Assembly (NCBI GenBank): GCA_038245905.1
Contig: JBBRRY010000013.1
Coordinates: 7,876-71,875 of the forward strand
Direction of reading: 5' to 3'
Length of the DNA stretch: 64,000 nucleotides
DNA from: Thermoanaerobaculia bacterium
GTDB taxonomy: Bacteria; Acidobacteriota; Thermoanaerobaculia; UBA5066
The notes below the pieces were generated by a model. The model worked only from the letters and a program-made list of their open reading frames with translations. It had not been told where the DNA came from and did not search any database. The position numbers were made by a program, and so were the translations under genes. Shown piece by piece: positions 1 through 64,000 of this stretch; within the stretch, counting starts at the first letter, position 1, and every line of letters begins with the position of its first letter.

Positions 1-141
1 GCGGAGGCGAAGGCCTACATCAGCGATCCCGACCGCGTCACGAAGGCGCTCCGCGACCACGTCTGGTCGCTCGGCAACGACTTCCTGACGGTGCCCCAGG
101 CGCCGAAAAAGCGGGCGACGACTGTCGTCGCGTCGCACTGA
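1..141 (+). CDS. 3' end of an upstream CDS cut by the window edge (product unknown)
   Basis: Frame 1 is open from nt 1 to TGA at 139-141 (…AYISDPDRVTKALRDHVWSLGNDFLTVPQAPKKRATTVVASH*). Only 46 aa are visible, so no family assignment is possible. Confidence 0.3.
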   Translation, partial: AEAKAYISDPDRVTKALRDHVWSLGNDFLTVPQAPKKRATTVVASH

Positions 142-153
142 ATAGGAAGACCC

Positions 154-918
154 GTGCGCTTCGTGCACGCGTCACTGCTTCTCGGATCGTTATTTTTTTT
201 CTTAGAAGGAAAAAGGGGAGAAGCGGATGCTCCCTCTTCACCTTTTAGGAAATCCTCCAGCGCCGCTGCCCCCGCTGCGAAGCAGGAGGCAAGAGACGGG
301 GTCTTCGGCAAAGTCTCTCTCTCCGGTCCCGTCCCGAAGCTCGCGGCTCGGCCCGTGAACGCGGACGCCGCCGTGTGCGGGCGCACCGACCGCCCAAGCC
401 CGTCGCTCGTCCTCTCGAAGGACAAGGGCCTCGCGAACGCCGTCGTGTGGCTGGAAGGAGCGAAGGGCCTCGCGCCGCCGAAGGGCCCGTTCCGGCTCGA
501 CCAGAAGAACTGCCTCTTCGCGCCTTACGTGCAGATCGTGTCGAAGGGCGCGCCGGTCGTGTTCGGCAACTCCGACGCGGTCCTACACAACGTCCATGCC
601 GCCACGGCGGGCTCGGCGCTGATCTTCAACAAGGCGATCCCGACCAAGGGACAGACGTTCACGGAGACGTTCACCGAACCGGGTCTCGTGCGCGTGAAGT
701 GCGACATCCACACGTGGATGACGGCATGGCTGTTCGTGGCCGACACGCCGTACGCGGCGGTGACCGACGCGGAGGGCCGCTACGCGTTTCACGGCGTTTC
801 GCAGGGCACCTACCCGCTCCACGCGTGGCACGAGCTCCTGGGCGAGAAGATCCGGTCCGTCGTCGTGCCCGCGAACGGCGTCGCGCGGGCCGACGTCACG
901 CTGTCACTGGCGGATTGA
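154..918 (+). CDS. secreted cupredoxin-like (type-1 copper motif) protein with a C-terminal carboxypeptidase-regulatory-like (Ig-like) domain
   Basis: GTG start with a hydrophobic N-terminus (ASLLLGSLFFFL). It has HNVH…KCDIHTWM, i.e. amicyanin-type Cys-x2-His-x2-Met spacing, and a C-terminal DAEGRYAFHGVSQGTY CarbopepD_reg-like motif. It is a paralogue of the CDS at 53381..54226 (shared DKGLANxxV, KCDxHxWM and DGxYxxxxLPxGTY motifs). Confidence 0.55.
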   Translation: MRFVHASLLLGSLFFFLEGKRGEADAPSSPFRKSSSAAAPAAKQEARDGVFGKVSLSGPVPKLAARPVNADAAVCGRTDRPSPSLVLSKDKGLANAVVWLEGAKGLAPPKGPFRLDQKNCLFAPYVQIVSKGAPVVFGNSDAVLHNVHAATAGSALIFNKAIPTKGQTFTETFTEPGLVRVKCDIHTWMTAWLFVADTPYAAVTDAEGRYAFHGVSQGTYPLHAWHELLGEKIRSVVVPANGVARADVTLSLAD

Positions 919-1479
919 CCGGCTGAATTCCGCGACGAAGGAGCGGGCTTCCGGCTTGCTCCAGTCGGCCGCTCCCACGAGCTGCTTCACGATCTCGCCG
1001 GACGGCGCGATGAAGAACGTTTCGGGATACCCGGTCACGCCGTAGCGGCCGGCAATCGTGCCCTTCGGGTCCAGGGCGACCGGCAGGCCCGCGATTCCGT
1101 GGTCCTTCAGCCACGTGTCGACGACGTTCCAATCCTCGTCCACCGAGACGGCCAGGAAGTCGACGCGCGTGTCGCCCTTTATGTCGGCGACGAATTTCAC
1201 GAGCTCGGGCATCTCGGCGCGGCAGGGAGCGCACCACGTCGCCCAGAAGTGCAGGATCAGCCCCTTGCCGGCCTGTGCGGCGAGATCGCGGCGGGCGCCG
1301 TTCCTTTCGAGGACGAGTTGCGGCCCCGCGGGAACGGTGCGCTTCGCGGCGGTCGCCTGCGCCCGGCCGGGCACGGGTGTGGCCGGCTGAATCAGCGCAT
1401 CCTTCGCGAAGAAGGCGGCCACCGCGGCCGCGAGAGCCGCAGCGACGAGGACGGCGGTCGTGCGCTTCGAGTCGCTCAT
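904..1479 (-). CDS. TlpA/ResA-like periplasmic thiol:disulfide oxidoreductase (thioredoxin fold)
   Basis: WCAPC active site (…LILHFWATWCAPCRAEMPEL…) and an N-terminal membrane anchor (TTAVLVAAALAAAVAAFFA). The ATG at 1479 was chosen over the long R-rich upstream extension. It overlaps the upstream gene's stop (ATGA). Confidence 0.75.
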   Translation of the reverse strand: MSDSKRTTAVLVAAALAAAVAAFFAKDALIQPATPVPGRAQATAAKRTVPAGPQLVLERNGARRDLAAQAGKGLILHFWATWCAPCRAEMPELVKFVADIKGDTRVDFLAVSVDEDWNVVDTWLKDHGIAGLPVALDPKGTIAGRYGVTGYPETFFIAPSGEIVKQLVGAADWSKPEARSFVAEFSRSIRQ

Positions 1480-2321
1480 GCGCGTGCCGCGCTGCTGGTG
1501 GGGAGAGTCATGGGCTCGGACAGGATACCGAGTCGCGAAAGTGGCCAATCGTAGACGACGGGGTCTTCGGGATTCAGAAGGCGCAGCCAGCCTGTCGCCT
1601 CTCGCGACGCGGCGAGGTCCGCGGTCCTGCGGCGCGTGAGACCGATCCGGCGCGAGATGCGGTGCACGTGGACGTCCATCGGCAGGAGGAGGCGCGCGGG
1701 CGTGAAGCGCCCTCCCGTCCAGAGGCCGAGGTCGAAACCCTCCGTCCGGATCATCCAGCGGAGGAACAGGTGCGAGCGCTTGCACGCGGAGCCGGAGGAG
1801 GGGGAGGGGAGAAGAAAACGCACGCCGCGAGAGATTGGCTTCGGAGAGGAGGAGAAATTCAAGAGATTTCTTTGAAAGGAAGAAAGGGCGGCGACGTAGT
1901 CCTCGCCGCCGGCGCATTCTTCGTCGCCCGCCGCGAACAGGGCGCCCAGAGACCCGTGCGTCTCCCGAGCTCTCTTCACCATTCTAAGAAAATCTTCGAC
2001 GTCCGACCCTGTCACCCACCGATGCACGAAACGCTTCAGCGCCGGGATGTGTCTCTCGTCCCACCCTTCGAGGAATTCCGATGGCCTCGGTCCCAGCACC
2101 GCGAGAACGCGCGAGACCGAGGTCTGGATCGACGCGACGCGGCCGAACGCGAGGGAGGCCGAGAGAAACGCGACGACCTCGCGATCCGCCGAATCGGGGA
2201 ACTGGTGGGCAAAGACGAGCGGGTCCGAATCGAGGCGGCGGGAGCGCCACTCGCTCCTGAGAGCCTCGAGGCGCTCGCCGAGGAGGGTGAGGTCCCGGGG
2301 GCCGCCCGTGCGCCGTCTCAT
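1476..2321 (-). CDS. conserved hypothetical protein, probably the DUF2400/TIGR02757 family
   Basis: An ORF with real codon structure (not R-rich), about 281 aa, translationally coupled to the tlpA-like gene. The family assignment is from memory of family motifs (…FAHQF…VAFLSASLAFGRV…) and is uncertain. Confidence 0.4.
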   Translation of the reverse strand: MRRRTGGPRDLTLLGERLEALRSEWRSRRLDSDPLVFAHQFPDSADREVVAFLSASLAFGRVASIQTSVSRVLAVLGPRPSEFLEGWDERHIPALKRFVHRWVTGSDVEDFLRMVKRARETHGSLGALFAAGDEECAGGEDYVAALSSFQRNLLNFSSSPKPISRGVRFLLPSPSSGSACKRSHLFLRWMIRTEGFDLGLWTGGRFTPARLLLPMDVHVHRISRRIGLTRRRTADLAASREATGWLRLLNPEDPVVYDWPLSRLGILSEPMTLPTSSAARA

Positions 2322-2344
2322 GGGCCTACGCTAGCATCCCCCGA

Positions 2345-3499
2345 GTGAGCCCGCGACGCCCCGGCAAGGAGGCTCCTCCTCCGCCCGAAAAAAAACCCGA
2401 CTCGAGCCGGACGATTCTCGTCGGCGTCTACGGGCGCGAGATCCCGAAGGAAATGGCCGAGGACCAGCTCGACGAGCTGGAGCGCCTCGTCGAGACGGCG
2501 GGCGGCCGGGTCGTCGCGCGCGCGCTCCAGGAGCGCCGCGGGCCCGACCCCGCCACGTACGTCGGCTCGGGCAAGGTCGAGGAGATCGCCGAGGCGGCGC
2601 GCGCCCAGAACGTCGGCTGGACGGTCTTCGACGACGAGCTCACGCCCACGCAGGCGCGGAATCTCGACGAGAAGCTGCCGACGCAGGTGCTCGACCGCGC
2701 GGGCGTCATCCTGCGCATCTTCGCGGCCCGCGCGCGCTCCCGGGAAGCCATGACGCAGGTCGAGCTCGCGCGGCTCCAGTACGAGCTTCCGCGCCTCGCG
2801 GGGCCGGCTCATGGCCTCGCCCAGCAGCGGGGCGGCGGCGCGTTCCGGGGCGGCGCGGGTGAGCGCAAGATCGAGCTGGACCGCCGCCGCGTGCGCACGC
2901 GGATCGCGCGGCTCAAGGAAGACCTCAAGGCGATCGAGACGCAGCGCGACGTGAGGCGGAAGGGGCTCAAGCGCGTCGCGACAGTCTCGCTCGTCGGCTA
3001 TACGAACGCGGGAAAGACGACTCTTTTCAATCGCCTCACGGCGTCGAAAGAGTTCGCCGAAGACCGCCTCTTCGCCACGCTCGACCCGAGGCACGCGCGG
3101 CTCCACGGCGTCGGCGGGCGCGCGATCGTGCTCGCCGACACGGTCGGCTTCCTCCGCAAGCTCCCGCACACGCTCGTGGCGTCGTTCAAGTCCACTCTCG
3201 CCGAGGTCAAGGACGCGGACCTTCTCGTCCACGTCGTGGACGCGTCTTCCCTGCAGGCGTCCGAACAGCGGGCTGTTGCCGAGGAAGTGATCGCGGGCTT
3301 CGGAGTGGAGAAGAGACGCATCCTCCTCGCATACAACAAGACGGACCGCCCGCATGCGGGCGCGCTCGACGCTGACGCCATCCGGATCTCCGCCGCCACA
3401 GGAGAGGGCCTCCCGGAGCTCAAGGAGGCGATCGTCGCGCGGCTGACGGCTCTCGGCTCCAGGATGCCGTTCTACGGATCCGGGAATGACGCCGGCTGA
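2345..3499 (+). CDS. hflX: GTPase HflX
   Basis: It has the HflX N-terminal domain (…RTILVGVY…VFDDELTPTQARNLDE…ILRIFAARA…) followed by a GTPase G-domain (GYTNAGKTTLFNRLT, DTVGF, NKTD). GTG start. Confidence 0.85.
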   Translation: MSPRRPGKEAPPPPEKKPDSSRTILVGVYGREIPKEMAEDQLDELERLVETAGGRVVARALQERRGPDPATYVGSGKVEEIAEAARAQNVGWTVFDDELTPTQARNLDEKLPTQVLDRAGVILRIFAARARSREAMTQVELARLQYELPRLAGPAHGLAQQRGGGAFRGGAGERKIELDRRRVRTRIARLKEDLKAIETQRDVRRKGLKRVATVSLVGYTNAGKTTLFNRLTASKEFAEDRLFATLDPRHARLHGVGGRAIVLADTVGFLRKLPHTLVASFKSTLAEVKDADLLVHVVDASSLQASEQRAVAEEVIAGFGVEKRRILLAYNKTDRPHAGALDADAIRISAATGEGLPELKEAIVARLTALGSRMPFYGSGNDAG

Positions 3500-5408
3500 G
3501 GGCTCGAGTCTCCTCAGCCCGCGCGCGGAGCGGTTGGCCGCGGCGGGCTTTCTCGTTCTCGCGGCGCTTCTCGCCGTGACGGCCCTCCTCACGGACAGCG
3601 CGACGATCGACGAGGTCATACATCTGCCGGCCGGTATCGTCCACATGAAGACGGGAGACATGCGCCTCGCGCCAGACCATCCTCCCCTCGGCAGACTGTG
3701 GGCGGCGCTTCCTTCAGCGTTCCTTCCCGTCGTGCTGCCGGACACGGACCGTGAGGCCTTCCGGGCAGGCGAGTTCGTCGCGGTGGGCCGCGAAGTTCTC
3801 GAGGGGAATCCCCGCCTTCCGCTGCTCACGCTCGGGCGTCTCATGGTCGTCGCGCTTCTTCTCGTGCTTCTCGTTCTCGTGCGCGCCGCCGCGCGCGGTC
3901 TTTTCGGCCCGGACGCGGGGCTCCTCGCGCTCGCGGTGGCCTCCCTGTCGCCGTCGCTGCTCGCGCACGGACATCTCGTGACGACGGACCTGCCGGCGGC
4001 CCTTCTTTTTCTCGCGGTGCTCCTGGCGTTCGCTCGCCTCGGCGAGCGTCTTTCTGCGGGCCGACTCGCCGTGGCGGCCCTGCTCCTCTCTGCGCTCGTC
4101 CTCACGAAATATTCGTGGCCCATCGTCCTCCCGGCTCTTCTCGCGATGGGTGTGCTCGCCGCCGTCTCGCGCGGTGTGCGCGTCGTCTCGCTCGCCGGGG
4201 TCGCACTCGTTTGTGGACTTGTCGTCTGGGGAGCCGTCTGGGCGTGCTACGACTTCAGGTTCTCGCCCTTCCGCGGTCCGCGCGCCGTCGAGGCACGCAT
4301 GCACGCCCCCATTCAGAGGGGGCTCCCCGCGGTGACGAGCCAAGCGGAGGCATGGGCGACGGTCCTCAGGGATTCCTGGGGCAAGCCCTACACGGGGCCC
4401 ACTGCGGGTTTCGTGCGGTGGGCCAGGCAGCATCGGGTGCTGCCGGAGGCCTGGATTTACGGCGTCATGCTTCTCAAGAGGTCGTCATACCCTCGCACGG
4501 CCTTCTTTCACGGTGAGATCGGGTTCGGATGGGCGGCGTATTTCCCGGTCGCGTTTCTCGTCAAGTCTCCGCTTCCCGAGCTCCTCCTCGGCGCGCTCGG
4601 GCTCGCGGCGATCGTGGCGCGGCGAGCCCTGCCGCGCGACCCTCTTCTCGCGTCAGGTCTCCTTGTCTTCGCCCTGTCGTACGGCGTCTTCGCGGTTCTT
4701 CAGGCGTTGAACATCGGCGAGCGCCACCTCTTGCCGCTTCACCCGATTCTCGCCGTGGCAGCGGGGGCGGGCGCGGCGTGGGCCCGGGTCCGGTGGGGGA
4801 AGGCGCTCCTCCTCGCCCTCGTCCTCTGGCTGGGCGTGGAAGTAGCTCTCGTCCATCCGAACGAGCTCGGCTACTTCAACGAGACGGTGGGTGGCTGGAG
4901 GAACGGCTCCCGGTGGCTCGCGGACAGCAACGTCGACTGGGGTCAGGACCTCGCGCGCCTTGCCCGCTGGACGAAGAAGAATGGTAATCCGGAGGTCAAG
5001 CTCGCTTACTTCGGCGCCGCGGACCCGCGGGGACTCGTCCCCAACGCCACGAACCTCACGAGCTCGTATCCGTTCGGCGAGCCCGCGCTCCTGACTCCCG
5101 GCGTCTACGTCGTGAGCGTGAACCAGCTCATCGGGCTCTTCATTCCGATCGCGCGCGACGACTTCTGGGAGAAGCCCGCGACCGGGGACTGGTACAAGAG
5201 CCGCTGGGAGATGGCGCGCCGGTCCGGCTTCGCGCGCCCGCCGGGACTCGTCGGCCGGGAGGCGGGGGCGTGGGATGCGTTCGAGGCGGCCGAGAGGGGC
5301 CGCCTCTTCCGCGCCCTTCGGGGGCGCGCGCCGGATGACTTCATCGGGACGTCGCTGCGCGTCTACCGCCTTTCGCAGGCCGACCTCGACGCGATCCTGC
5401 CGCCATGA
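3486..5408 (+). CDS. GT-C fold glycosyltransferase-like polytopic membrane protein (PMT/ArnT GT39/GT83-like)
   Basis: About 11 predicted TM helices in the N-terminal 430 aa. There is a loop-1 'DEVIH' motif resembling the PMT 'DEVHF' catalytic DE motif. A C-terminal ~200-aa soluble domain follows. Confidence 0.45.
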   Translation: MTPAEGSSLLSPRAERLAAAGFLVLAALLAVTALLTDSATIDEVIHLPAGIVHMKTGDMRLAPDHPPLGRLWAALPSAFLPVVLPDTDREAFRAGEFVAVGREVLEGNPRLPLLTLGRLMVVALLLVLLVLVRAAARGLFGPDAGLLALAVASLSPSLLAHGHLVTTDLPAALLFLAVLLAFARLGERLSAGRLAVAALLLSALVLTKYSWPIVLPALLAMGVLAAVSRGVRVVSLAGVALVCGLVVWGAVWACYDFRFSPFRGPRAVEARMHAPIQRGLPAVTSQAEAWATVLRDSWGKPYTGPTAGFVRWARQHRVLPEAWIYGVMLLKRSSYPRTAFFHGEIGFGWAAYFPVAFLVKSPLPELLLGALGLAAIVARRALPRDPLLASGLLVFALSYGVFAVLQALNIGERHLLPLHPILAVAAGAGAAWARVRWGKALLLALVLWLGVEVALVHPNELGYFNETVGGWRNGSRWLADSNVDWGQDLARLARWTKKNGNPEVKLAYFGAADPRGLVPNATNLTSSYPFGEPALLTPGVYVVSVNQLIGLFIPIARDDFWEKPATGDWYKSRWEMARRSGFARPPGLVGREAGAWDAFEAAERGRLFRALRGRAPDDFIGTSLRVYRLSQADLDAILPP

Positions 5409-5446
5409 CTTCGTAATACGATCCGTGGAGTCTTGGAGGAAATGCC

Positions 5447-6595
5447 ATGAGCGCACCCACCGATTACCGCCAGCGCGGCCAGGCCGTCTGGCTGGACAGC
5501 ATTTCCTCGAAGATGATCCACTCAGGACGGCTGTCGTCGTGGATCGAAGCCGGCTCGATCTACGGCGTGACGTCGAATCCGACGATCTTTGGGCAGGCCA
5601 TCGTGAAGAACGAGGGCGACTACAACGCCGGCATCGAGCGTCTGGCGCGGGACGGGAAGGATGCCTTCACGATCTACGACGCGCTCACGCGCAAGGACAT
5701 CGGAGAGGGCGCGGACGCGTTCCGGGCGCTGCACGAGAAGAACCCCGTCGACGGATGGATCTCTCTCGAGGTCCTGCCCTCGCTCGCGGGCGACACGGAG
5801 AAGACCGTGGCCGAAGCGAAGAGGCTCGCGGGTGCTCTCGCCCGCCCGAACGTATTCATCAAGGTGCCCGCGACGCCCGCGTGCATCCCTGCGATCCGCC
5901 GCCTCATCGGCGAGGGGATCTCGATCAACGTGACGCTCATGTTCAACCGCAAACACTACCGGGACGTCGCGAGTGCTTACGTCGACGGCCTTTCGGACTT
6001 CGCGGCGAAGGGGGGAGACCTCTCGCGCGTCCATTCGGTCGCGTCGTTCTTCGTCTCCCGGGTCGACACGCTCATCGACAAGCGTCTCGATGAGAAGGCC
6101 GCGAAGGCCTCCGGCCCGGAAAAGGCCCGCCTCGAGAGCCTGCGCGGAAAGGCGGGCCTCGCGAGCTCCAGGGTCGTCTACGAGGACTTTCGCGCCAGCT
6201 TTGCCGCCGAGCGCTTTCTCGCGCTGCGGGGGAGGGGTGGGCGGGTCCAGCGCCCCCTCTGGGCGTCCACCGGCACGAAGAACCCGGCTTACTCCGACCT
6301 TCTGTACGTCGAGAACCTCGTCGGGCCCGACACCGTGAACACGATGCCTGAAAAGACTCTCGAAGCGCTTCTCGATCACGGGAGGACGCCGGGCGACACC
6401 GTGACGGAGGGCGTGCCCGCCGCTCGTCAGACGCTCGACGACCTCCGCGCCGTCGGGATCGACGTCGAGGCGGTTGGAGAAGAGCTCCAGAAAGACGGCG
6501 TCGTCCTATTCGAGAAGTCCTATGTCGAGCTTCTCCAGGCGATCGAGACGCGCCGCGCCGAGGCTTTGAAAAGGTCTCAGGGGGTGATGGAGTGA
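5447..6595 (+). CDS. tal: transaldolase (long actinobacterial-type form)
   Basis: …GVTSNPTIF… and …FIKVPAT…GISINVTLMF… transaldolase motifs, 382 aa. It overlaps the tkt start by 4 nt. Confidence 0.85.
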   Translation: MSAPTDYRQRGQAVWLDSISSKMIHSGRLSSWIEAGSIYGVTSNPTIFGQAIVKNEGDYNAGIERLARDGKDAFTIYDALTRKDIGEGADAFRALHEKNPVDGWISLEVLPSLAGDTEKTVAEAKRLAGALARPNVFIKVPATPACIPAIRRLIGEGISINVTLMFNRKHYRDVASAYVDGLSDFAAKGGDLSRVHSVASFFVSRVDTLIDKRLDEKAAKASGPEKARLESLRGKAGLASSRVVYEDFRASFAAERFLALRGRGGRVQRPLWASTGTKNPAYSDLLYVENLVGPDTVNTMPEKTLEALLDHGRTPGDTVTEGVPAARQTLDDLRAVGIDVEAVGEELQKDGVVLFEKSYVELLQAIETRRAEALKRSQGVME

Positions 6596-8544
6596 TCCTC
6601 GGGAACTTCGAGGCCCCGGAACTCACCGATGCGGAAGTCGCGAGGCTCGCCGCGCTCGGCGTCCGGGCGCGTGCCGACATCCTGAAGATGACGACGCTCG
6701 CCGCTTCGGGCCACCCCGGCGGATCGATGTCGTCGATCGACTTCGAGCTCGTCCTCTGGGGCTTCGCGAACTGTGATCCGAAGAATCCCTTCGCGGAAGA
6801 GCGCGACCGCGTCGTCATCAGCCATGGACACACGTCGCCGGCCGCGTATGCGGCGCTCGCGCACCTCGGGTGGTTCGACCCGTCGCTTCCGCTCCTCGGG
6901 TTCCGCCGCGGCGGCTCGCCGTTCGAGGGGCACGTGGAGAGGGACGTGCCCGGGATCGACTGGGGCACGGGCAACCTCGGGCAGGGCCTCTCGGCGGCCG
7001 TCGGCTTCGCGCTTGCGGCGCGGATCAAGGGGAACGGCGCGAAGGTGTTCTGCGCGATGGGGGACGGCGAGCAGCAGAAGGGCCAGCTCTCGGAGGCGCG
7101 GCGCTACGCGGTGAAGTTCTCTCTCACGAATCTCGTCGCCCTTCTCGACTGGAACCGCGTCCAGCTCTCGGGGACGAACGACGAGATCCTCAAGCAGGAC
7201 ATCGTGGCGGACTGGAAGGCCGACGGCTGGGCGGTGATTGAGGTCGACGGCCACGACGTCCGCGCCGTGTACCGAGCGGTGCGCGCGGCGCTTCGCGCGG
7301 CGGTCCCGACGCTCGTGGCTTGCCATACGGTCATGTCCAAGGGCGTCCCCTTCATGGAGAAGGACGGCTACAAGTGGCACGGAGCCGCTCTCTCTCCCGA
7401 CAAGTGCAAAGAAGCGCTCGCGATCCTCGGTGCCGAGGACGACCTCGACCACTGGACGCTCGAGCGGAAGAAGTCCGCACCCGACTGGCACGCGGCGCTT
7501 CCGCGGCGCCCCGTAGAGACCGTCGTCCTCCCGTCCCAGGGGGCACCGCGAACGTACACGACCGAGAAGACGTCCGACAACCGCGGAGCGTTCGGGGCCG
7601 CGCTCGAGGATCTTGGCGCGATTTCGGGAGGAGTCCCGATGGCGGTCCTCGACTGCGATCTCCTGAAGTCCACGAAGACCGATCTCTTTGCCGCGAAGTT
7701 CCCGAAGAGTTTTTTCCAGGGCGGCATCGCCGAGCACCACACCGCGGTCCTCGCGGGCGCGCTGTCGGTGGCGGGGATCGCGGCCTGGTGGGGCGAGTTC
7801 GGAATGTTCGGCGTGGCCGAGGCCTACAATCAGCAGCGTCTCAACGACATCAACGCGTCGAACGTCAAGCTCGCGGTGACGCACTCGGGCATCGACGTCG
7901 GCGAGGACGGCAAGACGCACCACTCGATCGACTATTTCGCTCTCCTCAACTCGACGTTCGGGTGGAAGGTGTTCACCCCGGGCGATCCGAACCAGACGGA
8001 TCGCATCACACGCTGGATGGCGACCCACCGCGGCAACCACGCGCTCGTCATGGGGCGCTCGAAATTTCCGGTCGCCCTGAAGGAGGACGGCGCGCCCTTC
8101 TTCGCGGGCGACTACGCGTTCGACCCCGCGAAGGCCGACCACCTGCGCGACGGGTCGGGCGTGTCGCTCGTTTGCGCGGGAAACATGCTGCCCTACGCCA
8201 TGGACGCGTGGAACGCGCTCGCGAAGGAAGGGACCCGCGTGGATCTCGTCTCCGTCGCGGCGTGGAGCGACCTTTCAGACGCGGACCTCGAGCACATCGC
8301 GCGGCACGGCCGCGTCGTCACGGTCGAGGACCACAACCCGAAGACCGGCCTCGGAACCTGGATCCAGGCGCGGCTCAACGACCTCGGGTTCGCGGCGCGC
8401 GTCCGGAAGATGGGCGTCACCTTCTACTCGTCCTCGGGTCCCGCGAAGGAGCTGTACGCGCTGATGGGACTCGACGGGCCCGCGATCGCAGCCGTGGTCC
8501 GGCGCGTCCTGTCGTCGAAGAGCGGGATGGAAAGGTCCGCATGA
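6592..8544 (+). CDS. tkt: transketolase
   Basis: ThDP motif …AASGHPGGSMS…, GDGEQQKG, and 650 aa. GTG start inside the tal stop (GTGA). Confidence 0.85.
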   Translation: MILGNFEAPELTDAEVARLAALGVRARADILKMTTLAASGHPGGSMSSIDFELVLWGFANCDPKNPFAEERDRVVISHGHTSPAAYAALAHLGWFDPSLPLLGFRRGGSPFEGHVERDVPGIDWGTGNLGQGLSAAVGFALAARIKGNGAKVFCAMGDGEQQKGQLSEARRYAVKFSLTNLVALLDWNRVQLSGTNDEILKQDIVADWKADGWAVIEVDGHDVRAVYRAVRAALRAAVPTLVACHTVMSKGVPFMEKDGYKWHGAALSPDKCKEALAILGAEDDLDHWTLERKKSAPDWHAALPRRPVETVVLPSQGAPRTYTTEKTSDNRGAFGAALEDLGAISGGVPMAVLDCDLLKSTKTDLFAAKFPKSFFQGGIAEHHTAVLAGALSVAGIAAWWGEFGMFGVAEAYNQQRLNDINASNVKLAVTHSGIDVGEDGKTHHSIDYFALLNSTFGWKVFTPGDPNQTDRITRWMATHRGNHALVMGRSKFPVALKEDGAPFFAGDYAFDPAKADHLRDGSGVSLVCAGNMLPYAMDAWNALAKEGTRVDLVSVAAWSDLSDADLEHIARHGRVVTVEDHNPKTGLGTWIQARLNDLGFAARVRKMGVTFYSSSGPAKELYALMGLDGPAIAAVVRRVLSSKSGMERSA

Positions 8545-10046
8545 GCAGCGCAATCTCGACCGACCCCGCGACGATCGTCATCTTCGGAGGCTCGGGCGAC
8601 CTCAGCAAGAGGAAGCTCGTCCCCGCGCTCTTCGAGCTCCACTCGGAGAAGCAGCTTCCGCCGGCGACGGCGATCGTGGGCTACGCGAGGACAGGCGAAT
8701 CGGACGAGTCGTACCGCGCCGAGATGAAGGCCGCGGTCACCGAGTTCGCCCGCAAGAAACCCGTCGACGAGGCGGACTGGAATGCGTTCGCGTCCCGCCT
8801 CTATTTCTTCAGGGGCGACTTGAAGATCCCGAAGAATTACTTGGACCTCAAGATCCGGCTCGAGACGATCGAGAAGGAGCGCGGCCTTCCCGGCAATCGC
8901 ATTTTCTATCTCGCGATCCCGCCGTCGGTGATCGGCGACGTCGTGAACAATCTCGGCCAGGCGGGGTTCGTGTACCGGGTGGACGGCGGCCCGTGGTCGC
9001 GGGTCATCGTGGAGAAGCCGTTCGGGCGCGACCTCGAGACCGCGCGCGCCCTGAACGAGGAGCTGGCTCAGGTCTTCCGCGAACGGCAGATCTTCCGTAT
9101 CGACCACTACCTCGGCAAGGAGACGACGCAGAACATCCTCGTCCTGAGGCTCGGGAACGGCATCTTCGAGCCGCTCTGGAACCGCCGCTACGTCGACCAC
9201 GTCCAGATCACGGTTGCCGAATCGATCGGCGTCGAGAACCGTGGGAAGTTTTACGAAGAAGCGGGCGTTCTCCGCGACATCATCCAGAATCACGTGCTGC
9301 AGCTCCTCTGTCTCGTCGCGATGGAGCCGCCGGTGGCCTTCGATCCGAATGCCGTGCGCGATGAAAAAGTGAAAGTGCTCCGTTCGATCCAGCCGCAGTC
9401 CGCCGAGGAGATCCTGCACGACAGCGTGCGCGGACAGTACGGTCCGGGTGCCGTGGACGGTCAGACCGTCGTCGGCTACCGGCAGGAGAAGGACGTAAAC
9501 CCGATGTCGCTCCGCGAGACGTACGCGGCCTGGAAGGTGCAGATCGAGAACTGGCGCTGGGCGGGCGTGCCGTTCTACCTCCGTGCGGGCAAGCGGCTGC
9601 AGAAACGCGTCACGGAGATCGCGATCCAGTTCAAGACGCCGCCCATCGCGCTCTTCCGCAGAGTCGGCGTCCTCCGGCAGGAACCGAACGTCCTCGTCCT
9701 CAGAATCCAGCCCGACGAAGGCGTCGCGCTGAAGTTCGGCGCGAAGGCGCCCGGGCCGGTCACGAAGGTCGACCCCGTGACGATGGACTTCCGTTACAGC
9801 GAGTTCTTCGGCGCGTCGCAACCGGAGGCATACGAGAGGCTCCTCATGGACGCCATTCACGGGGATTCCACTCTCTTCGCGAGGCGGGACGAGGTCGAGG
9901 CGGCTTGGGAGCACGTGACGCCCCTCCTCGACGTCTGGCGCGACAATCCGCCCCTCGATCACCCGAACTACGAAGCGGGCACCTGGGGGCCGGACGCGTC
10001 CGTCGCGCTCCTCGCGAGGGATGGGAGGCGCTGGCGCAGGCCGTGA
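8541..10046 (+). CDS. zwf: glucose-6-phosphate 1-dehydrogenase
   Basis: …IVIFGGSGDLSKRKLVPALFEL…, DHYLGKE, RIDHYLGKETTQNIL and the C-terminus …EAGTWGP…. The ATG at 8541 was chosen; the six-frame ORF's long N-terminal extension from 7320 is tkt antisense/out-of-frame junk. Confidence 0.9.
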   Translation: MSSAISTDPATIVIFGGSGDLSKRKLVPALFELHSEKQLPPATAIVGYARTGESDESYRAEMKAAVTEFARKKPVDEADWNAFASRLYFFRGDLKIPKNYLDLKIRLETIEKERGLPGNRIFYLAIPPSVIGDVVNNLGQAGFVYRVDGGPWSRVIVEKPFGRDLETARALNEELAQVFRERQIFRIDHYLGKETTQNILVLRLGNGIFEPLWNRRYVDHVQITVAESIGVENRGKFYEEAGVLRDIIQNHVLQLLCLVAMEPPVAFDPNAVRDEKVKVLRSIQPQSAEEILHDSVRGQYGPGAVDGQTVVGYRQEKDVNPMSLRETYAAWKVQIENWRWAGVPFYLRAGKRLQKRVTEIAIQFKTPPIALFRRVGVLRQEPNVLVLRIQPDEGVALKFGAKAPGPVTKVDPVTMDFRYSEFFGASQPEAYERLLMDAIHGDSTLFARRDEVEAAWEHVTPLLDVWRDNPPLDHPNYEAGTWGPDASVALLARDGRRWRRP

Positions 10047-10813
10047 GGGAGGTTCTCGCCTTTGCCACAGCCGACGACGTCGCGGACGCCGCGGCCTTCC
10101 TCTTCGTGAATCTCGCGGCGCAGGCGGTCCGAGACCGCGGAGCGTTCTACGTGGCCCTGGCGGGCGGCACGACGCCTCTCTCCTGCTACCGGCTTCTCTC
10201 CGCGCCGCTGATTTCCTCGCGGGTCGATTGGGAGAAGACGCAGGTTTTCTTCGGAGACGAAAGGTGCGTGCCGGAGGGTCACCCGGACCGGAATGACGAC
10301 GCCGCTGCGGTCGCGCTCCTGAACCACGTTTCCATTCCGGGAAAGAACATCCACCGCGTCCCCGCGACGGAACGGGACGGCGCCGAGCGTTACGAATCCG
10401 AAATCCGGGGTGCGTTTTCGATTTTCTCTCCCTCTTCCGACAAGGGAGTCCCCCGCTTCGATCTCGTGTTCCTCGGCATGGGAGCGGACGGCCACACGGC
10501 CTCGCTGTTTCCGGGGCGGGCGTCTCTCGATGAGACTCAGCGGCTCGTCCTGCGTGTCGACGACGCTCCGAAGCCTCCGCCCTGCCGCGTGACGTTCACG
10601 CTGCCGATCGTGAACGCAGCACGGCACGTGGCTCTTCTCGTCACGGGGAAGGAGAAGGCGGCGGCGCTGTCCCGGGTCCTTCTCGAGGACGCGGCGCTGC
10701 CCGCGGCGCGCGTGCGTCCCCCCTCGGGGATGCTGACGATTCTCGCGGACGCCGCGGCGGCTTCGGTTTCGCGCAAGCCGCCGGCGCCGCCGACGGCCGG
10801 GAGCCCCCGTTGA
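10043..10813 (+). CDS. pgl: 6-phosphogluconolactonase
   Basis: …FYVALAGGTTP…, VFFGDERCVP and LGMGADGHTASLFPG motifs. GTG start overlapping the zwf stop (GTGA). The upstream part of ORF 9905.. was rejected as an extension. Confidence 0.85.
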   Translation: MREVLAFATADDVADAAAFLFVNLAAQAVRDRGAFYVALAGGTTPLSCYRLLSAPLISSRVDWEKTQVFFGDERCVPEGHPDRNDDAAAVALLNHVSIPGKNIHRVPATERDGAERYESEIRGAFSIFSPSSDKGVPRFDLVFLGMGADGHTASLFPGRASLDETQRLVLRVDDAPKPPPCRVTFTLPIVNAARHVALLVTGKEKAAALSRVLLEDAALPAARVRPPSGMLTILADAAAASVSRKPPAPPTAGSPR

Positions 10814-11787
10814 TTCTCGCGGGCGACATCGGCGGCACCAACGTCCGCCTCGCCCTCTTCGAGATCGAGGGCGGCAGGCTCGTGGCAAAGGACGAAAGGA
10901 CGTTCCGGAGCCGCGATTTCTCCGGGCTCGAGCAGCCCGTGGAGGAATTCCTGGCCGGGCGCGCGGTGTCCGCGGCGGGCTTCGGCGTCGCCGGCCCCGT
11001 GCGCAACGGGCGCTCCGAGGCCACCAATCTTTCCTGGGTCGTCGACGCCGCCGCCCTTGCGCGGCGGCTGTCGCTTCCGCGCGTGGCTCTCGTGAACGAC
11101 CTCTTCGCAAACGCGGCCGGCCTCGGCGAGCTCTCACCCTCCGACTTCGCCGTCGTGAACGCGGGGACGGAGAATTCCGACGGGAACGCCGCCCTCATCT
11201 CCGCAGGAACGGGCCTTGGCGAGGCGTACCTCGTGCGTTTGAACGGCCGCTTCTGGCCGCAGGCTTCCGAGGGCGGACACGCGTCGTTCGCGCCGCGGAA
11301 CGCGGTCGAGATCGACCTCCTCCGCCACCTCGAGACAAAGTGGGGCCACGTTTCCTTCGAGCGAATCCTCTCGGGCCCCGGCCTCGCGGCGCTCTACGCC
11401 TTCGAGAGGGCCCGCTCGGGCGAGAGCGAGCCCGGCTGGCTCGCCGAGGAAATTGCCCGGGCGGGCGATCCCGCGCCCGCCGTGACCGCGGCGGGACTCT
11501 CCGGGAGGGACGCCGTGGCCGAGCGGACCGTCGAGCGCTTCGTTTCGATCTACGGCGGCGAGGCGGGGAATCTCGCGCTCAAGGTACTCGCGACCGGCGG
11601 CCTTTTCGTCGGCGGCGGGATCGCGCCGAAGATACTGCCGCGGATGCTGGACGGGACGTTTTTCGGAGGCTTCTGCGACAAGGGGCGGCTCGCGCCGCTC
11701 CTCGCGAAAATTCCGGTTCGCGTCGTGACGAACGACCGCTGCGCGCTTCTGGGCGCGGCGCGCTCGGGAGCGGAGGCGGCTTCATGA
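10810..11787 (+). CDS. glk: glucokinase
   Basis: ROK-less Glk family: MILAGDIGGTNVRLAL…, …GTGLG… and …ERILSGPGL…. TTG start overlapping the pgl stop. Confidence 0.8.
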   Translation: MILAGDIGGTNVRLALFEIEGGRLVAKDERTFRSRDFSGLEQPVEEFLAGRAVSAAGFGVAGPVRNGRSEATNLSWVVDAAALARRLSLPRVALVNDLFANAAGLGELSPSDFAVVNAGTENSDGNAALISAGTGLGEAYLVRLNGRFWPQASEGGHASFAPRNAVEIDLLRHLETKWGHVSFERILSGPGLAALYAFERARSGESEPGWLAEEIARAGDPAPAVTAAGLSGRDAVAERTVERFVSIYGGEAGNLALKVLATGGLFVGGGIAPKILPRMLDGTFFGGFCDKGRLAPLLAKIPVRVVTNDRCALLGAARSGAEAAS

Positions 11788-11799
11788 TGGGGACGAGCG

Positions 11800-12813
11800 A
11801 TGACTAAGATCGGGACGCAGCTCCATCGATTTCTCTTCGAGACCGAACGGCAGATCCCGCAGGCGACGGGCGAGCTTTCGGCGCTCCTCTCGCAGCTCGC
11901 ATTCGCCGGCAAGAGGATCAGCCGCATCCTGTCCTCGGCCGGCCTGACGGACGTCCTCGGTGCGTCCGGGGAGATCAACGTCCAGGGCGAGCAGCAGCAG
12001 AAGCTCGACGCGCTCGCGAACGAGATCTTCCTCGATGCCTTCGCCTACGGCCAGCTCGTCCCGACCGTCGTCACGGAGGAAATGGACCTTCCGGCCCACC
12101 TCCCGGAGAACGTCGAATCCGGCAAGTACATCGTCTTCCTCGACCCGCTCGACGGCTCCTCGAATCTCGACGTGAACGCCGGTGTCGGGTCGATCTTTTC
12201 GGTGAGGCGCCTCTCCGGACGCGGCGAGGTGAAGTCCGAAACCGAGCTCATGGCCCGCATCTCTCAGGAGCAGGTCGTTGCGGGCTACTTCCTGTATGGC
12301 CCGTCCACGACGCTCGTCTACACGGAGGGGCGCACGGTCCACGGCTTCACCTTGGATCCCGGCATCGGTGAGTTCCTCCTCTCGCACCACGAGATCCGCA
12401 TCCCGGACCACGGGCCGTATTACGGCGCGAACGAGGGCACCGTGCACGACTGGGAGAGCGGACCGCGCCGATTCCTCGAGTGGGTGCGCGAGAGCGACCC
12501 CGCGACGGGGCGCCCGTACTCGACGCGCTACTCGGGCGCGCTCGTGTCGGACTTTCACCGCATCGTTCTCAAGGGTGGGATCTACATGTATCCGGCTACC
12601 GGGAAGAGCCCGAAGGGAAAGATCCGTCTCATGTACGAGGCGGCCCCGCTCGCGCTCGTCGCCGAGGCCGCGGGCGGCGCTGCCAGCGACGGCCGGCGGC
12701 GCATCCTCGACATCCACCCCACGCGGAACCACGAGAGGACGCCGATCTACCTGGGCTCGAAGGGTGACGTGGCGCGTGTCGACGCGTACGTCGCCTCCGC
12801 GGGCCCGCGATAG
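11800..12813 (+). CDS. fbp: fructose-1,6-bisphosphatase class I
   Basis: …FLDPLDGSSNLDVN… and …YMYPA…GKLRLMYEAAP… FBPase motifs. Confidence 0.85.
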   Translation: MTKIGTQLHRFLFETERQIPQATGELSALLSQLAFAGKRISRILSSAGLTDVLGASGEINVQGEQQQKLDALANEIFLDAFAYGQLVPTVVTEEMDLPAHLPENVESGKYIVFLDPLDGSSNLDVNAGVGSIFSVRRLSGRGEVKSETELMARISQEQVVAGYFLYGPSTTLVYTEGRTVHGFTLDPGIGEFLLSHHEIRIPDHGPYYGANEGTVHDWESGPRRFLEWVRESDPATGRPYSTRYSGALVSDFHRIVLKGGIYMYPATGKSPKGKIRLMYEAAPLALVAEAAGGAASDGRRRILDIHPTRNHERTPIYLGSKGDVARVDAYVASAGPR

Positions 12814-12858
12814 ACTTCGGCACGGAAGAAGATTTCTTCGAAAGGAAGAGAGAGTCCG

Positions 12859-13332
12859 ATGCGCATCTCGACGATGTTTCTGGCGTGCTCCATGACCCTG
12901 TCTCTCGCGCTCCCCACCTCTGCCGACGAGAAAACCACACCGGCCGCGCCCGCCGCCGCCGCGGACAAGAAGGAGTCGAAGATGAAGACGACACCCTCGG
13001 GTCTCCAGTACGAGGACGCCGTGCTCGGAACAGGGGCCTCGCCAAAGACAGGACAGACCTGCGTCATGCACTACACGGGCTGGCTCTTCGAGAACAAGAC
13101 GAAGGGCAAGAAATTCGATAGCTCGCTCGACCGCGGGCAGCCGTTCGAGTTTCCGATCGGACAAGGCCGCGTCATCCAGGGCTGGGACGAAGGCGTCGCC
13201 ACGATGAAGGTCGGCGGAAAGCGCACCCTCGTAATCCCGCCTTCCATCGGTTACGGGGCCCGGGGCGCTGGCGGCGTCATCCCGCCGAACGCGACTCTGC
13301 TCTTCGAGGTCGAGCTCCTCGGCGTGAAGTAA
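12859..13332 (+). CDS. FKBP-type peptidyl-prolyl cis-trans isomerase (secreted or lipoprotein)
   Basis: A signal peptide plus an FKBP domain (…GLQYEDAVLGTG…HYTGWL…G.KFDSS…PFEF.IG.G.VI.GWDEG…LLFEVELL…). Confidence 0.85.
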   Translation: MRISTMFLACSMTLSLALPTSADEKTTPAAPAAAADKKESKMKTTPSGLQYEDAVLGTGASPKTGQTCVMHYTGWLFENKTKGKKFDSSLDRGQPFEFPIGQGRVIQGWDEGVATMKVGGKRTLVIPPSIGYGARGAGGVIPPNATLLFEVELLGVK

Positions 13333-13427
13333 CCCTGCTTCCCCCCGGCTAGTGCAGGGGAATCAGGGTTTCCCGCCTGAAGTACTCCTAAATTACGCTT
13401 GCGGGGCTCTCCCCGCGGAGGGTTTCC

Positions 13428-14771
13428 ATGCAGAGCCCCGTGAAGCGTGTCGTCATTCTTGGTGCCGCCGGCCGCGACTTCCACGACTTCAACACGGTTT
13501 TCCGCGACAAGCCGGACAACAAGGTCGTCGCCTTCACGGCGACGCAGATTCCGGGAATCGACGCGCGCCGGTATCCCGCCGCGCTCGCGGGCTCCCTCTA
13601 CCCGGACGGGATCCCGATCGTCCCCGAGGACGGCCTCGAGGACCTCATCCGCAGGGAGAAGATCGACCTCTGCGTCTTCTCGTACTCGGACGTCGCACAC
13701 ACGCAGGTCATGCACATCGCCTCGCGAGTGGTCGCGGCGGGCGCGGATTTCCTCCTCCTTGGCGCGGATCGGACGATGCTCAAGTCGAAGGTCCCCGTCA
13801 TCGCCGTCACGGCGGTCCGCACCGGCGCGGGCAAGAGCCAGACGACGCGCTACCTCTCGCGCATCCTCAAGGAGCAGGGGCTCAAGGCGGTCGCCGTCCG
13901 CCACCCGATGCCCTACGGCGACCTTGCGGCACAGGCCTGTCAACGCTTCGCGACCTACGCGGACCTCGACAAGGAGAAGTGCACGATCGAGGAGCGCGAG
14001 GAGTACGAGCCCCACCTCGACAACGGTTTCGTCGTCTACGCGGGCGTCGACTACGAGAAGATCCTCCGCCGTGCGGAGGCCGAGGCCGACGTGATCCTCT
14101 GGGACGGCGGGAACAACGACCTGCCGTTCTACGTTCCCGACCTCCACATCTGCATCGCGGACCCGCACCGGCCCGGCCACGAGACCGCGTACCACCCCGG
14201 CGAGGCAAACTTCCGTCGCGCCGACGTCATCCTCATCAACAAGTGCGATACGGCCGACGAGGGCAACATCCACGCGGTCGAGTTGGCGGCCGCGAAGCTG
14301 AATCCGAAGGCGAGGGTCCTGCGCGCGGACTCGCCGGTCGTCTGCGAGCACCCCGAGCTCGTCCGCGGCAAGCGGGCTCTGGTCGTCGAGGACGGCCCGA
14401 CGCTCACCCACGGAGGCATGAGCTTCGGTGCCGGCCTCGTGGCGGCGAAGAAGGCCGGCGCAGCGCAGATCGTCGACCCGCAGCCTTACGCGGTCGGCTC
14501 GATCGAGGCGACGTACCGGAAGTACCCGAACGCGGCGGGGATCCTGCCCGCGATGGGCTACAGCGACACGCAGGTGGCCGAGCTCGCCGAGACGATCGCC
14601 CGGACGCCGTGTGACGTCGTCGTCGTCGGGACGCCGATCGATTTGACCCGCGTCGTCAAGCTTTCGAAGCAGGCCGTGCGTGTGCACTACGAGCTCCGGG
14701 AAATCCAGCCGGGCCGTCTCGCGGAAGAGCTCGCGAGGGTCGTCCCGGTCGCGGCCGGAGGAGTGCGGTAG
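13428..14771 (+). CDS. cyclic 2,3-diphosphoglycerate synthetase-like / DUF1611-type P-loop protein
   Basis: 447 aa with a P-loop VTAVRTGAGKSQTTR and an N-terminal Rossmann-like region VVILGAAGRDFHDFN. This resembles the methanogen cPGS family. The assignment is from memory and uncertain. Confidence 0.4.
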   Translation: MQSPVKRVVILGAAGRDFHDFNTVFRDKPDNKVVAFTATQIPGIDARRYPAALAGSLYPDGIPIVPEDGLEDLIRREKIDLCVFSYSDVAHTQVMHIASRVVAAGADFLLLGADRTMLKSKVPVIAVTAVRTGAGKSQTTRYLSRILKEQGLKAVAVRHPMPYGDLAAQACQRFATYADLDKEKCTIEEREEYEPHLDNGFVVYAGVDYEKILRRAEAEADVILWDGGNNDLPFYVPDLHICIADPHRPGHETAYHPGEANFRRADVILINKCDTADEGNIHAVELAAAKLNPKARVLRADSPVVCEHPELVRGKRALVVEDGPTLTHGGMSFGAGLVAAKKAGAAQIVDPQPYAVGSIEATYRKYPNAAGILPAMGYSDTQVAELAETIARTPCDVVVVGTPIDLTRVVKLSKQAVRVHYELREIQPGRLAEELARVVPVAAGGVR

Positions 14772-14794
14772 CCGTTACTTTATAGTCCCGCGCG

Positions 14795-15232
14795 ATGCTT
14801 CTCCTTTCCCGCACGATCCATTTCAATGCGGCCCACCGCCTTTTCAATACGCAGAAGAGCGAAGAGTGGAACCGCGCGACGTACGGGGACGCCTCGAATC
14901 TCGCGGGCTACGGGCACAACTACACGCTCGATGTGTCCGTGGCGGGCGCCCCAGATGCGGAGTCGTCGATGATCGTGAACCTCACGGACCTCGATCGCAT
15001 CCTCAAAGAGGAGGTCGATCGGCCGCTCGACCACCACAACCTGAATCACGAGATCCCCGAGTTCCGGACGCGCGTTCCCACGGCCGAGAATCTCGCGCGG
15101 TGGATCTGGGAGCGCGTCGCAGCGCGCATCGAAAAGGAGCGCTGGCCCTGCCGGCTCGCGGCGTTGAAGCTCACCGTCACGCCCACGTTTTCGGTCGAAT
15201 TGGTTTCGGAAGGGAAAGAGAAGACTTCTTAG
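14795..15232 (+). CDS. queD: 6-carboxy-5,6,7,8-tetrahydropterin synthase / 6-pyruvoyl-tetrahydropterin synthase family
   Basis: Family motifs: …TIHFNAAHRL…, CEWNRATYGDAS, …GHNYTL… and …HHNLNHE…. Confidence 0.75.
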   Translation: MLLLSRTIHFNAAHRLFNTQKSEEWNRATYGDASNLAGYGHNYTLDVSVAGAPDAESSMIVNLTDLDRILKEEVDRPLDHHNLNHEIPEFRTRVPTAENLARWIWERVAARIEKERWPCRLAALKLTVTPTFSVELVSEGKEKTS

Positions 15233-16062
15233 AAGGGGTGCCTTCTTCTCTCTCTCTTCCGAAAACTCAAATGTTCTTTTGCGCCTGCGACGCGTGCCGC
15301 GACCTCGATCGCCTCGCGCCCCCACGCGACCTCAGCTGGAGCGTGGGCGTCGGACGAGAAGACGATCGGGACGCCTGCCGCGACGAGGCTCCTGAGGAGC
15401 GGGGGAGCGGGGTACTCCTCGCCGACGGCCTTCCGGAGGCCGGCGCTCGAGACCTCGATGGCCACGCCTGCCCGCCGCGTGGCGTCGACCGCCGCGGCCT
15501 CCGCGTCGGCGACCTCATGCGGCATCCGGTGGCCGAACTTCTTCGGGAGGTCGAAGTGCGTGAGGACGTCGAAGAGGCCCGTCGCGGCGGCCTTGCCGAT
15601 CAGTCGGTAGTACTCGCGCCAGAGCGTCGCCGTGCCTTCACGTTCATGCCGCGCCCCGGACCCTGGCGCGTCGATCCAGTCGCCCGCGACCCAGTGGACC
15701 GACCCGAGGACGACGTCCCAGTCGTGGGCGCGGAGGATCTCCTCGAGGGCGGCCTCGTGGCCCACGGCGTAGTCGGCCTCGAGGCCGAGGAGCACGTCGA
15801 TCCGGCCCGCGAACTCCTCGCGAAGCGCGCGGACTTCCTCAACGTAGCCGGGCAGCTCGGCGCGGGTCATCGCAATGCAAGGATCGGGATCTTCGCCGGG
15901 CAGAAAATACAGGGGAATGTGATCCGTGAAGGCAATCTCCGACAGTCCGCGGGAGAGTGCCGCGATAACGTATTCCCGCGTGGCGCCGCCGGCGTGGCCG
16001 CAGCGCGCCGTGTGGACGTGGTAATCCGTCTGGTACGCGTCCTGCATTACTTCCGGCATCAT
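15229..16062 (-). CDS. hisK: PHP-family histidinol-phosphatase
   Basis: [14 protein letters not shown]… and …HFDL…[11 protein letters not shown]… PHP motifs. Start taken at MMPEV… (16062); the 21-codon upstream extension of the ORF to 16125 is probably not translated. Confidence 0.7.
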
Positions 16063-16108
16063 CGACGAACCGCCCGTCGAGTGTAGTCTTTGGGGCAGAG
16101 GGGATGAC

Positions 16109-16702
16109 ATGGCGATCCGGATCAACCGCGTTTACACCCGGGGAGGCGATTCCGGCGAGACGAGCCTCGTGGGAGGACAGCGGATCGCGAAGGACGCGAT
16201 CCGCATCGAGAGTTACGGGACCGTGGACGAGCTCAACGCCATTCTCGGGCTCGCGCGGACCGCGAACCGCGAGACCTCCGGCGCGTCCGACACGGACCGC
16301 GAGCGCCTCGACGCGCTGCTCACGAAGATTCAGAACGAGCTCTTCAATCTGGGGTCGGACCTCGCCACCCTGCCGCAGGATCGCCATCCGAAGCAACCCG
16401 TCATCGAGGCGCGCCACGTGACGTTTCTCGAGAGCACGATCGACGACCTGAATGCCACGCTGCCGGAGCTCCGGTCGTTCGTTCTGCCTGGCGGCGGCTG
16501 GGTCTCCGCGTTCCTCCACCAGGCCCGGACGGTCTGCCGGCGCGCCGAACGCCTCGTCACGACGCTTGCGCGGCAGGAGGCGACCGGCGCGTACGCGCTC
16601 GTCTACCTCAACCGCCTCTCGGACCTTCTCTTCGTCCTCGGCCGGTGGGCCGCGCGCGCGCGCCGCGAGACCGAGCCGCTCTGGGAGCCGGAACGGGCTT
16701 GA
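16109..16702 (+). CDS. pduO: PduO-type ATP:cob(I)alamin adenosyltransferase
   Basis: [14 protein letters not shown]…, [10 protein letters not shown] and …LSDLLFVL… (MMAB/PduO family). Confidence 0.8.
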
Positions 16703-18252
16703 CTCGCCTCGTACGCGCCGGTTTCGCCGGCCTCGTCGCCGCCTTCGCCGGGGGCCATCTCGCCGCGCAGGAGCGCCCGGCCATCTCGACGGTCGAGATC
16801 CGCCAGACGGACGTCTTCTCGGACGAAGAGGCAGCGAAGTTCTTCCTCTACCGTTGGGCGAACGCGCTCCACATCACGACGAAGCTGTCCTTCGTCGAGA
16901 GCCAGCTCCTCTTCAAGCCGGGCGACCCGCTGCGCCCCGAGATCCTCGCGGAGACCGAGCGCAACCTCCGCGCCGTCGGGCTGTTCCGGAAGGCGTACGT
17001 GCGGGCCGAGGGGACGCGCGTCGTCGTCGAGACGGCGGACACGTGGACGCTCCTCCTGCGCGGCTCCCTCTCGAACAAGGGCGGTGTCACGGAGTACTCG
17101 ATCGGAGCCGAGGAGTACAACCTCCTCGGCCTCGGGATGCAGTTCGGGTTCGGTTACGAGAAGGAAGTCGACCGCTCCTCGCGCTCGGTCTTCTTCGTGA
17201 ACCCGAATCTCCTCGCGCCGCACGCCGTCTTCCGGATAGATGCCTCCGACCTCTCGGACGGCCAGCGGTTCTCGGTCGCGTACGGGCGTCCGTTCTACGC
17301 GCTCGCGGTCCCGTGGGCCCTCGAGGGACTCCTCAACCGTTCGGACTCCAACACGAAGCTGTACGCCGGAGGGGAGGAGTCCGCGACCTGGCAGAAGCGC
17401 CAGCGGATCGCGCGCCTCTCGGGGGGCGCGCTCCTGTCCGGCGAGGCGAACGGCGCCAACCGCCTTCTCGGATCGATCGACTGGAACGAGGTGCGCCTGA
17501 CCGCGGGAACCGGCCCGCCGCCACCCGCCGGCCCGCTTTCGAACCGCCGATATCTGTTTTTCTCCGGCGGCTTCGAGCACGTCGGGTCGGAGTGGATCAC
17601 TCGCCGCCAGGTCGACAAGCTCGAGCGGGACGAGGACTTCAACCTCTCGACGGGCCTGCGCGTCGAGGCCGGAGTCTCGCCGGCCTTCGACGACAACGGC
17701 GCCGCGGGCCGTCTCGCCGCGACTTTGTTTTCGGGCACGTCGTTCCCGAAGGGATTCGCGCTCTTCACCGCGACGGGCTCGACTCGGCTCGAGAGCGGCA
17801 TTCGAAACGCTCTCTTCGGGGCGGACGCCCGCGGATATGTCCAGGAGGGCGCGTTTACGATCGAGGGCCGGATCGGGACGCTCGTCGGCTGGCACCTCGA
17901 CCCCGAGGTACAGATTCCCCTCGACGGGACAACGGGCGTCCGCGGATACCGCCTCAACGCCGTCGAGGGCGACCGCCGCCTCGTCGCGAACGCCGAGGTG
18001 CGCGTCTTTCTCGTCCCCGAGACCTGGTCGCTTCTTTCGTTCGGCCTGGCGGCGTTCGGCGATGTCGGGTACTCGTGGGGGCAGCCGGACGTCTTCTGGC
18101 ACCTTGCGGACGCCGGTCTCGGCCTGAGGATCGGGATCACGCGCGCGAGCAAGAACAATCTCGTGCGGATAGACGTCGCACGGGTCCTCCATCCGGACCC
18201 GCAGGGTCGGACCGGGTGGCTCGTGTCGTTCTCGTCCGGACAGGCCTTCTAG
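16699..18252 (+). CDS. Omp85/TpsB-family outer-membrane beta-barrel protein (POTRA + Bac_surface_Ag)
   Basis: A TTG start at 16699 gives a signal peptide ([23 protein letters not shown]). A POTRA-like region is followed by a beta-barrel with a C-terminal …SGQAF aromatic beta-signal. At about 517 aa it is shorter than BamA, so it is TamA/TpsB-like. It overlaps the pduO stop. Confidence 0.6.
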
Positions 18253-18267
18253 CCGGCCCTCAGGCGT

Positions 18268-19215
18268 TCAGTGGATGCCGTGCTCGGCGAGCCAGCGTTC
18301 GGCGTCGATGGCCGCCTTGCAGCCTTCTCCCGCCGCCGAGACCGCCTGCCGGTAAATGAAGTCGGCGACATCGCCTGCCGCGAAGATGCCGTCGACCGAC
18401 GTCTTCGTCGAGGGGTGCCGGATCAGCAGGTAGCCGACGTCGTTCATCTCGAGCTTTCCCTTGAAAAGTCCGGTGTTCGGCTGGTGGCCGATCGCGGCGA
18501 AGTAGCCGGAGACGTTCAGCGTCCTTGTTTCGCCGGTCTTCGTGCTTTTCACGCGCACGCCCTTCACGCCCGTGGCGGGCTCACCGAGGATCTCCTCGAC
18601 GACCGTGTCGAGGAGGACCTCGACTTTCGGGTTCAGGAGCGCGCGTTGGACCATGATCTTCGACGCGCGGAATTCGCTCCGGCGGTGGACGAGATACACC
18701 TTCGTGCAGAACTTCGTGAGGAACGTCGCCTCCTCCATCGCCGTGTCGCCGCCGCCCACGACGACGACCTCCTTCCCGCGGAAGAAGAAACCGTCGCACG
18801 TCGCGCAGGCCGAGACGCCGTAGCCTAGTAGCTTTTTTTCGCTCTCGAGGCCGAGGTACTTGGCGGACGCGCCGGAAGCGACGATGACGGCGTCGGCCGT
18901 GATCCGGCCGGCCGATTCGAGAGTCAGGGTGAAGGGTCTCGACGCCACGTCGACCTCCGTGACGGTGTCGACGACGATCTCCGTGCCGAATCGCTGCGCC
19001 TGCTTGCGGGTGACGTCCATGAGCACCGGCCCCTGGATGCCATGCTCGAAGCCGGGAAAGTTTTCGACCTCGGTCGTCGTCGTGAGCTGGCCGCCGGGCT
19101 CCATTCCCTCGATGACGAGGGGCTCGAGGTTCGCGCGCGAAGCGTAGATGGCGGCCGTGAGACCGGCGGGGCCGGATCCGATGATCGCGACCTTGTAGTG
19201 AGTCTTTGCGGGCAT
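18268..19215 (-). CDS. trxB: thioredoxin-disulfide reductase
   Basis: VAIIGSGPAG, redox-active CATCDG and GGGDTAMEEA NADPH motifs, 315 aa. Confidence 0.9.
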   Translation of the reverse strand: MPAKTHYKVAIIGSGPAGLTAAIYASRANLEPLVIEGMEPGGQLTTTTEVENFPGFEHGIQGPVLMDVTRKQAQRFGTEIVVDTVTEVDVASRPFTLTLESAGRITADAVIVASGASAKYLGLESEKKLLGYGVSACATCDGFFFRGKEVVVVGGGDTAMEEATFLTKFCTKVYLVHRRSEFRASKIMVQRALLNPKVEVLLDTVVEEILGEPATGVKGVRVKSTKTGETRTLNVSGYFAAIGHQPNTGLFKGKLEMNDVGYLLIRHPSTKTSVDGIFAAGDVADFIYRQAVSAAGEGCKAAIDAERWLAEHGIH

Positions 19216-19225
19216 GGCCCCGAGG

Positions 19226-19816
19226 TTACTTCGCGTGAGCGAAGTACTCCTTCGCGCTTTCGCGGTCTCCGGACTTCATGGACCTTGCACCGGGCTTCCA
19301 ATCGGCGGGGCAGAGCTCGCCGTTGTCGCGCACATTCTGGAACGCCTGCAGGACGCGCAGTGTCTCGTCCACCGAGCGGCCGACGGACGTGTTGTTGATC
19401 GTCGCGTGCTGGACGACACCGTCCGGGTCGATGATGAAGAGCCCGCGCAGCGCGATCAAGCCGGCCTCGTCGAGGACGCCGTACTCCTCGGCGAGCTCCT
19501 TGCCGAGGTCCTCGAGGAGCGGGTACGCGAGGCCCTTGATGCCGCCTTCTTCACGCGGCTTCTCCGTCCACGCGAGATGGCTGTACCTGGAGTCCACGGA
19601 GGCTCCGAGCACCTCGGTGCCGGCCTTCTTGAACTCGCCGAGCCGGTCGGAAAACGCGAGGATCTCGGTCGGACACACGAAGGTGAAGTCGAGAGGGTAG
19701 AAGAACAGTACGACCCACTTCCCCTTGTAGTCGGCGAGGCGGTAGGTGTGGAACTTTCCGTTCAGGACGCCCTCGAGGGCGAAGTCGGGAGCCTTGCGGC
19801 CGACGATCTGGGTCAT
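19226..19816 (-). CDS. ahpC: 2-Cys peroxiredoxin (AhpC/Prx1 subfamily)
   Basis: …[15 protein letters not shown]…, and a resolving Cys in …[11 protein letters not shown]…. Confidence 0.9.
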
Positions 19817-19883
19817 GGAAATTCTCCTTATAGAGCTCGTATCTTTACAGGCAGGGATTGTGTCCCGTCTGGAAAAGCTAGTT

Positions 19884-19896
19884 TAGACTAAGTCTA
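19884..19896. promoter_or_regulatory. perfect 6-1-6 palindrome TAGACTaAGTCTA in the ahpC/rubrerythrin divergent intergenic region (candidate peroxide-regulator operator)
   Basis: Seen directly. The half-site AGTCTAAGT recurs at 19934-19942. It sits inside a 156-bp AT-richer island between two oxidative-stress operons. Confidence 0.4.
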
Positions 19897-19901
19897 TTTA
19901 C

Positions 19902-19931
19902 TTGTCCAGCCGCCTTGATTCTTGTTTATAT
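19902..19931 (+). promoter_or_regulatory. possible sigma70-type promoter for rubrerythrin (TTGTCC-N18-TTATAT)
   Basis: A -35/-10-like hexamer pair about 40 nt upstream of the strong SD TAAGGAGGG (19961-69) and the ATG at 19973. Assigned by eye only. Confidence 0.3.
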
Positions 19932-19972
19932 TCAGTCTAAGTTAGGGAGAGTCACATTAGTAAGGAGGGCCC

Positions 19973-20392
19973 ATGGCCGAACTCAAGGGAACCAAGACGC
20001 ACGAGAACCTCAAACACGCGTTCGCGGGCGAGAGCCAGGCGAACCGCCGCTACCTCTATTTCGCCGACAAGGCCGACATCGAAGGCTATCCGGAGATCGC
20101 GGGCAACTTCCGCGACACGGCGGAGGGTGAGACGGGCCACGCGCACGGGCACATGGACTACCTGAAGCCCGCGGGCGACCCCGCCACGGGCCTTCCGTTC
20201 GGATCGACGTCTCTGAATCTCAAGAGCGCGATAGAGGGCGAGACCTACGAGTACACGCAGATGTACCCCGGTTTCGCGAAGACCGCCCGCGAGGAGGGCT
20301 TCGCCGAGGTCGCCGACTGGTTCGAGACGCTCGCGCGCGCCGAGAAGTCGCACGCGAACCGCTTCTCGAAGCTCCTCACGACGATCGGCTGA
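19973..20392 (+). CDS. rbr: rubrerythrin-family diiron (ferritin-like) protein lacking the rubredoxin domain
   Basis: ExxH diiron motifs (…ESQANRRY…, …GETGHAHGH…, …[12 protein letters not shown]…, …AEKSHANRF…) in 139 aa. Confidence 0.8.
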
Positions 20393-20416
20393 AGACCCCG
20401 CCTCACTCACCACCAC

Positions 20417-21694
20417 ATGGGTGCCGTAGGACCTCCGATCGCCGTCAAGGACTCGGCCTCCCTGTCTGCCGAGCTCACACGCATCGCCGACATCTGCCAC
20501 GGGTGCCGGCGGTGCTTCTCGCTCTGCCCGTCTTTCGAGGTCCTGTTCAAGGGTCTCGACGTGCCGGAAGTGGACGGCGAGGCAGACAAGCTGCCGAAAA
20601 AGGTCCTCGACGATTTCGTGGACCTCTGCTACGAGTGCAAGCTCTGCCTGCCGCACTGCCCGTACATTCCGCCACATCGCTGGGCGGTGGACGTTCCCCA
20701 TCTCGTCCTCGAGTCGCGCCACGTGCGGATGCAGGAAACGGGGCTGCGGCTGCGCGAGCGGCTCCTCTCGAACCCGGACGCGCTCGGCCGGATGTCTTCG
20801 CCCGTCGCACCCGTCGCGAACTTCATGAACACCCTGCCCCTCGCGCGGTGGGCGATGGAGAAGACGCTCGGCGTCTCCGCGAAGAAGGACCTCCCCCGTT
20901 TCGTCTGGCAGACCTTCACGCGCTGGTTCGAGACGCGCGAGGCGCCGAGACTCACGGCGCCGCCGGCCGCGAAGGTCGTCCTCTTCCCGACCTGCTCCGT
21001 CGAGTGGAACCGGCCCGAGATCGGGCAGGCTGCCGTCGCCGTGCTCGAGAAGAACGGTGTCGAGGTCGCCGTCGCGTACCCGCTGTGCTGCGGGATGCCG
21101 CTTTTTGACGTCGGCGACATCGCGGGCGCCGACGAGGCGCGCCGGACGTTCGTCGCGGCGATGAAGGACTGGGTCCTGAAGGGCTACACGATCGTGACGC
21201 CCGGCCCGTCCTGCTCGCTCATGGTCAAGAAGGAGTACCCGTGGCTCGCGGCCCGGAGCGGCGCGCCCGACGCGGACACGGCGCTCGTAGCGAAGGCCAC
21301 GCGCGACCTCTTCGAATTCCTCGCCGAGCTCAGGGCGAAGGGCCTCCTCGCGCTGGACTTCCCGAAGGCGCCGAAGTCGATCGCTTACCACCTCCCGTGC
21401 CACCTCAAGGTCCAGAACATGGGCTACAAGTCGCGCGACATCCTTGCAGCCACGGGAGCGGTGGTGACGATGGTCGAGAAGTGCTCGGGCCACGACGGGA
21501 CGTGGGCGATGAAGACGGAGTATTTCGACGAGTCCATGAAGGTCGGACAGAAGCTCTTCGACGGGCTCGCAGCGGCTCAGGCCGACGTGATCGCGTCGGA
21601 CTGCGCGCTCGCGGGTGTCCAGATCCACCAGGGGATGAACATTCCGGTGAAGCACCCGATCGAAGTGCTCCGGGACGCTTACGGGCTCGCATGA
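20417..21694 (+). CDS. Fe-S oxidoreductase with 2x[4Fe-4S] and CCG domains (GlpC/GlcF/HdrD-like)
   Basis: CHGCRRCFSLCP and CYECKLCLPHCP ferredoxin motifs, then Cys-rich CCG repeats (…FPTCSVEW…PLCCGMP… and …HLPCHL…). Confidence 0.75.
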   Translation: MGAVGPPIAVKDSASLSAELTRIADICHGCRRCFSLCPSFEVLFKGLDVPEVDGEADKLPKKVLDDFVDLCYECKLCLPHCPYIPPHRWAVDVPHLVLESRHVRMQETGLRLRERLLSNPDALGRMSSPVAPVANFMNTLPLARWAMEKTLGVSAKKDLPRFVWQTFTRWFETREAPRLTAPPAAKVVLFPTCSVEWNRPEIGQAAVAVLEKNGVEVAVAYPLCCGMPLFDVGDIAGADEARRTFVAAMKDWVLKGYTIVTPGPSCSLMVKKEYPWLAARSGAPDADTALVAKATRDLFEFLAELRAKGLLALDFPKAPKSIAYHLPCHLKVQNMGYKSRDILAATGAVVTMVEKCSGHDGTWAMKTEYFDESMKVGQKLFDGLAAAQADVIASDCALAGVQIHQGMNIPVKHPIEVLRDAYGLA

Positions 21695-22281
21695 AGAAAG
21701 TCACGCTCCTGGACGTCAAGAACCTGCACGAGTACGAGCTCATCCGCGACGACTGGCGGAAGGACATCATCGCCGTGAAGGCGAAGCGGCGCGTCCTCCT
21801 CGGGGACATCATGTCGCTCGTATTCGAGAACCGTCTCACGGTCCTGAACCAGGTTCAGGAGATGTGCCGGGTCGAGCGCCTCGCGAAACCCGAGGCCGTT
21901 CAGAAGGAAATCGACGTCTACAACGACCTCGTGCCCGACCCAGGCGAGCTCTCGGCCACGCTGCTCGTCGAGATCACCGAGGAAACCGACATCCAGCCGC
22001 GGCTCGACGGGCTCGTCGGCCTTTCGTCGGGTCGCCACGTCTGGCTCGAGTTGAACGGCCGAAAGATCTTCGCGCGCTTCCTCGAGGGGCAGGGGCGCGA
22101 GGATCGGATCGCGGCTGTGCAGTACCTGAGGTTCCCGATCGGAGAGGACCCGCTCGACCGCCAGGCGCTCGAGTCGGGGCCGGCCTCCGTGATCCTCTTT
22201 GCCGACCATCCGGGCTATCGGGCCAGCGCCGTCCTTTCGCCCGCCATGCGCGCAGAGATTGCCCGCGACCTCGTCGACTGA
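21691..22281 (+). CDS. DUF3501-family protein (commonly partnered with rubrerythrin and CCG Fe-S proteins)
   Basis: 196 aa, with its ATG overlapping the preceding stop (ATGA). The family call rests on the conserved gene neighbourhood and N-terminal sequence from memory. Confidence 0.45.
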   Translation: MKKVTLLDVKNLHEYELIRDDWRKDIIAVKAKRRVLLGDIMSLVFENRLTVLNQVQEMCRVERLAKPEAVQKEIDVYNDLVPDPGELSATLLVEITEETDIQPRLDGLVGLSSGRHVWLELNGRKIFARFLEGQGREDRIAAVQYLRFPIGEDPLDRQALESGPASVILFADHPGYRASAVLSPAMRAEIARDLVD

Positions 22282-22311
22282 GGCCGTTTCGAAGCCGAAT
22301 AGAATCCGCCC

Positions 22312-22803
22312 GTGCTCATTCATCTTCTCCGCCACGCCGAAGCCGAGGACGTTTCGCCCACCGGAAGAGACGCGGATCGCCGTCTGACCGAGGACGGGAG
22401 GAAGCGCATGCGGTTGGTGGCGAAGGCGATCGCGAAGCTGGAGCCTGGCTACGAAGCCGTGCTCGTTTCGCCTCTCGTGCGGGCCCGGGAGACGGCAGAG
22501 CCGGTCGCGGCGGCCTGCGGATTGGGGCGCCCGATCACGGAAACGAAGAATCTCTCCCCGAATGCCGACCCCGTCGAGGTCCTCCACGAGCTCGCCCGCC
22601 TTGGGTTAGCGTCGGTTCTCCTCGTCGGGCATCAGCCCCATCTGGGCCGGCTTGCGGGGCTGCTCCTGTCGGGTCGCTCCGACCTCGAAGTCCCGATGAA
22701 GAAGGCGGCTCTGGCGGCCTTCGAGGCTTCCGCCGACCCGACTCTCGGGCTGGCCGAACTGAAGTTCCTGCTTCCCCCGCGCCTCATGGAAAAGCTTCCA
22801 TAG
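22312..22803 (+). CDS. sixA: phosphohistidine phosphatase SixA (histidine phosphatase superfamily)
   Basis: LLRHAEAE… RHG motif and …LVGHQPHLG…, 163 aa, GTG start. Confidence 0.75.
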   Translation: MLIHLLRHAEAEDVSPTGRDADRRLTEDGRKRMRLVAKAIAKLEPGYEAVLVSPLVRARETAEPVAAACGLGRPITETKNLSPNADPVEVLHELARLGLASVLLVGHQPHLGRLAGLLLSGRSDLEVPMKKAALAAFEASADPTLGLAELKFLLPPRLMEKLP

Positions 22804-22881
22804 TCATGAGTTACGGCACAAGTCGATTATTCTTGACTCGTTCCTGATAGGATCTTGGGTCCTTGGAGGATCGATTTTTCT

Positions 22882-23484
22882 ATGGGTAAAAGTGTTGCTC
22901 TCGGCTGCATCGTCCTGATCCTGGTCGGCGTCCTCGTAGTCGGCGGCATGGCGGCGGGCGCCTACAACAAGCTGAACGCCGCGGATCAGGCTGTCAGCGC
23001 GGGCTGGGCCCAGGTCGAAAACGTCTATCAGCGGCGTGCCGATCTCATCCCGAACCTCGTCGAGACCGTCAAGGGAGCGGCGAATTTCGAGAAGGACACC
23101 CTGACCCAGGTCATCCAGGCGCGCGCTTCGGCCACGCAGGTCAAGCTCGACGCGAACTCCATCAAGGACCCGGCTGCCTTCGAGAAGTTTCAGAAGGCCC
23201 AGGACGCGCTCGGGAGCGCAATCGGCCGCCTGCTCGTCAGCGTCGAGAAGTACCCGGAGCTGAAGGCGGTCCAGGGGTTCCGCGACCTGCAGGTGCAGCT
23301 CGAGGGGACAGAGAACCGCATTTCGGTCGAGCGCGGCCGGTTCAACGACATTTCGCAGGTGTATAACACGCTGCGCCGCTCGTTCCCGACCGTCATCGTC
23401 GCGAACTTCGCCGGCTTCAAGGATCGTCCGTACTTCAAGGCCGCGGAGGGCTCCGAGAAGCCTCCCCCGGTCAAGTTCAACTGA
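22882..23484 (+). CDS. lemA: LemA family protein
   Basis: An N-terminal TM helix then the LemA domain (…YNKLNAADQAVSAGWAQVENVYQRRADLIPNLVETVKG…). Start at the internal ATG (MGKSV…). Confidence 0.85.
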   Translation: MGKSVALGCIVLILVGVLVVGGMAAGAYNKLNAADQAVSAGWAQVENVYQRRADLIPNLVETVKGAANFEKDTLTQVIQARASATQVKLDANSIKDPAAFEKFQKAQDALGSAIGRLLVSVEKYPELKAVQGFRDLQVQLEGTENRISVERGRFNDISQVYNTLRRSFPTVIVANFAGFKDRPYFKAAEGSEKPPPVKFN

Positions 23485-23514
23485 GGCCGGCTCGCGGCGC
23501 TTTCGGATTCTTGA

Positions 23515-24273
23515 ATGAGTAGACGCGGCGGGGGGCGGAAAGTCTTCTTCTTCGCTTTCCTCTTTCTCCTCGCCTCCGCCGCCGCCGCGGGGCCCGTGGT
23601 GCCGCCCGCGCCGACGCGGTTCGTGACGGACAAGGCAGGCGTGATCGCGCCGGACGTCGCCGCCGGGCTCGAGACCCGCCTTTTCGACTTCGAGAAGGAA
23701 ACGTCGAACCAGTTCCTCGTCTACACGGAGACCGCCGTTCCGGAGGGAACGACGCTCGAGGAATACACCGTCGCGTGCGCGCAGGCCTGGAAGGCCGGGC
23801 AGACGCAGCGGAAGAACGGGATGATCCTGTTCGTCTTTCCCGGATCGCGGAAGGCGCGCCTCGAAGTGGGATACGGGCTCGAAGGCGCGATGCCCGATGC
23901 CCTCGCGCGTCGCGTCCTCGACGAGCAGGTGCTCCCGCGGTTCCGGACGGGCGACTACTCCGGGGGGATTTCCTCGGGCGTCTCGTCTGCGATCGCGGCC
24001 ACGAAGGGCGAGTACAAGGGGACCGGACAGGCGCGCGGGCAGCGCCGCGAACGGACCCTTCCCGGTCCGCTTCTTCTCTCTCTCCTCTTTCTCTTTTTCT
24101 TCGTGATCGTTCCGGCGCTCCGGGGCCGTCGCCGCGGGTATTCCTACATCGGTGGCGGCGGCTGGGGCTCGGGGGGATTCGGCGGGTTCGGCGGCGGAGG
24201 AGGAGGAGGCGGCGGCGGCTTCTCGGGCGGAGGCGGCTCCTTCGGCGGCGGCGGCGCGAGCGGGGACTGGTGA
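23515..24273 (+). CDS. TPM-domain protein (YgcG-like) with a TM segment and a Gly-rich C-terminal tail
   Basis: Signal peptide, then a TPM domain (…FVTDKAGVI…LVYTE…GMILFVFPGSRKARLEVGYGLEG…), then a TM helix, then a GGGGWGSGGFGGFGGGGGGGGGGFSGGGG tail. Confidence 0.8.
   Translation: MSRRGGGRKVFFFAFLFLLASAAAAGPVVPPAPTRFVTDKAGVIAPDVAAGLETRLFDFEKETSNQFLVYTETAVPEGTTLEEYTVACAQAWKAGQTQRKNGMILFVFPGSRKARLEVGYGLEGAMPDALARRVLDEQVLPRFRTGDYSGGISSGVSSAIAATKGEYKGTGQARGQRRERTLPGPLLLSLLFLFFFVIVPALRGRRRGYSYIGGGGWGSGGFGGFGGGGGGGGGGFSGGGGSFGGGGASGDW
24150..24270 (+). repeat. GGC-rich low-complexity coding repeat (Gly-rich tail of the TPM protein)
   Basis: (ggc/gga)n runs are visible in the sequence, encoding about 35 consecutive Gly/Phe/Ser residues. 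Confidence 0.8.
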
Positions 24274-24276
24274 CGC

Positions 24277-24726
24277 ATGGTGAAGAGTGAGAAGGCGAAG
24301 TCGTTCTTCGACGGCCTCGATCGCCCGGCGATCGTCGCGGCCATCAGTCGGGCTGAGGCGAAGGGTCTCGGAGAGATCCGCGTCCACCTGCATCACGGCG
24401 CCGTGAACGACGCGCGGGAGGAAGCGGAGAAGACCTTCCTGAAACTCGGAATGGACAAGACGATCCGGGGAAGCGGATGCCTCGTCTTCATCGCCCCGGA
24501 GTCACGAGCTTTCGCCGTGATCGGCGGCACGGGAATCCACGAAAAGGTTGGAGACGCGTTCTGGGCCGAGGCGCGGGATGCGGCTCGAGCCCGCTTCGCC
24601 GAGGGGAAGTTCACGGAGGGGATCGTCGCGGCAGTGGACAAGCTCGGCGACGCGCTGGCCCTCTTCTTCCCGAACACGGGGCCAAAGGACACGAACGAGC
24701 TGCCGGACGAGGTCAGCGAGGACTGA
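24277..24726 (+). CDS. TPM-domain protein (second, cytoplasmic-type; DUF477-like)
   Basis: …GEIRVHL…, …GCLVFIAPESRAFAVIGGTGIHEKVGDAFW…. It completes the LemA-TPM-TPM triad. Confidence 0.7.
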   Translation: MVKSEKAKSFFDGLDRPAIVAAISRAEAKGLGEIRVHLHHGAVNDAREEAEKTFLKLGMDKTIRGSGCLVFIAPESRAFAVIGGTGIHEKVGDAFWAEARDAARARFAEGKFTEGIVAAVDKLGDALALFFPNTGPKDTNELPDEVSED

Positions 24727-24733
24727 CGCCGCT

Positions 24734-24762
24734 TTGACAGCCGTGTCCCGGTCTGGTATTTT
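24734..24762 (+). promoter_or_regulatory. candidate sigma70 promoter of the rplU-rpmA-obg operon (TTGACA-N17-TATTTT)
   Basis: TTGACA at 24734-39, a 17-nt spacer, TATTTT at 24757-62. It lies about 37 nt upstream of the rplU SD/ATG in an AT-richer leader. Confidence 0.45.
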
Positions 24763-24798
24763 CGTCGGCCGTTTTGCTCGGGAAGTTGAGGTAAAGCC

Positions 24799-25119
24799 AT
24801 GTACGCAGTTATCCGGACGGGGGGCAAGCAGGTACGCGTCGCCGAGGGCGACGTCGTGCGTGTCGAGCGCCTCACGAAAGAGACCCTCGAGAAGGGCGCG
24901 GAGGTGTCTCTGACCGAAGTCCTCGCCATCGGCAAGGACGACGGCCTCCACCTCGGCTCCCCGCTCGTCGCGGGCGCGAAAGTGACGGGCGTCGTCGTCC
25001 GCGAGACGCGCGGGCCGAAGCTTCTCGTCTACAAGAAGAAGCGCCGGAAGGGTTTCCAGCGCACTCACGGACATCGCCAGGATCTCGTCGAGATTCGCAT
25101 CGCGTCCATCACGGTCTGA
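24799..25119 (+). CDS. rplU: 50S ribosomal protein L21
   Basis: MYAVIRTGGKQ… signature, 106 aa. Confidence 0.95.
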   Translation: MYAVIRTGGKQVRVAEGDVVRVERLTKETLEKGAEVSLTEVLAIGKDDGLHLGSPLVAGAKVTGVVVRETRGPKLLVYKKKRRKGFQRTHGHRQDLVEIRIASITV

Positions 25120-25140
25120 TCAGGCGGAGACGAAAACAAA

Positions 25141-25413
25141 ATGGCACACAAAAAAGGTCAGGGTTCGTCCCGCAACGGGCGCGACAGCAACAGCCAGCGC
25201 CTCGGCGTGAAGCGTTTTGCCGGTCAGCTCGTGTCGGGCGGTTCGATCCTCGTCCGGCAGCGCGGCACGCCCCTGAAGCCGGGACTGAACGTCGGCCGCG
25301 CCAAGGACGATTCCCTGTTCGCGAAGGTCGACGGGATCGTGAACTTCCACGACAAGGGCCGGCTCGGCCGCTACGTCTCGATCACCCCCGCGGCCCTCGT
25401 CGCCGAAAAGTAA
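25141..25413 (+). CDS. rpmA: 50S ribosomal protein L27
   Basis: [16 protein letters not shown]… signature, 90 aa. Confidence 0.95.
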
Positions 25414-25422
25414 GCCGCTCTT

Positions 25423-26490
25423 TTGTTCATCGACGAAGCGGTCATCCACGTCGCCGGGGGCGACGGTGGTAATGGCTGTGTCGCCATGCGGCGCGAGAAG
25501 TTCGTCCCACGGGGCGGGCCCTCGGGCGGGGACGGTGGAGACGGCGGCAGCGTCACGCTCGTCGCGGACCGCGGACTCAACACGCTCTATCCGTTCCGTT
25601 TCCAGAGGCGTTTCCCCGCGGGCCGGGGAGGCCACGGGAAGGGCAACAACCGCCACGGAAAAAATGGGGCGGATCTCCCGGTCTCGGTGCCCGTCGGAAC
25701 GGTCGTGCGCGTCCGCGACACGGGGGAGATCCTCGGCGACCTCGTCGAGGAGGGACAGACGCTGCTCGTGGCCCCCGGTGGAAAAGGCGGAAAGGGAAAC
25801 GCACGCTTCGCGACGTCGACGAATCGCACGCCGCGGCGCGCGGATCCGGGCGGCGAGGGCGTCCAGCTCGAGCTCGCGCTCGAGCTGAAGCTTCTCGCGG
25901 ACGTGGCCCTCGTCGGGCTGCCGAATGCGGGCAAGTCGACACTCATCGCCGCGATCTCGGCCGCTCGCCCGAAGATCGCCGATTACCCCTTTACGACACT
26001 CGTGCCGAATCTCGGGGTCGTCTCGTGGGAGCGGTTCCGGACGTTCGTCGCGGCGGACGTGCCGGGCCTCATCGAGGGCGCCCACGAAGGCCACGGCCTC
26101 GGAATCCGGTTCCTGAAGCATGTCGAAAGGTCGCGCCTCCTCGTCCACCTCGTGGACGCCGCGGCGCTCGACGCGGACGACACCGAGCAGAACGCGGAAG
26201 CGACGATCGCGACGATCGAGCACGAGCTCCAGTCCTTCCAGCCCGAGCTCGCGGAGCGCGAACGCGTCCTCGTGGCCACGAAGGAGGACGCGGCAACACC
26301 GGACCAGGTCGATGCGGTCCGTGCCGCCGCGAAGCGCCGGGGCCTCGCCTTCTTCGCGATTTCGGCCGCGGCGCGCCACGGGCTCGACGCCCTCGTCCCG
26401 CATCTCGGCACGCGGCTCGACGCGCTCGCGGCGTCCGCGGTGTCCACCGCGCCCGCCGTTCCCGCCTCGTCCACGCCGGTCGCGTCCTGA
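25423..26490 (+). CDS. obg: GTPase Obg/CgtA
   Basis: Obg fold with Gly-rich GGxGGxGG repeats, then the G-domain GLPNAGKSTL… and DVPGLIEGA. TTG start. Confidence 0.9.
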   Translation: MFIDEAVIHVAGGDGGNGCVAMRREKFVPRGGPSGGDGGDGGSVTLVADRGLNTLYPFRFQRRFPAGRGGHGKGNNRHGKNGADLPVSVPVGTVVRVRDTGEILGDLVEEGQTLLVAPGGKGGKGNARFATSTNRTPRRADPGGEGVQLELALELKLLADVALVGLPNAGKSTLIAAISAARPKIADYPFTTLVPNLGVVSWERFRTFVAADVPGLIEGAHEGHGLGIRFLKHVERSRLLVHLVDAAALDADDTEQNAEATIATIEHELQSFQPELAERERVLVATKEDAATPDQVDAVRAAAKRRGLAFFAISAAARHGLDALVPHLGTRLDALAASAVSTAPAVPASSTPVAS

Positions 26491-26492
26491 AC

Positions 26493-27101
26493 ATGCGCAT
26501 CGGCGTTTACGGGGGCTCGTTCGATCCGGTGCACTACGGGCATCTCGTGCCCGTCGAGGAGGCGCGGCAGAGGCTTCTGCTCGACGAAATCCTCTTCGTG
26601 CCGGCGTTCCAACCGCCGCACAAGCCGTCCGGAACGTCGGCCCCGTCTCACCATCGCTTCGCGATGCTCGCGCTCGCGCTGGAGACGTATCCCGCCTTCC
26701 GCCTGACCGACTTCGAAGTCGCGCGCGGCGGGACCACGTACACGATCGAGACCCTCCGGCACCTGCGCGCGGCGCGGGCCGACGCCGAGTTCGTGCTCGT
26801 GCTCGGGTCCGACTCTCTCGCCGCGATCACGACGTGGCGCTCGTGGCAGGAGATTCTCGACGAGTTCCCGCTCGCCGTCGTCGAGCGGGAGGGCTTTCCG
26901 GCCGGAGTGCTCGCGCGCGAGCTGCCGCAGGCGATCTCCGGCCGGTTCGGCGAGTCGATTTTCTTCGCGGGCAACGCACCGGTTACAATTTCGTCCACGT
27001 GGTTAAGGCGCGCCATCCCAGCGGGAGAGGACCTGAGCGGAAGTCTCCCGGCGAACGTCGCCGCGTATCTCCGAAGGCACGCCCTGTACCGGGTCCCGTA
27101 A
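26493..27101 (+). CDS. nadD: nicotinate-nucleotide adenylyltransferase
   Basis: MRIGVYGGSFDPVHYGHL (the H/TxGH motif), 202 aa. The six-frame track only shows it as the tail of a longer spurious ORF. Confidence 0.85.
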   Translation: MRIGVYGGSFDPVHYGHLVPVEEARQRLLLDEILFVPAFQPPHKPSGTSAPSHHRFAMLALALETYPAFRLTDFEVARGGTTYTIETLRHLRAARADAEFVLVLGSDSLAAITTWRSWQEILDEFPLAVVEREGFPAGVLARELPQAISGRFGESIFFAGNAPVTISSTWLRRAIPAGEDLSGSLPANVAAYLRRHALYRVP

Positions 27102-27289
27102 AGCACGCCGTTCCACAGGTCGGACCCATCGACGACCTCATCGAGGCGACGCTGCAGCGGACGGGGGCGCGATCCGGAGCACGGGCCGCGGCCGCGGCCG
27201 CCGCGGCGTCCCAGGACGCGCCCGAGAAGTCCCGTGCTTCCGCCGACCCGGCAATCGACGAGCGCCTGACCGAACAGCTCAAGAAGGGT

Positions 27290-27607
27290 GTGGCCGCGCT
27301 GCTCGACAAGAAGGCCGAAAAGCTGGTCGTCCTGAACCTGCAGGGCCTCACGACGATCTCCGACTACTTCGTCCTCGCCACGGCGGGGAGTGACCGGCAA
27401 GCCCAGGCTCTTTCCGACGCCGTCGAGCTGGCCCTCAAGGCCGTGGGCCGCAGGCCGCTCTCGATCGAGGGCTACTCCTCAGCGACCTGGATCCTCCTCG
27501 ACTACGGCGACGTGGTGTTCCACGTCTTCCACGACGAGGCGCGCCGCTTCTACGGCCTCGAGAGGCTGTGGGGAGACGCTCCGGACGCCACGGCGGCGTT
27601 CCGCTAA
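27290..27607 (+). CDS. rsfS: ribosomal silencing factor RsfS (Iojap)
   Basis: …LNLQGLTTISDYFVLATAGSDRQAQALSDAV… and …WILLDYGDVVFHVFHDEARRFYGLERLW match RsfS end to end. GTG start chosen at 27290; it could start a few codons further upstream. Confidence 0.75.
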   Translation: MAALLDKKAEKLVVLNLQGLTTISDYFVLATAGSDRQAQALSDAVELALKAVGRRPLSIEGYSSATWILLDYGDVVFHVFHDEARRFYGLERLWGDAPDATAAFR

Positions 27608-27615
27608 GGTATCGC

Positions 27616-28554
27616 GTGGCGGGACGTGCCGCGTCGTCCGCCCTCTTCGTGACGCGCCACCGCGGCCTCAGGGAGCAGCTCAGGCGGCTCCAACGCGCGG
27701 TCGACTCGGCCAACACGGTTCTCCTCCTCGGAGCGCCTGGCACGGGGAAGGACCGGCTCGCGCGCCTCCTGCACGAGCGCTCGACGCGCGCCGGAGAGCC
27801 TTTCGTGCGCGTGGATCTCGCGGCCGTATCGGACGATCTCTTCGAGAGCGAGCTCTTCGGGCACGAGCGCGGCGCGTTCACGGGCGCCGTCTCGGGCAAG
27901 CCCGGCCTCCTCGAAGGCGCCGGCGAGGGCACGCTCTACCTCGACCGGGTCGACGCGCTGTCGCTCCGGGCCCAGGGAAAGCTCCTTCGCGTCGTCGAGG
28001 AGCGTCTCGTGCGTCGCGTCGGAGGCACCCGTCTCCTGCCGCTCAAGGCGCGCCTCGTGGCCTCGGCCGGTCCCGACCTGCCGCGTCAGGCGCGCGCGGG
28101 GACGTTCCGGGAGGATCTCTACTACCGGCTCGCGGTCGTCACGGTGAGCCTGCCTCCGCTGGTCGAGCGCCGCGAGGACCTTCTTTCCGCGGCGCGTTCT
28201 CTCGCGAAAGCCGGCGGCGGCCCGGCCGTGTTCACGGCGGCCGCACGGCGCGTGATCCTGGGGCACGCCTGGCGCGGCAACTTCCGCGAACTCGAGAACG
28301 TCGTTCGAAGAGCCGCGAACGAAGCGCTCGCGGACAGGGCTGGCGCGATCGACGCCGCGCACCTGAAGCTCGCCGGTCCGTCGGACCCCGAGGCGCTTCT
28401 TCACGCGGCCGCGCACGCGCGCTGGTCGCTCCGGCAGCTCACGGGCGCCTACATCTCCCTCATCCTGGACGAGGCGGGTGGAAACGTGGCGGAGGCGGCG
28501 CGCCGCCTCGGGGTGGCCCGCAAGACGCTCTACGCGCGACGGACGCGCTCGTGA
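27616..28554 (+). CDS. sigma54-interacting AAA+ activator lacking any N-terminal sensor/receiver domain (PspF-like architecture) with a Fis-type HTH
   Basis: Walker A LLGAPGTGKDRLA, GAFTGA loop (ERGAFTGAV), Walker B/R-finger region, and a C-terminal HTH …GNVAEAARRLGVARKTLYARR. The GTG start at 27616 leaves only ~30 aa ahead of the AAA core. Confidence 0.75.
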   Translation: MAGRAASSALFVTRHRGLREQLRRLQRAVDSANTVLLLGAPGTGKDRLARLLHERSTRAGEPFVRVDLAAVSDDLFESELFGHERGAFTGAVSGKPGLLEGAGEGTLYLDRVDALSLRAQGKLLRVVEERLVRRVGGTRLLPLKARLVASAGPDLPRQARAGTFREDLYYRLAVVTVSLPPLVERREDLLSAARSLAKAGGGPAVFTAAARRVILGHAWRGNFRELENVVRRAANEALADRAGAIDAAHLKLAGPSDPEALLHAAAHARWSLRQLTGAYISLILDEAGGNVAEAARRLGVARKTLYARRTRS

Positions 28555-29021
28555 GAATCCGGTTTCTCTTCGTCGGTAAGAGCGACGAGGCCGAATACGC
28601 CCGGGGGATCGAGCGCTACGTCGCGCGGATCGGCCGCTTCGCCGCGTGCGACGTCGTCGTCGTCAAGGACGAAAAGCCGGGCCCGAAACCCGACGCCGCC
28701 CGCATTCGCGCAAAGGAGGCGGAGCGCATCCTCGCGGCTCTTTCGCCGCGCGATCTCCTCGTGCTCGTAGACGAGAAGGGCAAGGAGAAAACGAGCGCGG
28801 AATTCGCGGTCGACCTCCGCTCCTGGCTCGACGCGTCTCCCTCGGCGGTGGTCTTCGCCGTGGGCGGGGCGTTCGGTCTGGACCCCGTCTTGCGCCCTCG
28901 GGCGCGTGCTATCCTCCCGCTTTCCCGGATGACCCTGCCTCATCAGCTGGCTCGGTTGTTCCTGACGGAACAGGTTTACCGGGCGACCGCGGCGCATTCC
29001 GGCGTCGCCTATTCCAAGTGA
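28551..29021 (+). CDS. rlmH: 23S rRNA (pseudouridine1915-N3)-methyltransferase RlmH
   Basis: SPOUT RlmH motifs (…IRFLFVGK…, …LLVLVDEKGKE…S.EFA…, …VFAVGGAFGL…), GTG start overlapping the previous stop. Confidence 0.8.
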   Translation: MRIRFLFVGKSDEAEYARGIERYVARIGRFAACDVVVVKDEKPGPKPDAARIRAKEAERILAALSPRDLLVLVDEKGKEKTSAEFAVDLRSWLDASPSAVVFAVGGAFGLDPVLRPRARAILPLSRMTLPHQLARLFLTEQVYRATAAHSGVAYSK

Positions 29022-29041
29022 CCTCGAGGGAGACGACCAGC

Positions 29042-29431
29042 ATGTCACCTAAAGCCGCCGCGATGCCCTCCAAGTCCCTGAAGAAGGAAGCCGGCGACAA
29101 GGTCAGGAAGCGTCTCCTCGCCAAGCGCGACGAGCTCGTTCAGGATCTCGCGAAGAACCGTCAAGTCTCCGACGAGACGATTGAAGAGTCGGCGCAGGAC
29201 ATGGCCGACCGCGCGACGTCCGCTTACACGAAAGAGTTTGCGTATTCGCTCTCCGAGAGCGAACGCAAGATCCTGCTTCTCATCGAGGAAGCGCTCGGGC
29301 GGCTCGAGACCGGGACCTATGGGACCTGCGTTCACTGCTCCCAGGTCGTCCAGGAGAAGCGTATCGAGGCGGTTCCCTGGGCGCGCCACTGCCTGGACTG
29401 CCAGGAACTTCAGGACAAGGGGCTGCTCTAG
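29042..29431 (+). CDS. DksA/TraR-family C4 zinc-finger protein
   Basis: A coiled-coil region then CVHCSQVV…CLDC (CxxC-x17-CxxC), 129 aa. Confidence 0.7.
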   Translation: MSPKAAAMPSKSLKKEAGDKVRKRLLAKRDELVQDLAKNRQVSDETIEESAQDMADRATSAYTKEFAYSLSESERKILLLIEEALGRLETGTYGTCVHCSQVVQEKRIEAVPWARHCLDCQELQDKGLL

Positions 29432-29457
29432 CCCCCTCTCCCGCATAGTATTGAAAG

Positions 29458-30903
29458 GTGACACGTCCCGATCCCTTCGCGGCTCTCGCGCCGCTCCTCG
29501 CGTCGGCGCGGACGACGCCTCTCCACCCGATCCTCTTCCTGTCCGGAGACGACGACTGGATCGTGGTCGAGGGCGCGCGCCGCGTGACGGCGGCATTCCA
29601 GGAAGCCTTCCCGGAGGGAGAGGTCTCGACGTACGAGGCGACGGGCGAAGGCGTGAAGGAAGCCGTGGCGGACGCCGCCACCGTCGCGCTCTTCTCGACG
29701 AACCGGCTCGTGGTTCTCGAAGCGACGGAGCTGTTCCGCGGCAAGGGCCTCACGGCGGAAGAGGTCGATGCGCTCCTCGACGAAGCCGACGAGGCGCGGG
29801 ACGACGCGCGCGTCCGCGCGCGCCTCGCGCGTAAGGCGCACGCGCTCGCCGGGGCGGCCGGCGTCGCCGTCGGCGACGATCCCGAAGACGCCGCGCGCCG
29901 AATCGCCGGCCGGGTGAAGAGGGCGGATCGGGCCGGGGAGCTTGCCGCGCTTCTCGCCCTCCTCCCCGCGCCGGAGGAAGGCGCCGAGACGGCGCTCGAC
30001 CGGCTCCTGGACTTCGCCGTGCGCGCGGGCGCGTCCGACAACGTCCTTCTCGTTCATGCGATCACGCCCGACGCGCAGCACCGCGCGACACAGGGCCTGA
30101 GACGCGCGGCGCGTACCGCGGACCTGTCGGTGCCCGACGAACCCGCGCGGCGCGCGCGCCTCGCCGCGCTCGGTCTCGAACGGGCCATCGATCGCAAGGC
30201 GCTCGTCGAGTCCGAGGTCTTCGAGCTTCTCTCGGGCCGGGGCCGGCTCGCCGCGCGGCCCTTTCTCTCGGACCTCGACCGCCTCATCGACTCCGCTGCC
30301 GGGCCGCGCGTGACCGCCGAAGAGGCCGCGCGACAGGTCGCCGACGAGAGCCGCGAATACGGATCGGACTTCGTCGAGGCCGTCGCGAAGCGCGACCTTG
30401 GAGAGGCGCTGCGCCTCCTCGCGAAGCTCCTCTCGGGAGCCAGCTTCACGGCGTTCCGCCCGTGGGGCGGCAAGGAGGACACGCCCTCGGCGAAGAAGGG
30501 GCCGCGCGGCGAGGCCGCGTTTTTCCCGCTCCTCGGCCTCCTCGCGGCCGAGATCAGGAGGATGCTCGCGCTGCGCGCGGCCCTGGACGAACGGGCGACG
30601 CCTTCCTCTTCGTCTCAAGCGCCGCGCCGCGCGGATTACCGCGGATTCGTGGATCGCATTCTCCCGGTTCTGAAGGCCGTCCGCCCCGGTTTCCCGCCGC
30701 TGCCTCTCGACGCCCACCCGTTCGTTCTCCACAAGGCCTACCTCGCGGCCCTCGGCTGGACGGCGGACGACCTCAAGGGCGCGCTCATGGGGCTGGAGGC
30801 GATCGACCGGGGCGTGAAGAGCGGGGCGGGCACGGGCCCCGAGCTTCTCGAGACCTGGCTTCTCTCCCAGCTCCACTCTCTCGGGCGGACGGCGACAGGC
30901 TAA
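29458..30903 (+). CDS. holA: probable DNA polymerase III delta subunit (HolA-like), extended form
   Basis: N-terminus …PILFLSGDDDWIVVEGARRV…ATVALFSTNRLVVLEATELF… matches the delta N-terminal domain pattern. It sits in the holA-nadD-rsfS-rlmH neighbourhood conserved in proteobacteria. The length of 481 aa is longer than canonical. Confidence 0.5.
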   Translation: MTRPDPFAALAPLLASARTTPLHPILFLSGDDDWIVVEGARRVTAAFQEAFPEGEVSTYEATGEGVKEAVADAATVALFSTNRLVVLEATELFRGKGLTAEEVDALLDEADEARDDARVRARLARKAHALAGAAGVAVGDDPEDAARRIAGRVKRADRAGELAALLALLPAPEEGAETALDRLLDFAVRAGASDNVLLVHAITPDAQHRATQGLRRAARTADLSVPDEPARRARLAALGLERAIDRKALVESEVFELLSGRGRLAARPFLSDLDRLIDSAAGPRVTAEEAARQVADESREYGSDFVEAVAKRDLGEALRLLAKLLSGASFTAFRPWGGKEDTPSAKKGPRGEAAFFPLLGLLAAEIRRMLALRAALDERATPSSSSQAPRRADYRGFVDRILPVLKAVRPGFPPLPLDAHPFVLHKAYLAALGWTADDLKGALMGLEAIDRGVKSGAGTGPELLETWLLSQLHSLGRTATG

Positions 30904-30913
30904 GATCTCCTTC

Positions 30914-33900
30914 TTGGTGAGCGAGCCGACCGGCGACCCGCGCGTGCGCTTCGACCGCCGCGACCGCATTTTCATCGTCCTCTGCCTGCTCACGATCGTG
31001 GGCGGCGCCCTCGTCTTCCGGGCCGGGTTTTCGAGAGCCTTTCCGGAGGCGTCGATCGACTTCAAGGTCACGCGCGAGGAAGCCATTCGCCGTGGCGCCG
31101 AGGCGCTTCGCGCGCGCGGCTTCTCGCTCGACGGCGCCCGCGCTCTCGCGATCTTCGACGGCGACGACGAGGCGAAGGTCTATCTCGAGCGGACTCTCGG
31201 CCTCGAGAAGGCGAACCCGGTCTTCAGGGCGACGGTTCCCGTCTGGCGCTGGTCGGTGCGATGGGTCCGCCCGCTCGAGAAGCTCGAATACCGGGCGGCG
31301 GTCTCTCCGGACGGACGGCTCCTCGCCATCCGCAGGATCCTGCCGGAAAAGGAGGCCGCACCCGATCCGGGCGAGGCAACGGCGCGCTCCCTGGCGGAGG
31401 CGGAGATCCGGGAGCTGCGCGGGATCGACCCGTCGACGCTTCGATTCATCGAGACGACGGTCGAGAAGCGCCCCGCGCGCGTCGACCGCACATTCATCTG
31501 GGAGTCGAACACGATCCGATTCGGGGATGCCGCTCTTCGCTACCTCGTCGAGATGCAGGGGGACCGCGTCGGGCGCTCGTCGCTCCACTTCGAGGTCCCG
31601 GAGAAATGGCGTCGCGACTACGAGACGCTCCGCTCGAAGAACCTCGCGGCGGGCACGGTCGCCACGCTGGGCCTTCTCCTCACGGCGCTCGCCGTCCTCG
31701 TCGTCTTCCTCCAGCGCGTCCGCCGCAAGGACGTGAAGTGGAAGTGGGCGCTCGCGTTCGGGGGGACGGGAGCGCTTCTGCAGCTCCTCGCGTCGCTCAA
31801 CGAGATGCCGATCCGTCTGTTCGACTACGAGACCTCGGACGGCTGGGCGGGGTTCGTCGCGAAGTCGGTGGCGGGCGACGTGGGCGCCGCCGTGAGCCTC
31901 GGCGTGGTGCTGCTCCTTCTCGTCGCGGCGGGCGAGCCGCTCTACCGGGAGCGCTATCCGGACAAGCCGGCGCTCGGCCGCATCCTGTCTCTCCGCGGAA
32001 TCGCTTCGAAGCGCTTCTTCCGAGGGCTCCTCCTCGGATACGCGATGACGGCATTCTTCTTCGCGTACCAGATCATCTTCTACATCGTGGCCGCGCACTT
32101 CGACGCGTGGGCTCCCGCCGACGTGCCGTACTCGAACCTGCTCGGCACCTCGTTCCCGTGGCTCGGCGTCCTCCTGATGGGGTTCGTGCCCGCGACGACC
32201 GAGGAGTTCTCGTCGCGGATGTTCTCGATCTCCTTCGCGGAGCGGTTCGTGCCGCGATGGGCCGCGGTCGTGGTGCCGGCGCTCATCTGGGGCTTCGCGC
32301 ACAGCACGTATCCGAACCAGCCTTTCTACATCCGAGGCGTCGAGGTGGGGTTCGCGGGAATCCTCATCGGCTTCGTGATGCTGAAGGCGGACATCTTCCC
32401 GCTCCTCGTGTGGCACTTCACGGTCGACGCCGTCTACACGGCGCTCCTTCTCCTGCGCTCGTCGGATCCGTACTTCGTCGTGTCCGGCGCCGCTGCGTCT
32501 CTCGTGCTCCTGCTTCCGCTCGCCGTGTCGCTCGCACTCTATTTCCGCCGCGGCGGATTTACGCCCGACGGGGAATTCACGAACGCGACGGTCGGTACCG
32601 CACTGGCGCCTCCGCACGTCGAGGAGGCCGTCCCTTCGGGTTGCGCGCCGCCGAGCGCGCTGAGCCCCGTGCGCGTGTGTTCCGCTCTCGCGCTCGCACT
32701 CCTTGCGTTCCTCGCGGCGCGATTCGTTCTGCCGCGGACAGGGCCATGGGAAGACGTGAGGGTCGCGGTCGACCGGAATGGAGCGAAGGCCGCCGCGGAC
32801 GCCTGGCTGAGGACGGCGGGCGACGACCCCGCGGGCTACCTGTCGGTGGCGACGACGGCCACTGCGCTCCCGGCCCTCGAGGACCCCTCCGACACGGGCG
32901 CGGGCCTCGTCCCGTATGGCGAATCCGATCTCGCGGAGCGTTGGCTGCTCGAACGGGGCGGCATGCCGCTCTTCACGAAGTGGGCGACGGCAATCTTTCC
33001 GGGGCCGGTCTGGAACGTCCGCTACGTGCGCGCGCTCGATGAGCACGGCGCGAACGTCGCGGTGGACGGGCGGACGGGCCGCGTCGTCGGCTTCCGCCGC
33101 TCCTTCCCGGAGGCCGAGGCCGGCGCGAGCCCCGACGAGCCGGCGGCTCGCGCGAAGGCGTCGACGGTCCTTTCCTCGTTCGGCTTCGGCCCGCTCACCT
33201 GGGATGTCGTGTCGTCGAAGAGCGAGGCGCGCAAGGCTCGAAAAGACACGCTCGTCGTCTCCGAGTCGCGTCTCGAGCACGCCGGCGAAGCGGTGAGACG
33301 CGCCGTCACCGGGTTCGCGGGCGACGTTCCGTCGCTCTTCGCCACGGCCCTGAAGCTGCCGGAGGACTGGGTGCGCTCCCGGGACAAGTCGACGGGCGCG
33401 ACGTATGCCGCCATCGCGTGGAAGATCCTCGCGTGGGGAACCCTCGTGGGGCTTCTCGTCGTCGAGCTCATTCGTCTCGCGCGCGCCGGGTCGATTCCGT
33501 GGCGGAACTCTCTCAGGCTCGCGGCGCTTCTCGCGCTGCCGGCGATTCTCTCCCGCTTCCTCTCGCTCCCTCTCATCCTCGCGCGCTACGACTCGCAGTT
33601 CTCGATGCCGGTCTTCGCGGTCGTCGCGGGAGTCGGTCTGCTCGTGGGCGTGCTCGTCTCCTACGGCATCGCCCTCCTCGCGGTGGCCCTCGTCCTCGCC
33701 GTAAAGTCCGACGCGGCCGGCGCGTTCCGGCGCGGGGGCGCGGACGGCCCCTGGGCCCTCGCCGCGGGCGCGGGCGCGACCGTTCTCGTCCTCGGCGTGC
33801 GCGCACTCGCGCATGGTGTCTCGGCGGCGTTCCCTCTCGAGGCAGGCGTCCCGGGCTTCTCGTTTCCGCAGGGAGTCGAGACGATCCTGCCCGCTGCCAT

Positions 33901-34327
33901 CGTGCTCGACGGCATCGTCCTTCGCGTCCTTCTCTTCGGGGGCGCCGCCGCCTTCCTCGCGCTTCTCCTCCGCGACGTCTTGAAGAAGCCGGCCCTTCGC
34001 GTGGGTCTTCTTGCGCTCGCCGTCGGCGTCTTCGCGCCGTTCGGCGCTCGGACGGCCGGCGAGCTCGCGGTGCCTGTCTTCGCGGGCGCGCTGACCGCGC
34101 TCGCCGCGGTCGCGGCGATCACCGTGTTCCTGCGCGACGACCCGCGCGCATACGTTTTCGCGGCGGCGCTCCTCGCGGCGGCCGGAGCAGGCGCCGACCT
34201 CGTGTCGAGTGGCGTGACGCCGTGGGTGTGGAACGGCGTCATCGTGCTCGCGGTCGTGGCAGTCTTCGTCGCCCGCTTCGGTTTCGACCGGCCCCGGCCG
34301 GAAGCGCCCGCCCTGCCGGTGACCTAG
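30914..34327 (+). CDS. giant polytopic membrane protein: CPBP (CAAX/Abi) intramembrane protease core plus two PepSY-like soluble modules and a C-terminal TM bundle
   Basis: CPBP motifs EEFSSRMF, FAHST and HFTVDAVY lie on consecutive TM helices. Soluble segments at about aa 40-230 and 600-800 share a PepSY-like end motif (VWRWSVRWVRPLEKLEYRAAVSPDGRLLAIRRILPE versus VWNVRYVRALDEHGANVAVDGRTGRVVGFRRSFPE). There are more than 20 hydrophobic helices overall. The opposite-strand 1190-aa ORF is R-rich junk. Confidence 0.65.
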   Translation: MVSEPTGDPRVRFDRRDRIFIVLCLLTIVGGALVFRAGFSRAFPEASIDFKVTREEAIRRGAEALRARGFSLDGARALAIFDGDDEAKVYLERTLGLEKANPVFRATVPVWRWSVRWVRPLEKLEYRAAVSPDGRLLAIRRILPEKEAAPDPGEATARSLAEAEIRELRGIDPSTLRFIETTVEKRPARVDRTFIWESNTIRFGDAALRYLVEMQGDRVGRSSLHFEVPEKWRRDYETLRSKNLAAGTVATLGLLLTALAVLVVFLQRVRRKDVKWKWALAFGGTGALLQLLASLNEMPIRLFDYETSDGWAGFVAKSVAGDVGAAVSLGVVLLLLVAAGEPLYRERYPDKPALGRILSLRGIASKRFFRGLLLGYAMTAFFFAYQIIFYIVAAHFDAWAPADVPYSNLLGTSFPWLGVLLMGFVPATTEEFSSRMFSISFAERFVPRWAAVVVPALIWGFAHSTYPNQPFYIRGVEVGFAGILIGFVMLKADIFPLLVWHFTVDAVYTALLLLRSSDPYFVVSGAAASLVLLLPLAVSLALYFRRGGFTPDGEFTNATVGTALAPPHVEEAVPSGCAPPSALSPVRVCSALALALLAFLAARFVLPRTGPWEDVRVAVDRNGAKAAADAWLRTAGDDPAGYLSVATTATALPALEDPSDTGAGLVPYGESDLAERWLLERGGMPLFTKWATAIFPGPVWNVRYVRALDEHGANVAVDGRTGRVVGFRRSFPEAEAGASPDEPAARAKASTVLSSFGFGPLTWDVVSSKSEARKARKDTLVVSESRLEHAGEAVRRAVTGFAGDVPSLFATALKLPEDWVRSRDKSTGATYAAIAWKILAWGTLVGLLVVELIRLARAGSIPWRNSLRLAALLALPAILSRFLSLPLILARYDSQFSMPVFAVVAGVGLLVGVLVSYGIALLAVALVLAVKSDAAGAFRRGGADGPWALAAGAGATVLVLGVRALAHGVSAAFPLEAGVPGFSFPQGVETILPAAIVLDGIVLRVLLFGGAAAFLALLLRDVLKKPALRVGLLALAVGVFAPFGARTAGELAVPVFAGALTALAAVAAITVFLRDDPRAYVFAAALLAAAGAGADLVSSGVTPWVWNGVIVLAVVAVFVARFGFDRPRPEAPALPVT

Positions 34328-35190
34328 CCCCGCACTCCGGCCTTCCGCCACTCCCACTCGGCGAGGCGTTCGCGTGCGCCGAGGCCGATCGCGCGGTGCA
34401 GGTCGACGAGGAGGCGCGACGCTTCGGGGTCCTTGAAGGGCGGCGGCCCGAGGCGTGTGAGCACGGCCTCCGGATGATCCGGGGGCGCATAGGACCCGCG
34501 GAGCGCGGCGACCGGCTCGCCCGGACGGTAGAAGAGCTCGGGTCTCTCGAGGACGTGCCGGGGGAGCGACTCCGGCGGGTCAGTCGTGTCGCGGGGCGCG
34601 GCCGGGTCGGGTGCGTCGGGCACGGACCTGCGTTCGGGACGGGTGCGCGCGCGCTGCAGGCCCGCGAGGAGCTCTTCTCGGGGAACGCCACGGAGCAGGA
34701 ACACGAGGAACGGGTCGTCCTGGAGGCGGTCGCCGAGCAGGACGGCGAGGGCGCCGGCATGCGCACACGGCCCTGGAACCTCCGCGCACGAGCACCGGAA
34801 GACGACATCGTCAGCGTCGACCGGAAGGAGCGTGCGCCCGGTGCCCTGGAAGGCGCCCTCCACGTCTTCGGGCAGGCGGCCCGCGAGGAGATCGGCGGCG
34901 AATCGCGCCCGCGCGGCCATCGCCTTCAGGACACGGCGCTTGGCGATGGTCGCGAGCGAGTGCAGGGAAAGCGACGTCTCTTCGACGTGGCCGTCCGTTG
35001 CCTTGACGTCCGCGCGCGCGCCGGCGCGCCCGATCTCGAGCGACGTGACGGCGCCCGAGAGGGCGATCGCGCGCCCGTCCTGGAGCGCCTCCTCCCAGCC
35101 GAGCGCGGCGAGGCGCGCGAGGAAGCGGAAGGCCCACCCGCTCTCGGGCGGCTTCGCGCGGGGGAGAAGTGTCTTTCGGCGGCGCGGCAT
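34324..35190 (-). CDS. SWIM zinc-finger domain protein
   Basis: CxCx(n)CxH SWIM signature (…VVFRCSCAEVPGPCAHAGALA…). ATG at 35190, giving 288 aa; the upstream ORF extension is in-frame junk overlapping the SNF2 gene. Its start overlaps the SNF2 stop (TGATG). Confidence 0.7.
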   Translation of the reverse strand: MPRRRKTLLPRAKPPESGWAFRFLARLAALGWEEALQDGRAIALSGAVTSLEIGRAGARADVKATDGHVEETSLSLHSLATIAKRRVLKAMAARARFAADLLAGRLPEDVEGAFQGTGRTLLPVDADDVVFRCSCAEVPGPCAHAGALAVLLGDRLQDDPFLVFLLRGVPREELLAGLQRARTRPERRSVPDAPDPAAPRDTTDPPESLPRHVLERPELFYRPGEPVAALRGSYAPPDHPEAVLTRLGPPPFKDPEASRLLVDLHRAIGLGARERLAEWEWRKAGVRG

Positions 35191-38100
35191 CAATGGCCTC
35201 CGTCCGTTTCGACGGCGTTCGTGTCGAGCGCGACGAGCTCCGTGAGCTGCTCGTCCGACAGGGTCGCGATCCACTGCTCCCCGGCACCCACGATCGAGCG
35301 CGCGAGCGCCTTCTTCTCCTCGATCATCCGGTCGATGCGCTCCTCGAGCGTGCCGCGGCAGACGAACTTGTGGACCTGGACGTGCTGCGTCTGGCCGATC
35401 CGGAACGCGCGGTCGGTCGCCTGCTCCTCGACCGCGGGATTCCACCAGCGGTCCACGTGGAACACGTGCGAGGCGCGCGTCAGGTTGAGGCCCGTGCCTC
35501 CCGCGCGCAGCGATAGAACGAAGAATGGGGGCGGATCCTCGTCCTCCTGGAAGCGCCGAACCATTTCCGTCCGCGTGTGGCGGGGGACCGCGCCGTGGAG
35601 AAACAGAACCTCGCAGCCGAAGCGCTCTTTCAATTCGGCGACGAGGAGGTGGCCCATCTCGGCGAACTGCGTGAAGAGCAGGGCCGGGCTCCTCTCGGCG
35701 AGCGTCTCCTCGCACATCTCGACGAGGCGGGCGACCTTCGCCGAGCGGCCGTCGCGCCGCCCGTCCCCCAGGAACAGCGCGGGGTGGTCGCAGATCTGCT
35801 TGAGCCTGAGCAGGAGGAGGAGAATCTTCGCCTTCCGGCTCCGCCGATTCGCCCGCCCGATCCCCGAGAGCAGGGAGCGCGTCGTCGCCTTGTAGAGTGC
35901 CGCCTGTTCGCGCGTCAGGCCGACGAGCTCCTTCGTCTCGATCTTCTCGGGAAGGTCGGGAACGACGCCGGGATCGGTCTTGGCGCGGCGGAGCAGGAAC
36001 GGGCCCGTGACGTGGCGCAGGCGGGCGGCCGCGGACGGGTCGCTGTGCCGCTCGATCGGAAGCGAAAAATTGCGCCGGAAGGCTTCGTCCGTGCCGAGGA
36101 GCCCGGGGTTCAGGAAATCGAAGATGGACTTCAGCTCGGAGAGGCGGTTCTCGACGGGCGTGCCCGTGAGGGCGGCGCGGCGGTGGGCATGCAGAGAGCG
36201 CGCGGCACGCGACTGCGCGGCCGCCGGGTTCTTGATGTTCTGCGCCTCGTCGAGCGCGAGGTATTCCCAGGTGACGCCCGACAGAAGCGCGCGGTCGCGG
36301 TGCACGAGGGCATACGTCGTGACGAGGAGGTCCACCTCTTCGAGGAGTTCCTGGAACGCCGCCCCGCTCGCGCGGCCGGCTCCGTGGTGTACGACGACAC
36401 GGAGCTGCGGCGCGAAGCGTTCGGCTTCACGGACCCAGTTCTCGGCGACGGACGTGGGGCAGACGAGGAGGGACGGCCCGATGCGCTCCCCCGCATCGCG
36501 TGCCGTGAGCAGCGTGGCGAGGAACTGGATCGTCTTGCCGAGTCCCATGTCGTCCGCGAGACACGCGCCGAGGCCCCGCGAGAGCAGGAAGCGCAACCAC
36601 CCCACACCTCGCATCTGATATGGGCGTAGCGTGCCCGTCAGGCCGTGCGGCGCCGCGTATCCGGCGATCTCGCGCCGCGCGACTTCCGGGTCGAGCAGGC
36701 GGCCGACCCATCCCTCGCCCCCCACGCCGTCGATGAGCACGTCGTCGCGCTCGCTGTCGAGCCCGCCCGCGAGCCGAAGCAGCTCGCCGAGCGTCGTGCG
36801 GCCTCCGGGGCGGCGGTCCAGGAGGCGCCGCGCCCTCTCGAGGTTCTCCTTGTCGAGAAGGACCCACTCTCCCTGGATTTCGACGAGCGGAATCTGGCGC
36901 GCGGCCAGGTCCTCGAATTCGTGAGGAGTCAGGAGCGCGTCGCCCACGGCCACGCGCCAGTCGAAGTCGACGAGCGCGTCGAGGCCGAAGCGCACGACGG
37001 GCGCGTCCGCTTCGCCCGGTCCGGGCGCGCGCCCCACGAGCTTGAGGGCGACGCGTGCGAGGCTTCCGCCACCGGGCAGGCGGACGGCGATGCCGGCCTC
37101 TCCAAGGCGCGGCGCCTCGTCGGAGAGAAAGCGCCAGGCCTCGTCGGGGGACAGGATGACGCCCGAGGGATGCCGCTCTTCGAGGCTCCGGGCGACCGGC
37201 CTGGAAAGCGCCGCGGCGGTCCCGAGGCGCGCGAGGAGCACGTCCTGCGGATTCGTGAACAGGCGCCCGCGGCGCCGGATCGAACCCTCGGTCAGGGCCC
37301 AGATCTCCTCGGCTTCGAGCGAGACTTCCGGGCTCTCTCCGGATTCGAGGACGTACGCGAGTGCGAACGGGCCGCCGGCCTCGGCCGGAGGCACGACGCG
37401 GATCCCGAGCCTGAGCAGACTCTCGGGCAGCGGATCGAGGAGCGGAAGACTCCACTCCTTGAGACGCGCGAGGACGCCGGGCTCGAGCACCGAGGTGGCG
37501 GGGGCCGCGAGCGCGGCGACGACCTCGGCCTCGGGACCGTCGCCCGCGCGGCGGCGCTCTTCTGGAAGGACATCCCTGAGGACGTCGCGCGCCGCCGCAT
37601 CCACGGCGTCGTCGAGGAAGCTCAACAGCAGTCCGCGTGCGGCGGGGAGCGCGCCGTCGGGCCCGGGGCGCGTGCCCGAAGGCAGGACCGCGCGCGATAC
37701 GGGCGGCATCGCTTCGGCGAGGCGGCGCAGCCGCTCCCTCTCGTGGGCGTCGTCGAGAACCGGGCGCCAGCGCGGGTGGGCGCCGTCCGTGCCGGGCGCG
37801 ACACGCCGACGGAGCAGGAGGTCGAACACCCAGCGCGCGACTTCCGCCCAGTAGTCGAGGTCGTCGCCGGCAGACACGGAGAGGGGCCGCGCGCGGAGGG
37901 CGGCAGGGAGCGCGAGAAGCGTTTCGAGCGCGTGCGCCATCGGGAGGACGAGGGCGGGGACCTCGTACGCCCGGAGGACGGCCGTGAAGGGCGCCGTATA
38001 GTCCGCCGGCTCCCGGAGGGCCGGTGCGGACGGAACGGGACGCCCGTGCACAGCGGGGGTGGCGAGCGTGAGCGACGTGCGCTCGGCGTGCACGGAGACG

Positions 38101-38261
38101 AAGGACGTGAGGCCTTCGGTCGCCAGCGCCTCGAGGATCTCGCTTTGCTCGAGGGCGCGGGGGTGCCGGTCGCGCCCTTCGCGCGGGGTGAAGAGTCCCT
38201 CGCCCCAAAGGGCGAAACCGGATGGACGAGGGACGCCATGCAGGATGATCAAGCCGTCCAT
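35190..38261 (-). CDS. SNF2-family helicase/ATPase with an ~480-aa N-terminal domain of unknown function
   Basis: SNF2_N motifs …LRPYQMRGVGWL…ADDMGLGKTIQ…, DEAQNIKN and LTGTPVENRLSEL, followed by a helicase-C domain (…LFTQFAEMGHLL…, SLRAGGTGLNLT, …DRWWNPAVEEQATDRAFRIGQ…). Confidence 0.85.
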   Translation of the reverse strand: MDGLIILHGVPRPSGFALWGEGLFTPREGRDRHPRALEQSEILEALATEGLTSFVSVHAERTSLTLATPAVHGRPVPSAPALREPADYTAPFTAVLRAYEVPALVLPMAHALETLLALPAALRARPLSVSAGDDLDYWAEVARWVFDLLLRRRVAPGTDGAHPRWRPVLDDAHERERLRRLAEAMPPVSRAVLPSGTRPGPDGALPAARGLLLSFLDDAVDAAARDVLRDVLPEERRRAGDGPEAEVVAALAAPATSVLEPGVLARLKEWSLPLLDPLPESLLRLGIRVVPPAEAGGPFALAYVLESGESPEVSLEAEEIWALTEGSIRRRGRLFTNPQDVLLARLGTAAALSRPVARSLEERHPSGVILSPDEAWRFLSDEAPRLGEAGIAVRLPGGGSLARVALKLVGRAPGPGEADAPVVRFGLDALVDFDWRVAVGDALLTPHEFEDLAARQIPLVEIQGEWVLLDKENLERARRLLDRRPGGRTTLGELLRLAGGLDSERDDVLIDGVGGEGWVGRLLDPEVARREIAGYAAPHGLTGTLRPYQMRGVGWLRFLLSRGLGACLADDMGLGKTIQFLATLLTARDAGERIGPSLLVCPTSVAENWVREAERFAPQLRVVVHHGAGRASGAAFQELLEEVDLLVTTYALVHRDRALLSGVTWEYLALDEAQNIKNPAAAQSRAARSLHAHRRAALTGTPVENRLSELKSIFDFLNPGLLGTDEAFRRNFSLPIERHSDPSAAARLRHVTGPFLLRRAKTDPGVVPDLPEKIETKELVGLTREQAALYKATTRSLLSGIGRANRRSRKAKILLLLLRLKQICDHPALFLGDGRRDGRSAKVARLVEMCEETLAERSPALLFTQFAEMGHLLVAELKERFGCEVLFLHGAVPRHTRTEMVRRFQEDEDPPPFFVLSLRAGGTGLNLTRASHVFHVDRWWNPAVEEQATDRAFRIGQTQHVQVHKFVCRGTLEERIDRMIEEKKALARSIVGAGEQWIATLSDEQLTELVALDTNAVETDGGH

Positions 38262-38283
38262 TGTCGGTTATCCTCGGCCTCCG

Positions 38284-38805
38284 ATGAAAGCCCCCAAGTC
38301 GCACGAGCTTTTTCGCCGGATGTCGAGCGCGGAAGTGGCCGCGATCGTCGAGGCCGCGTGCGAGGACGACGAGCTTCCCGAGAAGATCGCGGGCGGCGTC
38401 CTCACGTATCAGCAGATTCCCCTCCGTCGCTTCACGAAGCTGCCCGAGGAAACGCGCTTTTCCTACGTGAGACGAACGCTGCGCGACAAACGGGCGACGG
38501 ATCTTGGCCTGTATGTCCTCTCGGCCGCCCTCACCCGGCGTCAGGCGGCTTTGATCTCGTCGTTCCTCGAGGCCCTGAAGCTGCCCCACGACGGCCCCAG
38601 CCTCACGGTGGAAGGAGCGATCCCGGCGCCGGCACAAAAGGTCCTCGCCCGCGCGGTCGACGCCCTCCTGCGCGTGCATGACGCCCGCGACGTGTCGCTC
38701 TACCTCCACGCCTTCACGTCCCAGCCCGACGTCGACTGGCCCGTCCTTGTGAAGCTGCTCGACGCGGACGAGCGTCTCGCCTTCGAAGACCGTTCGGCGA
38801 GCTAG
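38284..38805 (+). CDS. hypothetical protein (divergent from the SNF2 gene)
   Basis: A ~173-aa ORF with normal codon structure and no recognisable motif. The start was chosen at the first ATG beyond the SNF2 start; the longer upstream ORF extension would overlap SNF2. Confidence 0.4.
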   Translation: MKAPKSHELFRRMSSAEVAAIVEAACEDDELPEKIAGGVLTYQQIPLRRFTKLPEETRFSYVRRTLRDKRATDLGLYVLSAALTRRQAALISSFLEALKLPHDGPSLTVEGAIPAPAQKVLARAVDALLRVHDARDVSLYLHAFTSQPDVDWPVLVKLLDADERLAFEDRSAS

Positions 38806-38822
38806 ACGCTCGTGCAGGGGAC

Positions 38823-40349
38823 GTGAGCACGCTCTCCGCGTCCTGGGTGCGCCGGCCCGCGTTCCTCGCCGGCCTTCTCGCGCTCTTCGCCGCGGCGGGA
38901 AGCGCCTCCCTCGGGCAGCACGTGTTCGGGGGCGTCCCACACGCCGCCGACGGGATTTCATACGCGTTCCAGGGAAGGATATTCGCGGCAGGCCTCCCCT
39001 GGCTCGAGCCGCCGCCCGTTCCCGACGCGTTCAAGTCCCAGAACATTCTCCTCGACACGACGCGGTGGTGCGGGATCTATCCTCCCGGATTCCCGCTGCT
39101 CCTCGCGGCCGGATGGCTCGCTGGCGCTCCCTTCCTCGTGAATCCGGTCCTCCTCGGACTCGCGGTCTTCGGGGTCTTTCGTCTGGGAAAGGCCCTCTTC
39201 GACGAGCCGACCGGCCTCCTCGGGTCGCTTCTGCTTGCGGTGTCACCGTTCGCGCTCCTCATGGGAGCGGGATTCATGGGACATGTCGCGGGGCTATGTG
39301 TCTTCACGTGGTGCCTCGCGTTCCTCGTCGAGAGCGGCGCGAGCGGGGCCATGCGCCCGCTCGTGCTCGCGGGCTTTCTCGGGTCCTTCGGGATCGTCGT
39401 CCGCCCGCAGGCGGCGGTGTTCTTCCTGCTGCCCGCGCTGCTCGGTGTCCTCGTCCGGCGGCGGAAAGACGTCGCGCGGGCCGCCGGATGGCTCGCGCTC
39501 GGCGGTGCGGCACCTCTCGCGTTTCTTTTTGCGTACAACTTCAAGCTCTCGGGTCATCCGCTGCGCATGGCGTACCTCGTCTGGGACCCGAATCTCTCGT
39601 TCACGTACGGCCTCTCGCCGACACAGCTGTTTGCGTCCCACTTTCCATGGTTCCTCTACGACCTCAATGCGACGGTCTGGGGCTACCCGTGGGGAGACCT
39701 CCCGCTCCTCGCCCTGCTTCTGATTCCAGCGCCGCGGCGCCGGAGGGACGCGTGGCTCTTCTCATGCGTCCTTGGCCTTCTCGTCGGGTTCAGCTTCTAC
39801 CGCTTCTACGAGATCAACCATTCCGGCCCGCGGTACGCGTTCGAGGCGCTCGGCGTGCTTGCGCTCCTCGTCGCGCGGGCGATTCGTGCCGGCGGAGATA
39901 TCGGGGCGTCCCTTCTCGGGCGTCTCCGGCGCGAAGGGTTGGCCGCGGGCGCGGCCGCTCTCGTCGTGGCGTTCCTCGCGATCTTCCCTCTTGTGACACT
40001 TCTGCCCGTGCAGGCCGAAGCTCTTTCGCACGCCTATCACGCGCACACGCCCGAGCCGCTCCGGCGTCTCGCGGCGGCTGGCGTCGGGCCGTCGGCTCTC
40101 GTGCTCGTAGCCGGGAACACAGTCGAGTGGACGTACGGATCGTTTCTGCTCGCGAACGGGCTCGATCCGCGGCATGCGCCCCGCGTCTTCGTGCGGGATC
40201 TTCCGGAGAAGCGCGCCGAGCTCCTCGCGGCCTATCCCCGGAGCGAGATGTGGCGCGTGAACGTCACGCTCGAGCCGCAGCCGCATCCGAACGCATGGAT
40301 CGACAACACGTGGGACGTCGTCGACGTCGTCTGGTCCCGGCTCCGTTAG
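38823..40349 (+). CDS. polytopic membrane protein, putative GT-C-type glycosyltransferase/DUF2079-like
   Basis: About 12 TM helices across the length and no soluble domain. It loosely resembles the CDS at 3486..5408 (Gly/Ala/Leu-rich helices, short aromatic loops) but lacks the DE motif. Confidence 0.35.
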   Translation: MSTLSASWVRRPAFLAGLLALFAAAGSASLGQHVFGGVPHAADGISYAFQGRIFAAGLPWLEPPPVPDAFKSQNILLDTTRWCGIYPPGFPLLLAAGWLAGAPFLVNPVLLGLAVFGVFRLGKALFDEPTGLLGSLLLAVSPFALLMGAGFMGHVAGLCVFTWCLAFLVESGASGAMRPLVLAGFLGSFGIVVRPQAAVFFLLPALLGVLVRRRKDVARAAGWLALGGAAPLAFLFAYNFKLSGHPLRMAYLVWDPNLSFTYGLSPTQLFASHFPWFLYDLNATVWGYPWGDLPLLALLLIPAPRRRRDAWLFSCVLGLLVGFSFYRFYEINHSGPRYAFEALGVLALLVARAIRAGGDIGASLLGRLRREGLAAGAAALVVAFLAIFPLVTLLPVQAEALSHAYHAHTPEPLRRLAAAGVGPSALVLVAGNTVEWTYGSFLLANGLDPRHAPRVFVRDLPEKRAELLAAYPRSEMWRVNVTLEPQPHPNAWIDNTWDVVDVVWSRLR

Positions 40350-41029
40350 ACGGCGGCTGCCACCGCGAGGACGATCTCGCCCTTCACGCTCGGGCGCTTC
40401 GCGAGGAGAGCCGCGACCTCCATCGCGCGCCCGCGCAGAACTTCTTCGTGCATTTTCGTCAGCTCGCGCCCGAGGACGACGGGCGGGTCTCCCCACGCCC
40501 GGGCGAGCGCCTCTAGGGATTCCACGATGCGGAAGGGAGACTCGAAGAGCACGGCCGTCCCGAGGTGCACGGCATGCGACGCGTACCAGCGGTCCCGCTC
40601 ACCGCGGCGCGGCGGGGGAAAGCCGAGGAACGTGAACGGGACCGCGGGGAACCCCGAGATCGAGAGGATCGCGAGCACGGCGGACGGGCCCGGAATCGCC
40701 TCCACCTGGTGTCCCGCCGCCGCCGCGGCAGCGACGAGCCGCTCCCCCGGATCCGAGACGAGGGGCGTGCCGGCGTCCGACACGAGCGCGAGCGTTTCCC
40801 CGCGGGCCAGCCTCTCGAGCGCCTCGCCGACGCGGTGGTGCTCGTTGTGGCCGTGGCAGGAAATGCGAGGCGTCGTGAGGCCGAACCGCGCGAAGAGGTT
40901 TCCCGTGCGACGTGTGTCCTCGCAGTAGACGACGGCCGCCGATGCGAGGGCTTCCCGTGCCCGCGGCGACAGGTCGTCGAGATTCCCGATCGGTGTCGCG
41001 ACGACGAGGAGGCGGCCCATCAAGCCCAT
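40346..41029 (-). CDS. rsmI: 16S rRNA (cytidine1402-2'-O)-methyltransferase RsmI
   Basis: Tetrapyrrole-methylase fold motifs (…LLVVATPIGNLDDLS…, …VVYCEDTRRT…, …ALVSDAGTPLVSDPG…). Confidence 0.85.
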   Translation of the reverse strand: MGLMGRLLVVATPIGNLDDLSPRAREALASAAVVYCEDTRRTGNLFARFGLTTPRISCHGHNEHHRVGEALERLARGETLALVSDAGTPLVSDPGERLVAAAAAAGHQVEAIPGPSAVLAILSISGFPAVPFTFLGFPPPRRGERDRWYASHAVHLGTAVLFESPFRIVESLEALARAWGDPPVVLGRELTKMHEEVLRGRAMEVAALLAKRPSVKGEIVLAVAAAV

Positions 41030-41073
41030 TCTCTCGCGATCGCGCAGCGGGGGACGCCTGCTACGATCCGGAT

Positions 41074-41793
41074 GTGTTTCGCGGGCCGCTCGTCGCGCTC
41101 TTGTTCGCGGGCGTCACCCGGGCGGGGGCCGCCTGGAGCACCGCCCTCGAGACTCCGGCTCCCGCGGCTTCACCCGCGGCTTCCGCGACGACGCCCTCCG
41201 GGCCGGCCGTGCTCGTGGACCGCATCGCGGCGGTCGTGGGCGACGACATCATTCTCGAGGGCGAGATCCGGAAGCTCGTGGCCGTGGGGTACCTCGAACG
41301 AAAAGCCGGTGAGCTCGACACCGCCTACCGCGACCGGGTCCTCGACCAGCGCATCGTGGACCTGCTGCGCGAGAAGCAGCTCCGAAGATCGTCCGGCTTC
41401 GACCCGAAGCCCGAAGAGGTCGAAGCGCGCGTCCAGGCCCTCGAGGTGCGGCTCGCGAAGGACCGCGGCGTTCCGGCCGCGGCCGCCCTCGCGGCGGCCG
41501 GCACGACGCGCGAGGAGCTGGCCGCCTGGGTGCGCCGCGGGCTCGCGCTCGACAGCTTCGTCAAAGAGCGCCTCACGCCGGGCCTGAAGCTCACGGACGC
41601 GAACCTTCGCGCTTACTACGACACGATCTTTCGCGACGCGGCGAAGAAGCGAGGCCTGAAGGACGTGCCGCCCTTCGACGACGTCCGTGAGGAGATCCGC
41701 GAGGTCGTCCGCGAGCTCCGGCTCAACGCCGAGATCGAGCGCTGGACCGAACAGCTCCGGCGCGAGACCCGCATTCTCATTTACCGGCGCTGA
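41074..41793 (+). CDS. periplasmic SurA N-terminal-domain chaperone-like protein (no PPIase domain)
   Basis: A GTG start gives a signal peptide (FRGPLVALLFAGVTRAGAAW). Then …VDRIAAVVGDDIILEGEI… typical of the SurA_N/PpiD N-domain. Confidence 0.5.
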   Translation: MFRGPLVALLFAGVTRAGAAWSTALETPAPAASPAASATTPSGPAVLVDRIAAVVGDDIILEGEIRKLVAVGYLERKAGELDTAYRDRVLDQRIVDLLREKQLRRSSGFDPKPEEVEARVQALEVRLAKDRGVPAAAALAAAGTTREELAAWVRRGLALDSFVKERLTPGLKLTDANLRAYYDTIFRDAAKKRGLKDVPPFDDVREEIREVVRELRLNAEIERWTEQLRRETRILIYRR

Positions 41794-44142
41794 GTTTTTC
41801 GGTGCCCGCGGGCTCGGCTTTCCGGTAGAGGATCCGGTTCGCGAGGACGCGTCTTACGTATGTGCGCGTTTCCGCGTAGCTGATCGAGGCCAGGAGCGTC
41901 TCGGCGGGCGCCTTGGCTCCTCCAGACCAGAGCGCCGTCTGGCCGGCTCCGGCGTTGTAGCCCGAGGTCGCGAGAACCGCGTCGCCGTTGAAGCGGGCGA
42001 GGAGATTCTTCAGTGTGCGTGCGCCGAGGCGCAGCGAGCGCGCGGGATCATAGAGGTCGGCATAGGCGGGCGGCGTCTCGTTCAGCTCGCGCGCGGCTTC
42101 TCCGGCGGCCGGGAGCGTGAGCTGCATGAGGCCGCGCGCTGCGGCCGGAGAGGCCGCCTCGCGGTCGAATCTGCTCTCCTGCCTCATGACGGCGTAAAGG
42201 AGATCGCGCGGGACGCCGCTCTGGTCAGCCGTTTCGGCGACGAGGCGGCCGAAGGGCCTGGGCGCGAGCCCCCGGAGGATCGAGCGGGGTGCGAGGTCGA
42301 GGAGGAAGTCGTCGGGCACCATCCGGTCGAGCGCCTCGGCCGCGTCCAGAGCCGCGGGCCCGGCGTCGGCGTCCTCGGCGAGCCGCGCGGCGACGAGACA
42401 GGCGAGCGGCGTCGTGAGATGCGAGGCGTCGCGCACGATGGGCTCGGCCTCGACCGGCAGGCCGAGCTGCAGGAGGCGGCAGGCGGCGGCGTCTCCGCAG
42501 AGCGTGGGGAGGGCATCCTCCGGCAGGTCGGGCGCGAGCAGGACCTCGGCATATCCGGGGAGCGAACGGTACGCGAGCTTGAGGAGGTCGCGGGCCGCCG
42601 TGTCCCCGAGGAGGGCCGCGGGCAGAAGATGGATCCGGGCCTCCCCGGGTTTTCGGGAGGTGAGGAGCGCTTCGCCGAGCAGCCGCTCGCGGCGGAGAAA
42701 CGCGTCGCGCGAGCCGGCGGGAAGCGCGAGAATCCGCTGCGTCGCGAGCTCGCCCGCGAGCGTGAAGGGGCGGGCGGCGAGGAGGGTGGTATAGCCGGCG
42801 AGGGCGCCCGCGACGTCGCCGGCAGCCTCGGCGACGCGGCCGCGCCAGAACGAAAGCTCGCTCTTCCAGGGATCCTTCAGCCTCCCCGAGCGCGCGAGGC
42901 GCTCCACGGGAAGCAGGATTCGCCGCGCGCCGACGCCATCGCCGGCCTCGGCATGCCGCTCCATGAGATGCAGGAGGCCCTCGACGCGCCCCGCTTCTTT
43001 CGCGAGCGCGGCCCGCATGAGGATCGCCTCGGCGCCCGCGAGGTTGCCCTGGCGCATGAGAAGGCGAGCCCGCTGCAGCGCCGCGACGGCCGCGGGACCG
43101 ACGCGCCCGTTCTCCACCTGCCGGAACGCGGCCGCCGCGGCGTCGAGCTGGCCGAGCTTCTCGAGGACCGCACCCACGTTGAAGCGCACCCGCGCGAAAA
43201 ATGCGTCCGTCCCCGCAGTGTCGTCTTTCTTTCCCGTCGCGCGCCGCGGGTGGCGCGGCTGCTCGTCCAGAATCTTCCGAAACATGGCCGCCGCTTCGGC
43301 GAAACGGCCGCGCGACGCGAGGATCCTTCCGAGATCGAAGCGGGCGCCCCAGCGCGCGACGTCGCTGCCGGAGCGCGTGGCGCGTGTCTCGCGTTCCGCC
43401 GCGAGCCGCTCCGCGAGATCCAGGTCCCGCTGCGCCCGGGCGGTTTCGATGAGAAGCGGCAGCAGCCGGTCGGAAAGGTCGCGCGTTTCCTTGCCACGGA
43501 TCTCGCGGGCTAGGACGACCGCGGCCGCGTCGTCCCGTCGGGCCTCACGCAGGATCTCCTCGCGGAGCGTGGCTGCTCCGGCTTCGTCTCCGGACTGGTC
43601 GAGCGCCTCGGAGCGGAGCGCGAGGAGACGGCGTCTCTCGCGCGACGGCGCGGGAGGCCGTGCCGCGACGAGCCGGTTCAGCGCGGCGACGTCGAGGCGC
43701 GTCTCGAGCGCGTCGAGCGCGATGCGAAGAGCCCGGCGGGAAACGGCGCCTCCCTTTCGCTGGAGGAGCGGAAAGAGGAGCTCGAGCGCGCCGAGCCCGT
43801 CCCCGCCCTCGAAGCGAAGCGATCCGGCCGCGAGACGGGCCGGCACGTCAAGGAGGTCGTCGGCGGACACGTGGCGCTCGAAGAGCGCGATCGCCTCCTC
43901 GCGGGCCCCCGTCGCGGCCCGAGCGCGCGCCTCGAGATAGTCGAAGCGGCCGTCCTGATAGCGCTCGGCGGATTCCTTCTTCAGGGTGGCGAGCCGGTCG
44001 AGGACCTCGACCCATTTCCCGGCGCGCGCGGCGGCCGCGAGGTCGCGTTCGGCCGCGGCGTGGGCCGCGAGAGGCGAGGCCGGGAGGAGGATGAGGAACG
44101 CGAGGAGCAGTACGGCAGGGGCGCGGAAGCGGTCTCTCAGCC
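41777..44142 (-). CDS. soluble lytic murein transglycosylase (Slt70-like: superhelical TPR-like domain plus C-terminal SLT domain)
   Basis: SLT catalytic motif …AVMRQESRFDREAASPAAARGLMQLT…ATSGYNAG… near the C-terminus, and a long Ala/Leu/Arg-rich helical N-terminal region. A GTG at 44142 gives a signal peptide (RDRFRAPAVLLLAFLILLPASPLAAHA); the ORF's further upstream extension was rejected. Confidence 0.65.
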
Positions 44143-44493
44143 CGGCGGCCACGCGAAGGCCCGCCCGCCGAGGAGATGAAAATGAAGGTGGGAGACGCTC
44201 TGGCCGGCGTCGGCGCCGTCGTTGGTGACGACCCGATAGCTCTCGACGGAAAGAGACTGCGCGACCGCGCGAAGCGCCGCGAGGCACTCTCCGAGAAGCG
44301 CGTTGTCGGCGCCCGAGGTCTCGGAGAGGCGCGCGAGGTGCGTCTTCGGAATCACGAGGACGTGCGTCGGCGCCTTTGGGGCCACGTCGTGGAACGCGAG
44401 GACGTTCTCGTCCTCGAAGACGATTTTTGCTGGGATCTCTCTCCGGCCGATCCGGCAGAAGAGGCACGAGGGATCGGCGAAGGGTTTAATCAC
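44137..44493 (-). CDS. HIT-family (histidine triad) hydrolase
   Basis: …SHLHFHLLGG (HxHxHxx) at the C-terminus and …CLFCRI… at the N-terminus, 118 aa from the GTG at 44493. Confidence 0.75.
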   Translation of the reverse strand: MIKPFADPSCLFCRIGRREIPAKIVFEDENVLAFHDVAPKAPTHVLVIPKTHLARLSETSGADNALLGECLAALRAVAQSLSVESYRVVTNDGADAGQSVSHLHFHLLGGRAFAWPPG

Positions 44494-44500
44494 GCGACGA

Positions 44501-45787
44501 TTATCCGTCGATCCGCTCGACCGAGGCGCCGAGAGACCTGAGGCGCTCGTCCATGGCCGCATAGCCGCGGTCGAGATGATAGATCCGCCGGACGCGGGTC
44601 TCGCCCCTGGCGACGAGGCCCGCGAGCACGAGCGCCGCCGACGCCCGGAGGTCCGACGCGGTGACGGGCGCGCCCTCGAGAGACGAAGGCCCGCGCACGA
44701 TCGCCGCGCGCCCCTCGACGCGCACGTCGGCGCCGAGGCGCGCGAGCTCGACGGCGTGGAGGAAGCGGTTCTCGAAGATCGTCTCGACGAGGTGCGACGT
44801 CCCCTCGGCCTGCGTCATGAGAGCGAGGAACTGGGCCTGCAGGTCCGTCGGGAAGCCCGGGTGCGGCGCCGTCTCGATGTCGACGGCCGCGAGGGGACGC
44901 CCGCCGAAGACGCGCACGGCATCGGCCGTGACCTCGACGCCGGCTCCCGCCCGGCGGAGCGCGTCGAGGAACGCGCCCAGATCGCGCGCGCGTGCACGTG
45001 TCACGGTCACATCTCCGCCCGTGATCGCGCCGGCGGCAAGGTAGGTTCCCGCCTCGATCCGGTCGGGCACGATCGCGTGGGGCGACGGACCCGTCCCGGA
45101 GAGGCGATCGACGCCTTCGACCGTGATCGTCGCCGTGCCCGCGCCTGCGACGCGTGCGCCCATCGTCGTCAGGAGGCGCGCCGCGTCTTCCACCTCGGGC
45201 TCCGTCGCCGCGTTCTCGATGACCGTCGTGCCCTTGGCGAGGGCCGCCGCGAAGAGGACGTTCTCGGTGCCCGTCACCGTGGGCGTGGGAAAACGGATCG
45301 TCGTTCCCGTGAGCCGGCCGGTCCCGCGCCCGACGCGCGACACGTGCGCATGAATGTAGCCCTTCTCGACGGCGATCCGCGCGCCCATCGCCTCGAGTGC
45401 CATGACGTGGAGGTCCACGGGCCTCACGCCGATCGCGCATCCGCCGGGCAGCGAGACGCGCGCCTCGCCGAAGCGCGCCAGGAGCGGCCCGAGAACGAGG
45501 ATCGACGCGCGCATCGTGCGTACGAGGTCGTAAGGCGCCTCGGTCGAGGTGACGCGCGACGCGTCGAGGATCACCCGACCCGGCGCCGGCCGCTCGATTG
45601 AGACGCCCATGCCGGCGAGGAGACGGTTCATGGTGTTGACGTCCGCGAGGTCCGGCACCTCCTCGAGCGTCACGGGGTCCTCCGTGAGGAGCGCGGCGGC
45701 GAGCGCCGGCAGGGCGGCGTTCTTCGCGCCGCTGGCCCGGATGGCGCCATGGAGCCGCACGGGGCCCTTGAGAAGAAAGGCGTCCAT
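44501..45787 (-). CDS. murA: UDP-N-acetylglucosamine 1-carboxyvinyltransferase
   Basis: [27 protein letters not shown]… aligns with E. coli MurA residue by residue, 428 aa. Confidence 0.95.
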
Positions 45788-45827
45788 CAGGGGCGGGAGT
45801 GTAGCGGCACCGGCGTCCCGGCTCGTC

Positions 45828-46688
45828 TCAGAGACGAACCGCCGTGGCCGTGCGCGGGATTCCGGCGGCGTCGAGGCGCATGGCGGTGAGACGGAAGCCC
45901 GAGGTCTCGACGAGCGCGGAGACGTCGCGCGCCTGCCCGTATCCGAACTCGAATACGAACGGGGCGCCCTCCTGGAGGAATGCGGGAAGCGACGCGAGCA
46001 GGACGCGCAGGGGGTCGAGGCCGTCGCCCCCGCCGTAGAGCGCGAGCGGGGGCTCGAACTCCGAGACCGTCTTCGAGAGGTGGGGCGCGTCGGTCACGGG
46101 AACGTAGGGTGGGTTCGCGACCACGAGATCGAAGAGGGGCCGGCGTTGGAATGCCGAGAGCCAGTCGGACGCGATGGGGGTTACGCGCGCGCCGACGCCG
46201 TGGCGGCGCGCGTTGGCGGCGGTGAGAGCGAGAGCCGCGAGAGAGCGATCGGCCGCGACGACGTGTGCGCCGGGGCGGTCGAGCGCGAGCGACACGGCGA
46301 GGATGCCGCTTCCCGTCCCCAAGTCGACGATCCGGCGGGCACCGGCGGCGGCCGCGCGCGCCGCTTCCACGATGCCTTCCGTCTCGCCGCGCGGGATCAG
46401 CGCGCGCGGGTCGACGAAAAAAGTCCGGCCCAGAAATTCCCACTCGCCGAGGAGGTATTGCAGCGGCTCGCCCGCGGCGCGGCGGAGGACGAGCTCCCTG
46501 AAGGCCGCCCGAGCCGCCGGCTCCGCCGGTTCGCTCCGGCGGCCATGGAACCAGGCCCGGGGTCGTGCCGCGGCCCTCGCGAGCAGCTCTTCCGCCTCGT
46601 ACGGAGCGTGACCCGGGCCCGTGAGGCGGCGCCGCCCCTCTGCGAGGAGCGCGCCCCAGGTCGTGTCCGGGCTTTTGGAGGACGTCAT
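45828..46688 (-). CDS. prmC: release-factor glutamine N5-methyltransferase PrmC/HemK
   Basis: …VDLGTGSGILAVSLA… SAM motif and catalytic NPPY (…VVANPPYV…). ATG at 46688; the 263-codon upstream extension is junk. Confidence 0.85.
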   Translation of the reverse strand: MTSSKSPDTTWGALLAEGRRRLTGPGHAPYEAEELLARAAARPRAWFHGRRSEPAEPAARAAFRELVLRRAAGEPLQYLLGEWEFLGRTFFVDPRALIPRGETEGIVEAARAAAAGARRIVDLGTGSGILAVSLALDRPGAHVVAADRSLAALALTAANARRHGVGARVTPIASDWLSAFQRRPLFDLVVANPPYVPVTDAPHLSKTVSEFEPPLALYGGGDGLDPLRVLLASLPAFLQEGAPFVFEFGYGQARDVSALVETSGFRLTAMRLDAAGIPRTATAVRL

Positions 46689-46706
46689 GGGGGCCTCTTG
46701 TTTAAG

Positions 46707-48269
46707 ATGGAGCGTATGTCCGGCCCCCGGATTCTCGTCTTTTTCGGCCTTCTGCTTCTCGCGGCGGGCGTCGTCATCGGCATGCCGTCGTCGCTCGCGC
46801 CCGCGGCCGTCGTGATCGCGGCGGCCGCCGTGCTCGTCCTCATCGGCGCGGACCGGGCCTCGTACAACCCGGGTTTGCGCCCCGACCAGGTGACGTCCAG
46901 CCGCGCGGCGTTCGGCCCGGCCGTCGACGCGCTGGAATCGGTCGCCGTCTACACGCTGGAGCGTTCGGGCCGGATCGGCTACGCGAACCTGGGAGCGCGG
47001 CGAGTACTGGACGCGGCCGGGCGCGGCGTGGAGGGGAAATTGGCGTCGGAGTTCCCCGCCGCCGGTTCCGAGACTCCCGAGATGGTCGAGGGCCTGAACG
47101 AGGTCTTCGAAACCGGCAGGCCCCGGGTGGCGCGGCGGATCATGCTGCTCGCGGACGGCACGACGCGCGTCGAGTCCATCGTCTCGATGACGCCGGTCGT
47201 AAGGTACGGCAAGGTCGTCGAAGCGGCCGTCTGGCGAGTCGATACGCGCGGTCCCGTCGGCGGCGACGAGCACCGCGCGCGCCTCCTCGACTCCTCGCCA
47301 GCGGGGCTCCTCGGCGTGGACGCGTCGGGCCGGATCGAGGCCGTGAGCCGCCGGCTCGCGGAATGGGTCGGGCGCCGTGCGGACGCTCTCGAGGGGCTCG
47401 ACGTCGAGCGTACCGAGGTGCTGCCCCAGGCTCTTCGCGGGCACATACGGGCGCACGCCGTGAATCGCGCCGCCCAAGGCACGCCGACCGCGGTCGTCGA
47501 GGACGACGTCGTCCTCGTCACGCCGGACGGGGTCTCACGGGTGTTCCACATCCTGGTCGCCCCGCGCCCGGGCGGAGGCGCCGATGTCGTATTTCTCGAC
47601 GGCGTCTCGCGGAGGCGCCTCCTCGCCGAGCTGGACGCAGCACGTCGGGCGCTCGCCGATGCGCGCGAGACCGCCGTGGATGTTCTCCATTCCACGACGA
47701 AAGACCTCCGTGCGCGTGCCCGCGAGATCGTGGCCGCGGCACGGCGCGCGGCGGACGAGTCTTCCGGTCCGATCCAGCGCGCCAAGGCCGAAGCCGAGCT
47801 CCTCGTGACGAGCGACGCGTTCCTTGCGCGGGTGAGCGAGACCGTGCCGGAAGAGGACGGGTCCAGCCGCCGTTCGCTCGGCGGCACGGATGGCCGTCCG
47901 CGAGTGTTGCTCGTGGAAGACAACGAGGAAAATCGCGAGCTCCTTGCCCACATGCTGAGATCCCGAGGCGCCGAAGTCCTCACGGCGGCGAACGGTCGCG
48001 AGGCCGTGGACGCGGCGGCGGGCTTCCGCTTCGACTTCGTCCTCCTGGATCTTCAGATGCCCACGATGGACGGCTTTCAGGTCCTGAGGCGGCTGCGTTC
48101 CCTGCCCGGTGGCGGCCGCCTGCCGGTCGTCGCCCTCACCGCGCTCACGTCCGACCTCGTCAAGGAGCGCTGCGAGGCCGAGGGCATGAACGACTTCGTG
48201 AGCAAGCCCGTGACGCTCGCGCGCATCGGTGAGCTCGTTGCGAAATGGGGCCGGGCGGGAAGAGCCTGA
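46707..48269 (+). CDS. membrane-anchored PAS-domain protein with a C-terminal response-regulator receiver domain (no kinase or output domain)
   Basis: Two N-terminal TM helices, two PAS-like cores (…LERSGRIGYANLGARRVL…, …LLGVDASGRIEAV…) and a REC domain (RVLLVEDNEENRELL…FDFVLLDLQMPTMDG…KP). The ORF's long N-terminal extension from 45549 is murA-antisense junk. Confidence 0.7.
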   Translation: MERMSGPRILVFFGLLLLAAGVVIGMPSSLAPAAVVIAAAAVLVLIGADRASYNPGLRPDQVTSSRAAFGPAVDALESVAVYTLERSGRIGYANLGARRVLDAAGRGVEGKLASEFPAAGSETPEMVEGLNEVFETGRPRVARRIMLLADGTTRVESIVSMTPVVRYGKVVEAAVWRVDTRGPVGGDEHRARLLDSSPAGLLGVDASGRIEAVSRRLAEWVGRRADALEGLDVERTEVLPQALRGHIRAHAVNRAAQGTPTAVVEDDVVLVTPDGVSRVFHILVAPRPGGGADVVFLDGVSRRRLLAELDAARRALADARETAVDVLHSTTKDLRARAREIVAAARRAADESSGPIQRAKAEAELLVTSDAFLARVSETVPEEDGSSRRSLGGTDGRPRVLLVEDNEENRELLAHMLRSRGAEVLTAANGREAVDAAAGFRFDFVLLDLQMPTMDGFQVLRRLRSLPGGGRLPVVALTALTSDLVKERCEAEGMNDFVSKPVTLARIGELVAKWGRAGRA

Positions 48270-48272
48270 GGA

Positions 48273-49802
48273 CTACTTCGCCGGCTGCATGAGCTGCCAG
48301 TTGCCGGTACCGCCTACATTCGGATTGAAGCCCGCGTCGTTGGAGTGCTGGTACCCGCCCTGACCGTCCGTCCAGTGGTACTTCTCGGTGTAGGCGTGCT
48401 CGGAGGTTCCGTAGTAGGGGTCCTGCATGCGCTCGGTGCCGCGGATGTACTGCGAGAAGGAGTCGCTCGTGTGCTGAGCGCTCCGGTTCGCCGCCTGCCG
48501 CTGCGCGTCCATCGAGGCGATCATGGAGTCGTTGTTCGCGCTGATCTGCCGGCTGAGGGCGCCCGCCGCGGCGATCCGCGAGTAGCCCGCGGCCAGGTTG
48601 CGCTCGAATTGCGCCGTCAGCTGGTTCTGCACCTGCTGTCGCCTTTGGTCCCACACGGGGTCGTGCTGGATCGAGGACATCATGTAGCCGAGGAGAGGAT
48701 GCAGGCTGTCTAGCTGCCCGTCCCGCGCGCCCATGCTGTGCACGTAACCGAGGACGCGGTGGTTTTCATACGAGGTGCCCTGCGGGCCGTGGTAGGGGAT
48801 GCGGTTCGGGTGCGAGAGCAGCAGGAAGAAATCCTCGTCGATCGGGTGCCCGTTCAGCGTGTAGCGCACGCGCGCCGCGAGCGACTCGCCCGCGAAGGGA
48901 GGCTTGTGGAGGGCCGCAGCGAGGTTGCCGATCGGCCTCATCCCGACGATCCTGAGGTTCTGCGCTCTCCCGCGGTAGCGGCCGATCACGAACGATCGCA
49001 TCGCCTCGGTGGCCGTGATGCCGGGCCGGTGGATCATCCCGAGCGTCTTGCCGCCGACGCTTACCGAACGGTCCGCGGGCTCGGTCCAGTAGAAACATTC
49101 GGCGGGAAACGTCTCGAGCCACGCCGAGCCGTCGGCGGCGGCGAATCGCGAGCCCACCTGCACGGGCCAGCTCGTGGCCGAATAGTTCCAGACGACGTTG
49201 CTCGTCGCGGTCCACCCATCCGGCACGGCGACCGTGCTCACGCGGAGCCCGCCCTGAGTCTTGTCCACGATCGCGTAAGGATGAAAGGTCGTGCGGGAAA
49301 AGCGCTGCGCGATCTGGCTGAAGAGACCCGCGGGGGCGGAGCGAGGCGCCGGCTGCGCCTTGCCCGCCTGGGCGCCGGGCGCGTTCCACCTCATCTGGTA
49401 CAGCATCACGTAGACGACGACTCCCGTCACGGAGACGTAGAGCCAGATCGGGAGCGTCCAACGCGCGAGGCGCCGGTGCTTCTCGAACCGGCCGCGCCAC
49501 GCGAGCGAGAACGTCACGACGGCCATCGGGGCGACGGCGGCGGCGAGGACCGTGTGCGTGAGGAGGATGCCGAGGTAAAGCGTGCGCGCGCCGCCCGTCC
49601 CGGGAAACCGGACGCTTCCCACCCGCGCGTGGTACGTGAGATAGCTCGCGAGGAAGAGCGTCGAACAGGTGAATGCGGCAATCATGACGCGGCGGTGGGC
49701 GTCTCTCCGGCCCGAGCGGATGAGGACCCAGCCGACGGCGAGGAGAACGGCGCTCGTCGCGTTCAGGCAGGCGTTCAGCGTAGGCAGGTCGCGGACGGTC
49801 AC
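48273..49802 (-). CDS. CtaM/DUF420 four-helix membrane domain fused to a ~370-aa C-terminal domain of unknown function with a Gln/Asn/Tyr/His/Ser-rich tail
   Basis: GTG at 49802 (GTGA overlap with the permease stop). The N-terminal 140 aa have four TM helices matching DUF420 (…LNACLNATSAVLLAVGWVLIRS…HRRVMIAAFTCSTLFLASYLTYH…). The same frame then continues without a stop through an Ala/Pro/Gln linker into a soluble domain ending …YYGTSEHAYTEKYHWTDGQGGYQHSNDAGFNPNVGGTGNWQLMQPAK. Confidence 0.6.
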   Translation of the reverse strand: MTVRDLPTLNACLNATSAVLLAVGWVLIRSGRRDAHRRVMIAAFTCSTLFLASYLTYHARVGSVRFPGTGGARTLYLGILLTHTVLAAAVAPMAVVTFSLAWRGRFEKHRRLARWTLPIWLYVSVTGVVVYVMLYQMRWNAPGAQAGKAQPAPRSAPAGLFSQIAQRFSRTTFHPYAIVDKTQGGLRVSTVAVPDGWTATSNVVWNYSATSWPVQVGSRFAAADGSAWLETFPAECFYWTEPADRSVSVGGKTLGMIHRPGITATEAMRSFVIGRYRGRAQNLRIVGMRPIGNLAAALHKPPFAGESLAARVRYTLNGHPIDEDFFLLLSHPNRIPYHGPQGTSYENHRVLGYVHSMGARDGQLDSLHPLLGYMMSSIQHDPVWDQRRQQVQNQLTAQFERNLAAGYSRIAAAGALSRQISANNDSMIASMDAQRQAANRSAQHTSDSFSQYIRGTERMQDPYYGTSEHAYTEKYHWTDGQGGYQHSNDAGFNPNVGGTGNWQLMQPAK

Positions 49803-50581
49803 GTGTCCTCCGGGGAGCGCGGCAGTTCCGGCCGGCCGGCGGGTCCCGCGGGAAAGCGCGCGACGGCGGCGACGGCGGCCCCGAACGTCACGACGGCGAA
49901 AGCGATCGTCACGGCGAAGGAAAGCGCGGGGGACGTCCACGAGGGCACGGCGCCGCCGAGCGCGCGGCGGAGCGCCGCGACCCCGTACGTGAGCGGGTTC
50001 ACGGCCATCGCCGCGCGGAGCCATGCGGGAGCGCCGTCGACGGGAAAGAAGGCGCCCGAGAGCAGCCACATCGGGATCAGGAAAAGATTCATGATCGCGT
50101 GGAATCCCTGGGTCGACTCGAGGCACCATGCGATCGCGAACCCGAGCGCCGTGAGCGCGAAGGCGAGCACGACGAGAAGCGCGGCGGCGGTGAGGAGTCC
50201 CGCCGCGTCGGCCTTCAGGCCGGCCACGGGCACGAGGACGAGGAGCGGAAGCCCCTGGATCAGGCCGAGCACCGCGCCGCCGAGGACCTTTCCGAGCGCG
50301 ATCGAGGACGGAGCGACGGGAGACACGAGGACGCCCTGGAGGAAGCCTTCGCGCCGGTCCTCGATGACGGAGATCGTGGCGAAGATCGCCGCGAAGAGGA
50401 CGACGAGGACGACTGTCCCCGGAAAGAAGTAGCCGAACGAGTCCTCGCGGAGGGACCCCTTGAAGCCGGCCCCCACGAGAACCCACATGACGAGCGGCGG
50501 GGCGACCGCGCCGACGACGCGGCTCTTCTGCCTCAGGAAGCGGACGATCTCGCGGCGCGCGAGGGCGAGAGAAGCGCTCAT
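49799..50581 (-). CDS. ABC-2 type transporter permease
   Basis: Six TM helices and an ABC-2 signature region (…LIPMWLLSGAFFP…NPLTY…). It overlaps the ATPase gene by 4 nt. Confidence 0.8.
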   Translation of the reverse strand: MSASLALARREIVRFLRQKSRVVGAVAPPLVMWVLVGAGFKGSLREDSFGYFFPGTVVLVVLFAAIFATISVIEDRREGFLQGVLVSPVAPSSIALGKVLGGAVLGLIQGLPLLVLVPVAGLKADAAGLLTAAALLVVLAFALTALGFAIAWCLESTQGFHAIMNLFLIPMWLLSGAFFPVDGAPAWLRAAMAVNPLTYGVAALRRALGGAVPSWTSPALSFAVTIAFAVVTFGAAVAAVARFPAGPAGRPELPRSPEDT

Positions 50582-51528
50582 GCCGCGTCCTCTTCGCGGA
50601 AGCGGCGCCCGGTCTTCGCGATGAAGACGTCCTCGAGCGAGGGCGCGCCGAGCGTCACGGACTTGAACGCGCCCGGGAACGCTTCGACGAGGCGCGGGAC
50701 GAACGTGTGCGCGGCCGGCCGCTCGACTCTCACAGTGGGCCCGACCACCGTGATCCGCCCTGCCTCGGCGCCGAAACGGCTTCCGATCGCGACCGCGAGG
50801 GCGGGCGCGCCGGTCTCGTCCTTCGCCTCCACCGTCACGACGTCGCCGCCCACGGTCGCCTTCAGCGCGGCGGGCGTGTCGAGCGCGAGGAGCCGCCCGC
50901 GGTCGAGGATTCCGATGCGGTGCGCGGCCTCGGCCTCCTCGAAGAGGTGGGTCGTCAGGAGCACCGCCGTGCCCCCGCGGGCCAGAGAGCCGAGCAGCCC
51001 GACGAGATCGCGCCGCGCGCCCGGGTCGAGGCCCGTCGACGGCTCGTCGAGGAGGAGCACGGGCGGAGCGTGGAGGAGCGCCTTGGCGATCTCGACGCGG
51101 CGCGCGAGGCCGCCTGAGAGAGTCTCGACGAGATCGCCGGCGCGATCCTCGAGGCCGAAGGTCGCGAGAAGCTCGCCGATCTTCGTCCGAAGGGGCGGGC
51201 CCGAAAGAGAGTAGAGCGCTGCCTGCAAGGTGAGGTTCTCCTCGACGGTCAGCTTCTTGTCGAGGCTGGGCGCCTGAAAGACGACGCCGAGGTGCCGGCG
51301 CACGTCGCGGCCGGCCGACGCGGGATCGAGCCCGTCGATCGAAAAGCTCCCGGCGCCGGGCGGCAGCAGCGTCGCGAGGATCCGGAACAGCGTGGTCTTG
51401 CCGCCGCCGTTCGGGCCGAGGAGCGCGAAGATTTCGCCGCGCGCGACGGAGAACGTGACGTCGGCGAGCGCGGCGCGCGCCCCGAAAGAGCGGGAGAGGG
51501 AGCGGGCTTCGACGGCGGGAGGCGTCAC
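50578..51528 (-). CDS. ABC transporter ATP-binding protein
   Basis: Walker A GPNGGGKTT, signature LSGGLARRVEIAKAL, Walker B LLLDEPSTGLD. Confidence 0.9.
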   Translation of the reverse strand: MTPPAVEARSLSRSFGARAALADVTFSVARGEIFALLGPNGGGKTTLFRILATLLPPGAGSFSIDGLDPASAGRDVRRHLGVVFQAPSLDKKLTVEENLTLQAALYSLSGPPLRTKIGELLATFGLEDRAGDLVETLSGGLARRVEIAKALLHAPPVLLLDEPSTGLDPGARRDLVGLLGSLARGGTAVLLTTHLFEEAEAAHRIGILDRGRLLALDTPAALKATVGGDVVTVEAKDETGAPALAVAIGSRFGAEAGRITVVGPTVRVERPAAHTFVPRLVEAFPGAFKSVTLGAPSLEDVFIAKTGRRFREEDAA

Positions 51529-51553
51529 GTGCGGCTGCAGGCTTCGGAACGCG

Positions 51554-52435
51554 TCAGACGCGGTCGAGGACGAGGAGGACGAGGATCGCCGGCAGCCATC
51601 CGATCGACGCCAGGAAGAGCGAGCGCGCGTGGCCGTCCGAGATGTCCCTTGCGAACCTCAGCGAGGACGCCAGGAACAGGAGGGTCATCACGAACGCCCC
51701 AAAGGCGTACGCGAACCCCGCCGTGCCGACGAGAGACGGCAGGAGGCTGACGGGCAGGAGGATGGCCGTCCAGAGGAGGGTCTGGCGGGCGGTGCTGCGC
51801 CCGGTCGGGTCGACGACGGGCAGGATGACGACGCCCGCCTTCGCGTAGTCGACACGGTGGCGCCACCCGATCGCGAAGAAGTGCGGCAGCTGCCAGACGA
51901 ACAGGATCGCGAAGAGCGCGAGCCCGGGCAGGCCGAGTGCGCCCGCCGCGGCCGTGTACCCGCCGAGCGGCGGCAGCGCGCCGGGGATCGCGCCGACGAT
52001 GGTCGAGGCCGGCGAGCGCGTCTTCATCGGGGTGTACATGCAGACGTACGAGACGAGCGTGAACGCGGCGAGCGCGGTCGTGATCCCGTTCGTGAAAAGG
52101 AGGAGCTCGACGAGGCCGACGACTGAGAGCGCGCCGGCGAAGAGCGCCGCGCCCGCCATCGGGAGGCGACCCGACGGGAGCGGACGGGCGGCGGTCCGCT
52201 CCATCCGGCCGTCGAGATCCTTCTCCCAGACCTGGTTGAAGGCGCTCGTCCCGGATGCGACGAACGCCGTCCCGGCGAGGGTGTGGAGGAGCAGCGCGGC
52301 GTCCATGCCCGAGAGCGGCCCCTTCGTGCCCGCCACGAAGCCCACGAAGGCCGTCATGACGACGAACAGCGTGATGCGCGGCTTCGTGAGCGCGACATAC
52401 GACGACAGGGCGGACGGGTTGCGACGGAGGCTCAT
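51554..52435 (-). CDS. ctaB: protoheme IX farnesyltransferase (heme O synthase)
   Basis: UbiA-family motifs (…YVALTKPRI…, …NQVWEKDLDGRMERT…RPLPSGRL…) across 8-9 TM helices. ATG at 52435; the upstream extension is junk. Confidence 0.85.
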   Translation of the reverse strand: MSLRRNPSALSSYVALTKPRITLFVVMTAFVGFVAGTKGPLSGMDAALLLHTLAGTAFVASGTSAFNQVWEKDLDGRMERTAARPLPSGRLPMAGAALFAGALSVVGLVELLLFTNGITTALAAFTLVSYVCMYTPMKTRSPASTIVGAIPGALPPLGGYTAAAGALGLPGLALFAILFVWQLPHFFAIGWRHRVDYAKAGVVILPVVDPTGRSTARQTLLWTAILLPVSLLPSLVGTAGFAYAFGAFVMTLLFLASSLRFARDISDGHARSLFLASIGWLPAILVLLVLDRV

Positions 52436-53388
52436 GCGCGACGGGCGGAGCTTAGCGCGTTCCCGGGGTTCCGGCAGGCACCGAGGCAGACGAGCGCGAG
52501 GACCCCCGTCACCCAGCACAGGGCTCCGGTGGCGAGGTGGGCGGTCGTGAGGGACGGGGCCTTCCGCGACCAGACGGAGAGCGCGCCCAGGAGCACTTGA
52601 ATCGTGACGAGGCCGGCCCAAAAGGAAGCGGCGATCCCGAAGAGGGGCCGCGAAGGGGAGATCTTTGAAAGGGCGCCTGCGGCGCGAAAGACGAGCAGGA
52701 CGACGACGACGGCTCCGAGCCGGTGGGCGATGTGAATCGGCACGCCGGAAAGAGCCAGATCGGCGGCGGAGGGAAAGAACCCTCCAAAGGAAGTCGGGAA
52801 ATCCGGGATCGCGAGGCCCGCGCCCGTGTGCCGCATGACAGCACCGAGAACGATCTGGATGTAGATCGCGGCGGTGGCGGCGAGCGTCCACCGGAACGCG
52901 CGCATCGCCTCTTCACCCTTCAAAGAAATCCGAAGATTTTCTTCGACCAACTCCCTCCATGTCTTCGAGCACATGAGTGCGACGGCCGCGGTGAGGGCGA
53001 AGACGATCTCGGCGAGGGCGGCGTGCGCGGAGGAGATGGCTGGCGGAAGGAGAAGCAGCACGGTCAGCCCGCCCAGAACCGCCTGAAGCAGGATCGCCAC
53101 GAAGGCGGCCGCAGCGAGCCGCTTGACCGTCTTTCTTCCTTCTAAGAAAAAAAGAATTGCGCCCAGCTCCAGGCCCACCAATGTGGAAACGCCGGCGGCG
53201 ATGAGGCGGTGCCCGTGCTCATACAGGATGCCCCCCACCATGGGAGGCATGACCTTCCCGTAGGAGAGAGGCCAGTCCGGAACGGCGAGGCCCGACTCCG
53301 TGGACGTGACGAGTGCGCCCGCGACGAGAAGCAGGAAGACGCAGACGGCGACCGTCCGCGTTCCGACCCTCAGGAAGGCTTCACGCAC
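52432..53388 (-). CDS. ctaA: heme A synthase (COX15/CtaA)
   Basis: 8 TM helices with conserved His pairs (…YEHGHRLIAAG…, …AVMRHTGAGLA…HIAHRLGA…). ATGA overlap with ctaB. Confidence 0.8.
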   Translation of the reverse strand: MREAFLRVGTRTVAVCVFLLLVAGALVTSTESGLAVPDWPLSYGKVMPPMVGGILYEHGHRLIAAGVSTLVGLELGAILFFLEGRKTVKRLAAAAFVAILLQAVLGGLTVLLLLPPAISSAHAALAEIVFALTAAVALMCSKTWRELVEENLRISLKGEEAMRAFRWTLAATAAIYIQIVLGAVMRHTGAGLAIPDFPTSFGGFFPSAADLALSGVPIHIAHRLGAVVVVLLVFRAAGALSKISPSRPLFGIAASFWAGLVTIQVLLGALSVWSRKAPSLTTAHLATGALCWVTGVLALVCLGACRNPGNALSSARRA

Positions 53389-54226
53389 CGGCCTTGAACG
53401 TGAACGCGGCCGGCTTCGATTCCTGCGCGCCCACCGTGACCTGCTGGGTCTGCGTGCCGAACTTCTCGTGCCACGCCTCGATCGTATAGGTGCCGGCGGG
53501 GAGGTCCTTGATCGTGTACGTGCCGTCCGCCGCCGTGACGGCGAAGAAGGGATGAGAGAGGACGCCGCAGTACGCCGACATCCATCCGTGCACGTCGCAC
53601 TTGATCCGGATCATGACCTCGGGCTTGTCGAACTTCTTCGTGTACTTCATGCCCTTGACCGGCATTCCGAGGTTGAAGGCCTCGTTCTTCTCGGGGAGCG
53701 AGTGAATGTTGTGGAGCGTGTCGTCGCTGTTCAGGATCTCGAGGTTCTGTCCCGCAACCATGCCGAAGACGTGAGGGTGGTATGTGCAGCCCCTCTGGTC
53801 GATCGTGGCAGGTGCGGCGGGAGCGGGATAGGTCCCGTTGATTCCGGATTTCACGTAGACGAAGACATTCGCGAGGCCCTTGTCATTCCCGATGATGATG
53901 TCCTCACGGCTCACGTCTCCCGGATGCAATTTGGCGCAGAAGGCGTCGGCCGACATCTTGAACTTGTCGGCGGCCGGCACGGCCCCCTCGAACACGATCT
54001 TGCCGGTGATGGAAGCCGCGCCCGTCGCCCCGGCGGCGGGACTGGCGACGGAGGAGGCCGCGGGAGCGGACGTCGCGCCGTCGTCTTTCGCCGCGCCCGC
54101 GGCACGGGACGACTTGGGCCGGTCCTCGTCGTCGTCCTTGCCTCCGCAGCCGGTCAGGAGTGCGGTGCCCAGGAGAACAGCGGCCGAGAGGGCGGCAAAA
54201 CGAATTCGAATGGCGGGACCGGTCAT
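53381..54226 (-). CDS. cupredoxin-like lipoprotein with a C-terminal carboxypeptidase-regulatory-like domain (paralogue of 154..918)
   Basis: ATG at 54226 with a GAGGAGG SD, and a lipobox LLTGC. Motifs HNIH…KCDVHGWM (Cys-x2-His-x2-Met) and …DGTYTIKDLPAGTYTIEA…. It is the first gene of the ctaA-ctaB operon and overlaps the ctaA start. Confidence 0.6.
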   Translation of the reverse strand: MTGPAIRIRFAALSAAVLLGTALLTGCGGKDDDEDRPKSSRAAGAAKDDGATSAPAASSVASPAAGATGAASITGKIVFEGAVPAADKFKMSADAFCAKLHPGDVSREDIIIGNDKGLANVFVYVKSGINGTYPAPAAPATIDQRGCTYHPHVFGMVAGQNLEILNSDDTLHNIHSLPEKNEAFNLGMPVKGMKYTKKFDKPEVMIRIKCDVHGWMSAYCGVLSHPFFAVTAADGTYTIKDLPAGTYTIEAWHEKFGTQTQQVTVGAQESKPAAFTFKAGA

Positions 54227-54283
54227 GCGAGCCTCCTCGGCGGCGTTTTCCTTATCATGTCCCCCCGGAACGAGGGGAGCGTG

Positions 54284-55408
54284 ATGATAGACAAACGTCC
54301 CATGCGCGTCGAATCCGCGGTGCTCCGCCACGTGGAGATGCCGCTCAAGTTCCGCTTCCGCACGTCGTTCGGCGAGACGGGCGTCAAGAAGTTCCTCCTC
54401 CTCGAACTCCGCGGCGAGGGCCTTTCCGGATGGGGCGAGTGCGTGGCCGAGGAAGGGCCGTTCTATTCGCCCGAGACGACCTCCACGGCGTCTTCCATCC
54501 TCACGGCGTACCTCTTGCCTCTCGTCCTCGGCAAGGTCGTCGCGTCTCCGGCCGCGTTCGACGAGGCCGCGAGGCGTGTGCGCGGAAACAGGATGGCGAA
54601 GGCCGCCGTGGAATGTGCGCTCCAGGACATGTTCGCGCGCGCCGCGAGCGTTCCGCTCGGGCGTTCTCTCGGGGGAACGCGCGACGCCATCGAGGTCGGC
54701 GTCTCGCTCGGAATCTCCCCGACGCCCGCCGAGACCGTCGAGAACGTGCGGAAACACGTGGCCGAGGGCTACAAGCGGATCAAGCTCAAGATCGAGCCGG
54801 GCAAGGACGCCGACCGCCTCGCGGCCGTCCGCGAGGCCTTTCCGGACATCACGCTCACGGTGGACGCGAATGCGGCCTACACGCTGGCCGACGCGGACCT
54901 ACTGCGCTCTCTCGACGCGTTCCGGCTCGACTACATGGAGCAGCCGCTGCATCACGAGGACGTCGTCGCCCATGCCGAGCTCGCGAAGACGCTCCAGACG
55001 CCGATCTGCCTCGACGAGTCGATCCGCTCGGCGGCGGACGCGGAGGCCGCGATCCATCTTGGCGCCTGCAGGGTCATCAACATCAAGATCGGCCGCGTCG
55101 GCGGCCACGCGGAGGCTGTGCGCATTCACGACGTCGCGCGCGCCGCGGGCGTCCCCGTGTGGTGCGGCGGCATGCTGGAGGCGGGCATCGGGCGCGCGCA
55201 CAACGTCGCGATCGCGAGCCTGCCGGGCTTCTCGAAGCCGGGGGACACGTCCTCTTCGTCGCGTTACTTCGAGGAGGACATCGTCGAGCCCGCGCTCGAG
55301 GCGAAGGAAGGGCTCATGCCCGTGCCGGCGGGTCCTGGTACCGGGGTCACGATCCGCCCTGACGTCCTCGGACGCGTTACGACTTCCATCCAGGAGCTTC
55401 GCGCGTGA
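54284..55408 (+). CDS. enolase-superfamily o-succinylbenzoate synthase / N-succinylamino-acid racemase (OSBS/NSAR subgroup)
   Basis: Catalytic KxK (RIKLKIEP), metal ligands in …TLTVDANAAY…, …DYMEQPL… and …ICLDESI…, and a second Lys in …NIKIGRVGG…. Confidence 0.75.
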   Translation: MIDKRPMRVESAVLRHVEMPLKFRFRTSFGETGVKKFLLLELRGEGLSGWGECVAEEGPFYSPETTSTASSILTAYLLPLVLGKVVASPAAFDEAARRVRGNRMAKAAVECALQDMFARAASVPLGRSLGGTRDAIEVGVSLGISPTPAETVENVRKHVAEGYKRIKLKIEPGKDADRLAAVREAFPDITLTVDANAAYTLADADLLRSLDAFRLDYMEQPLHHEDVVAHAELAKTLQTPICLDESIRSAADAEAAIHLGACRVINIKIGRVGGHAEAVRIHDVARAAGVPVWCGGMLEAGIGRAHNVAIASLPGFSKPGDTSSSSRYFEEDIVEPALEAKEGLMPVPAGPGTGVTIRPDVLGRVTTSIQELRA

Positions 55409-56547
55409 GTGCGCGTGTCGGCGAGCTTGCCGCGCTGTTCGAAGCGCGGAGGGGCTCGATGCTCCAGGATCTCGAGTCTCTCGTCATCCGCGAGAGCCCG
55501 TCGAGCGAGTCTTCCCTCGTCAGCGAGGTCGCGAGCTGGATTGCGGCGCGGCTCGGGAAATCGGGGATCACGGCCTCGTGCGTGCCCTGCGCGGGCCGGG
55601 GCGACGCCCTCCGCGTGCGGCTCGGCCCCGAGCGTGGGGGCGCGCTCCTGCTCGGCCACATCGACACGGTTTGGCCCTCCGGGACGCTGACGGAGATCCC
55701 GTTCCGGGTCGAGGAAGGCGTCGCCCGGGGGCCGGGCGTCTTCGATATGAAGGGCGGCGTGACGGTGGCGATCGCCGTCCTCGAGGCCCTCGCGCGCGGC
55801 GACGTGAAGGCCGCCGGGGGGGTGACCCTCTTCCTGACACCCGACGAAGAGGTCGGGAGCCACGCCTCCCGGGATCTCCTCGTCTCCGAGGCCTTGAAGC
55901 GGGATCGCGTGTTCGTTCTCGAGCCGTCCGGCGACGGTGGAGCCGCGAAGATCGCGCGCAAAGGGACCGGTCTCGTAACGGCGCGCTTCAGGGGCGTGGC
56001 CGCTCACGCGGGCCTCGAGCCGGAGAAAGGGGCTTCCGCTCTCCTCGAGATGTCGCGCTTCGCGCTTTTCGCCGACGCGCTCGCGGATCTTCCCTCGGGC
56101 ACCTCGGTCGTCCCGACCGTCGCGGCGTCCGGCACGGTGACGAACGTGGTCCCCGAAGAGGCGACGCTCTCGGTGGACTTCCGCCTCTGGACCGAGGCCG
56201 AAGGCGCGCGCGTCGTCGCGGGACTCCACGCCTACCGGCCCGCGAACGCGCGCGTGGCGGTCTCCCTAGAAGGCGGCGTCAACCGGCCGCCGATGGAGGC
56301 GACCGAGGACTCGCTCGCGCTCTATCGACGCGCGGCGGCGCTCGCCCAGGCGCTCGGCTTTTCGATGCCCGGCGCCCGCGTGGGGGGCGGCTCCGACGGA
56401 AACCTCACGGCCTCGGCCGGAGTCCCCACGCTCGACGGCCTGGGGCCGTCCGGCGCCGGCGCGCACGCGCGCACGGAGCATCTCTTCGTGGACGACCTCC
56501 CGCGCCGGGCGGCGCTTCTCGCGGCCCTGCTCGAAGACGCGGCATGA
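55405..56547 (+). CDS. M20-family metallo-amidohydrolase (ArgE/DapE/N-acyl-L-amino acid deacylase-like)
   Basis: …LLGHIDTVW…, …VFDMKGG… and …EEVGS… metal-binding motifs. GTG start overlapping the racemase stop. Confidence 0.7.
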   Translation: MSARVGELAALFEARRGSMLQDLESLVIRESPSSESSLVSEVASWIAARLGKSGITASCVPCAGRGDALRVRLGPERGGALLLGHIDTVWPSGTLTEIPFRVEEGVARGPGVFDMKGGVTVAIAVLEALARGDVKAAGGVTLFLTPDEEVGSHASRDLLVSEALKRDRVFVLEPSGDGGAAKIARKGTGLVTARFRGVAAHAGLEPEKGASALLEMSRFALFADALADLPSGTSVVPTVAASGTVTNVVPEEATLSVDFRLWTEAEGARVVAGLHAYRPANARVAVSLEGGVNRPPMEATEDSLALYRRAAALAQALGFSMPGARVGGGSDGNLTASAGVPTLDGLGPSGAGAHARTEHLFVDDLPRRAALLAALLEDAA

Positions 56548-57329
56548 GCGGACGTCTCGTGATCCGCGAGCTCCGGACCCCGGACGAGTTCATCGAGACG
56601 ACGCACGTCTCGAAGGCGGCCTGGGGTTTCGCCGAGCGCGCCGTTTCGCCCGCGAGCGACCTCGTGGCCGCGACGCACGCGGGAGGCCTCACGGCCGGCG
56701 CGTTCCTCGGCGGGAAGATGGTCGGGTTCGTTCACGGCATCCCGCGCACGAACAGCGGGGAGCCCTGCCAGCACTCGCACCTTCTCGCCGTGAAGCCCGA
56801 GGCGCAGGGGCGCGGACTCTCCGTGAGGCTCAAGCTCTACCAGCGCTCGTGGTGCCTCGCGCGGGGCATCCGCCTCGTGACGTGGACGTACGATCCCTTC
56901 CTCCTCAAGAACGCGAAGCTGAACATCGGGCATCTCCGGGCGACCGTCCGCACGTTCTACCCGAATTTCTACGGGCTCATGGGCGGCATCTACGCGGGCC
57001 TCCCGTCCGACCGATTCGAGGTCGCGTGGCGGCTCACCGATCCGGCGGTCGTGCGCGCCGCCGCGGGCGAGCCCCGTCCGCGGCTGGAAGTCGAAGGGCT
57101 GCCCGTGGCGCGGAGCCCCCGGTCCCTCCCGAATGCGCAGCGCCTCCTCCTCCCGTTCCCGGCGGGCGCACCGCGCATCTACCGGACCGATCACGACGAA
57201 ACGCTGAAGGAGCGCCATCGCTTCGCAGCGGTCGTGAAGCCGCTCTTCTCCCGGGGCTACGCGGTCACGGACGTCGTCGTCCGCGTGGACGGGACGCCGG
57301 CGTATGTTCTCGAGCGGACGGACACCTGA
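56544..57329 (+). CDS. GNAT-family N-acyltransferase
   Basis: …HSHLLAVKPEAQGRGLSVRLKLYQ… acyl-CoA-binding motif. ATGA overlap with the M20 gene. Confidence 0.6.
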   Translation: MSGRLVIRELRTPDEFIETTHVSKAAWGFAERAVSPASDLVAATHAGGLTAGAFLGGKMVGFVHGIPRTNSGEPCQHSHLLAVKPEAQGRGLSVRLKLYQRSWCLARGIRLVTWTYDPFLLKNAKLNIGHLRATVRTFYPNFYGLMGGIYAGLPSDRFEVAWRLTDPAVVRAAAGEPRPRLEVEGLPVARSPRSLPNAQRLLLPFPAGAPRIYRTDHDETLKERHRFAAVVKPLFSRGYAVTDVVVRVDGTPAYVLERTDT

Positions 57330-57398
57330 GCCCCGGGGCGGGGCATAATCCCGACAGAATTCCAGACGGCCCGACGGGCAAACAATGAAGGAGACACC

Positions 57399-57698
57399 AT
57401 GAAGAAGAACCTGTTCCGCGTCCTCGCTCCCGCCGCGTTCCTCCTCTTCTCGACCGCCGCGCTCGCCGTCGACGACTTCCAGGTGACGGGCAACGTCACG
57501 GAGAAGACGACCGACTCGATCACGGTCATGAAGGGCAAGGAGCGCTTCCAGATCGCGATCGACAAGGACACGAAGGGCGAGGCGAAGGTCGGCGACAAGG
57601 TCACGATCAAGTACAAGATGCACGGCTCGTCGATCGAGGTGAAGGGCGCGAAGGTCGCAAAGCCCGCGGCCGAGAAGAAGATGAAGAAGGCCGCCTAG
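57399..57698 (+). CDS. small secreted Lys-rich protein of unknown function
   Basis: Signal peptide MKKNLFRVLAPAAFLLFSTAALA, 99 aa, SD AAGGAG 7 nt upstream, and somewhat lower GC than its neighbours. Confidence 0.55.
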   Translation: MKKNLFRVLAPAAFLLFSTAALAVDDFQVTGNVTEKTTDSITVMKGKERFQIAIDKDTKGEAKVGDKVTIKYKMHGSSIEVKGAKVAKPAAEKKMKKAA

Positions 57699-57702
57699 CT
57701 CT

Positions 57703-58614
57703 TCAGGGGGCGGTCAGCGACCAGGAGTCGTTCGACGGGTCCACGTCGGGCCCCGGACCGACGAGCGTCGCTTTGCACGTCCAGCCCGCCGCGGGGGCGG
57801 GAAGGAGTCCGGCTCCGGCAGCGCCGAACAGGACGCTGCCGGAGGCCGGTTTCTCCGCCGTCATGGCCGAAGAGCCCGGCTTGCTGCAGTCGAGGCGCAG
57901 GGTGCGCTTCACCGCTCCGACCGGCGTCACGAACATCTGGTTTCCAATTCGCTTCGAGAGGACGGCGACCCTCACGTTCACCGTCGGCGGCGCGGACATC
58001 GCGTCCTCGAACGTGATCCCGCTGATTCCGTAGTCGAACTCCGGCCCCCACGAGATCGACTTGGAGGGCGGACCGGGGCGTCCCCGGGGCGGCGCGAGCC
58101 CGACCGTGCACGTCCAGGCCGGCCCGTCGTCGAGGAGCTTCTCCGGCTGATCGGTGGGAAGGCCTCCGAAAGGATTCGCGTAGGAGGGGAACGGGATATT
58201 CGGGAAAGGCGGCTGCGCCGGCGCATCGGGTGCCGTCTGGTCGTTTTCGATGATCTTGACGTCGAGGTGCCCGTGCGCCGCCACCTCCTTCACGAGACGG
58301 CGCACCGTCCGCGCGGGAGCCGACAGGCTCGTGCACTTCAGCTCGATCCCGTGAGTGCCCTTCGGGGAGGGATCGGCCGATGCGTTGAAAAGCCTCGCGA
58401 CGACGTCGGACCCGCCCGTGTAGAACACGTTGCCGATCGTGCCTCCGATCTGCCGCTCGACGGAGGTGACCCCGAGTCCGGGCGGCGGCCCGTAGACCTG
58501 CTTCTGGGGCGCGGCCGGCGGCGTAGCGGAGATGGCGGACTTCGTCCCCGTTTCGGCAACGGCGGAGCCGGCGGCGAGGATCAGGGCGGCGAGGATGGGA
58601 ACGGGACGCGGCAT
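57703..58614 (-). CDS. secreted protein of unknown function (4 Cys)
   Basis: Signal peptide MPRPVPILAALILAAGSAVA, 303 aa, Pro/Gly-rich loops, no recognisable motif. Confidence 0.5.
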   Translation of the reverse strand: MPRPVPILAALILAAGSAVAETGTKSAISATPPAAPQKQVYGPPPGLGVTSVERQIGGTIGNVFYTGGSDVVARLFNASADPSPKGTHGIELKCTSLSAPARTVRRLVKEVAAHGHLDVKIIENDQTAPDAPAQPPFPNIPFPSYANPFGGLPTDQPEKLLDDGPAWTCTVGLAPPRGRPGPPSKSISWGPEFDYGISGITFEDAMSAPPTVNVRVAVLSKRIGNQMFVTPVGAVKRTLRLDCSKPGSSAMTAEKPASGSVLFGAAGAGLLPAPAAGWTCKATLVGPGPDVDPSNDSWSLTAP

Positions 58615-58671
58615 GGCGGCCTCCGCCTGGAAAGACGTGCCGGGCGGCCGTGCGGCATAGACCCCCTGGGT

Positions 58672-59754
58672 TCAGGCCTTCGCCAGCTCCTGCTTGAGCT
58701 TCTCGGCTTGGAAGTGCGCGACGAGAGGTTCGATCAGCTCGTCGAGGCGCCCGTCGAGGACGTCGTTCAGCCGGTGGGACGTGAACCCGATGCGGTGGTC
58801 CGTCACTCGGCTCTGCGGAAAGTTGTAGGTCCGGATCTTCTCGGACCGGTCGCCCGAGCCGACCATCTTCTTCCGGTCGGCGGCGTAAGCGGCGTCCTTC
58901 TTCTCGCGTTCCGCTTCGTAAATGCGCGCCTTGAGGACGCGCATCGCTTTCGCCTTGTTCTTGACCTGCGAGCGCTCGTCCTGGCACTGGACGACGACGC
59001 CCGTCGGAATGTGCGTCAGGCGCACGGCCGAATACGTCGTGTTGACGCCCTGGCCGCCCGGCCCCGAGGCGCAGAAGAGATCCACGCGGACGTCCTTGTC
59101 GAGGATCTCGACGTCGACGTCCTCCGCCTCGGGCAGGATCGCGACCGTGGCGGCCGACGTGTGGATTCTCCCGGCGGCCTCGGTGGCGGGGACGCGCTGG
59201 ACGCGGTGGACGCCGCCTTCGTATTTAAGGCGCGAGAAGGCGCCCTCGCCCTCGACGATCGCCTGGACTTCCTTGAGGCCCCCGGCGCCGCCGGAGTCGC
59301 TCCGGTCGATGATCTCGACTCTCCAGCCGCGCCCTTCGGCATAGCGCACGTACATCCGGAGGAGCTCTTCGGCGAACAGCGCCGCCTCGTCGCCGCCGGT
59401 CCCGGCCCGTATCTCGAGGACCACGTTCTTGCCGTCGTTCGGGTCTTTCGGCAGGAGGAGAAGGCGGATCTCTTCCTCGATGGCGCCCCGCCGGGCCCGC
59501 AGGCTCTCGAACTCCTGCTGCGCGATCGGCCGCAGCTCGTCCGCGGGCGGAAGCGTGTCGAGCAGCTCCTCGGCGCCGGCGAGCTCGGTGTCGATCCGCT
59601 TGCGCTCGCGATTCTTCTCGACGACCGGCAGGATCTCGTGCATGGCGCGCATCGTCTTCGTCGCGAGGGTGTGATCCGCGAGAACGTCGGGCGAGGCCGC
59701 GCGCGCCTCGAGATCGGCGTACCGGCGTTCGATCTCGTCGAGCTTCTGAAACAT
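58672..59754 (-). CDS. prfA: peptide chain release factor 1
   Basis: PxT-like/PAT region, GGQ motif (…[11 protein letters not shown]…) and the RF-1 domain order. Confidence 0.95.
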
Positions 59755-59794
59755 GGGAGGCGGACGCAGGCGACCCGAACGGGCCGCCGACGCC

Positions 59795-60043
59795 TCAAGC
59801 GGTGGTGGCGGGCTCGGGCTTGGACTTGGCTGCCGCGGGCTTCGGCGTGTTCGCGTAACGCTTCTGGAAACGCTCGACGCGGCCGGCCGTGTCGACGAGC
59901 TTGGACTTGCCCGTGAAGAACGGGTGGCAATTGGAGCAGATTTCGAGACGGAGCTCGGTCTTCGTGCTCTTCGTCTTCCACGTGGTTCCGCACGCGCAGT
60001 GCACGTCGACGTCGTGGTACTCGGGGTGGATCTTTTCCTTCAT
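59795..60043 (-). CDS. rpmE: 50S ribosomal protein L31
   Basis: [19 protein letters not shown]…[11 protein letters not shown] (Zn-ribbon type A). The ATG at 60043 was preferred (GGAGAAG SD) over the GTG at 60058. Confidence 0.9.
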
Positions 60044-60069
60044 GGACTTCTCCTTCACGGCTTCGCCGC

Positions 60070-61821
60070 ATGGTGAGCGACGCCGGAACCGCGGAGAATA
60101 ACACGGGCGGGCCTGTTCGCGAGCGCGCCGAACCGATTGTTATTGCTAGACTTCGCCTCGTGCTCGTCCTCAATGTGCGGGTGCCGGGGGAGCCGGCGCG
60201 CCGAATCCTGCTCGATCGCCCGGTCCTGACGCTGGGCCGCTCCTCCACGAACGACGTGCCCCTCGGGGACCGCACGCTCTCGCGCGTTCACGCGCGAATC
60301 GAAGGCGTCGAGGGCGGGGGCGCCCTCCGGCTCGTCGACCTCGGCTCGCGCAACGGCACGTCCCTGAACGGTGTGCGTATCACCGTGCCCGTGCCGCTCG
60401 CGGCGGGAGACCGAATTCAGCTCGGCGAGACGCTGGTGGAAGTTATCGAGGAATCCACGACACGCGTCGTCATCGACGGCTTCGGGGAAGAAAGCTCGAA
60501 GCGAACGACGTTCCTGCAGTCCTCCAAGGACCTCCTGCGCCCGCACAAGCAGGCCTGGGATTCGAAGCTCGGGGCCGAAGAGCTGGCGCGCCTGAACGCG
60601 ACGCTTCGGATGCTCAACGAAATTTCGGTGGACATGCTCGGGGACATTCCGCTTCCCCGCCTCGTCGACCTCGTCCTCGAGAAGACGTTCACGTTCCTCC
60701 AGCCCGATCGGGGCCTCCTGATGCTGGCGGACGATCAGGGCGAGCTGAAATCCGAGAAGGTGAAGTACGCGGCCGGCGTGGATCCTTCGGACATCCGGCT
60801 CAGCAAGACGCTCATCCAGTCGGTCGTCGACAAGAAGAACGGCGTCCTCCTGATCGACGCCGCCACGGACGCGGGCCTCGGAGCCGCCGAGTCGATCCGG
60901 ATTCTGGGCATCACGTCGTGCATGGCGGCGCCGCTCTTCGTCGAGGACAAGGTCATCGGCCTCATCTACCTCGAGGTGCGGCTCGGGCGGAAGAGCTTCA
61001 GCGAAGAGGATCTCCGCCTACTCACGTCCCTCGCGAACACGGCCGCGATCAAGATTCAGAACCTGCGCCTTCAAGAGGGCGCCGCGGCGCGCCAGCGCAT
61101 CGAGCGCGAGATGGCGCTGGCATGGGAGATCCAGCGCCGCCTCCTGCCGGAGGCCGAGCCGACGCTTCCCCACACGGAGCTTCTCGGACGGACCGTGCCC
61201 TCGCGCACGGTCTCTGGGGACTACTACGACTTCTTCGAACGCGGGGACAAGTCGCTCGACGTGGTCGTCGCGGACGTGAGCGGAAAGGGAATGGGCGCGT
61301 CGATTCTCGCGGCCTCGGTGCAGGCGGCCTTCCAGGTGTGGGCCGGTGAGCATTTTCCACCGGGCCTGCTCTGCACGCGCCTCAACGACATGGTGTTCCG
61401 GCGCACGAGCCCCGAGAAGTTCATCACGTTCTTCCTCGCGCTCTACGACCCGGAGTCCGGCTCGGTCGTCTTCACGAACGCGGGCCACAACCCCGGCATC
61501 CTCGTGCGCAAGGACGGGACGTCGGAGCTTCTCGGAGCGCACGGACCGCCGCTCGGGATGTTCGCGGGAAAGACCTACGGCTCGGGCACGTTCACGATGG
61601 CCGAGGGCGATCTCCTCGCCCTTTATACGGACGGCGTGACCGAGGCCGCGAATCCGGAAGACGAGGAATTCGGAACGCCGCGGCTCGTGGAGACGCTCGT
61701 CAACGCGCGCGCTCTCTCCGTCGAGGAGATCGAGGCCGAGCTCGGCGCGGCGCTCGTGGTGTTTACCGCCGGGACTCCGTTCGGAGACGACCGGACCTTC
61801 GTTCTCCTGAAGAGAACCTAA
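60070..61821 (+). CDS. FHA-GAF-PP2C (SpoIIE/RsbU-like) serine/threonine phosphatase
   Basis: FHA core (…[24 protein letters not shown]…GSRNGT…), a GAF region, and a C-terminal PP2C (…VSGDYYDFF…[13 protein letters not shown]…YTDGVTEA…). The true start may be the in-frame GTG at 60160. Confidence 0.75.
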
Positions 61822-61823
61822 AT

Positions 61824-63248
61824 CTAGAGCCCCGTCGCGCGGGACGGCGCGGCCGGCTCGGGCTCGTTCGCCTCTTTTCCGTCTTTTGCGTCGCGCGGCA
61901 GCATGCCGTGGCGCTTCAGCATCTCGTTCAGCGTCGTCGGCTTGAGGCCGAGGAGCTCTGCGGCGCGCTTCTGGACGCCCGACGCGCGTTGAAGCGCGGC
62001 CGAGAGGAGCGCGCGCTCGTAGGCGGCGACGGCGTCCTTGAACGAGAGCCCTTCGGCGGGCAGCGCGGCGGCGCGCGGCACAGAGCGCCGGACGGTGTCG
62101 GGAAGCTGGTCGAGGTCGATCACTCCGTGGCCGAGGACGAGCGCCCGCTCGAGGACGTTTTCCAGCTCGCGGACGTTGCCCGGCCAGTCGTGGTCGAGGA
62201 GCGCCTTCATGACGGCGGGCGTGACGGACGGCACCGCCTTGCCATTCTCGGAGGCGGCCCGGGCAAGCAGCGTCTCCACGAGGAGGGGCACGTCCTCGCG
62301 GCGTTCGCGGAGGGGCGGGAGGGGGATCGTGATGACGCAGAGCCGGTAGAAGAGGTCCTCGCGGAAGCGTCCTTCCGCGACGAGCCGGGGCAGGTCGGCA
62401 TTCGTGGCCGCGATGACGCGCACGTCGGCGTACTGAGGTTCGATCGCGCCCACGGGCAGGAACTCCCGCTCCTGCAGGACGCGCAGGAGCTTCGCCTGAG
62501 TCTCGATCGGCACCGTTCCGATCTCGTCGAAGAAGATCGTGCCCTGGTCGGCGGCCTTGAACAGGCCCTTCTTGTCGGCGACCGCGCCGGTGAACGAGCC
62601 GCGCACGTGGCCGAAGAGGTTCGACTCCAGGAGGTCGGGCGGGAGCGCCCCGGAATGCACGGTGACGAACGGGCCCGACGCCCGCGGAGACAACCGGTGG
62701 AGGGCCTTTGCGACGAGCTCCTTTCCCGTGCCGCTCTCGCCGGTGATGAGGATCGTCGAGCGCGCCGCTGCTGCCTGGCGGATCGTCTCGAAGACGCGTT
62801 CCATCGACGGGGAGCGGCCGATGATCTCCTTCAGGCCCGGCGGGACGTTGAGCCGCGCCTTGAGGGCGCGGTTCTCGGCCACGAGCTGCCTCTTCTCGAG
62901 CGCCTGCTTGACGACGTGCACGACCTCTTCGTTCCGGAAGGGCTTGGGCAGGTAGTGAAACGCGCCCTGGCGCATCGCGGAGATCGCGCTTTCGACGGAT
63001 GAGTACGCGGTCACCACTACGACGGGCACCTCGGGATGCCGCGCCTTTACCTCCGAGAGAACTTCGAGGCCGGGCCGGTCCGGGAGCATGAGGTCGAGGA
63101 GCAGGAGGTCGATGGGCTCTTTCTCGAGACGCTCGAGCCCCTCGGCCGCGGTCGCGGCTTCGCGCGTCACGAATCCGGCCTTCGCGAGGACGGATCCCAG
63201 CACGTCGCGGATGACAGGCTCGTCGTCGAGGATCAGGACGGTGGGCAT
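61824..63248 (-). CDS. sigma54-dependent two-component response regulator (NtrC family: REC + AAA+ + HTH)
   Basis: REC (…LILDDEP…LLLLDLMLPD…), Walker A GESGTGKEL, a GSFTGA variant of the GAFTGA loop, and a C-terminal HTH. Confidence 0.9.
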   Translation of the reverse strand: MPTVLILDDEPVIRDVLGSVLAKAGFVTREAATAAEGLERLEKEPIDLLLLDLMLPDRPGLEVLSEVKARHPEVPVVVVTAYSSVESAISAMRQGAFHYLPKPFRNEEVVHVVKQALEKRQLVAENRALKARLNVPPGLKEIIGRSPSMERVFETIRQAAAARSTILITGESGTGKELVAKALHRLSPRASGPFVTVHSGALPPDLLESNLFGHVRGSFTGAVADKKGLFKAADQGTIFFDEIGTVPIETQAKLLRVLQEREFLPVGAIEPQYADVRVIAATNADLPRLVAEGRFREDLFYRLCVITIPLPPLRERREDVPLLVETLLARAASENGKAVPSVTPAVMKALLDHDWPGNVRELENVLERALVLGHGVIDLDQLPDTVRRSVPRAAALPAEGLSFKDAVAAYERALLSAALQRASGVQKRAAELLGLKPTTLNEMLKRHGMLPRDAKDGKEANEPEPAAPSRATGL

Positions 63249-63256
63249 TGTGTTTT

Positions 63257-64000
63257 TCAGGTCGCGGCGGGCAGGGAGACGGTGAATCGGGCCCCGCGGT
63301 CGGCCCGAGAAGCTCCCGCCGCGGACGTCACGGCCAGAGAGGTTACGGTCAACGTGCCACCGTGCGCCTGAATGATATCCCGCGCGATGGCGAGGCCCAG
63401 CCCCGTTCCCCCTTGAGCGGTCTTCGTGGAATAGAACGGGTCGAACACACGGGCTACCTGTGCATCTGTCAGGCCAGGTCCGTTGTCCTCCACGGAGAAC
63501 AGCACGTATCCGTCGGCGGCACGGACGCGCAGCGTGACGGCAGGTGGCGGATCTTCGGCGGCGCGAGGGAGCGTGACCGCTTCGAGCGCGTTCTTCGCGA
63601 GGTTCACGAGCACCTGGACGAGGGCGTCCCGATGACCGGAGACGGCCGGGAGAGGCTGCGCGGCCACGACCTCGAGAGGGGCGCGCCGGGCTGCTGCCTC
63701 GTCCGCGAGAGCCCAGGCGGCTTCTTCCGCGAGCGCGGCCGGTTCGAGTCGAAGGAATTCACGCGGGCGGCCGCGGGCGAGATCGAGCAGGCTGCCGACG
63801 AGGCGCGAGGCGCGAAATGCCTGCCGCTCGATCTTTTCGACGAGCGTCCTTCGGGGGTCGTCTCGCGGCGTCTCGTCGAGGAGGAGCCGGGCGAAGCCCG
63901 CGACTCCGGCGAGCGGTGTGTTCACCTCGTGCGCGACGCCCGCCGAGAGAGTGCCGAGAGCGGCGAGGCGTTCCCGATCGGCGAGCGCGCGTTCGAGTCG
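63257..64000 (-). CDS. sensor histidine kinase (HisKA + HATPase_c), 5' end beyond the window
   Basis: H-box …GVAHEVNTPL… continues in frame to nt 64000, with N, G1 (DNGPGL) and G2 (GGTGLGL) boxes. It overlaps or abuts the regulator start. Confidence 0.8.
   Translation of the reverse strand, partial: RLERALADRERLAALGTLSAGVAHEVNTPLAGVAGFARLLLDETPRDDPRRTLVEKIERQAFRASRLVGSLLDLARGRPREFLRLEPAALAEEAAWALADEAAARRAPLEVVAAQPLPAVSGHRDALVQVLVNLAKNALEAVTLPRAAEDPPPAVTLRVRAADGYVLFSVEDNGPGLTDAQVARVFDPFYSTKTAQGGTGLGLAIARDIIQAHGGTLTVTSLAVTSAAGASRADRGARFTVSLPAAT

Follow-up and report, generated by a model that had tools for sequence, protein, structure and literature searches.

The window analysed here, 64,000 nucleotides of a Thermoanaerobaculia contig, encodes two related, putatively secreted or lipid-anchored proteins, copy A and copy B (Table 1), and both coding sequences exist as the earlier note had placed them. 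Copy A starts with GTG 12 nt past the stop codon of the upstream gene and is preceded by an AGGAAG Shine-Dalgarno-like motif. Its N-terminal hydrophobic segment, a putative signal peptide or signal anchor, is followed by an Ala/Ser/Pro/Lys-rich linker. Copy B carries the lipobox LLTG-C27, by which it is putatively lipid-anchored, and then a stretch of about 45 residues in which Ala, Ser, Gly and Asp are abundant. The two proteins share 35% identity over 198 aa (BLASTP, E 2e-39), far above chance, and the blocks DKGLAN, HN[VI]H, KCD[IV]HxWM and DG.Y....P.GTY are common to both; they are paralogues, as had been proposed.

Table 1. Genes and predicted copper-ligand regions in the window.
Feature	Position	Strand	Description
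Multihaem cytochrome c, 3' end	1..141	+	46 codons and stop; penultimate gene of the operon; gene cut off by the window
Copy A	154..918	+	254 aa; predicted type-1 copper cupredoxin nested in a transthyretin-like domain
Copper-ligand region of A	586..720	+	H145 (586-588), C183 (700-702), H186 (709-711), M189 (718-720)
Thioredoxin-fold gene	904..1479	-	Periplasmic thiol:disulfide oxidoreductase, TlpA/ResA/DsbE family, WCAPC motif; Pfam AhpC-TSA, Redoxin, Thioredoxin
DUF2400 gene	1476..2321	-	Pfam PF09674, E 8.6e-63
DUF420 (CtaM-like) gene	48273..49802	-	Pfam DUF420, E 7.3e-45, residues 6-134
ABC-2 permease	49799..50581	-	Pfam ABC2_membrane; DrrB-like, below cut-off
ABC transporter ATPase	50578..51528	-	Pfam ABC_tran; DrrA-like, below cut-off
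ctaB	51554..52435	-	Haem O synthase, protohaem farnesyltransferase; Pfam UbiA, E 1.4e-47; synteny
ctaA	52432..53388	-	Haem A synthase; Pfam COX15-CtaA, E 4.9e-32; synteny
Copy B	53381..54226	-	281 aa, ATG start; lipoprotein form, same cupredoxin/transthyretin-like architecture
Copper-ligand region of B	53579..53713	-	H172, C210, H213, M216; invariant alignment columns

Copy A stands last in an operon that also encodes a Rieske protein, cytochrome b and an octahaem cytochrome c. This operon is truncated at the window edge, and its content was read from the close-homologue loci L003 and L004, where orthologues of A close an operon of the order Fer4-HEAT-Rieske-cytB(N)-cytB(C)-8-haem cytochrome c. 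Frame 1 of the truncated cytochrome gene in the window reads AEAKAYISDPDRVTKALRDHVWSLGNDFLTVPQAPKKRATTVVASH up to the stop codon, which is almost the same as the cytochrome C-termini in these two loci; the cytochrome has 1042 aa with 8 CxxCH motifs in L003, and its orthologue in L004 has 1037 aa. On the other side, copy A converges on a thioredoxin-fold gene, the 3' ends overlapping by 15 nt. The convergence had been described correctly. The NCBIfam scores of this gene are best for ResA with 86.9 bits (cut-off 170), followed by 68.9 for TlpA (cut-off 230) and 61.5 for DsbE, all below the cut-offs. Its start is overlapped by 4 nt by the DUF2400 gene, with the same layout in L003 and L004, and the thioredoxin gene thus forms an operon with the DUF2400 gene rather than with copy A. 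A homologue of this thioredoxin was found at none of the 80 other family loci. TlpA was rejected as a specific partner of copy A on account of the opposite strand, the score below the TlpA cut-off and the absence from 80 of 80 other loci; the gene is a generic member of the TlpA/ResA/DsbE family outside the conserved system. The repeated tie to biogenesis factors claimed in the earlier note therefore fails for copy A, of which the partners are the Rieske, cytochrome b and octahaem cytochrome c genes.

Copy B is the first gene of a ctaA-ctaB operon, as had been claimed: the start of ctaA overlaps the end of copy B by 8 nt, and there is a 4-nt overlap between ctaA and ctaB. The operon continues with an ABC transporter ATPase, which recurs in family clusters from several phyla, an ABC-2 permease and a DUF420 gene. 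The DUF420 gene in the window has about 370 extra codons, whereas its relatives end after ...MRW; no Pfam match was found for this C-terminal extension.

AlphaFold2 models were obtained with pLDDT 95.2 and pTM 0.90 for residues 45-254 of copy A and with pLDDT 95.6 for copy B. In both models, a cupredoxin domain is nested inside a transthyretin-like (CarboxypepD_reg) domain, as supported by structure and profile matches. The predicted cupredoxin domain is a Greek-key beta-sandwich, and the outer domain (PF13620) is a seven-strand sandwich that reaches the Pfam gathering score. The composition of cupredoxin and CarboxypepD_reg suggested previously is thus corroborated by models, fold matches and Pfam alike, and the structural models proposed as a check yield a cupredoxin fold for both proteins. 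A single-sequence search of the PDB with full-length copy B returned weak transthyretin-like matches only, and the cupredoxin relatives in the PDB were found with profile and domain-only searches. For the cupredoxin model PF00127, copy A reaches 17.4 bits, below the cut-off of 21.2, and copy B has no match at E <= 1, because the divergence of the family exceeds what the curated model captures.

The predicted copper ligands of copy A, H145, C183, H186 and M189, align residue for residue with H53, C92, H95 and M98 of amicyanin, and the site geometry rests on this kind of alignment to solved cupredoxins. In the direct alignment, NSDAVLHNVH corresponds to NREAMPHNVH and KCDIHTWM to HCTPHPFM, and the ligands also align with the ligand motifs of 5fc9, 9cck and 6hbe. 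M189 is the sole Met of copy A after the initiator, the mature protein thus having a single Met, which is the ligand. The C-x2-H-x2-M arrangement had been ascribed to both amicyanin and pseudoazurin. The direct alignment upholds the former, but native pseudoazurin has the spacing C-x2-H-x4-M; PDB entry 2ux6 is entitled 'pseudoazurin with engineered amicyanin ligand loop'.

The His/Cys/His/Met quartet is invariant in all 110 family representatives, which were drawn from clusters at <=50% identity, and the Asn after the first ligand His is kept in 107 of them. Several residues outside the copper site are also near-invariant, namely D184 (108/110), which adjoins the ligand Cys, H148 (103/110), and H226 (102/110) and E227 (105/110), which belong to the near-invariant W225-H226-E227 of the transthyretin-like domain. 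These residues could mark a second function. The family carries an extra conserved Cys pair as well. It comprises thousands of 50%-identity clusters, labelled in databases only as 'carboxypeptidase regulatory-like domain protein' or 'plastocyanin', and in the literature searched no paper was found on this family or on one joining CarboxypepD_reg with cupredoxin.

The gene context was counted at 80 species-level loci from more than 10 phyla, 67 of them informative downstream and 73 upstream. Locus genes were assigned by tblastn with defined queries, and leftover ORFs by stricter clustering. The genome scan returned B-type loci only, and the context statistics hence describe the B clade. Among the 67 informative B-type loci, the next gene downstream is ctaA in 32, coxB in 17, coxA in 10 and ctaB in 2, and 62 have oxidase or haem-A genes on the same strand within the next 6 kb downstream. 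The link of the family to haem-copper oxidase genes is thereby well supported. COX1 or COX2 is found within 6 kb downstream in 27 of the 67 loci, and a multihaem cytochrome gene is immediately upstream in 17 of 73. Five loci (L050, L053, L075, L078 and L079) have the complete super-operon Rieske-cytb-MHC-CUP-COX1-COX3-COX4-COX2-CtaA-CtaB, and DUF420 ends this order after ctaA-ctaB in several genomes. DUF420/CtaM also usually follows where the family gene precedes ctaA or ctaB. A CuA motif is present in 36 of 38 linked CoxB ORFs, and the CxxCH motif of a cytochrome c domain in none of the 38. A separate Sco gene (PF02630) occurs in 6 clusters. Distant relatives are found in other contexts, one of them adjoining lgt and a copper P-type ATPase.

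Some periplasmic copper proteins resemble the family. PCuAC and CopI have cupredoxin-like folds and are periplasmic (PMC9145763, PMC13308877). CuA assembly is the task of PCuAC and Sco, whose genes are sometimes linked to oxidase genes (PMC9145763, PMC13308877). CopI is a cupredoxin with a Cys/His/His/Met-type site that acts in copper tolerance, and CopI-type proteins have a His/Met-rich internal region and a His-rich N-terminus (PMC13308877). Each of these assignments was rejected for copies A and B. The PCuAC motif H(M)X10MX21HXM (PMC9145763) was negative as a regular expression in both, with no PCuAC Pfam match at E <= 1. Both lack the CxxxC of Sco/SenC, have a cupredoxin instead of a thioredoxin fold and give no Sco Pfam match at E <= 1. 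With at most 3 His plus Met per 20-residue window, neither has a His/Met-rich stretch as in CopI, and a Pfam match to CopI is likewise absent.

Copies A and B are probably membrane-tethered type-1 copper electron carriers working between a bc-type complex and CuA, like plastocyanin, auracyanin and AcoP. The amicyanin-like domain would hold one copper ion by His, Cys, His and Met, and the cupredoxin/transthyretin-like unit would hang on a flexible linker of 30-45 residues. On the periplasmic side, this unit would be reduced by the quinol-oxidising Rieske/cytochrome b/octahaem cytochrome c complex and would in turn reduce CuA of an aa3-type oxidase whose subunit II is without a cytochrome c domain, and would thereby fill the role held elsewhere by cytochrome c, plastocyanin or auracyanin. 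The transthyretin-like domain may serve for docking or spacing. A single ancestral gene was probably duplicated in the source genome; copy A remained as the last gene of the bc-type operon, and copy B as the first gene of the haem-A operon (ctaA-ctaB-ABC-DUF420). Electron carriage is likelier than copper delivery because, in many phyla, the genes lie between those for the Rieske/cytochrome b complex and those for the aa3-type oxidase. The earlier note had preferred copper handling to electron transfer, but the latter is favoured by the fully conserved type-1 site, the location of the genes between those of a complex III-like assembly and those of complex IV, the flexible membrane tether and the lack of PCuAC, Sco and CopI signatures. 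Against a carrier, 32 loci and copy B show the gene at the head of assembly genes (ctaA, ctaB, DUF420/CtaM) and not of structural genes, a position that suits an assembly or accessory role equally well. A shuttle would also be needless if, within a supercomplex, CuA were reduced directly by the 8-haem cytochrome. Further points against a carrier are the near-invariant residues outside the copper site, the other gene contexts of distant relatives, and the role of CopI and some other cupredoxins with Cys/His/His/Met-type sites in copper tolerance (PMC13308877).

A copper chaperone or maturation factor, which would provide periplasmic copper for the building of CuA or CuB, perhaps aided by the operon's ABC transporter and DUF420/CtaM, is an unlikely alternative. 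Known copper chaperones have Met/His or Cys/Met sites suited to metal exchange, and these differ from the complete buried-type His/Cys/His/Met type-1 centre found throughout the 110 representatives. Neither the PCuAC motif, CxxxC or a His/Met-rich stretch nor a PCuAC or Sco Pfam match at E <= 1 is found, some of the same clusters have a Sco gene of their own, and the TlpA link is conserved in 0 of 80 loci. Moreover, the genes transcribed together with copy A and with 17 relatives are those of Rieske, cytochrome b and cytochrome c proteins, none of which requires copper. The operon structure around copy B is more favourable to such a role, since copy B and 34 of the 67 informative relatives immediately precede ctaA or ctaB, usually with DUF420/CtaM next, and CtaM is required for active aa3 oxidase (PMC9145763). 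The relative that adjoins lgt and the copper P-type ATPase also fits copper delivery, and the conserved D184, H148 and W-H-E could build a second site.

The same W-H-E in the transthyretin-like domain may form a conserved protein-protein interface, as expected if the protein were a fixed accessory subunit, like AcoP, in the oxidase or in a bc-aa3 supercomplex. In that case the protein would be permanently docked by way of its transthyretin-like domain and would stabilise or tune the CuA domain, and copper would be an extra relay or purely structural instead of part of a mobile shuttle. The gene is often the first of coxB-coxA operons, and the 27 loci with COX1 or COX2 nearby agree with this arrangement. 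It is nevertheless improbable: a long flexible low-complexity tether with a lipid anchor is typical of mobile tethered carriers, the gene is away from the oxidase structural genes in many genomes, and copies A and B sit with different complexes in the source genome. A redox enzyme or sensor, with a second metal or substrate site at the domain interface, made for example of D184, H148, H226 and E227, that would be fed or drained by the type-1 copper, is very improbable. The strong conservation of these four residues would be accounted for, and the closest sequence and structure neighbours in the PDB include Nitrosopumilus cupredoxins and NirK-type enzymes, but the four residues are not invariant, unlike the type-1 ligands, the proteins lack any partner domain of the kind usual in multicopper enzymes, and the gene context is solely that of the respiratory chain.

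In large and mostly uncultured phyla, e.g., Acidobacteriota, Planctomycetota, Ignavibacteria and Omnitrophota, the route from the quinol-oxidising complex to an aa3 oxidase without a cytochrome c domain in subunit II is not established, and a family at the junction of both gene sets is a concrete, testable candidate for this electron step. If the carrier role is true, the annotation of metabolism in metagenome-assembled genomes would be improved, and models of aerobic soil and sediment respiration would gain a copper dependence. A more far-reaching and rather doubtful proposal is that the family is the missing dedicated carrier or built-in copper relay subunit of a bc-aa3 module common to Acidobacteriota, Planctomycetota, Ignavibacteria, Omnitrophota, Verrucomicrobiota and others, where it would replace soluble cytochrome c, with the transthyretin-like domain and its W-H-E as a new docking device and possibly with a second function in copper delivery to CuA.

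A cupredoxin inserted into a transthyretin-like domain would be a new cupredoxin architecture. The family is amicyanin-like in its C-x2-H-x2-M ligand loop and P/L-H-N-V-H motif. An assignment to amicyanin proper (Paracoccus; TIGR02657) was rejected at 21.5 bits against a cut-off of 110.2, with no methylamine dehydrogenase (mau) genes nearby. The family differs from amicyanin and from single-domain cupredoxins of the plastocyanin/pseudoazurin type in the insertion into the transthyretin-like domain, the extra Cys pair, the membrane tether and its gene partners, which are those of an octahaem bc-type complex and an aa3 oxidase. The solved structure 6hbe is the C-terminal tethered cupredoxin domain of Thermus scotoductus NirK and Nitrosopumilus 9cck is likewise a domain of a multicopper enzyme, whereas the family proteins are stand-alone and nested; Nitrosopumilus 5fc9 is a purple cupredoxin with Arg at the position of the Met ligand that the family keeps. 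The auracyanins of Chloroflexi, which are acceptors of alternative complex III (ACIII) and not of a Rieske/cytochrome b complex, belong to an azurin-like subfamily without the transthyretin-like domain. AcoP, the cupredoxin partner of cytochrome c oxidase in Acidithiobacillus ferrooxidans, has 17-20% identity to the family in structural alignment with no match at the sequence level. AcoP consists of one domain, has a green copper site and is confined to acidophilic iron oxidisers, whereas the present family has two nested domains and extends over more than 10 phyla.

Copies A and B are clear paralogues (35% identity across 198 residues, E 2e-39), as the earlier note had described the two coding sequences, and lie in DNA of 68.9% G+C whose best protein matches come from metagenome-assembled genomes of Thermoanaerobaculia, phylum Acidobacteriota. 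At its N-terminus, B has a putative lipoprotein signal (LLTG-C27) and then a run of about 45 residues enriched in Ala, Ser, Gly and Asp; A opens with a hydrophobic segment, after which comes a stretch rich in Ala/Ser/Pro/Lys. The C-terminal CarboxypepD_reg domain is the only part matched by curated models (38.4 bits in B, 29.7 bits in A; cut-off 32.3). The copper domain gives sub-threshold hints (PF00127, E 0.006; amicyanin TIGR02657, E 2e-4), and the family falls below the curated thresholds both for PF00127 and for the amicyanin equivalog. AlphaFold2 models of the mature proteins have a pLDDT of 95.2 and a pTM of 0.90 for A, and 95.6 and 0.92 for B. Since the C-terminal Pfam match spans profile positions 27-82 only, yet structural alignment covers the whole transthyretin-like domain, the first strands of this domain presumably come from the N-terminal segment (GKVxxxGxVP ... 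ANVxVxL), and the cupredoxin would be an insertion within it.

A 67-member family profile matches cupredoxins in the PDB (9cck, 2e-9; 5fc9, 3.5e-8; amicyanin, 5e-7), and in these alignments the ligand motifs line up. When the cupredoxin segment of A alone is aligned with amicyanin, NSDAVLHNVH pairs with NREAMPHNVH and KCDIHTWM with HCTPHPFM, which places H145, C183, H186 and M189 of A on H53, C92, H95 and M98 of amicyanin. All four ligands are kept in 110/110 sequences (A, B and 108 representatives of clusters at ≤50% identity), and the Asn following the first ligand His, a hallmark of type-1 sites, in 107/110. Mature A has one Met, the ligand, and three Cys, the ligand and the conserved pair C75 and C120, which probably forms a disulfide. 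By fold and ligands, the family appears to be a type-1 cupredoxin and is predicted to bind copper; it is none of PCuAC, Sco or CopI. Outside the copper site, D184 next to the ligand Cys (108/110), H148 (103/110), and W225 (104/110), H226 (102/110) and E227 (105/110) of the transthyretin-like domain are near-invariant (A numbering; residues 148, 184 and 225-227 correspond to 175, 211 and 252-254 of B). A type-1 site gives no explanation for these residues, which are 93-98% conserved family-wide and could mark the place where the two domains meet, a surface used for docking, or a second metal site.

At E 1e-5, B has over 7000 homologues in the 90% clusters, and the family profile collects 5156 clusters at 50% identity (E ≤ 1e-30), a count that takes in some giant CarboxypepD_reg repeat proteins. 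Among those listed, matches of 240-290 bits are mostly proteins of 230-300 aa with the architecture of A and B, together with some tandem fusions. The gene of this family (CUP) is present in at least 597 species-representative genomes, its hosts including Acidobacteriota (Thermoanaerobaculia, Vicinamibacterales), Planctomycetia, Omnitrophota, Ignavibacteria, Kryptoniota, Verrucomicrobiia, Chloroflexota, Binatia, Bacteroidota and Myxococcales. Databases name the products only 'carboxypeptidase regulatory-like domain-containing protein', 'plastocyanin' or hypothetical, and a full-text literature search turned up no account of the family, nor of any cupredoxin embedded in a CarboxypepD_reg domain. 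Type 1.5 CtaA is assigned to Verrucomicrobia, Acidobacteria, Chlorobi, Omnitrophica, NC10 and Planctomycetes in a classification of haem A synthases (PMC8239418), a range that resembles that of CUP and hints at a shared respiratory module.

The window starts inside a Rieske/cytochrome b operon, and A begins 12 nt past the end of the cytochrome gene, preceded by an AGGAAG motif. On two long contigs (L003 and L004), the orthologue of A (84% and 68% identity) is the final gene of an operon encoding a 4Fe-4S protein, a HEAT-repeat protein, Rieske, the N-part and C-part of cytochrome b, a ~1040-aa membrane-anchored cytochrome c (8 CxxCH motifs in L003) and A. This operon, with its split cytochrome b and ~1040-aa cytochrome, is unusual, and its conservation reaches from Thermoanaerobaculia as far as Ignavibacteria and Omnitrophota. 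The neighbouring thioredoxin, on which the earlier note had built an argument for CuA assembly by TlpA, does not bear that weight. Its gene merely converges on A from the opposite strand and is co-transcribed with the DUF2400 gene, as judged from their 4-nt overlap; the translationally coupled pair is conserved in L003 and L004. The protein scores best with ResA and stays under every curated cut-off, TlpA included, and a homologue is found anywhere in the locus in 0/80 other loci, all of B type. Given the octahaem cytochrome encoded beside it, a function in maturing cytochrome c (compare ResA and CcmG) is no less likely than one in CuA assembly.

Features of the window and of compared loci
Feature	Location	Strand	Remarks
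Cytochrome c gene, 3' end	1..141	+	last 46 residues, nearly identical to L003 and L004
Copy A	154..918	+	254 aa
Thioredoxin-fold gene	904..1479	-	convergent with A
DUF2400 gene	1476..2321	-	upstream of thioredoxin gene
DUF420 (CtaM-like) ORF	48273..49802	-	lacks the stop that terminates the protein (139 aa) in close relatives (...MRW*)
ABC ATPase and ABC-2 permease pair	49799..51528	-	DrrA/DrrB-like, below curated cut-offs
Copy B	53381..54226	-	281 aa
Rieske/cytochrome b operon	L003:2833-9945; L004:2768-9902		
Two CUP genes in one cluster	L060:2496-3134 and 12151-12777		
CarboxypepD_reg-TPR protein	L080:15182-16033		~283 aa
Distant relative	L085:8001-12339		adjoins lgt and YHS/HMBD copper P-type ATPase
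Distant relatives	L086 (7237-8390), L087		adjoin desulfoferrodoxin
Distant relative	L088:3673-7237		near HMA protein

B overlaps ctaA by 8 nt and heads an operon, also present in close relatives, that continues with ctaA, ctaB, an ABC ATPase, an ABC-2 permease and a DUF420 gene. The ABC pair lies between ctaB and DUF420 in oxidase clusters of several phyla (also L014, L036, L037, L053, L060, L076, L080 and L084). In the window, the DUF420 ORF goes on for some 370 further codons, whose codon bias is gene-like (GC3 0.90). This extension, with no Pfam match and no homologue among 84 loci, results either from a C-terminal fusion specific to the lineage or from reading through into a further gene.

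Gene context was surveyed by tblastn with defined queries in 80 species-level loci, all of B type and 44-87% identical. The gene directly downstream of CUP is ctaA in 32/67, coxB in 17/67, coxA in 10/67, ctaB in 2/67 and something else in 6/67, and oxidase or haem-A genes lie within 6 kb on the same strand in 62/67. The link to haem-copper oxidases drawn in the earlier note is real and much stronger than the window alone could show. A divergent coxA-C-D-B operon adjoins CUP in 7 further loci, and a multihaem cytochrome c gene (MHC) stands immediately upstream in 17/73. Five loci of Thermoanaerobaculia and Ignavibacteriaceae (L050, L053, L075, L078 and L079) carry one continuous cluster, Fer4-(HEAT)-Rieske-cytB-cytB-MHC-CUP-COX1-COX3-COX4-COX2-CtaA-CtaB, followed by ABC-ABC2-DUF420 in L053 and by DUF420 in L079. 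A Verrucomicrobiia contig (L060), which ends just upstream of MHC, has the same order from MHC through DUF420, and an Omnitrophota locus (L037) reads HEAT-Rieske-cytB-cytB-MHC-CUP-CtaA-CtaB-ABC-ABC2-DUF420, with no oxidase structural genes in between. The CuA motif is present in 36/38 linked CoxB ORFs and CxxCH in 0/38, and the linked oxidases thus do not carry the cytochrome c domain that is fused to caa3 enzymes. About 5.5 kb downstream of CUP, 24/80 clusters encode a further CarboxypepD_reg protein with fused TPR repeats, which may also belong to this module and act in the periplasm. Distant relatives, with 33-40% identity to A and some with a C-x3-H-x2-M loop, sit outside respiratory clusters, and the family may have more than one function.

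An amicyanin-like domain whose type-1 site is complete and universally conserved, a flexible tether to the membrane, the position of the gene at the junction of complex III-like and aa3/haem-A operons, and oxidases without a cytochrome c domain all fit a tethered one-electron carrier between the Rieske/cytochrome b complex and CuA, which is the probable role of A and B. The earlier note had preferred copper handling in oxidase maturation to electron transfer, but that argument is not supported, and electron transfer explains the findings better. A function as copper chaperone or maturation factor would suit the ctaA/ctaB/DUF420 neighbourhood and the copper P-type ATPase beside a distant relative, but the ligand chemistry argues against it, A belongs to the bc operon, signatures of PCuAC, Sco and CopI are all absent from A and B, and Sco (PF02630) is encoded by a separate gene in six clusters; we consider this role unlikely. 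A fixed accessory subunit of the AcoP kind is equally doubtful; AcoP itself interacts with the oxidase and with cytochrome c (PMC4059628). Very improbable is an enzyme or sensor whose second site would be made up of the conserved residues left unexplained above.

The electron path is inferred, and so are the binding of copper and the part played by the transthyretin-like domain: the tethered carrier would receive electrons from the octahaem cytochrome subunit in the Rieske/cytochrome b complex and hand them to CuA of the aa3 oxidase. In the lineage of the window, the gene has been duplicated and the cluster split, each partner keeping one copy alongside. CUP genes are in tandem in L019, L033 and L081 and paired within the cluster of L060, and such double genes in several phyla indicate that duplication is recurrent. 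No known principle is overturned here; the putative blue-copper electron carrier combines a new architecture with a new, widely conserved genomic role, and is a specific candidate for a step in aerobic respiration to which no protein has been assigned in several large and little-studied phyla. Its analogues would be plastocyanin with b6f, auracyanin with alternative complex III (PMC10873879), and AcoP.

Follow-up and report, generated by a model that had tools for sequence, protein, structure and literature searches.

The 64,000-nucleotide stretch of Thermoanaerobaculia DNA analysed here (the window) carries on its forward strand a string of closely spaced genes in the order rplU-rpmA-obg-nadD-rsfS-bEBP-rlmH-dksA-like-holA-like. 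The first two, rplU (L21, positions 24799–25119) and rpmA (L27, 25141–25413), were recognised by their position and by tblastn matches to orthologous genes annotated with the Pfam families Ribosomal_L21p and Ribosomal_L27. They are followed by the gene for the Obg GTPase (25423–26490; Pfam GTP1_OBG with an E-value of 6.4e-57, and MMR_HSR1) and by a gene for a nadD-type nicotinate-nucleotide adenylyltransferase (about 26493–27101, with an ATG at 26493; Pfam CTP_transf_like, E-value 2.5e-25). Then comes rsfS, which encodes the ribosome silencing factor (27110–27607; Pfam RsfS, E-value 2.4e-30); the start at 27110 is a candidate, and the domain itself begins at a GTG at 27290. The gene studied here (27616–28554) has a GTG start and encodes a protein of 312 amino acids of the sigma-54 activator (bEBP) family, made up of an AAA+ domain, a lid and an HTH_8 domain. 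Downstream of it are located rlmH, encoding a SPOUT methyltransferase (28551–29021; Pfam SPOUT_MTase, E-value 2.1e-40), and the gene for a 129-residue zinc-finger protein of the DksA/TraR family (29042–29431; Pfam zf-dskA_traR, E-value 3.1e-08, and DksA_N), the translation of which contains the D-x-x-D-x-A tip motif, reading DMADRA. A holA-like gene (29458–30903) and the gene for an Rce1-like membrane protein of 1137 residues (30914–34327, assigned from an Rce1-like match) form the tail of the string. The Pfam matches bear out the order obg-nadD-rsfS-rlmH-dksA-like-holA-like proposed in a first-pass annotation of the window, the HolA match (DNA_pol3_delta) being a weak one.

Along the string, gaps and overlaps between genes range from −4 to 26 nt, with the nadD–rsfS junction left out. 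The stop codon of rsfS (TAA, 27605–27607) and the GTG of the bEBP gene at 27616 are separated by 8 nt, one less than had been claimed, while the stop codon of the bEBP gene (TGA, 28552–28554) does overlap the GTG start of rlmH (28551–28553), as had been noted, the four shared nucleotides being GTGA. Upstream of rplU, also on the forward strand, a sigma-70-type promoter is present (24734–24762), consisting of TTGACA, a 17-nt spacer and a TG-extended TATTTT. It is the sole promoter-like site within positions 22500–35200, and its TTGAC and the T-A...T of its −10 element are invariant, and in the same place, in seven orthologous loci. No terminator-like site was found inside the gene string. The tight packing, the one conserved promoter and the lack of an internal terminator-like site agree with the earlier suggestion of co-expression with ribosome genes, and the promoter upstream of rplU likely drives the whole string. 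Since the bEBP gene is in line with the rplU string and apparently served by one sigma-70-type promoter, the amount of its product should track the ribosome-biogenesis operon, not a dedicated signal.

The window was compared with nine other Thermoanaerobaculia (Acidobacteriota) loci, six of them located by way of the bEBP and three, independently, by way of RsfS; in the search for RsfS homologues, all of the matches listed (at least 120 proteins) were at least 77% identical to the query. The bEBP gene lies directly 3′ of rsfS in ten of ten loci, all nine related ones included, in which the bEBP is 52 to 97% identical to that of the window. A dksA-like gene is found downstream of it in each of the eight other loci that reach far enough. 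Between the two, rlmH is present in only four of the nine other loci (L001, L081, L086 and L088), as in the window, and absent in another four (L082, L084, L085 and L087). The holA-like and Rce1-like tail follows in the same order in L084, L086, L087 and L088. Identities of the neighbouring genes drop in step with that of the bEBP, the divergence rate of which matches those of obg, rsfS and dksA. The bEBP gene was not inserted once, in a single locus: its placement after rsfS is fixed and vertically inherited in the family. Of its downstream neighbours, rlmH varies and the dksA-like gene is the constant partner. The earlier description of a gene inserted between rsfS and rlmH gives the position in the window correctly, but understates the conservation.

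In the bEBP protein, the Pfam family Sigma54_activat (PF00158) matches residues 13–177 (E-value 1.9e-52, 177.8 bits against a cut-off of 20.2, profile positions 3–167 of 168) and AAA_lid_14 matches residues 196–251, while the Fis-type HTH (HTH_8, residues 277–309, encoded by 28444–28542) scores 31.5 bits against a cut-off of 22; the open reading frame at 27616–28554 is confirmed. The part ahead of the AAA+ domain is only about 12 residues long, Walker A begins after 38 residues, and the homologues are all between 300 and 350 residues long, with a sensor domain in none. Residues G288, G289, N290, R296, R297, L298, G299, R302 and K303 of HTH_8, a set that includes the recognition helix, are invariant in the family. 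By Pfam, motifs and homologue lengths, the protein is what it had been taken for, a sensor-less member of the sigma-54 activator family with GAFTGA and a Fis-type HTH. The possibility that the amino-terminus holds a c-di-GMP site like that of FleQ was considered and dropped, as the segment L-F-A-T-R-H-R, when counted from Walker A, falls on the usual beginning of the AAA+ domain, L-I-G-x-S.

The AAA+ domain is 40 to 45% identical to those of NtrC1 and PspF. The best sequence match is PDB entry 4l4u (NtrC1/ZraR-type, E-value 7.8e-55). An AlphaFold2 model (pLDDT 82.9) has ZraR, NtrC1, NtrX and PspF as its best PDB matches, with ZraR (1ojl) as the top Foldseek match, spanning both the AAA+ and the DNA-binding domain; entries 3m0e and 4qnm, which bear on the comparison with laboratory Walker B mutants made below, are also among the structural matches. 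NtrC1 and ZraR, the closest in sequence and fold, share the Fis-type HTH, but have a receiver domain, an Asp-Glu Walker B pair and a sensor I Asn, none of which is present here. The likeness to PspF that had been proposed holds for the architecture, an AAA+ domain with a carboxy-terminal HTH and no sensor, but not for orthology: the PspF equivalog model TIGR02974 gives 191.9 bits against a cut-off of 443.55, and no NCBIfam equivalog reaches its cut-off. The setting is also unlike that of PspF, with no psp genes nearby and the gene located in a ribosome-maturation operon, not beside a divergent target operon. Judged by its sequence, the protein is a lineage-specific, sensor-less bEBP paralogue and not a PspF orthologue.

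Active-site residues were mapped by gapless alignment to PspF, and family counts were taken from 104 clusters with a readable motif. The Walker A motif (G-A-P-G-T-G-K-D, residues 39–46, 27730–27753) contains K45, equivalent to PspF K42, and its residues G39, G42, T43, G44, K45 and D46 are invariant. The GAFTGA motif of the L1 loop, which contacts sigma-54, is formed by residues 86–91 (27871–27888); GAFTGA or GSFTGA is present in 104 of 104 readable clusters, and the flanking ESELFGHE is invariant across identities of 52 to 97%. Both Arg fingers, R165 and R171 in the segment F-R-E-D-L-Y-Y-R (28108–28128), corresponding to PspF R162 and R168, are invariant in the family, as is R224 (PspF R227) in the sensor II region W-R-G-N-F-R (28273–28287). 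In clade A, to which the protein of the window belongs, the WPGN segment has R220 instead of its canonical Pro. The counterpart of PspF N64, the glutamate-switch Asn, is D67 (27814–27816), which is Asp in all family clusters with a readable motif; some ordinary bEBPs with Asp-Glu also have Asp at this position. The sensor I position is occupied by A151-G152 (28066–28071), where PspF has T148-N149; in clade A it is unconstrained (G, A, S, D, P, T, E or L), while in generic bEBPs it is N in 92, H in 18 and R in 8 of 127.

The Walker B motif, L-Y-L-D-R-V-D (residues 107–113, 27934–27954), is degenerate when compared with hhhhDE. Here R111 (codon cgg, 27946–27948) stands at PspF E108, the Walker B catalytic Glu. 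Of the 104 family clusters, 92 have Arg at this position, 6 have His and 6 have Glu; wherever the residue is Arg or His, position 113 is Asp or Glu, and wherever it is Glu, position 113 is Ser. A profile search of genome contigs with the family alignment returned, among the matches listed (at least 80 loci), 79 generic bEBP paralogues and the orthologue in L001, and the generic loci served as a background set. An Asp-Glu Walker B pair is present in 69 of 75 generic bEBPs and in 117 of 127 AAA+ domains of the nearest representatives, and an Asp-Arg pair in none of the 75 or the 127 (125 of them readable). The word canonical, used earlier for the GAFTGA motif, fits that motif, which is intact, but not the AAA+ site. 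Compared with PspF, to which the AAA+ domain is 45% identical without gaps, the equivalents of GAFTGA, K42, R162, R168 and R227 are all present, while E108, N64 and T148-N149 are replaced by Arg, Asp and Ala-Gly, respectively.

Since Arg or His at position 111 co-varies strictly with Asp or Glu at position 113, while the sensor I residue varies freely in the same clade, a basic residue is selected at position 111, which argues against simple decay. That the gene is a decaying or non-functional remnant, kept only by its position inside an essential operon, is very improbable indeed: two catalytic residues have been lost, but the reading frame stays open in over 100 clusters, 88 alignment columns show no variation, mean column identity is 65%, and position 111, where it departs from Glu, is limited to Arg or His. 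On the conservation of frame and columns and on its neighbour-like divergence, the pseudogene reading was rejected. Asp-Glu survives in a deeper sister clade that has the gene at this locus (clade B, with L-D-E-V-S), which suggests that the ancestor was an ordinary ATPase.

A bEBP is, in the textbook case, an AAA+ motor whose ATP hydrolysis is required to start transcription, and laboratory work on Walker B mutants of PspF and NtrC1 has served to tell the "engaging" of sigma-54 apart from its "remodelling". The glutamate switch of PspF, by which the L1 loop is gated, consists of E108 and N64 (PMC4132715). The E108Q mutant of PspF has less than 1% ATPase activity, binds ATP 32-fold more tightly, forms constitutive hexamers and stably engages the closed complex (PMC4132715; PMC7175178); in equivalent E108 mutants, too, less than 1% of this activity remains (PMC4132715). 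The position altered in our family is the same as in PspF E108Q and NtrC1 E239A, and the tight ATP binding, constitutive rings and stable engagement of sigma-54 polymerase without turnover (PMC4132715) may be shared. However, those are engineered single substitutions, whereas here a natural, fixed Arg or His is combined with Asp at +2, loss of sensor I and the exchange of Pro for Arg near sensor II. The family looks like a natural version of the Walker B mutant experiment, with the sigma-54 contact loop kept and the catalytic Glu changed to a selected basic residue. In the literature searched, no report was found of a natural ATPase-dead bEBP with GAFTGA, or of a link between rsfS and sigma-54.

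Our preferred reading, held tentatively and at somewhat less than an even chance, is that the protein is a bEBP paralogue which binds ATP, is impaired in hydrolysis and engages sigma-54, its dose being set by a growth-linked operon. With the Walker A Lys, Arg fingers, sensor II, GAFTGA and HTH_8 all kept, it would have retained nucleotide binding, sensing of the neighbouring subunit, sigma-54 contact and DNA binding. It would be expected to bind ATP and assemble, with an ATP turnover that is very slow or nil. From the homology mapping, the Asp67-Arg111 pair may replace the nucleotide-gated Asn-Glu switch and hold the GAFTGA loop in an engaged state; with no turnover, or only a slow one, the protein would therefore work on sigma-54 RNA polymerase as a binding switch, its sites being picked by its HTH. 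One possibility is that it holds complexes closed and keeps productive activators out; the other is that it is a slow, single-turnover activator. Assignment to the bEBP family stands, but the activating role given to the protein in the first-pass annotation is doubtful, given the change of the catalytic Glu to Arg or His and the loss of the sensor I Asn in the clade of the window; the protein probably grips the sigma-54 polymerase rather than activating in the usual way.

An ordinary, constitutive activator of the PspF type is unlikely, though a serious possibility. It would have a working ATPase, in which Asp113 or another residue stands in for the Glu, would act on one or more distant sigma-54 promoters and would be controlled by expression level or by a partner in trans. 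Sensor-less bEBPs under control in trans are a known class, of which PspF is an example. GAFTGA, Walker A, Arg fingers, sensor II and HTH are all invariant, the sister clade at the locus retains Asp-Glu, and a catalytic carboxylate that has moved would be compatible with the strict co-variation of positions 111 (Arg or His) and 113 (Asp or Glu); Asp113 could have become the catalytic base, leaving the ATPase intact. However, the sensor I Asn is lost as well, at a position that is unconstrained, the conserved Pro of WPGN has been replaced with Arg, and the Asp-Arg pair is absent among the nearest bEBPs examined. In PspF, substitution of E108 with A, D or Q cripples hydrolysis in every case (PMC4132715). 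Nor do the window ORFs scanned include a candidate partner such as PspA. If the ATPase is intact, the finding shrinks to an unusually placed PspF-like activator.

The preferred reading, a hydrolysis-impaired protein that engages sigma-54 by itself, can be set beside one in which a hydrolysis-dead subunit acts only in mixed rings with an active bEBP, providing DNA targeting or sigma-54 contacts while the partner hydrolyses. Mutually dependent bEBPs are known in HrpR and HrpS. The Arg fingers work between subunits and do not vary in this family, and the genome has at least one other bEBP. This protein, a canonical bEBP of the REC-AAA+-HTH type, is encoded at 61824–63758; it is a standard response regulator, however, located 33 kb from the rsfS-linked gene, and no paralogous bEBP is adjacent to, or co-conserved with, the family member in any of the ten loci. 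DNA is still opened by PspF rings in which defective subunits alternate (PMC4132715). We regard mixed rings as an improbable explanation.

The AAA+ scaffold is used as a regulator, not a motor, in TyrR, NtrX, VpsR and the NtrC of Caulobacter and Rhodobacter, and a further, slightly less probable, explanation is that our protein regulates by DNA binding independently of sigma-54, like TyrR, NtrX, VpsR and FleQ at sigma-70 promoters. Nucleotide would then set the oligomeric state, for example in auto-regulation of the ribosome-maturation operon. NtrX, which we take to be a bEBP relative without ATPase-driven activation, is a good structural match (the Brucella protein is a close one), and these relatives have in common with our protein that the AAA+ domain may act as a nucleotide-dependent regulator. 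To our knowledge, however, NtrX, TyrR, VpsR and the Caulobacter and Rhodobacter NtrC proteins have lost GAFTGA and act with sigma-70, whereas GAFTGA is invariant here; the invariance of GAFTGA/GSFTGA and ESELFGHE at such a range of identities is hard to explain without sigma-54 contact.

The promoter data fit regulation independent of sigma-54, in that the surroundings of the gene yielded no sigma-54 promoter signal and the operon has promoters of the sigma-70 type. A scan for TGGCAC-N5-TTGCW over the window and the orthologous loci gave nothing conserved in or near the operon, and −24/−12 matches with up to two mismatches are not enriched in the window (7, against 9.96 expected from dinucleotide shuffling). 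Matches in the 3′ end of rlmH (at 28879 in the window and at 11336 in L081) are at differing positions and were taken as chance. Where a locus lacks rlmH, the intergenic region ahead of dksA has sigma-70-like −10 elements and not −24/−12 elements. No PspA, RpoN or HPF family member was found in the window ORFs scanned, in keeping with the earlier statement that the window has no psp genes; the gene lists of the nine related loci contain no PspA family match, and a regular-expression search for the RpoN box gave no match in the window or in 88 fetched loci. The canonical REC-AAA+-HTH bEBP at 61824–63758 speaks indirectly for an rpoN gene in this genome.

On the preferred reading of a binding switch on sigma-54 polymerase, part of the sigma-54 regulon would be coupled to growth and to the state of the ribosomes, together with Obg, RsfS and the DksA-like factor. 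A more far-reaching version, which we think rather unlikely, is that the rebuilt pocket (Arg111, Asp113, Arg118 and Arg220, with no sensor I) would be a sensor of nucleotide state and not a motor. A constantly raised GAFTGA loop would clamp sigma-54 RNA polymerase, and part of the sigma-54 regulon would thereby be repressed or gated in response to growth and energy status. Obg, RsfS and the DksA-like factor would belong to the same module, and the added arginines might make the pocket responsive to an alarmone, for instance (p)ppGpp, in place of ATP. A conserved genomic link of the sigma-54 system to ribosome silencing in stationary phase has been described before: rpoN has hpf, the gene for the hibernation factor, as a conserved neighbour, and the output of sigma-54 is dependent on ppGpp as well as on a protein that targets RNA polymerase (PMC3162934). 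There the sigma factor gene itself is beside hpf, while here a bEBP paralogue is beside rsfS, obg and the dksA-like gene; in both cases the link is a genomic one. The bEBP gene between rsfS and the dksA-like gene, with obg and the genes for L21 and L27, would make this the second genomic link between sigma-54 control and ribosome silencing, rpoN-hpf being the first. The Asp-Arg clade and the Asp-Glu sister clade, at one and the same locus, form a ready pair with which engagement without hydrolysis can be tested in the cell.

The gene at 27616–28554 (+) is an uninterrupted open reading frame of 312 codons. Its product contains a sigma-54 interaction AAA+ domain (residues 13–177; Pfam, E 1.9e-52), an AAA+ lid (residues 196–251; Pfam) and a Fis-type HTH_8 domain (residues 277–309; Pfam), with the GAFTGA motif located at residues 86–91. 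This confirms the first-pass annotation as a sensor-less sigma-54-type bacterial enhancer-binding protein (bEBP); no candidate sensor domain is present on the amino-terminal side of the AAA+ domain. According to Pfam, the gene is preceded by those for Obg, a NadD-type cytidylyltransferase and RsfS, in that order, and followed by those for a SPOUT RlmH, a DksA/TraR zinc-finger protein, a weak HolA-like protein and a 1137-residue Rce1-like membrane protein, the order around rsfS and rlmH being as described before. Obg is itself closely preceded by the L21 and L27 genes. The TGA stop codon of the bEBP gene overlaps the rlmH GTG as GTGA, as had been noted, while the gap between the rsfS TAA and the bEBP GTG start is 8 nt instead of 9.

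Nine related loci were compared with the window, chosen either via bEBP orthologues (L081, 73% identity; L001, 69%; L082, 60%; L085, 59%; L083, 55%; L084, 54%) or, as an independent sample, via RsfS and not via the bEBP (L086–L088). The bEBP gene is found immediately 3′ of rsfS, in the string rplU-rpmA-obg-nadD-rsfS, in 10 of 10 loci (window counted), and a dksA-like gene is located downstream in all eight other loci whose contig extends that far. Between these two genes, the window, L001, L081, L086 and L088 have rlmH, whereas L082, L084, L085 and L087 lack it there, the last with an RsfS identity of 81%. The identity of the neighbours drops in parallel with that of the bEBP (for L084: obg 60%, rsfS 58%, bEBP 54%, dksA 50%), which points to vertical inheritance with the operon. 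Within the lineage the placement is fixed, and the constant partners are the dksA-like gene and rsfS rather than rlmH. The earlier interpretation is partly supported: the insertion directly after rsfS is conserved in related genomes, and rlmH is no fixed partner.

The only sigma-70-type match in 22500–35200 lies just 5′ of rplU (24734–24762; TTGACA, a 17-nt spacer and a TG-extended TATTTT), and across seven loci TTGAC and the T-A...T of the -10 element are invariant at the same place. No convincing terminator-like site is present on the + strand within the gene string, and the intergenic distances at the junctions other than nadD-rsfS range from -4 to 26 nt. With one conserved promoter, no convincing internal terminator and tight spacing, the probable co-transcription of the bEBP with ribosomal-protein and ribosome-maturation genes, implied by the first-pass annotation, is well supported. 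In the loci without rlmH, a spacer of about 95–145 nt precedes dksA; -10 elements of sigma-70-like type occur in it, -24/-12 elements do not. No -24/-12 promoter was found near the bEBP gene, and none is conserved among the loci compared; in the window, TGGCAC-N5-TTGCW with up to two mismatches gives 7 matches, against 9.96 expected. The top -24/-12-like match of the window (16031–16046 (+), TGGTACGCGTCCTGCA, 9/11 positions) is located about 60 nt 5′ of an open frame at 16108–18252 (714 aa, without Pfam match), and also near the start of a divergent PHP-domain gene.

Close homologues of the protein form more than 100 clusters (52–97% identity), all of 300–350 residues, and the named sources are metagenome-assembled genomes of Thermoanaerobaculia or Acidobacteriota. 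When 1.8 billion representatives were searched exhaustively with a profile, the family at 50% identity amounted to about two clusters (representatives P0047, 538 bits, and P0123, 447 bits), beneath which the scores grade into those of generic bEBPs near 300 bits, so that the family is small and lineage-restricted. The protein stays below the cut-off of every NCBIfam equivalog, with 191.9 bits against 443.55 for the PspF model, and the proposed likeness to PspF stands for the architecture, not for orthology.

The protein aligns to PspF by BLASTP without gaps through all motifs, window residue n being PspF n-3; the PspF sequence used agrees with the published numbering (K42, N64, F85, E108, N149, R162, R168). 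A HMMER alignment to NtrC1 gives the same columns. The Walker A lysine is K45 (PspF K42), the glutamate-switch asparagine is replaced by D67 (N64), F88-T89 are in the GAFTGA loop (F85-T86), the Walker B aspartate is D110 (D107), sensor I is A151-G152 (T148-N149), the arginine fingers are R165 and R171 (R162, R168) and sensor II is R224 (R227). The position of the catalytic Walker B glutamate, E108 in PspF, is occupied by R111. Of the 104 clusters with parsable motifs, 92 have Arg at residue 111, 6 have His and 6 have Glu; a basic residue here is always paired with Asp or Glu at position 113, and Glu always with Ser. Members with Glu form the most distant clade (52–55% identity; L083, L084), at the same locus. 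At sensor I they have Arg, whereas G, A, S, D, P, T, E or L is found in the Arg/His clade, eight residue types that indicate an unconstrained position. Fixed differences distinguishing the clades include Arg118 and Arg220, the latter standing in for the conserved Pro of WPGN, beside sensor II. Universal among the parsed clusters are GAFTGA or GSFTGA, GxGKD and D67, and it is very improbable that the gene is simply decaying.

Outside the family, Asp-Glu is present in 69 of 75 generic bEBPs from unrelated loci and in 117 of the 127 AAA+ domains of the nearest non-family representatives, and Asp-Arg in none of either set. Of these 127 domains, 92 carry N at sensor I, 18 carry H and 8 carry R. Asp-Glu is missing from about 8% of the nearest representatives. 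Seven short (about 310–330 aa), sensor-less, bEBP-like metagenome proteins (P0151, P0156, P0158, P0159, P0167, P0170 and P0247) have a degenerate Walker B (E-R, D-D, D-A, D-Q, N-E), many with GAFTDA instead of GAFTGA; naturally hydrolysis-deficient bEBP relatives may be commoner than assumed.

In PspF, the catalytic E108 forms with N64 the glutamate switch, which makes the placement of the GAFTGA loop depend on the nucleotide bound (PMC4132715; PMC7175178). In the E108Q mutant, ATPase activity falls below 1%, ATP binding is 32-fold tighter, hexamers form constitutively and the closed complex is stably engaged; the mutant lifts the sigma-54 block, does not melt duplex DNA efficiently, and in its authors' judgement is unlikely to sustain transcription at the ATP levels of the cell (PMC4132715). 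Homology predicts that the window protein binds ATP and forms oligomers, its Walker A lysine, arginine fingers and sensor II being invariant, and that it hydrolyses ATP poorly. Position 111 is limited to Arg or His, and the switch residue beside it is always Asp, which suggests that a permanent salt bridge replaces the nucleotide-gated Asn-Glu contact. The main rival, of modest likelihood, is that the acidic residue paired with R111, Asp113, rescues catalysis in an ordinary constitutive activator; an obligate subunit of mixed rings is unlikely. The AlphaFold2 model (pLDDT 82.9; best matches ZraR, NtrC1, NtrX and PspF) confirms the fold only. An invariant GAFTGA speaks for sigma-54 still being the partner, and a regulator acting independently of sigma-54 is quite unlikely. 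The reading we tentatively prefer is that of a hydrolysis-impaired protein that would hold ATP and engage sigma-54 RNA polymerase, in amounts following the growth-linked operon, at sites picked by the conserved HTH, where it would block or slowly activate transcription.

In its predicted behaviour the protein would resemble the laboratory Walker B mutants E108Q and E239A. To our knowledge, NtrX, TyrR, VpsR and alphaproteobacterial NtrC work without ATP-driven remodelling and have lost GAFTGA, whereas the present family has kept it. In the literature searched, no natural bEBP is described as GAFTGA-positive and Walker B-Glu-negative, nor any as linked to rsfS. The Asp-Arg and Asp-Glu clades, at the same locus, are a natural pair for testing sigma-54 engagement without hydrolysis in vivo. 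A conserved linkage joins rpoN to hpf, the gene of the hibernation factor, and sigma-54 output depends on ppGpp and on a protein that targets RNAP (PMC3162934), which makes the obg, rsfS and dksA-like context suggestive, not proof, of a functional tie. The family adds a second genomic tie of sigma-54 control to ribosome silencing.

No rpoN was found in the window or in any related locus fetched, and the window ORFs scanned have no match to the PspA, HPF or RpoN families, in agreement with the earlier remark that psp genes are missing from the window. A second, canonical bEBP is encoded at 61824–63758 (-), with REC, sigma-54 AAA+ and HTH_8 domains, GSFTGA, an F-F-D-E-I Walker B (Asp-Glu) and an A-A-T-N sensor I, which indirectly supports the presence of a sigma-54 system in the source genome. 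It is adjoined by an FHA-GAF-SpoIIE (PP2C phosphatase) protein (59917–61821 (+)), with a peptide chain release factor nearby (58672–60039 (-)). Elsewhere in the window are an HflX GTPase (2291–3499) and a carbohydrate-metabolism block at 5417–12813 (+), containing transaldolase, transketolase, glucokinase and fructose-1,6-bisphosphatase (crude gene call, covering the block on either side of 8545–10533, the stretch from transketolase to glucokinase).

Some neighbours of the bEBP gene have features of their own. RsfS homologues begin M/V-K-H-P-V-P-Q; the window has GTA there (27098–27100), overlapping the nadD TAA, and the first canonical in-frame start is the GTG at 27290, after an AAGAAGG ribosome-binding site. 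This GTG coincides exactly with the start of the Pfam RsfS domain, and the product would be 105 aa; the conserved amino-terminal extension may be untranslated in this genome, or a non-canonical start used. The holA-like assignment of 29458–30903 (+) is tentative: the product, at 481 aa, is longer than expected of a delta subunit of DNA polymerase III, its amino-terminal Pfam match is 22.2 bits (cut-off 21), its carboxy-terminal match, at 20.4, is below the cut-off of 27, and its orthologues have no precomputed Pfam match. The 1137-residue multi-pass membrane protein (30914–34327 (+)) has an Rce1-like CAAX protease domain (residues 414–507) as its sole Pfam match, and its gene adjoins the 3′ side of the holA-like gene in L084 and L086–L088 too. 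Directly 5′ of rplU, a LemA-TPM-TPM gene trio (22837–24726 (+)) is kept in L081, L083, L084 and L086–L088; the first TPM protein (23515–24273) ends in a long Gly-rich carboxy-terminal tail (GGGGWGSGGFGGFGGGGGGGGGGFSGGGG...).

Follow-up and report, generated by a model that had tools for sequence, protein, structure and literature searches.

The gene at 30914-34327 on the forward strand of the window (the whole 64,000-nucleotide stretch of Thermoanaerobaculia DNA that was analysed) encodes an inner-membrane protein that is built from two copies of one module, with the catalytic residues of the CPBP/Rce1-like intramembrane proteases retained in the first copy only. In each module, an N-in anchor helix is followed by a periplasmic PepSY-like pair and then by a nine-helix bundle. 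The enzyme family is known, but this form of it is unusual and undescribed; no account of the two-module arrangement turned up in the literature when CPBP or CAAX was searched together with PepSY, or when DUF4901 was searched. Taken as a whole, the data are probably best explained by the duplication of a module, giving an active and a dead CPBP unit in one chain, together with PepSY pairs that would serve in scaffolding or sensing.

The gene and its features

The open reading frame itself and its immediate neighbours are as the first-pass annotation had them. The EEFSSR, FAHS and HFTVD motifs and both PepSY-type stretches were all found in the frame, a holA-like gene ends 10 nt upstream, and a SWIM-motif ORF and an SNF2 helicase gene lie downstream in convergent orientation. 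The database protein with 100% identity to this ORF is 1136 aa long, so translation probably begins at the GTG at 30917 and not at the TTG at 30914. A promoter and terminator scan around the gene gave no signal above expectation. Database labels for these proteins are just generic ‘CPBP family’ or ‘YdiL’ proteases. ‘Abi’ is a historical name attached to the CPBP family; a PADLOC search matched the protein to no defence system. The features discussed below are as follows:

30914..34327, + strand: whole gene, two-module CPBP-family membrane protein; TTG start, 1137 codons, stop codon TAG at 34325-34327
30968..31033, + strand: TM1, N-in signal-anchor helix behind an Arg-rich cytoplasmic N-terminus (aa 19-40)
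31049..31351, + strand: PepSY-like subdomain A1, helix and four strands with a conserved two-helix insert (DDEAKVYLERTLGL) (aa 46-146)
31352..31600, + strand: PepSY-like subdomain B1, helix and four strands (aa 147-229)
31601..32551, + strand: helix bundle 1, nine helices, CPBP/Rce1-like domain, predicted to be active (aa 230-546)
32153..32434, + strand: match to Pfam PF02517, Rce1-like (aa 414-507)
32201..32218, + strand: EExxxR motif, EEFSSR (aa 430-435), in AF2 helix 415-442
32294..32305, + strand: FxxxH-type motif, FAHS (aa 461-464)
32414..32428, + strand: HxxxD/N motif, HFTVD (aa 501-505), in AF2 helix 495-514
32552..32665, + strand: cytoplasmic linker between the modules, poorly conserved (aa 547-584)
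32666..32731, + strand: TM11, module 2 anchor helix, equivalent to TM1 (aa 585-606)
32747..33115, + strand: PepSY-like subdomain A2, homologous to A1 (aa 612-734)
33116..33373, + strand: PepSY-like subdomain B2, homologous to B1 (aa 735-820)
33395..34282, + strand: helix bundle 2, nine helices collinear with bundle 1 (aa 828-1123)

Two copies of one module

The duplication is visible at several levels. In BLASTP, the protein matches itself over 172 residues at 32% identity (E 3e-14), and profile–profile alignment with hhalign joins the two soluble regions over their whole extent (195 columns, E 2e-33), bearing out the prediction that the two PepSY-like stretches would align significantly. Taken separately, A1 is homologous to A2 (E 1e-35) and B1 to B2 (E 1e-34). 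The two bundles align as well, over 246 collinear columns (hhalign, E 2e-20), while out-of-register controls reach a probability of ~1%. An AF2 model (pLDDT 90.8, pTM 0.87) contains the secondary-structure elements in matching order in both halves, and a pTM this high for 1137 residues implies that the two modules are confidently fixed relative to each other. The first-pass annotation had proposed just such an internal duplication—a module of PepSY-like soluble region and helix bundle present twice, with CPBP motifs in one copy—and on this point it was correct; its figure of more than 20 helices was approximately so, the count being 20 TM helices.

How far the duplication extends is a separate matter. 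It might have stopped after the third bundle helix, so that only these three helices, the PepSY pair and the anchor were copied and the remaining six helices of module 2 are unrelated, and the C-terminal half of bundle 2 does align weakly when compared alone with the CPBP core (70% probability, E 4e-5, 41 columns). Yet this weak match is exactly in register and pairs the HxxxD helix with the helix at the equivalent position, the alignment of the full bundles is collinear over its 246 columns, and the two bundles agree in helix number, order and lengths in the AF2 model. A partial duplication therefore seems quite unlikely to us, and we favour the ancient duplication of a whole module as the probable origin of the protein.

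A conserved, probably catalytic core in module 1

In fold, module 1 (aa 230-546) resembles solved CPBP structures. Searches against PDB chains at the level of sequence and profile, whether with the whole-family profile, the soluble-domain profile or the CPBP core alone, returned nothing relevant. The PF02517 match within it has an E value of 2e-8 (34.7 bits, gathering cutoff 22.4) and spans profile positions 3-93 of 93; precomputed Pfam annotation places the same domain in 55 of 57 aligned orthologues. The EEFSSR, FAHS and HFTVD motifs all fall into AF2-predicted helices and within this match, as the membrane-helix placement in the first-pass annotation implied, with H463 (in WGFAHS) at the end of a short helix, 448-462. 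Conservation across 137 diverse relatives is nearly complete: E431 and R435 are retained in all 137, E430 and H463 in 135 each and H501 in 134, with D at position 505 in 83 relatives and N in 52.

A protein with these motifs might nonetheless not be a protease in vivo; it could use its CPBP fold for scaffolding or regulation, as SpdC does with SagB or WalK, or catalyse another reaction such as acyl transfer, which has reportedly been proposed for the CPBP-like LnsB. Several bacterial CPBP-fold proteins, SpdC among them, do work without proteolysis (PMC5854430; 6U0O). However, relatives of 23-42% identity retain the whole set of EExxxR, FxxxH and HxxxD/N residues almost without exception, which is the pattern expected of a working catalytic site, and module 2, from which the residues have been lost, displays relaxed constraint within the same protein. 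We hence regard a non-proteolytic role as unlikely. From the conserved set we infer proteolysis, and bundle 1 is probably a catalytically competent CPBP/Rce1-type glutamic intramembrane endopeptidase.

A degenerate but maintained second copy

The EExxxR, FxxxH and HxxxN motifs are absent from the bundle of module 2, where L1007, F1008, A1012, G1044, A1084 and A1088 occupy the positions aligned to the catalytic residues. Across the 137 relatives these six columns vary and are mostly apolar, the G1044 column also containing D, S and E. Taken alone, module 2 has no detectable match to SpdC or Rce1 and reaches APH-1B at noise level only. Only two positions of bundle 2 are at least 90% conserved, as compared with 22 in bundle 1; dN/dS, calculated from twelve closer orthologues, is ~0.16-0.25 for bundle 2 and 0.08-0.16 for bundle 1. 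Protein length is conserved across the family. Bundle 2 is thus probably a diverged paralogue that has lost every catalytic residue, yet is under purifying selection.

Membrane topology and the PepSY-like pairs

In the short loops, 26 of 141 cytoplasmic residues are K or R, as opposed to 4 of 95 periplasmic ones, and by this positive-inside bias the two PepSY pairs are periplasmic. The catalytic residues E430, E431, R435, H501 and D505 lie 6-16 residues from the cytoplasmic helix ends, at mid-membrane but displaced toward the cytoplasm. The helices of Rce1 are oriented alike, and the cavity of that enzyme is open to the cytoplasm.

The two stretches that the first-pass annotation had called PepSY-type correspond to aa 110-145 (the end of A1) and aa 699-733 (the end of A2). 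They are present and homologous as it said, both being part of the 172-residue self-match, but each closes the first of two subdomains in its soluble region and not the region itself. The soluble subdomains share the alpha plus four-stranded antiparallel beta fold of solved PepSY domains, the closest structural match of the pair being the YpeB tandem. At the level of Pfam profiles, the window protein matches no PepSY-family model at E<=1 (whole protein) or E<=0.1 (isolated domain). Orthologous domains do match: 7 of 22 hit DUF4901 (best E 1.5e-9) and 3 of 22 hit Pfam PepSY (best E 6.6e-6). In orthologue P0062 the A2 region reaches 28.4 bits with the Pfam PepSY model, for which the cutoff is 24. 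The DUF4901 match in orthologues, which corresponds to the repeated domain of YcdB/YcdC, takes in the last part of A1 and the greater part of B1.

The first-pass annotation had further suggested a self-regulating protease, in which the PepSY domains, like the inhibitory propeptides of M4 proteases, would inhibit or control the CPBP active site of the same chain. This idea finds no support in the topology: by loop charge the PepSY pairs are periplasmic, whereas the catalytic residues sit toward the cytoplasmic side. Moreover, the YpeB tandem found as the top structural match does not belong to a protease propeptide, FoxB is one of the proteins that carry PepSY domains without being proteases, and the dead module retains a PepSY pair of its own, which would make no sense for the inhibitor of an absent active site. 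Neither a cleavage site nor any feature resembling a propeptide can be recognised in the protein. We consider inhibition by the PepSY domains very unlikely, and a scaffolding or sensing role for them remains the reading that we prefer.

Family distribution and gene neighbourhood

The gene is present in at least 516 GTDB species genomes from several phyla and is common in Acidobacteria. To find relatives, a combined soluble-domain profile was searched against 50%-identity representatives; both soluble regions occur in all 150 representatives among the matches listed of 2309, and any more distant architectures would lie outside these 150. The question of whether orthologues are split into two genes, raised in the first-pass annotation, can be answered for these representatives: the fused form is the rule, and no true split was found among those listed. 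One apparent split orthologue, P0102 (748 aa), was set aside as a probable frameshift artefact because holA and the SNF2 gene are also broken on the same contig.

Synteny with obgE, a sigma-54 activator gene, rlmH, dksA, holA and the SWIM/SNF2 genes tracks phylogeny, being found in Thermoanaerobaculia and Holophagales and gone in Bryobacterales, Zixibacteria, Ignavibacteria and Latescibacterota. In the neighbourhoods compared, no functional partner gene conserved across phyla was found. A possible short-chain dehydrogenase gene, of putative orthology, may be the only neighbour that recurs across phyla.

One more specific role would be that of a myxosortase-like (MrtX-type) sorting protease, which would strip the C-terminal membrane anchor from surface proteins while the PepSY pairs recognise exported cargo. 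PMC11980579 documents a CPBP protease in such a role; the present family looks single-copy and is spread widely over diderm phyla that have many surface proteins, and at locus L001 the gene adjoins very large surface-protein and S8-protease genes. However, the L001 neighbourhood is not conserved, its large neighbour ends without a hydrophobic or Arg-rich tail, a cognate C-terminal signal was not found, and no NCBIfam sortase-type model matches the protein. A sorting function of this type is, in our view, highly improbable.

A working model

Under the preferred reading of a module duplication with one active and one dead CPBP unit, the single chain would form a fixed pseudo-heterodimer, in which module 1 may cleave a membrane-embedded or membrane-tethered substrate. 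For the remainder we infer cooperation between the modules: the dead module, together with the periplasmic PepSY pairs of both modules, would provide a built-in scaffold, a platform for substrate recognition or sensing, or both, and would not act as a propeptide-style plug.

A more far-reaching proposal is that this obligate active/dead pair belongs to a novel class of intramembrane proteases under signal control. The PepSY tandems would then detect a cue in the envelope or capture an exported ligand, the dead module would relay the signal across the membrane and gate the active site of module 1, and module 1 would cleave a membrane-anchored regulator or an envelope-biogenesis factor core to Acidobacteriota physiology. 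As a joint reading this is speculative, and we would not expect all of it to hold.

Bacterial CPBP proteins are abundant and mostly without an assigned function, and those studied are either proteases (MrtX, MroQ) or non-catalytic partners (SpdC). The two-module family joins both states, active and dead, in one chain. Its dead copy has persisted over a very long period, in at least 516 species of several phyla, which makes the family a natural system for studying what an active protease gains from a pseudoprotease paralogue. It also offers a testable role for membrane-tethered PepSY tandems beyond protease propeptides and spore germination proteins, and the confident structure model (pLDDT 91, pTM 0.87) eases the design of mutational tests.

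Comparison with known systems

Among characterised enzymes, the myxosortase MrtX is likewise a CPBP protease of diderm bacteria with the same catalytic motifs: an Rce1-like protein with motifs in TM4 and TM7 and an experimentally demonstrated substrate class, according to the available part of PMC11980579. That part describes no PepSY domains or second module for MrtX, and the protein analysed here, unlike MrtX, has no cognate sorting signal that we could find. Another large polytopic CPBP fusion is represented by NF041647 (‘ABC transporter permease subunit/CPBP intramembrane protease’, NCBIfam, 636 aa), to whose C-terminal part the CPBP part of the window protein aligns (E 1.6e-8). Membership in NF041647 was rejected, as the score is 33.8 bits against a cutoff of 435 and only the CPBP end aligns.

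The soluble pairs are akin to tandem PepSY proteins such as the YpeB C-terminal domain (5BOI) and YpmB (2GU3), and to PF03413 and DUF4901 (PF16244). They differ from YpeB/YpmB-type PepSY domains in that the window sequence matches neither Pfam model, in the conserved two-helix insert of subdomain A, and in their position between the TM helices of a polytopic protein instead of in a secreted or single-pass one.

Typical CPBP or Rce1-like members (type II CAAX prenyl endopeptidases, Abi) have ~200-300 aa and 6-8 helices. Compared with these glutamic intramembrane proteases (PF02517; MmRce1 structure 4CAD), the present protein, with 1136 aa and 20 helices, carries its core behind an anchor helix, ~190 periplasmic residues and extra helices, and is fused to a dead second copy of the module. 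Non-catalytic proteins with a CPBP fold include SpdC/LyrA of S. aureus (6U0O, SagB–SpdC complex) and eukaryotic APH-1; in contrast to these, the dead copy described here shares a polypeptide with its active counterpart.

The gene and its product

The CPBP gene is an uninterrupted ORF of 1137 codons from TTG (30914..34327, + strand; ORF listing and translation). Because its product is 100% identical to a database entry of 1136 residues and the second codon is GTG, the true start is probably at 30917, 13 nt past the upstream gene's stop codon. All sequence strings quoted in the first-pass annotation are found in the translation:

aa 430-435, module 1: EEFSSR
aa 461-464, module 1: FAHS
aa 501-505, module 1: HFTVD
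aa 110-145 and aa 699-733: the two stretches termed 'PepSY-type'

The sole Pfam family with a match is Rce1-like/CPBP (PF02517; aa 414-507, E 2e-8, score 34.7 bits with the cutoff at 22.4). In NCBIfam, the one match is sub-threshold and pairs the same region with the CPBP end of a model for an ABC-permease/CPBP fusion.

Predicted fold and duplication of the whole module

An AlphaFold2 model built from a 57-orthologue alignment is very confident (mean pLDDT 90.8, pTM 0.87), and a pTM of this size over 1137 residues suggests a confident placement of one module relative to the other. The order of elements is identical in both halves (module 1 / module 2):

aa 15-42 / 585-604: anchor helix
aa 54-142 and 154-227 / 621-730 and 742-814: two helix-plus-four-strand units (subdomains A and B), the first of each pair with a helical insert
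aa 230-546 / 828-1123: nine helices (bundles 1 and 2)

At the level of the model, there is structural support for a PepSY-like fold of both soluble regions, as had been proposed from sequence motifs, and for a CPBP fold of bundle 1; YpmB and M4-protease propeptides are among the structural matches, at lower Z. PepSY-family Pfam models do not match the window protein itself. Among 22 orthologous domains, DUF4901 ('YcdB, YcdC repeated domain') matches seven (best E 1.5e-9) and the PepSY model three.

The internal duplication claimed in the first-pass annotation is borne out by BLASTP of the N-terminal against the C-terminal half (32% identity over 172 residues, E 3e-14) and by hhalign. With sub-alignments drawn from the 57 orthologues, soluble regions 1 (aa 41-245) and 2 (aa 608-832) share a 195-column alignment (E 2e-33). 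For the bundles, a set of 137 far more diverse relatives, 23-42% identical to the query, gave a collinear alignment of 246 columns (E 2e-20, probability 99.3%). Bundle helices 1-3 by themselves reach E 1.6e-20; the last part by itself aligns exactly in register (70% probability, E 4e-5), placing the HxxxD helix onto its positional counterpart in module 2, whereas deliberately out-of-register controls reach about 1% probability. A non-CPBP origin of the last six helices of module 2 carries lower weight beside this in-register match. The probable CPBP ancestry of bundle 2 is deduced from homology to bundle 1 rather than from direct similarity to solved CPBP structures. Judged from these alignments, the duplication is real and spans the whole module. 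Within each soluble region, A and B are weakly related (89-94% probability), but A1 and A2 (E 1e-35) and B1 and B2 (E 1e-34) are strongly related, giving a nested history in which an old A/B tandem would have arisen first and the entire module would have been copied later.

One predicted active and one predicted dead copy

Residue conservation was scored over 137 diverse relatives.

Conservation of module 1 motif residues and their aligned module 2 positions
E430, kept in 135/137; L1007
E431, kept in 137/137; F1008
R435, kept in 137/137; A1012
H463, kept in 135/137; G1044
H501, kept in 134/137; A1084
D505, D in 83/137 and N in 52/137; A1088

The single active copy suggested earlier fits this pattern well: the motif residues are near-invariant in module 1, and their module 2 counterparts are variable across the family and mostly apolar, although the column opposite H463 holds D, S and E too. 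Positions conserved at 90% or more number 22 in bundle 1 against two in bundle 2. A purely non-proteolytic role for the protein is given lower weight alongside these figures.

At the sequence level, module 2 is nevertheless not decaying. Pairwise dN/dS among twelve closer orthologues is 0.16-0.25 for bundle 2, 0.08-0.16 for bundle 1 and 0.14-0.30 for the module 2 soluble region, although dS is probably too low an estimate for this GC-rich genome with biased codon use, and the more distant pairs are near saturation. A periplasmic loop motif between helices 2 and 3 of bundle 1 (N296...Y305-x-T307) recurs in module 2 (N in 96/137, Y892 in 129/137, T in 118/137), suggesting that both modules have a structural or functional role in common on the periplasmic side.

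Membrane topology

AlphaFold2 helices and hydropathy segments were taken as 20 TM spans in an N-in model, under which short loops hold 26 K/R in 141 cytoplasmic residues versus four in 95 periplasmic ones. This bias locates the two PepSY tandems on the periplasmic side of the membrane and the linker between the modules on the cytoplasmic side. The catalytic residues lie within helices, contrary to the topology that the first-pass annotation named as a ground for rejection; they stand 6-16 residues away from where those helices end at the cytoplasm, i.e. mid-membrane to inner leaflet. In Rce1 (4CAD), the helices have the same orientation as in the CPBP protein and the cavity is open to the cytoplasm. 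The earlier idea of a protease inhibited by its own PepSY domains is therefore unsupported and topologically unlikely, as a propeptide-like plug formed by the periplasmic domains would be improbable.

Gene neighbourhood

The holA-like gene and the convergent SWIM/SNF2 pair pointed out in the first-pass annotation are both present in the window, and dksA, rlmH and a sigma-54 activator lie upstream of the former:

23515-24273, +: 252-aa ORF (ORF listing)
27568-28554, +: sigma-54 activator, 328 aa, AAA+ and HTH_8 domains only
29458-30903, +: holA-like gene, 481 aa, weak Pfam DNA_pol3_delta match (22.2 bits, barely above the cutoff of 21)
34325-34327, +: CPBP stop codon TAG
34324-34326, -: stop codon TAG of the SWIM-motif ORF
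34324-38261, -: SWIM-motif ORF and SNF2 helicase pair, convergent with the CPBP gene

The holA-like gene precedes the CPBP gene, and its stop lies only 10-13 nt ahead of the CPBP start, so the two are probably co-transcribed; its product is long for a delta subunit. The sigma-54 activator, which has no receiver or sensor domain, is kept upstream of rlmH-dksA-holA in many Thermoanaerobaculia loci. The 252-aa ORF encodes two hydrophobic segments, one N-terminal and one around residue 190, as well as a long tail rich in glycine, GGGGGGGGGFSGGGGSFGGGGASGDW.

A shared CTAG at 34324-34327 ends both the CPBP gene and the SWIM-motif ORF, and these overlapping stop codons leave no intergenic room for a terminator. 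The SWIM-motif ORF carries CSCAEVPGPCAH and has no Pfam match at E<=0.001; it lies directly downstream of, and probably overlaps, the gene for a 1023-aa DUF3670+SNF2+Helicase_C protein, whose helicase core is matched by the PADLOC DpdE and ZorD models over the generic SNF2 region only. PADLOC models do not match the CPBP protein.

The arrangement from holA/dksA/rlmH/sigma-54 through CPBP to SWIM/SNF2 is kept within Thermoanaerobaculia, its SWIM/SNF2 side also in Holophagales, and it is lost in other lineages. Since it is lineage-bound and no neighbour recurs across phyla in the loci compared, the context would represent inherited synteny in a housekeeping region rather than a functional operon partner.

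Two distant family members have other neighbours. In one Thermoanaerobaculia genome (locus L001, 1-7478), the CPBP gene adjoins genes for an S8 peptidase carrying PKD domains and for a surface protein longer than 2700 aa, which has CLIPPER, SdrD_B and Peptidase_C25 matches and lacks a C-terminal anchor; other loci do not share this neighbourhood. The view of the CPBP protein as a myxosortase-like sorting protease carries lower weight. Two ABC2_membrane_6 permease genes and an ABC ATPase gene lie nearby in L001 (16631-19344) and in the second locus, L003 (11443-14138), where the trio is directly convergent with the CPBP gene; most of the other loci compared lack it within 6 kb.

Distribution of the family

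A word-index search with the CPBP protein retrieved 1521 relatives. The best 120 of these are nearly all about 1130 aa long, come from Thermoanaerobaculia, Holophagales and other Acidobacteriota, and are labelled at source 'CPBP family intramembrane glutamic endopeptidase/metalloprotease', 'type II CAAX endopeptidase family protein' or 'membrane protease YdiL'. A soluble-domain profile search matched 2309 50%-identity representatives (847 at E<=1e-30); all 150 matches listed contain two matched stretches, most in proteins of 1060-1230 aa. In a scan of one genome per species, the family occurs in at least 516 genomes, including Bryobacterales/Solibacteraceae, Zixibacteria, Ignavibacteria and Latescibacterota.

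The matches listed include no genuine split orthologue. One candidate (P0102, 748 aa) was rejected, holA and SNF2 also being broken on its contig. On contig_56974 of ERZ25039492 (locus L084), three genes (holA, CPBP and SNF2) all seem broken up or truncated by comparison with their window orthologues, which suggests frameshift errors typical of uncorrected long-read assembly; seeming 'split orthologues' on such contigs are not to be trusted.

Interpretation and comparison with known systems

Neither the enzyme family nor the PepSY fold is new, and databases already name the protein a CPBP protease. Its architecture has no description in the searchable literature, and no Pfam or NCBIfam model captures the whole of it. 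This architecture consists of the duplication of a whole module, one copy catalytically dead by sequence, with membrane-tethered PepSY tandems, and it is fixed in a large, widespread family.

In the best-supported reading, the protein would be a CPBP intramembrane glutamic protease with a dead paralogous copy of itself in the same chain and two periplasmic PepSY tandems. The dead module, together with the PepSY pairs, may serve the active module by scaffolding, substrate capture or sensing; we propose this by analogy to SpdC, a non-catalytic CPBP-fold partner of both SagB (6u0o) and WalK (PMC5854430), and to MrtX, a documented CPBP sorting protease (PMC11980579).

Follow-up and report, generated by a model that had tools for sequence, protein, structure and literature searches.

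An open reading frame of 509 codons on the reverse strand of the window (the whole 64,000-nucleotide stretch of DNA analysed here) begins as a DUF420/CtaM membrane protein and then continues for some 370 further residues. This raises the questions of whether it encodes one protein or two, where the additional sequence came from and whether the joint is real. The answer we favour, with a probability of about 0.9, is that the frame, which belongs to a genome of the Thermoanaerobaculia (Acidobacteriota), records a genuine and recent fusion of neighbouring, co-oriented genes in a ctaA-ctaB-ABC-ABC2-ctaM-X operon for heme A and oxidase biogenesis, possibly a neutral fusion, in which the downstream partner, a lipoprotein gene here called X, exchanged its lipid anchor for the membrane helices of CtaM.

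The frame occupies positions 48273-49802 (-). Its GTG start (49802-49800) shares nucleotides with the TGA that ends the ABC-2 permease gene upstream (GTGA), and its TAG stop (48273-48275) lies 3 nt from the stop of a convergent PAS/response-regulator gene. An overall GC3 of 0.91, 311 homologues and a dN/dS of ∼0.1 mark the frame as genuinely coding, as opposed to an open reading frame arisen by chance in a high-GC genome. The X part is under purifying selection, with dN/dS values of 0.08-0.22 in all comparisons; as these include fused-fused as well as fused-split pairs, the fused genes are not decaying. Judged from its sequence, the fused frame would be expected to yield a single product of 509 amino acids.

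The N-terminal 139 residues (49386-49802, reverse strand) form a CtaM/DUF420 domain with four transmembrane helices, recognised by both PF04238 and AlphaFold2 (AF2). The PF04238 match extends over residues 6-134 and profile positions 1-130 of 130, scoring 152.9 bits against a gathering cut-off of 30.5, and AF2 places the helices at residues 3-29, 33-61, 71-102 and 106-140 with a pLDDT of 83-95. CtaM has been described with either 4 or 5 transmembrane segments (PMC9145763). On the grounds of sequence, helix count and gene context, this part is a bona fide DUF420/CtaM protein. The CtaM part ends in …LYQMRW, with W139 encoded at 49388-49386, which is also the native C-terminus of stand-alone CtaM: there the stop codon follows …LYQMRW directly, and relatives terminate in MRW, MKW, MSW or MTW. 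The sequence-only reading had held that DUF420 proteins normally stand alone and that here one is joined to a large soluble part, and both statements were borne out. The 120 closest DUF420 clusters listed from a collection of 5.8 billion proteins (73-94% identity) encode proteins of 131-141 aa, nearly all of 139-141 aa, and no fused form occurs among them; the extension of the window protein is thus unusual. In Bacillus subtilis and Staphylococcus aureus, aa3/caa3 oxidases need CtaM for their activity; it acts late in their assembly, after heme a insertion, and either the assembly of CuB or the export of copper has been proposed as its role (PMC4958251, PMC9145763, PMC13344008).

For the ∼370 residues that follow, nothing was found in Pfam or NCBIfam. 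Nevertheless, a search with the C-terminal 365 residues returned 311 homologues, with E-values down to 1e-88 and beyond, and almost all of these are stand-alone ‘hypothetical’ proteins of 370-410 aa without a Pfam domain. When the X profile was run against 1.84 billion representatives clustered at 50% identity, the family grew to 1,738 members at E ≤ 1e-3 (904 at E ≤ 1e-10). Among species-representative genomes, almost all of them metagenome-assembled (MAGs), X occurs in Acidobacteriota, Binatia, Myxococcota, Burkholderiales, Verrucomicrobiota, Planctomycetota and other phyla. In longer proteins of the family, the X match reaches the C-terminus or stops close to it, and the N-terminal additions that were scanned comprise PDZ, Sel1 and Cys-rich modules or lack a Pfam match; DUF420 is absent from them. 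The homologues have signal peptides at their N-termini, and many of these finish in a lipobox Cys (e.g., …AAAAC/RG, …LLSGC/SR and …VAAC/SG). A simple heuristic applied to 78 complete N-termini classed 45 as lipoprotein-like and found another hydrophobic export or anchor signal in a further 30.

The AF2 model of X, built with 80 sequences, has a mean pLDDT of 90 and consists of an α/β domain, a helix of ∼65 residues and a small β module. In the window protein, the PsbP/Mog1-like α/β domain spans residues 173-376 (48675-49286, -), the long helix residues 382 to ∼454 (48441-48659, -) and the C-terminal β module residues 456-509 (48276-48437, -; pLDDT 88-93). The α/β fold is shared with solved PsbP/Mog1-like members at the level of the fold superfamily. 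Profile searches gave no meaningful Pfam match for 80 family members, no PsbP/DUF1795/LpqN-type family at E ≤ 1, and no match among PDB sequences. X is therefore PsbP/Mog1-like in fold only, and constitutes a family without a curated model. Weak Pex19 Pfam matches on the long helix (E ≥ 0.005) were discarded. Across all 80 aligned X sequences, the window protein included, 18 columns are invariant. The long helix holds the conserved motif GYxxIAAAGxLSRxISANND, and its segment includes the invariant residues I410, A412, A413 and S417. The β module carries the motif YIRGT…DPYWGTSE…YHWTDGxGNYxHSNDxxFNPN…WQxMxP, the first portion of which reads YIRGTERMxDPYWGTSE in fuller form; the invariant residues reported for this module are Y452, R454, G455, S467, W477, G482, P494 and N495. 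His348, His476 and Met505 are near-invariant, and no cysteine is conserved in X.

The end of the protein had first attracted attention as a compositionally aberrant, Q/N/Y/H-rich tail. The enrichment itself holds: Q, N, Y, H, S and W together make up 39% of the last 150 residues, compared with 24% in mid-protein and 11% in six neighbouring proteins. The description of the tail as aberrant does not hold, since it is the most conserved region of X (mean column entropy of 1.13 bits, against 1.59 in the main domain) and is modelled by AF2 as a long helix and small β module with a pLDDT of 81-93.

The comparison of fused and split orthologues, one of the checks put forward in the sequence-only reading, proved to be the deciding one, as the closest relatives carry ctaM and the X lipoprotein as two separate genes. 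This is the case in L013, whose X is 91% identical to that of the window, in L002, L003 and L083 (87-90%) and in L004 and L084 (69-70%). At these split loci, a ctaM of 139 aa is followed by a homologous spacer of 28-29 nt (TCCCGCGTTTCAG..AGGGGG) bearing a Shine-Dalgarno motif, and in the close split relatives X is then a lipoprotein gene of 390-403 aa with its own ATG, signal peptide and lipobox. Aligned at the DNA level with L002, L003 and L013, the window proves to lack the stop codon, the 28-29 nt spacer, the ATG, the signal peptide and the lipobox, a net loss of about 125 nt; the signal peptide and lipobox Cys that the split relatives have kept are thus deleted in the window protein. The joint lies between 49386 and 49385. 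The window sequence GAQAGKAQPAPRSAPAGLFSQ aligns with GAQAGQAQPASRSATPGLFSQ of L002, such that the TGG of W139 runs straight into the linker of the mature lipoprotein. The resulting Pro/Ala-rich tether (residues 140-163, NAPGAQAGKAQPAPRSAPAGLFSQ; 49314-49385, -) is homologous to the linker, likewise Pro/Ala-rich, that the mature lipoprotein of the split relatives carries. Removal of the stop codon through the loss of a single nucleotide was considered as an origin for this junction and rejected by reasoning, because the frame of the spacer does not join that of X.

Both partners sit in a setting shared with related genomes. The operon runs CarboxypepD_reg-like gene, ctaA (COX15), ctaB, ABC ATPase, ABC-2 permease, ctaM, X, and beyond X follow the convergent PAS/response-regulator gene (ending at 48269, forward strand), prmC and an EPSP synthase gene. 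All four central genes lie on the reverse strand: the COX15-type heme A synthase ctaA at 52432-53388 (PF02628), the heme O synthase ctaB at ∼51554-52432 (PF01040; TIGR01473 at 257.9 bits against a cut-off of 210.3), and the DrrAB-like ABC ATPase (50578-51528) and ABC-2 permease (49799-50581), both assigned by Pfam, with NCBIfam scores below the curated cut-offs. The window is syntenic with Thermoanaerobaculia MAGs, and L001 and L004 share its gene order, including the ABC pair and the cta genes; the flanks examined showed no structural genes of an oxidase. DUF420 is a neighbour of X at 7 of the 82 loci examined, and outside the Thermoanaerobaculia clade X was not found beside ctaM or other cta genes. 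An all-against-all BLASTP comparison covering the ORFs of 79 loci, down to a length of 90 aa, revealed no neighbour of X that is conserved across phyla; recurrence was limited to X itself, frames overlapping it and generic ABC ATPases. Gene context therefore gives no functional hint on X beyond this clade. Within it, the three loci with the closest relatives of the window ctaM (L086-L088, 94-95% identity) are without X altogether, apparently through its precise excision between two TCCCGC repeats.

The window is not the only place where the two genes are joined. Further fused loci were found in L001 (Logan SRR26386622, 502 aa), in L008 and L009 (NCBI MAGs, 501 and 504 aa) and in L096 (P0004; JGI 3300045993, with an N-terminally truncated gene call). 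All five join directly after the TGG codon and in a single frame, and each has its own junction and linker: W/NAPGAQAGK… in the window, W/NAPSGPARAGITQPG… in L096, W/GKPPSSPPP… in L001, W/PPATAVTSR… in L008 and W/DGALRPVAASS… in L009. In codon-based neighbour-joining trees of the X part, fused loci are intermixed with split ones. The window groups with the split L013 (99% bootstrap) and L008 with the split L004 (100%), the clade of L004, L008 and L009 is found in 100% of replicates, and the tested groupings of fused loci received 0-1%. Because mutation could not plausibly give a fused gene back a homologous spacer and signal peptide, these trees indicate that the fusion probably arose independently at least three times, and up to five. 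The linkers of the window and L096 share their first three residues (N-A-P), and these two may go back to one common event. P0004 is a mosaic between two clades, which demonstrates that recombination occurs, and recombination could convert alleles between the fused and split states. Fused forms are rare and placed at the tips of the tree, a pattern as compatible with tolerated, short-lived accidents as with an advantage.

What the fusion would mean for the protein depends on its topology. Lysine and arginine are concentrated in loop 1 (5 residues) and loop 3 (6 residues) of the CtaM part, with 1 at the N-terminus and 3 in loop 2. From the positive-inside rule and the logic of the fusion, CtaM is predicted to be N-out/C-out. 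The termini of CtaA are cytoplasmic. According to a published hypothesis, DUF420 resembles half of CtaA (PMC8239418), and if topology were shared along with this resemblance, CtaM would have the opposite orientation. The Sco-DUF420 fusions, in which a periplasmic Sco domain precedes DUF420 (PMC13344008), independently require an N-out DUF420. In the full-length AF2 model, the four helices lead into a disordered tether (residues 139-159, pLDDT <50), after which comes the X fold; with a pTM of 0.56 the model defines no CtaM-X interface, and neither supports nor excludes docking of the two parts.

The net loss of ∼125 nt removed the ctaM stop, the Shine-Dalgarno spacer, the start of X, its lipoprotein signal peptide and the lipobox Cys, and mature X with its own Pro/Ala tether was thereby joined to Trp139 at the end of TM4. 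With the C-terminus of CtaM facing out, X would still reach the periplasm. The anchor would have been swapped, the lipidated Cys giving way to the four-helix bundle through TM4 of CtaM, and the fused X would no longer need a signal peptide of its own, lipoprotein processing or sorting. The fusion would keep X close to CtaM on the inner membrane in a presumed 1:1 ratio, and its place of action would accordingly be the periplasmic face of the inner membrane.

Three other accounts of the joint were weighed against this one. That the C-terminal part is a foreign domain acquired horizontally, as had been proposed from a visibly lower GC content of the tail, could draw on the patchy distribution of the X family over many phyla and on a dip that is real in places (150-nt segments fall to 0.62-0.65, the window as a whole having 0.69). 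The dip is modest, however, and affects the second codon position alone (GC2 0.36-0.50). GC3 stays at 0.84-0.98 along the whole fusion gene, tail included, the same as in the host gene, so that the GC dip is explained by amino acid content; the sliding GC3 analysis recommended in the sequence-only reading thus speaks against a foreign origin. Moreover, X is a resident gene with conserved flanks across the clade, directly downstream of ctaM in the closest relatives, and we regard horizontal acquisition as the least probable of the accounts considered. An error in the assembly or sequencing of a MAG, for instance a frameshift or a collapsed deletion, deserves consideration since all related sequences are metagenomic, one related contig (L091) is clearly chimeric and P0004/L096 is the mosaic described above. 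Against this stand the five independent assemblies that are fused with a junction of their own and in a single frame in every case, for which the probability by chance is ∼(1/3)^5, and the ∼365 codons downstream that keep a GC3 near 0.9 and a dN/dS near 0.1. The sequencing frameshift that had been named as a possible refutation is accordingly unlikely, and an artefact of any such kind is very hard to credit.

Two products from the one frame, a CtaM-like protein and X, could be made if translation re-initiated near M133 or M137 (…VMLYQMRW…), where the frame has ATG codons at 49406-49404 and 49394-49392, with a GGGAG ∼11 nt ahead of GTG-ATG. The first product would have no stop codon, though, and the same codons and GGGAG are coding sequence in stand-alone ctaM genes. 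The true Shine-Dalgarno sequence, start and signal peptide of X have been deleted, and an X protein begun here would be without an export signal, unlike 75 of the 78 homologues. We consider re-initiation highly improbable; the unrecognised gene boundary once suspected at MRW is instead the native C-terminus of CtaM, and the segment with the stop, Shine-Dalgarno motif, start and signal of X is what was lost. The fusion of two resident neighbours therefore remains the reading that we carry forward, and it leaves room for a question of purpose, namely whether X is a dedicated periplasmic partner of CtaM, a PsbP-like accessory or metallation factor whose repeated fusion was selected for co-localisation and 1:1 stoichiometry. 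X and ctaM share one operon in the Thermoanaerobaculia clade, their fusion recurs and purifying selection acts on X. Proteins of the PsbP type serve membrane energy complexes (PSII, NDH) as extrinsic accessory subunits. CtaM, for its part, is believed to come in at a late stage of oxidase assembly, where it may deliver copper (PMC9145763, PMC13344008). Set against these points are the closest ctaM loci, which are without X, the lack of linkage between X and cta genes in other phyla, the rarity of fused forms and their restriction to the tips of the tree, and the absence of a conserved Cys in X. Selection for such a partnership is therefore a tentative idea to which we give well under even odds, and that X assists oxidase maturation as an accessory factor associated with CtaM is at most a possibility. 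A shade more doubtful still is the broader proposal that X represents a widespread class of periplasmic PsbP-like accessory proteins, which in Thermoanaerobaculia would complete heme-copper oxidase maturation together with CtaM, for example by receiving or presenting copper that CtaM exports. Were X such a PsbP-like partner, the independent CtaM::X fusions would be a natural experiment revealing the partnership, and would also fix the C-terminus of CtaM as facing out.

Domain fusions have already served as clues to the role of CtaM, the Sco-DUF420 fusions being cited in a 2026 study of B. subtilis. The C-terminal attachment of an exported domain adds an independent topological constraint, by which the C-terminus of CtaM would face the periplasm. 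It also nominates a candidate partner family for CtaM, comprising about 1,700 clusters at 50% identity from many phyla and lacking a Pfam model, and X is a family worth curating in its own right. More generally, the locus illustrates that a single deletion of ∼120 nt can swap the lipid anchor of a lipoprotein for the transmembrane bundle of its neighbour, and this seems to have happened repeatedly. Current understanding is not overturned by these observations, and the fusion may be a tolerated accident.

Among known systems, the CtaM/YozB proteins of Bacillus subtilis and Staphylococcus aureus are the closest counterparts of the N-terminal part, with which they share the full-length PF04238 domain, the four transmembrane helices and a location in the heme-A biosynthesis operon near ctaB and ctaA. 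Known CtaM proteins, however, stand alone at about 140-190 aa, whereas that of the window adds a predicted periplasmic extension of 370 aa. The C-terminal part finds its structural relatives in the PsbP/CyanoP/PnsL/Mog1 superfamily, which includes the lipoproteins DcrB and LpqN as well as the Eag chaperones SciW, EagT6 and PA0094; identity to X is 7-15%, and X differs in adding the ∼65-residue helix and the conserved C-terminal β module.

Fusion proteins of Sco, a thioredoxin-fold copper chaperone of CuA assembly, with DUF420 have been noted in Planctomycetes (PMC13344008). They resemble CtaM::X in that an extracytoplasmic domain is covalently attached to the four-helix bundle of DUF420, and both arrangements fit the N-out/C-out topology. 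Going by the published description of the Sco fusions, they differ in that Sco is N-terminal and has a known role, whereas X is C-terminal, PsbP/Mog1-like and without a conserved Cys. To our knowledge, no earlier account exists of the CtaM::X architecture, of the exchange of a lipobox for a polytopic anchor or of its apparent recurrence. Fusions of adjacent operon genes are commonplace, and the present one is like other Rosetta-stone fusions in having arisen through deletion of the stop, intergenic spacer and start between co-transcribed neighbours. It departs from the ordinary cases in two respects: the lipoprotein signal peptide was lost as well, with a lipid anchor giving way to a polytopic membrane anchor, and five different junctions are found within one narrow clade.

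Gene X, which follows ctaM in split relatives and belongs to a family without a Pfam model, is wholly absent from three related loci (L086, L087 and L088), whose ctaM genes are the closest relatives of that in the window, at 94-95% identity. In each of them, the PAS/response-regulator gene, which is convergent with ctaM, has its 3' end immediately after the ctaM stop, and its open reading frame runs on into ctaM from the 3' side, on the other strand. The junction lies at about 2915-2960 in each locus, corresponding to 48230-48275 in the window, and reads TCCCGC|CCCGG. Two copies of the TCCCGC repeat, one on each side of X, are found in the window and in the split loci, and the junction falls between them. 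Judged from this arrangement of repeats, the absence of X from these three loci looks like a precise, repeat-mediated deletion. In the window itself (48267-48275), the stop codon of the fusion gene (48273-48275, reverse strand) and that of the PAS/response-regulator gene, which ends at 48269 on the forward strand, are separated by only 3 nt, with no space for a terminator between them.

The fused protein of locus L096 (P0004) is a mosaic over columns 120-240, approximately, of the X-part alignment. At both ends the protein is close to the window clade (88-97% identity), whereas its middle resembles the clade of the split locus L004 and P0008, with 85-95% identity in most alignment windows compared to 54-82% with the window protein. 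On sequence comparison, this pattern indicates either inter-clade recombination or a chimeric assembly. The linker of P0004 also carries a tandem duplication, ITQPG/IAQPG. At 1211-1650, a further contig, L091, encodes ctaM residues 1-114 and then repeats its own 3' end as an inverted copy; this contig, probably a chimera of assembly, was left out of the analysis.

Over-extended open reading frames are usual in DNA of 69% GC, and two of those called mechanically downstream are of this kind: one of 906 aa (45549-48269, forward strand) and one of 549 aa (45828-47477, reverse strand). Comparison of the window with L004 gave a real PAS/response-regulator of ~511 aa, starting at roughly 46.7 kb, and a real PrmC methyltransferase of ~287 aa.

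Upstream, the space between ctaB and ctaM is occupied by a pair of DrrAB-like genes, for an ABC ATPase and an ABC-2 permease (49799-51528, reverse strand); the pair is conserved there in this clade, including the fused locus L001 and L004. No NCBIfam score for the pair reaches the curated cut-off; its position makes an exporter tied to heme or copper handling conceivable. In this heme-A operon, the gene adjoining ctaA on its upstream side, as in L004, has a product that contains a CarboxypepD_reg-like β-sandwich domain (53384-54757, reverse strand).

Elsewhere in family X, long members P0243, P0255, P0300, P0326 and P0359 bear N-terminal extensions of 120-430 residues without a Pfam match, and among the representative-library matches PDZ, Sel1-repeat or Cys-rich modules lie N-terminal to the X domain (P0319, P0337, P0373 and P0291).
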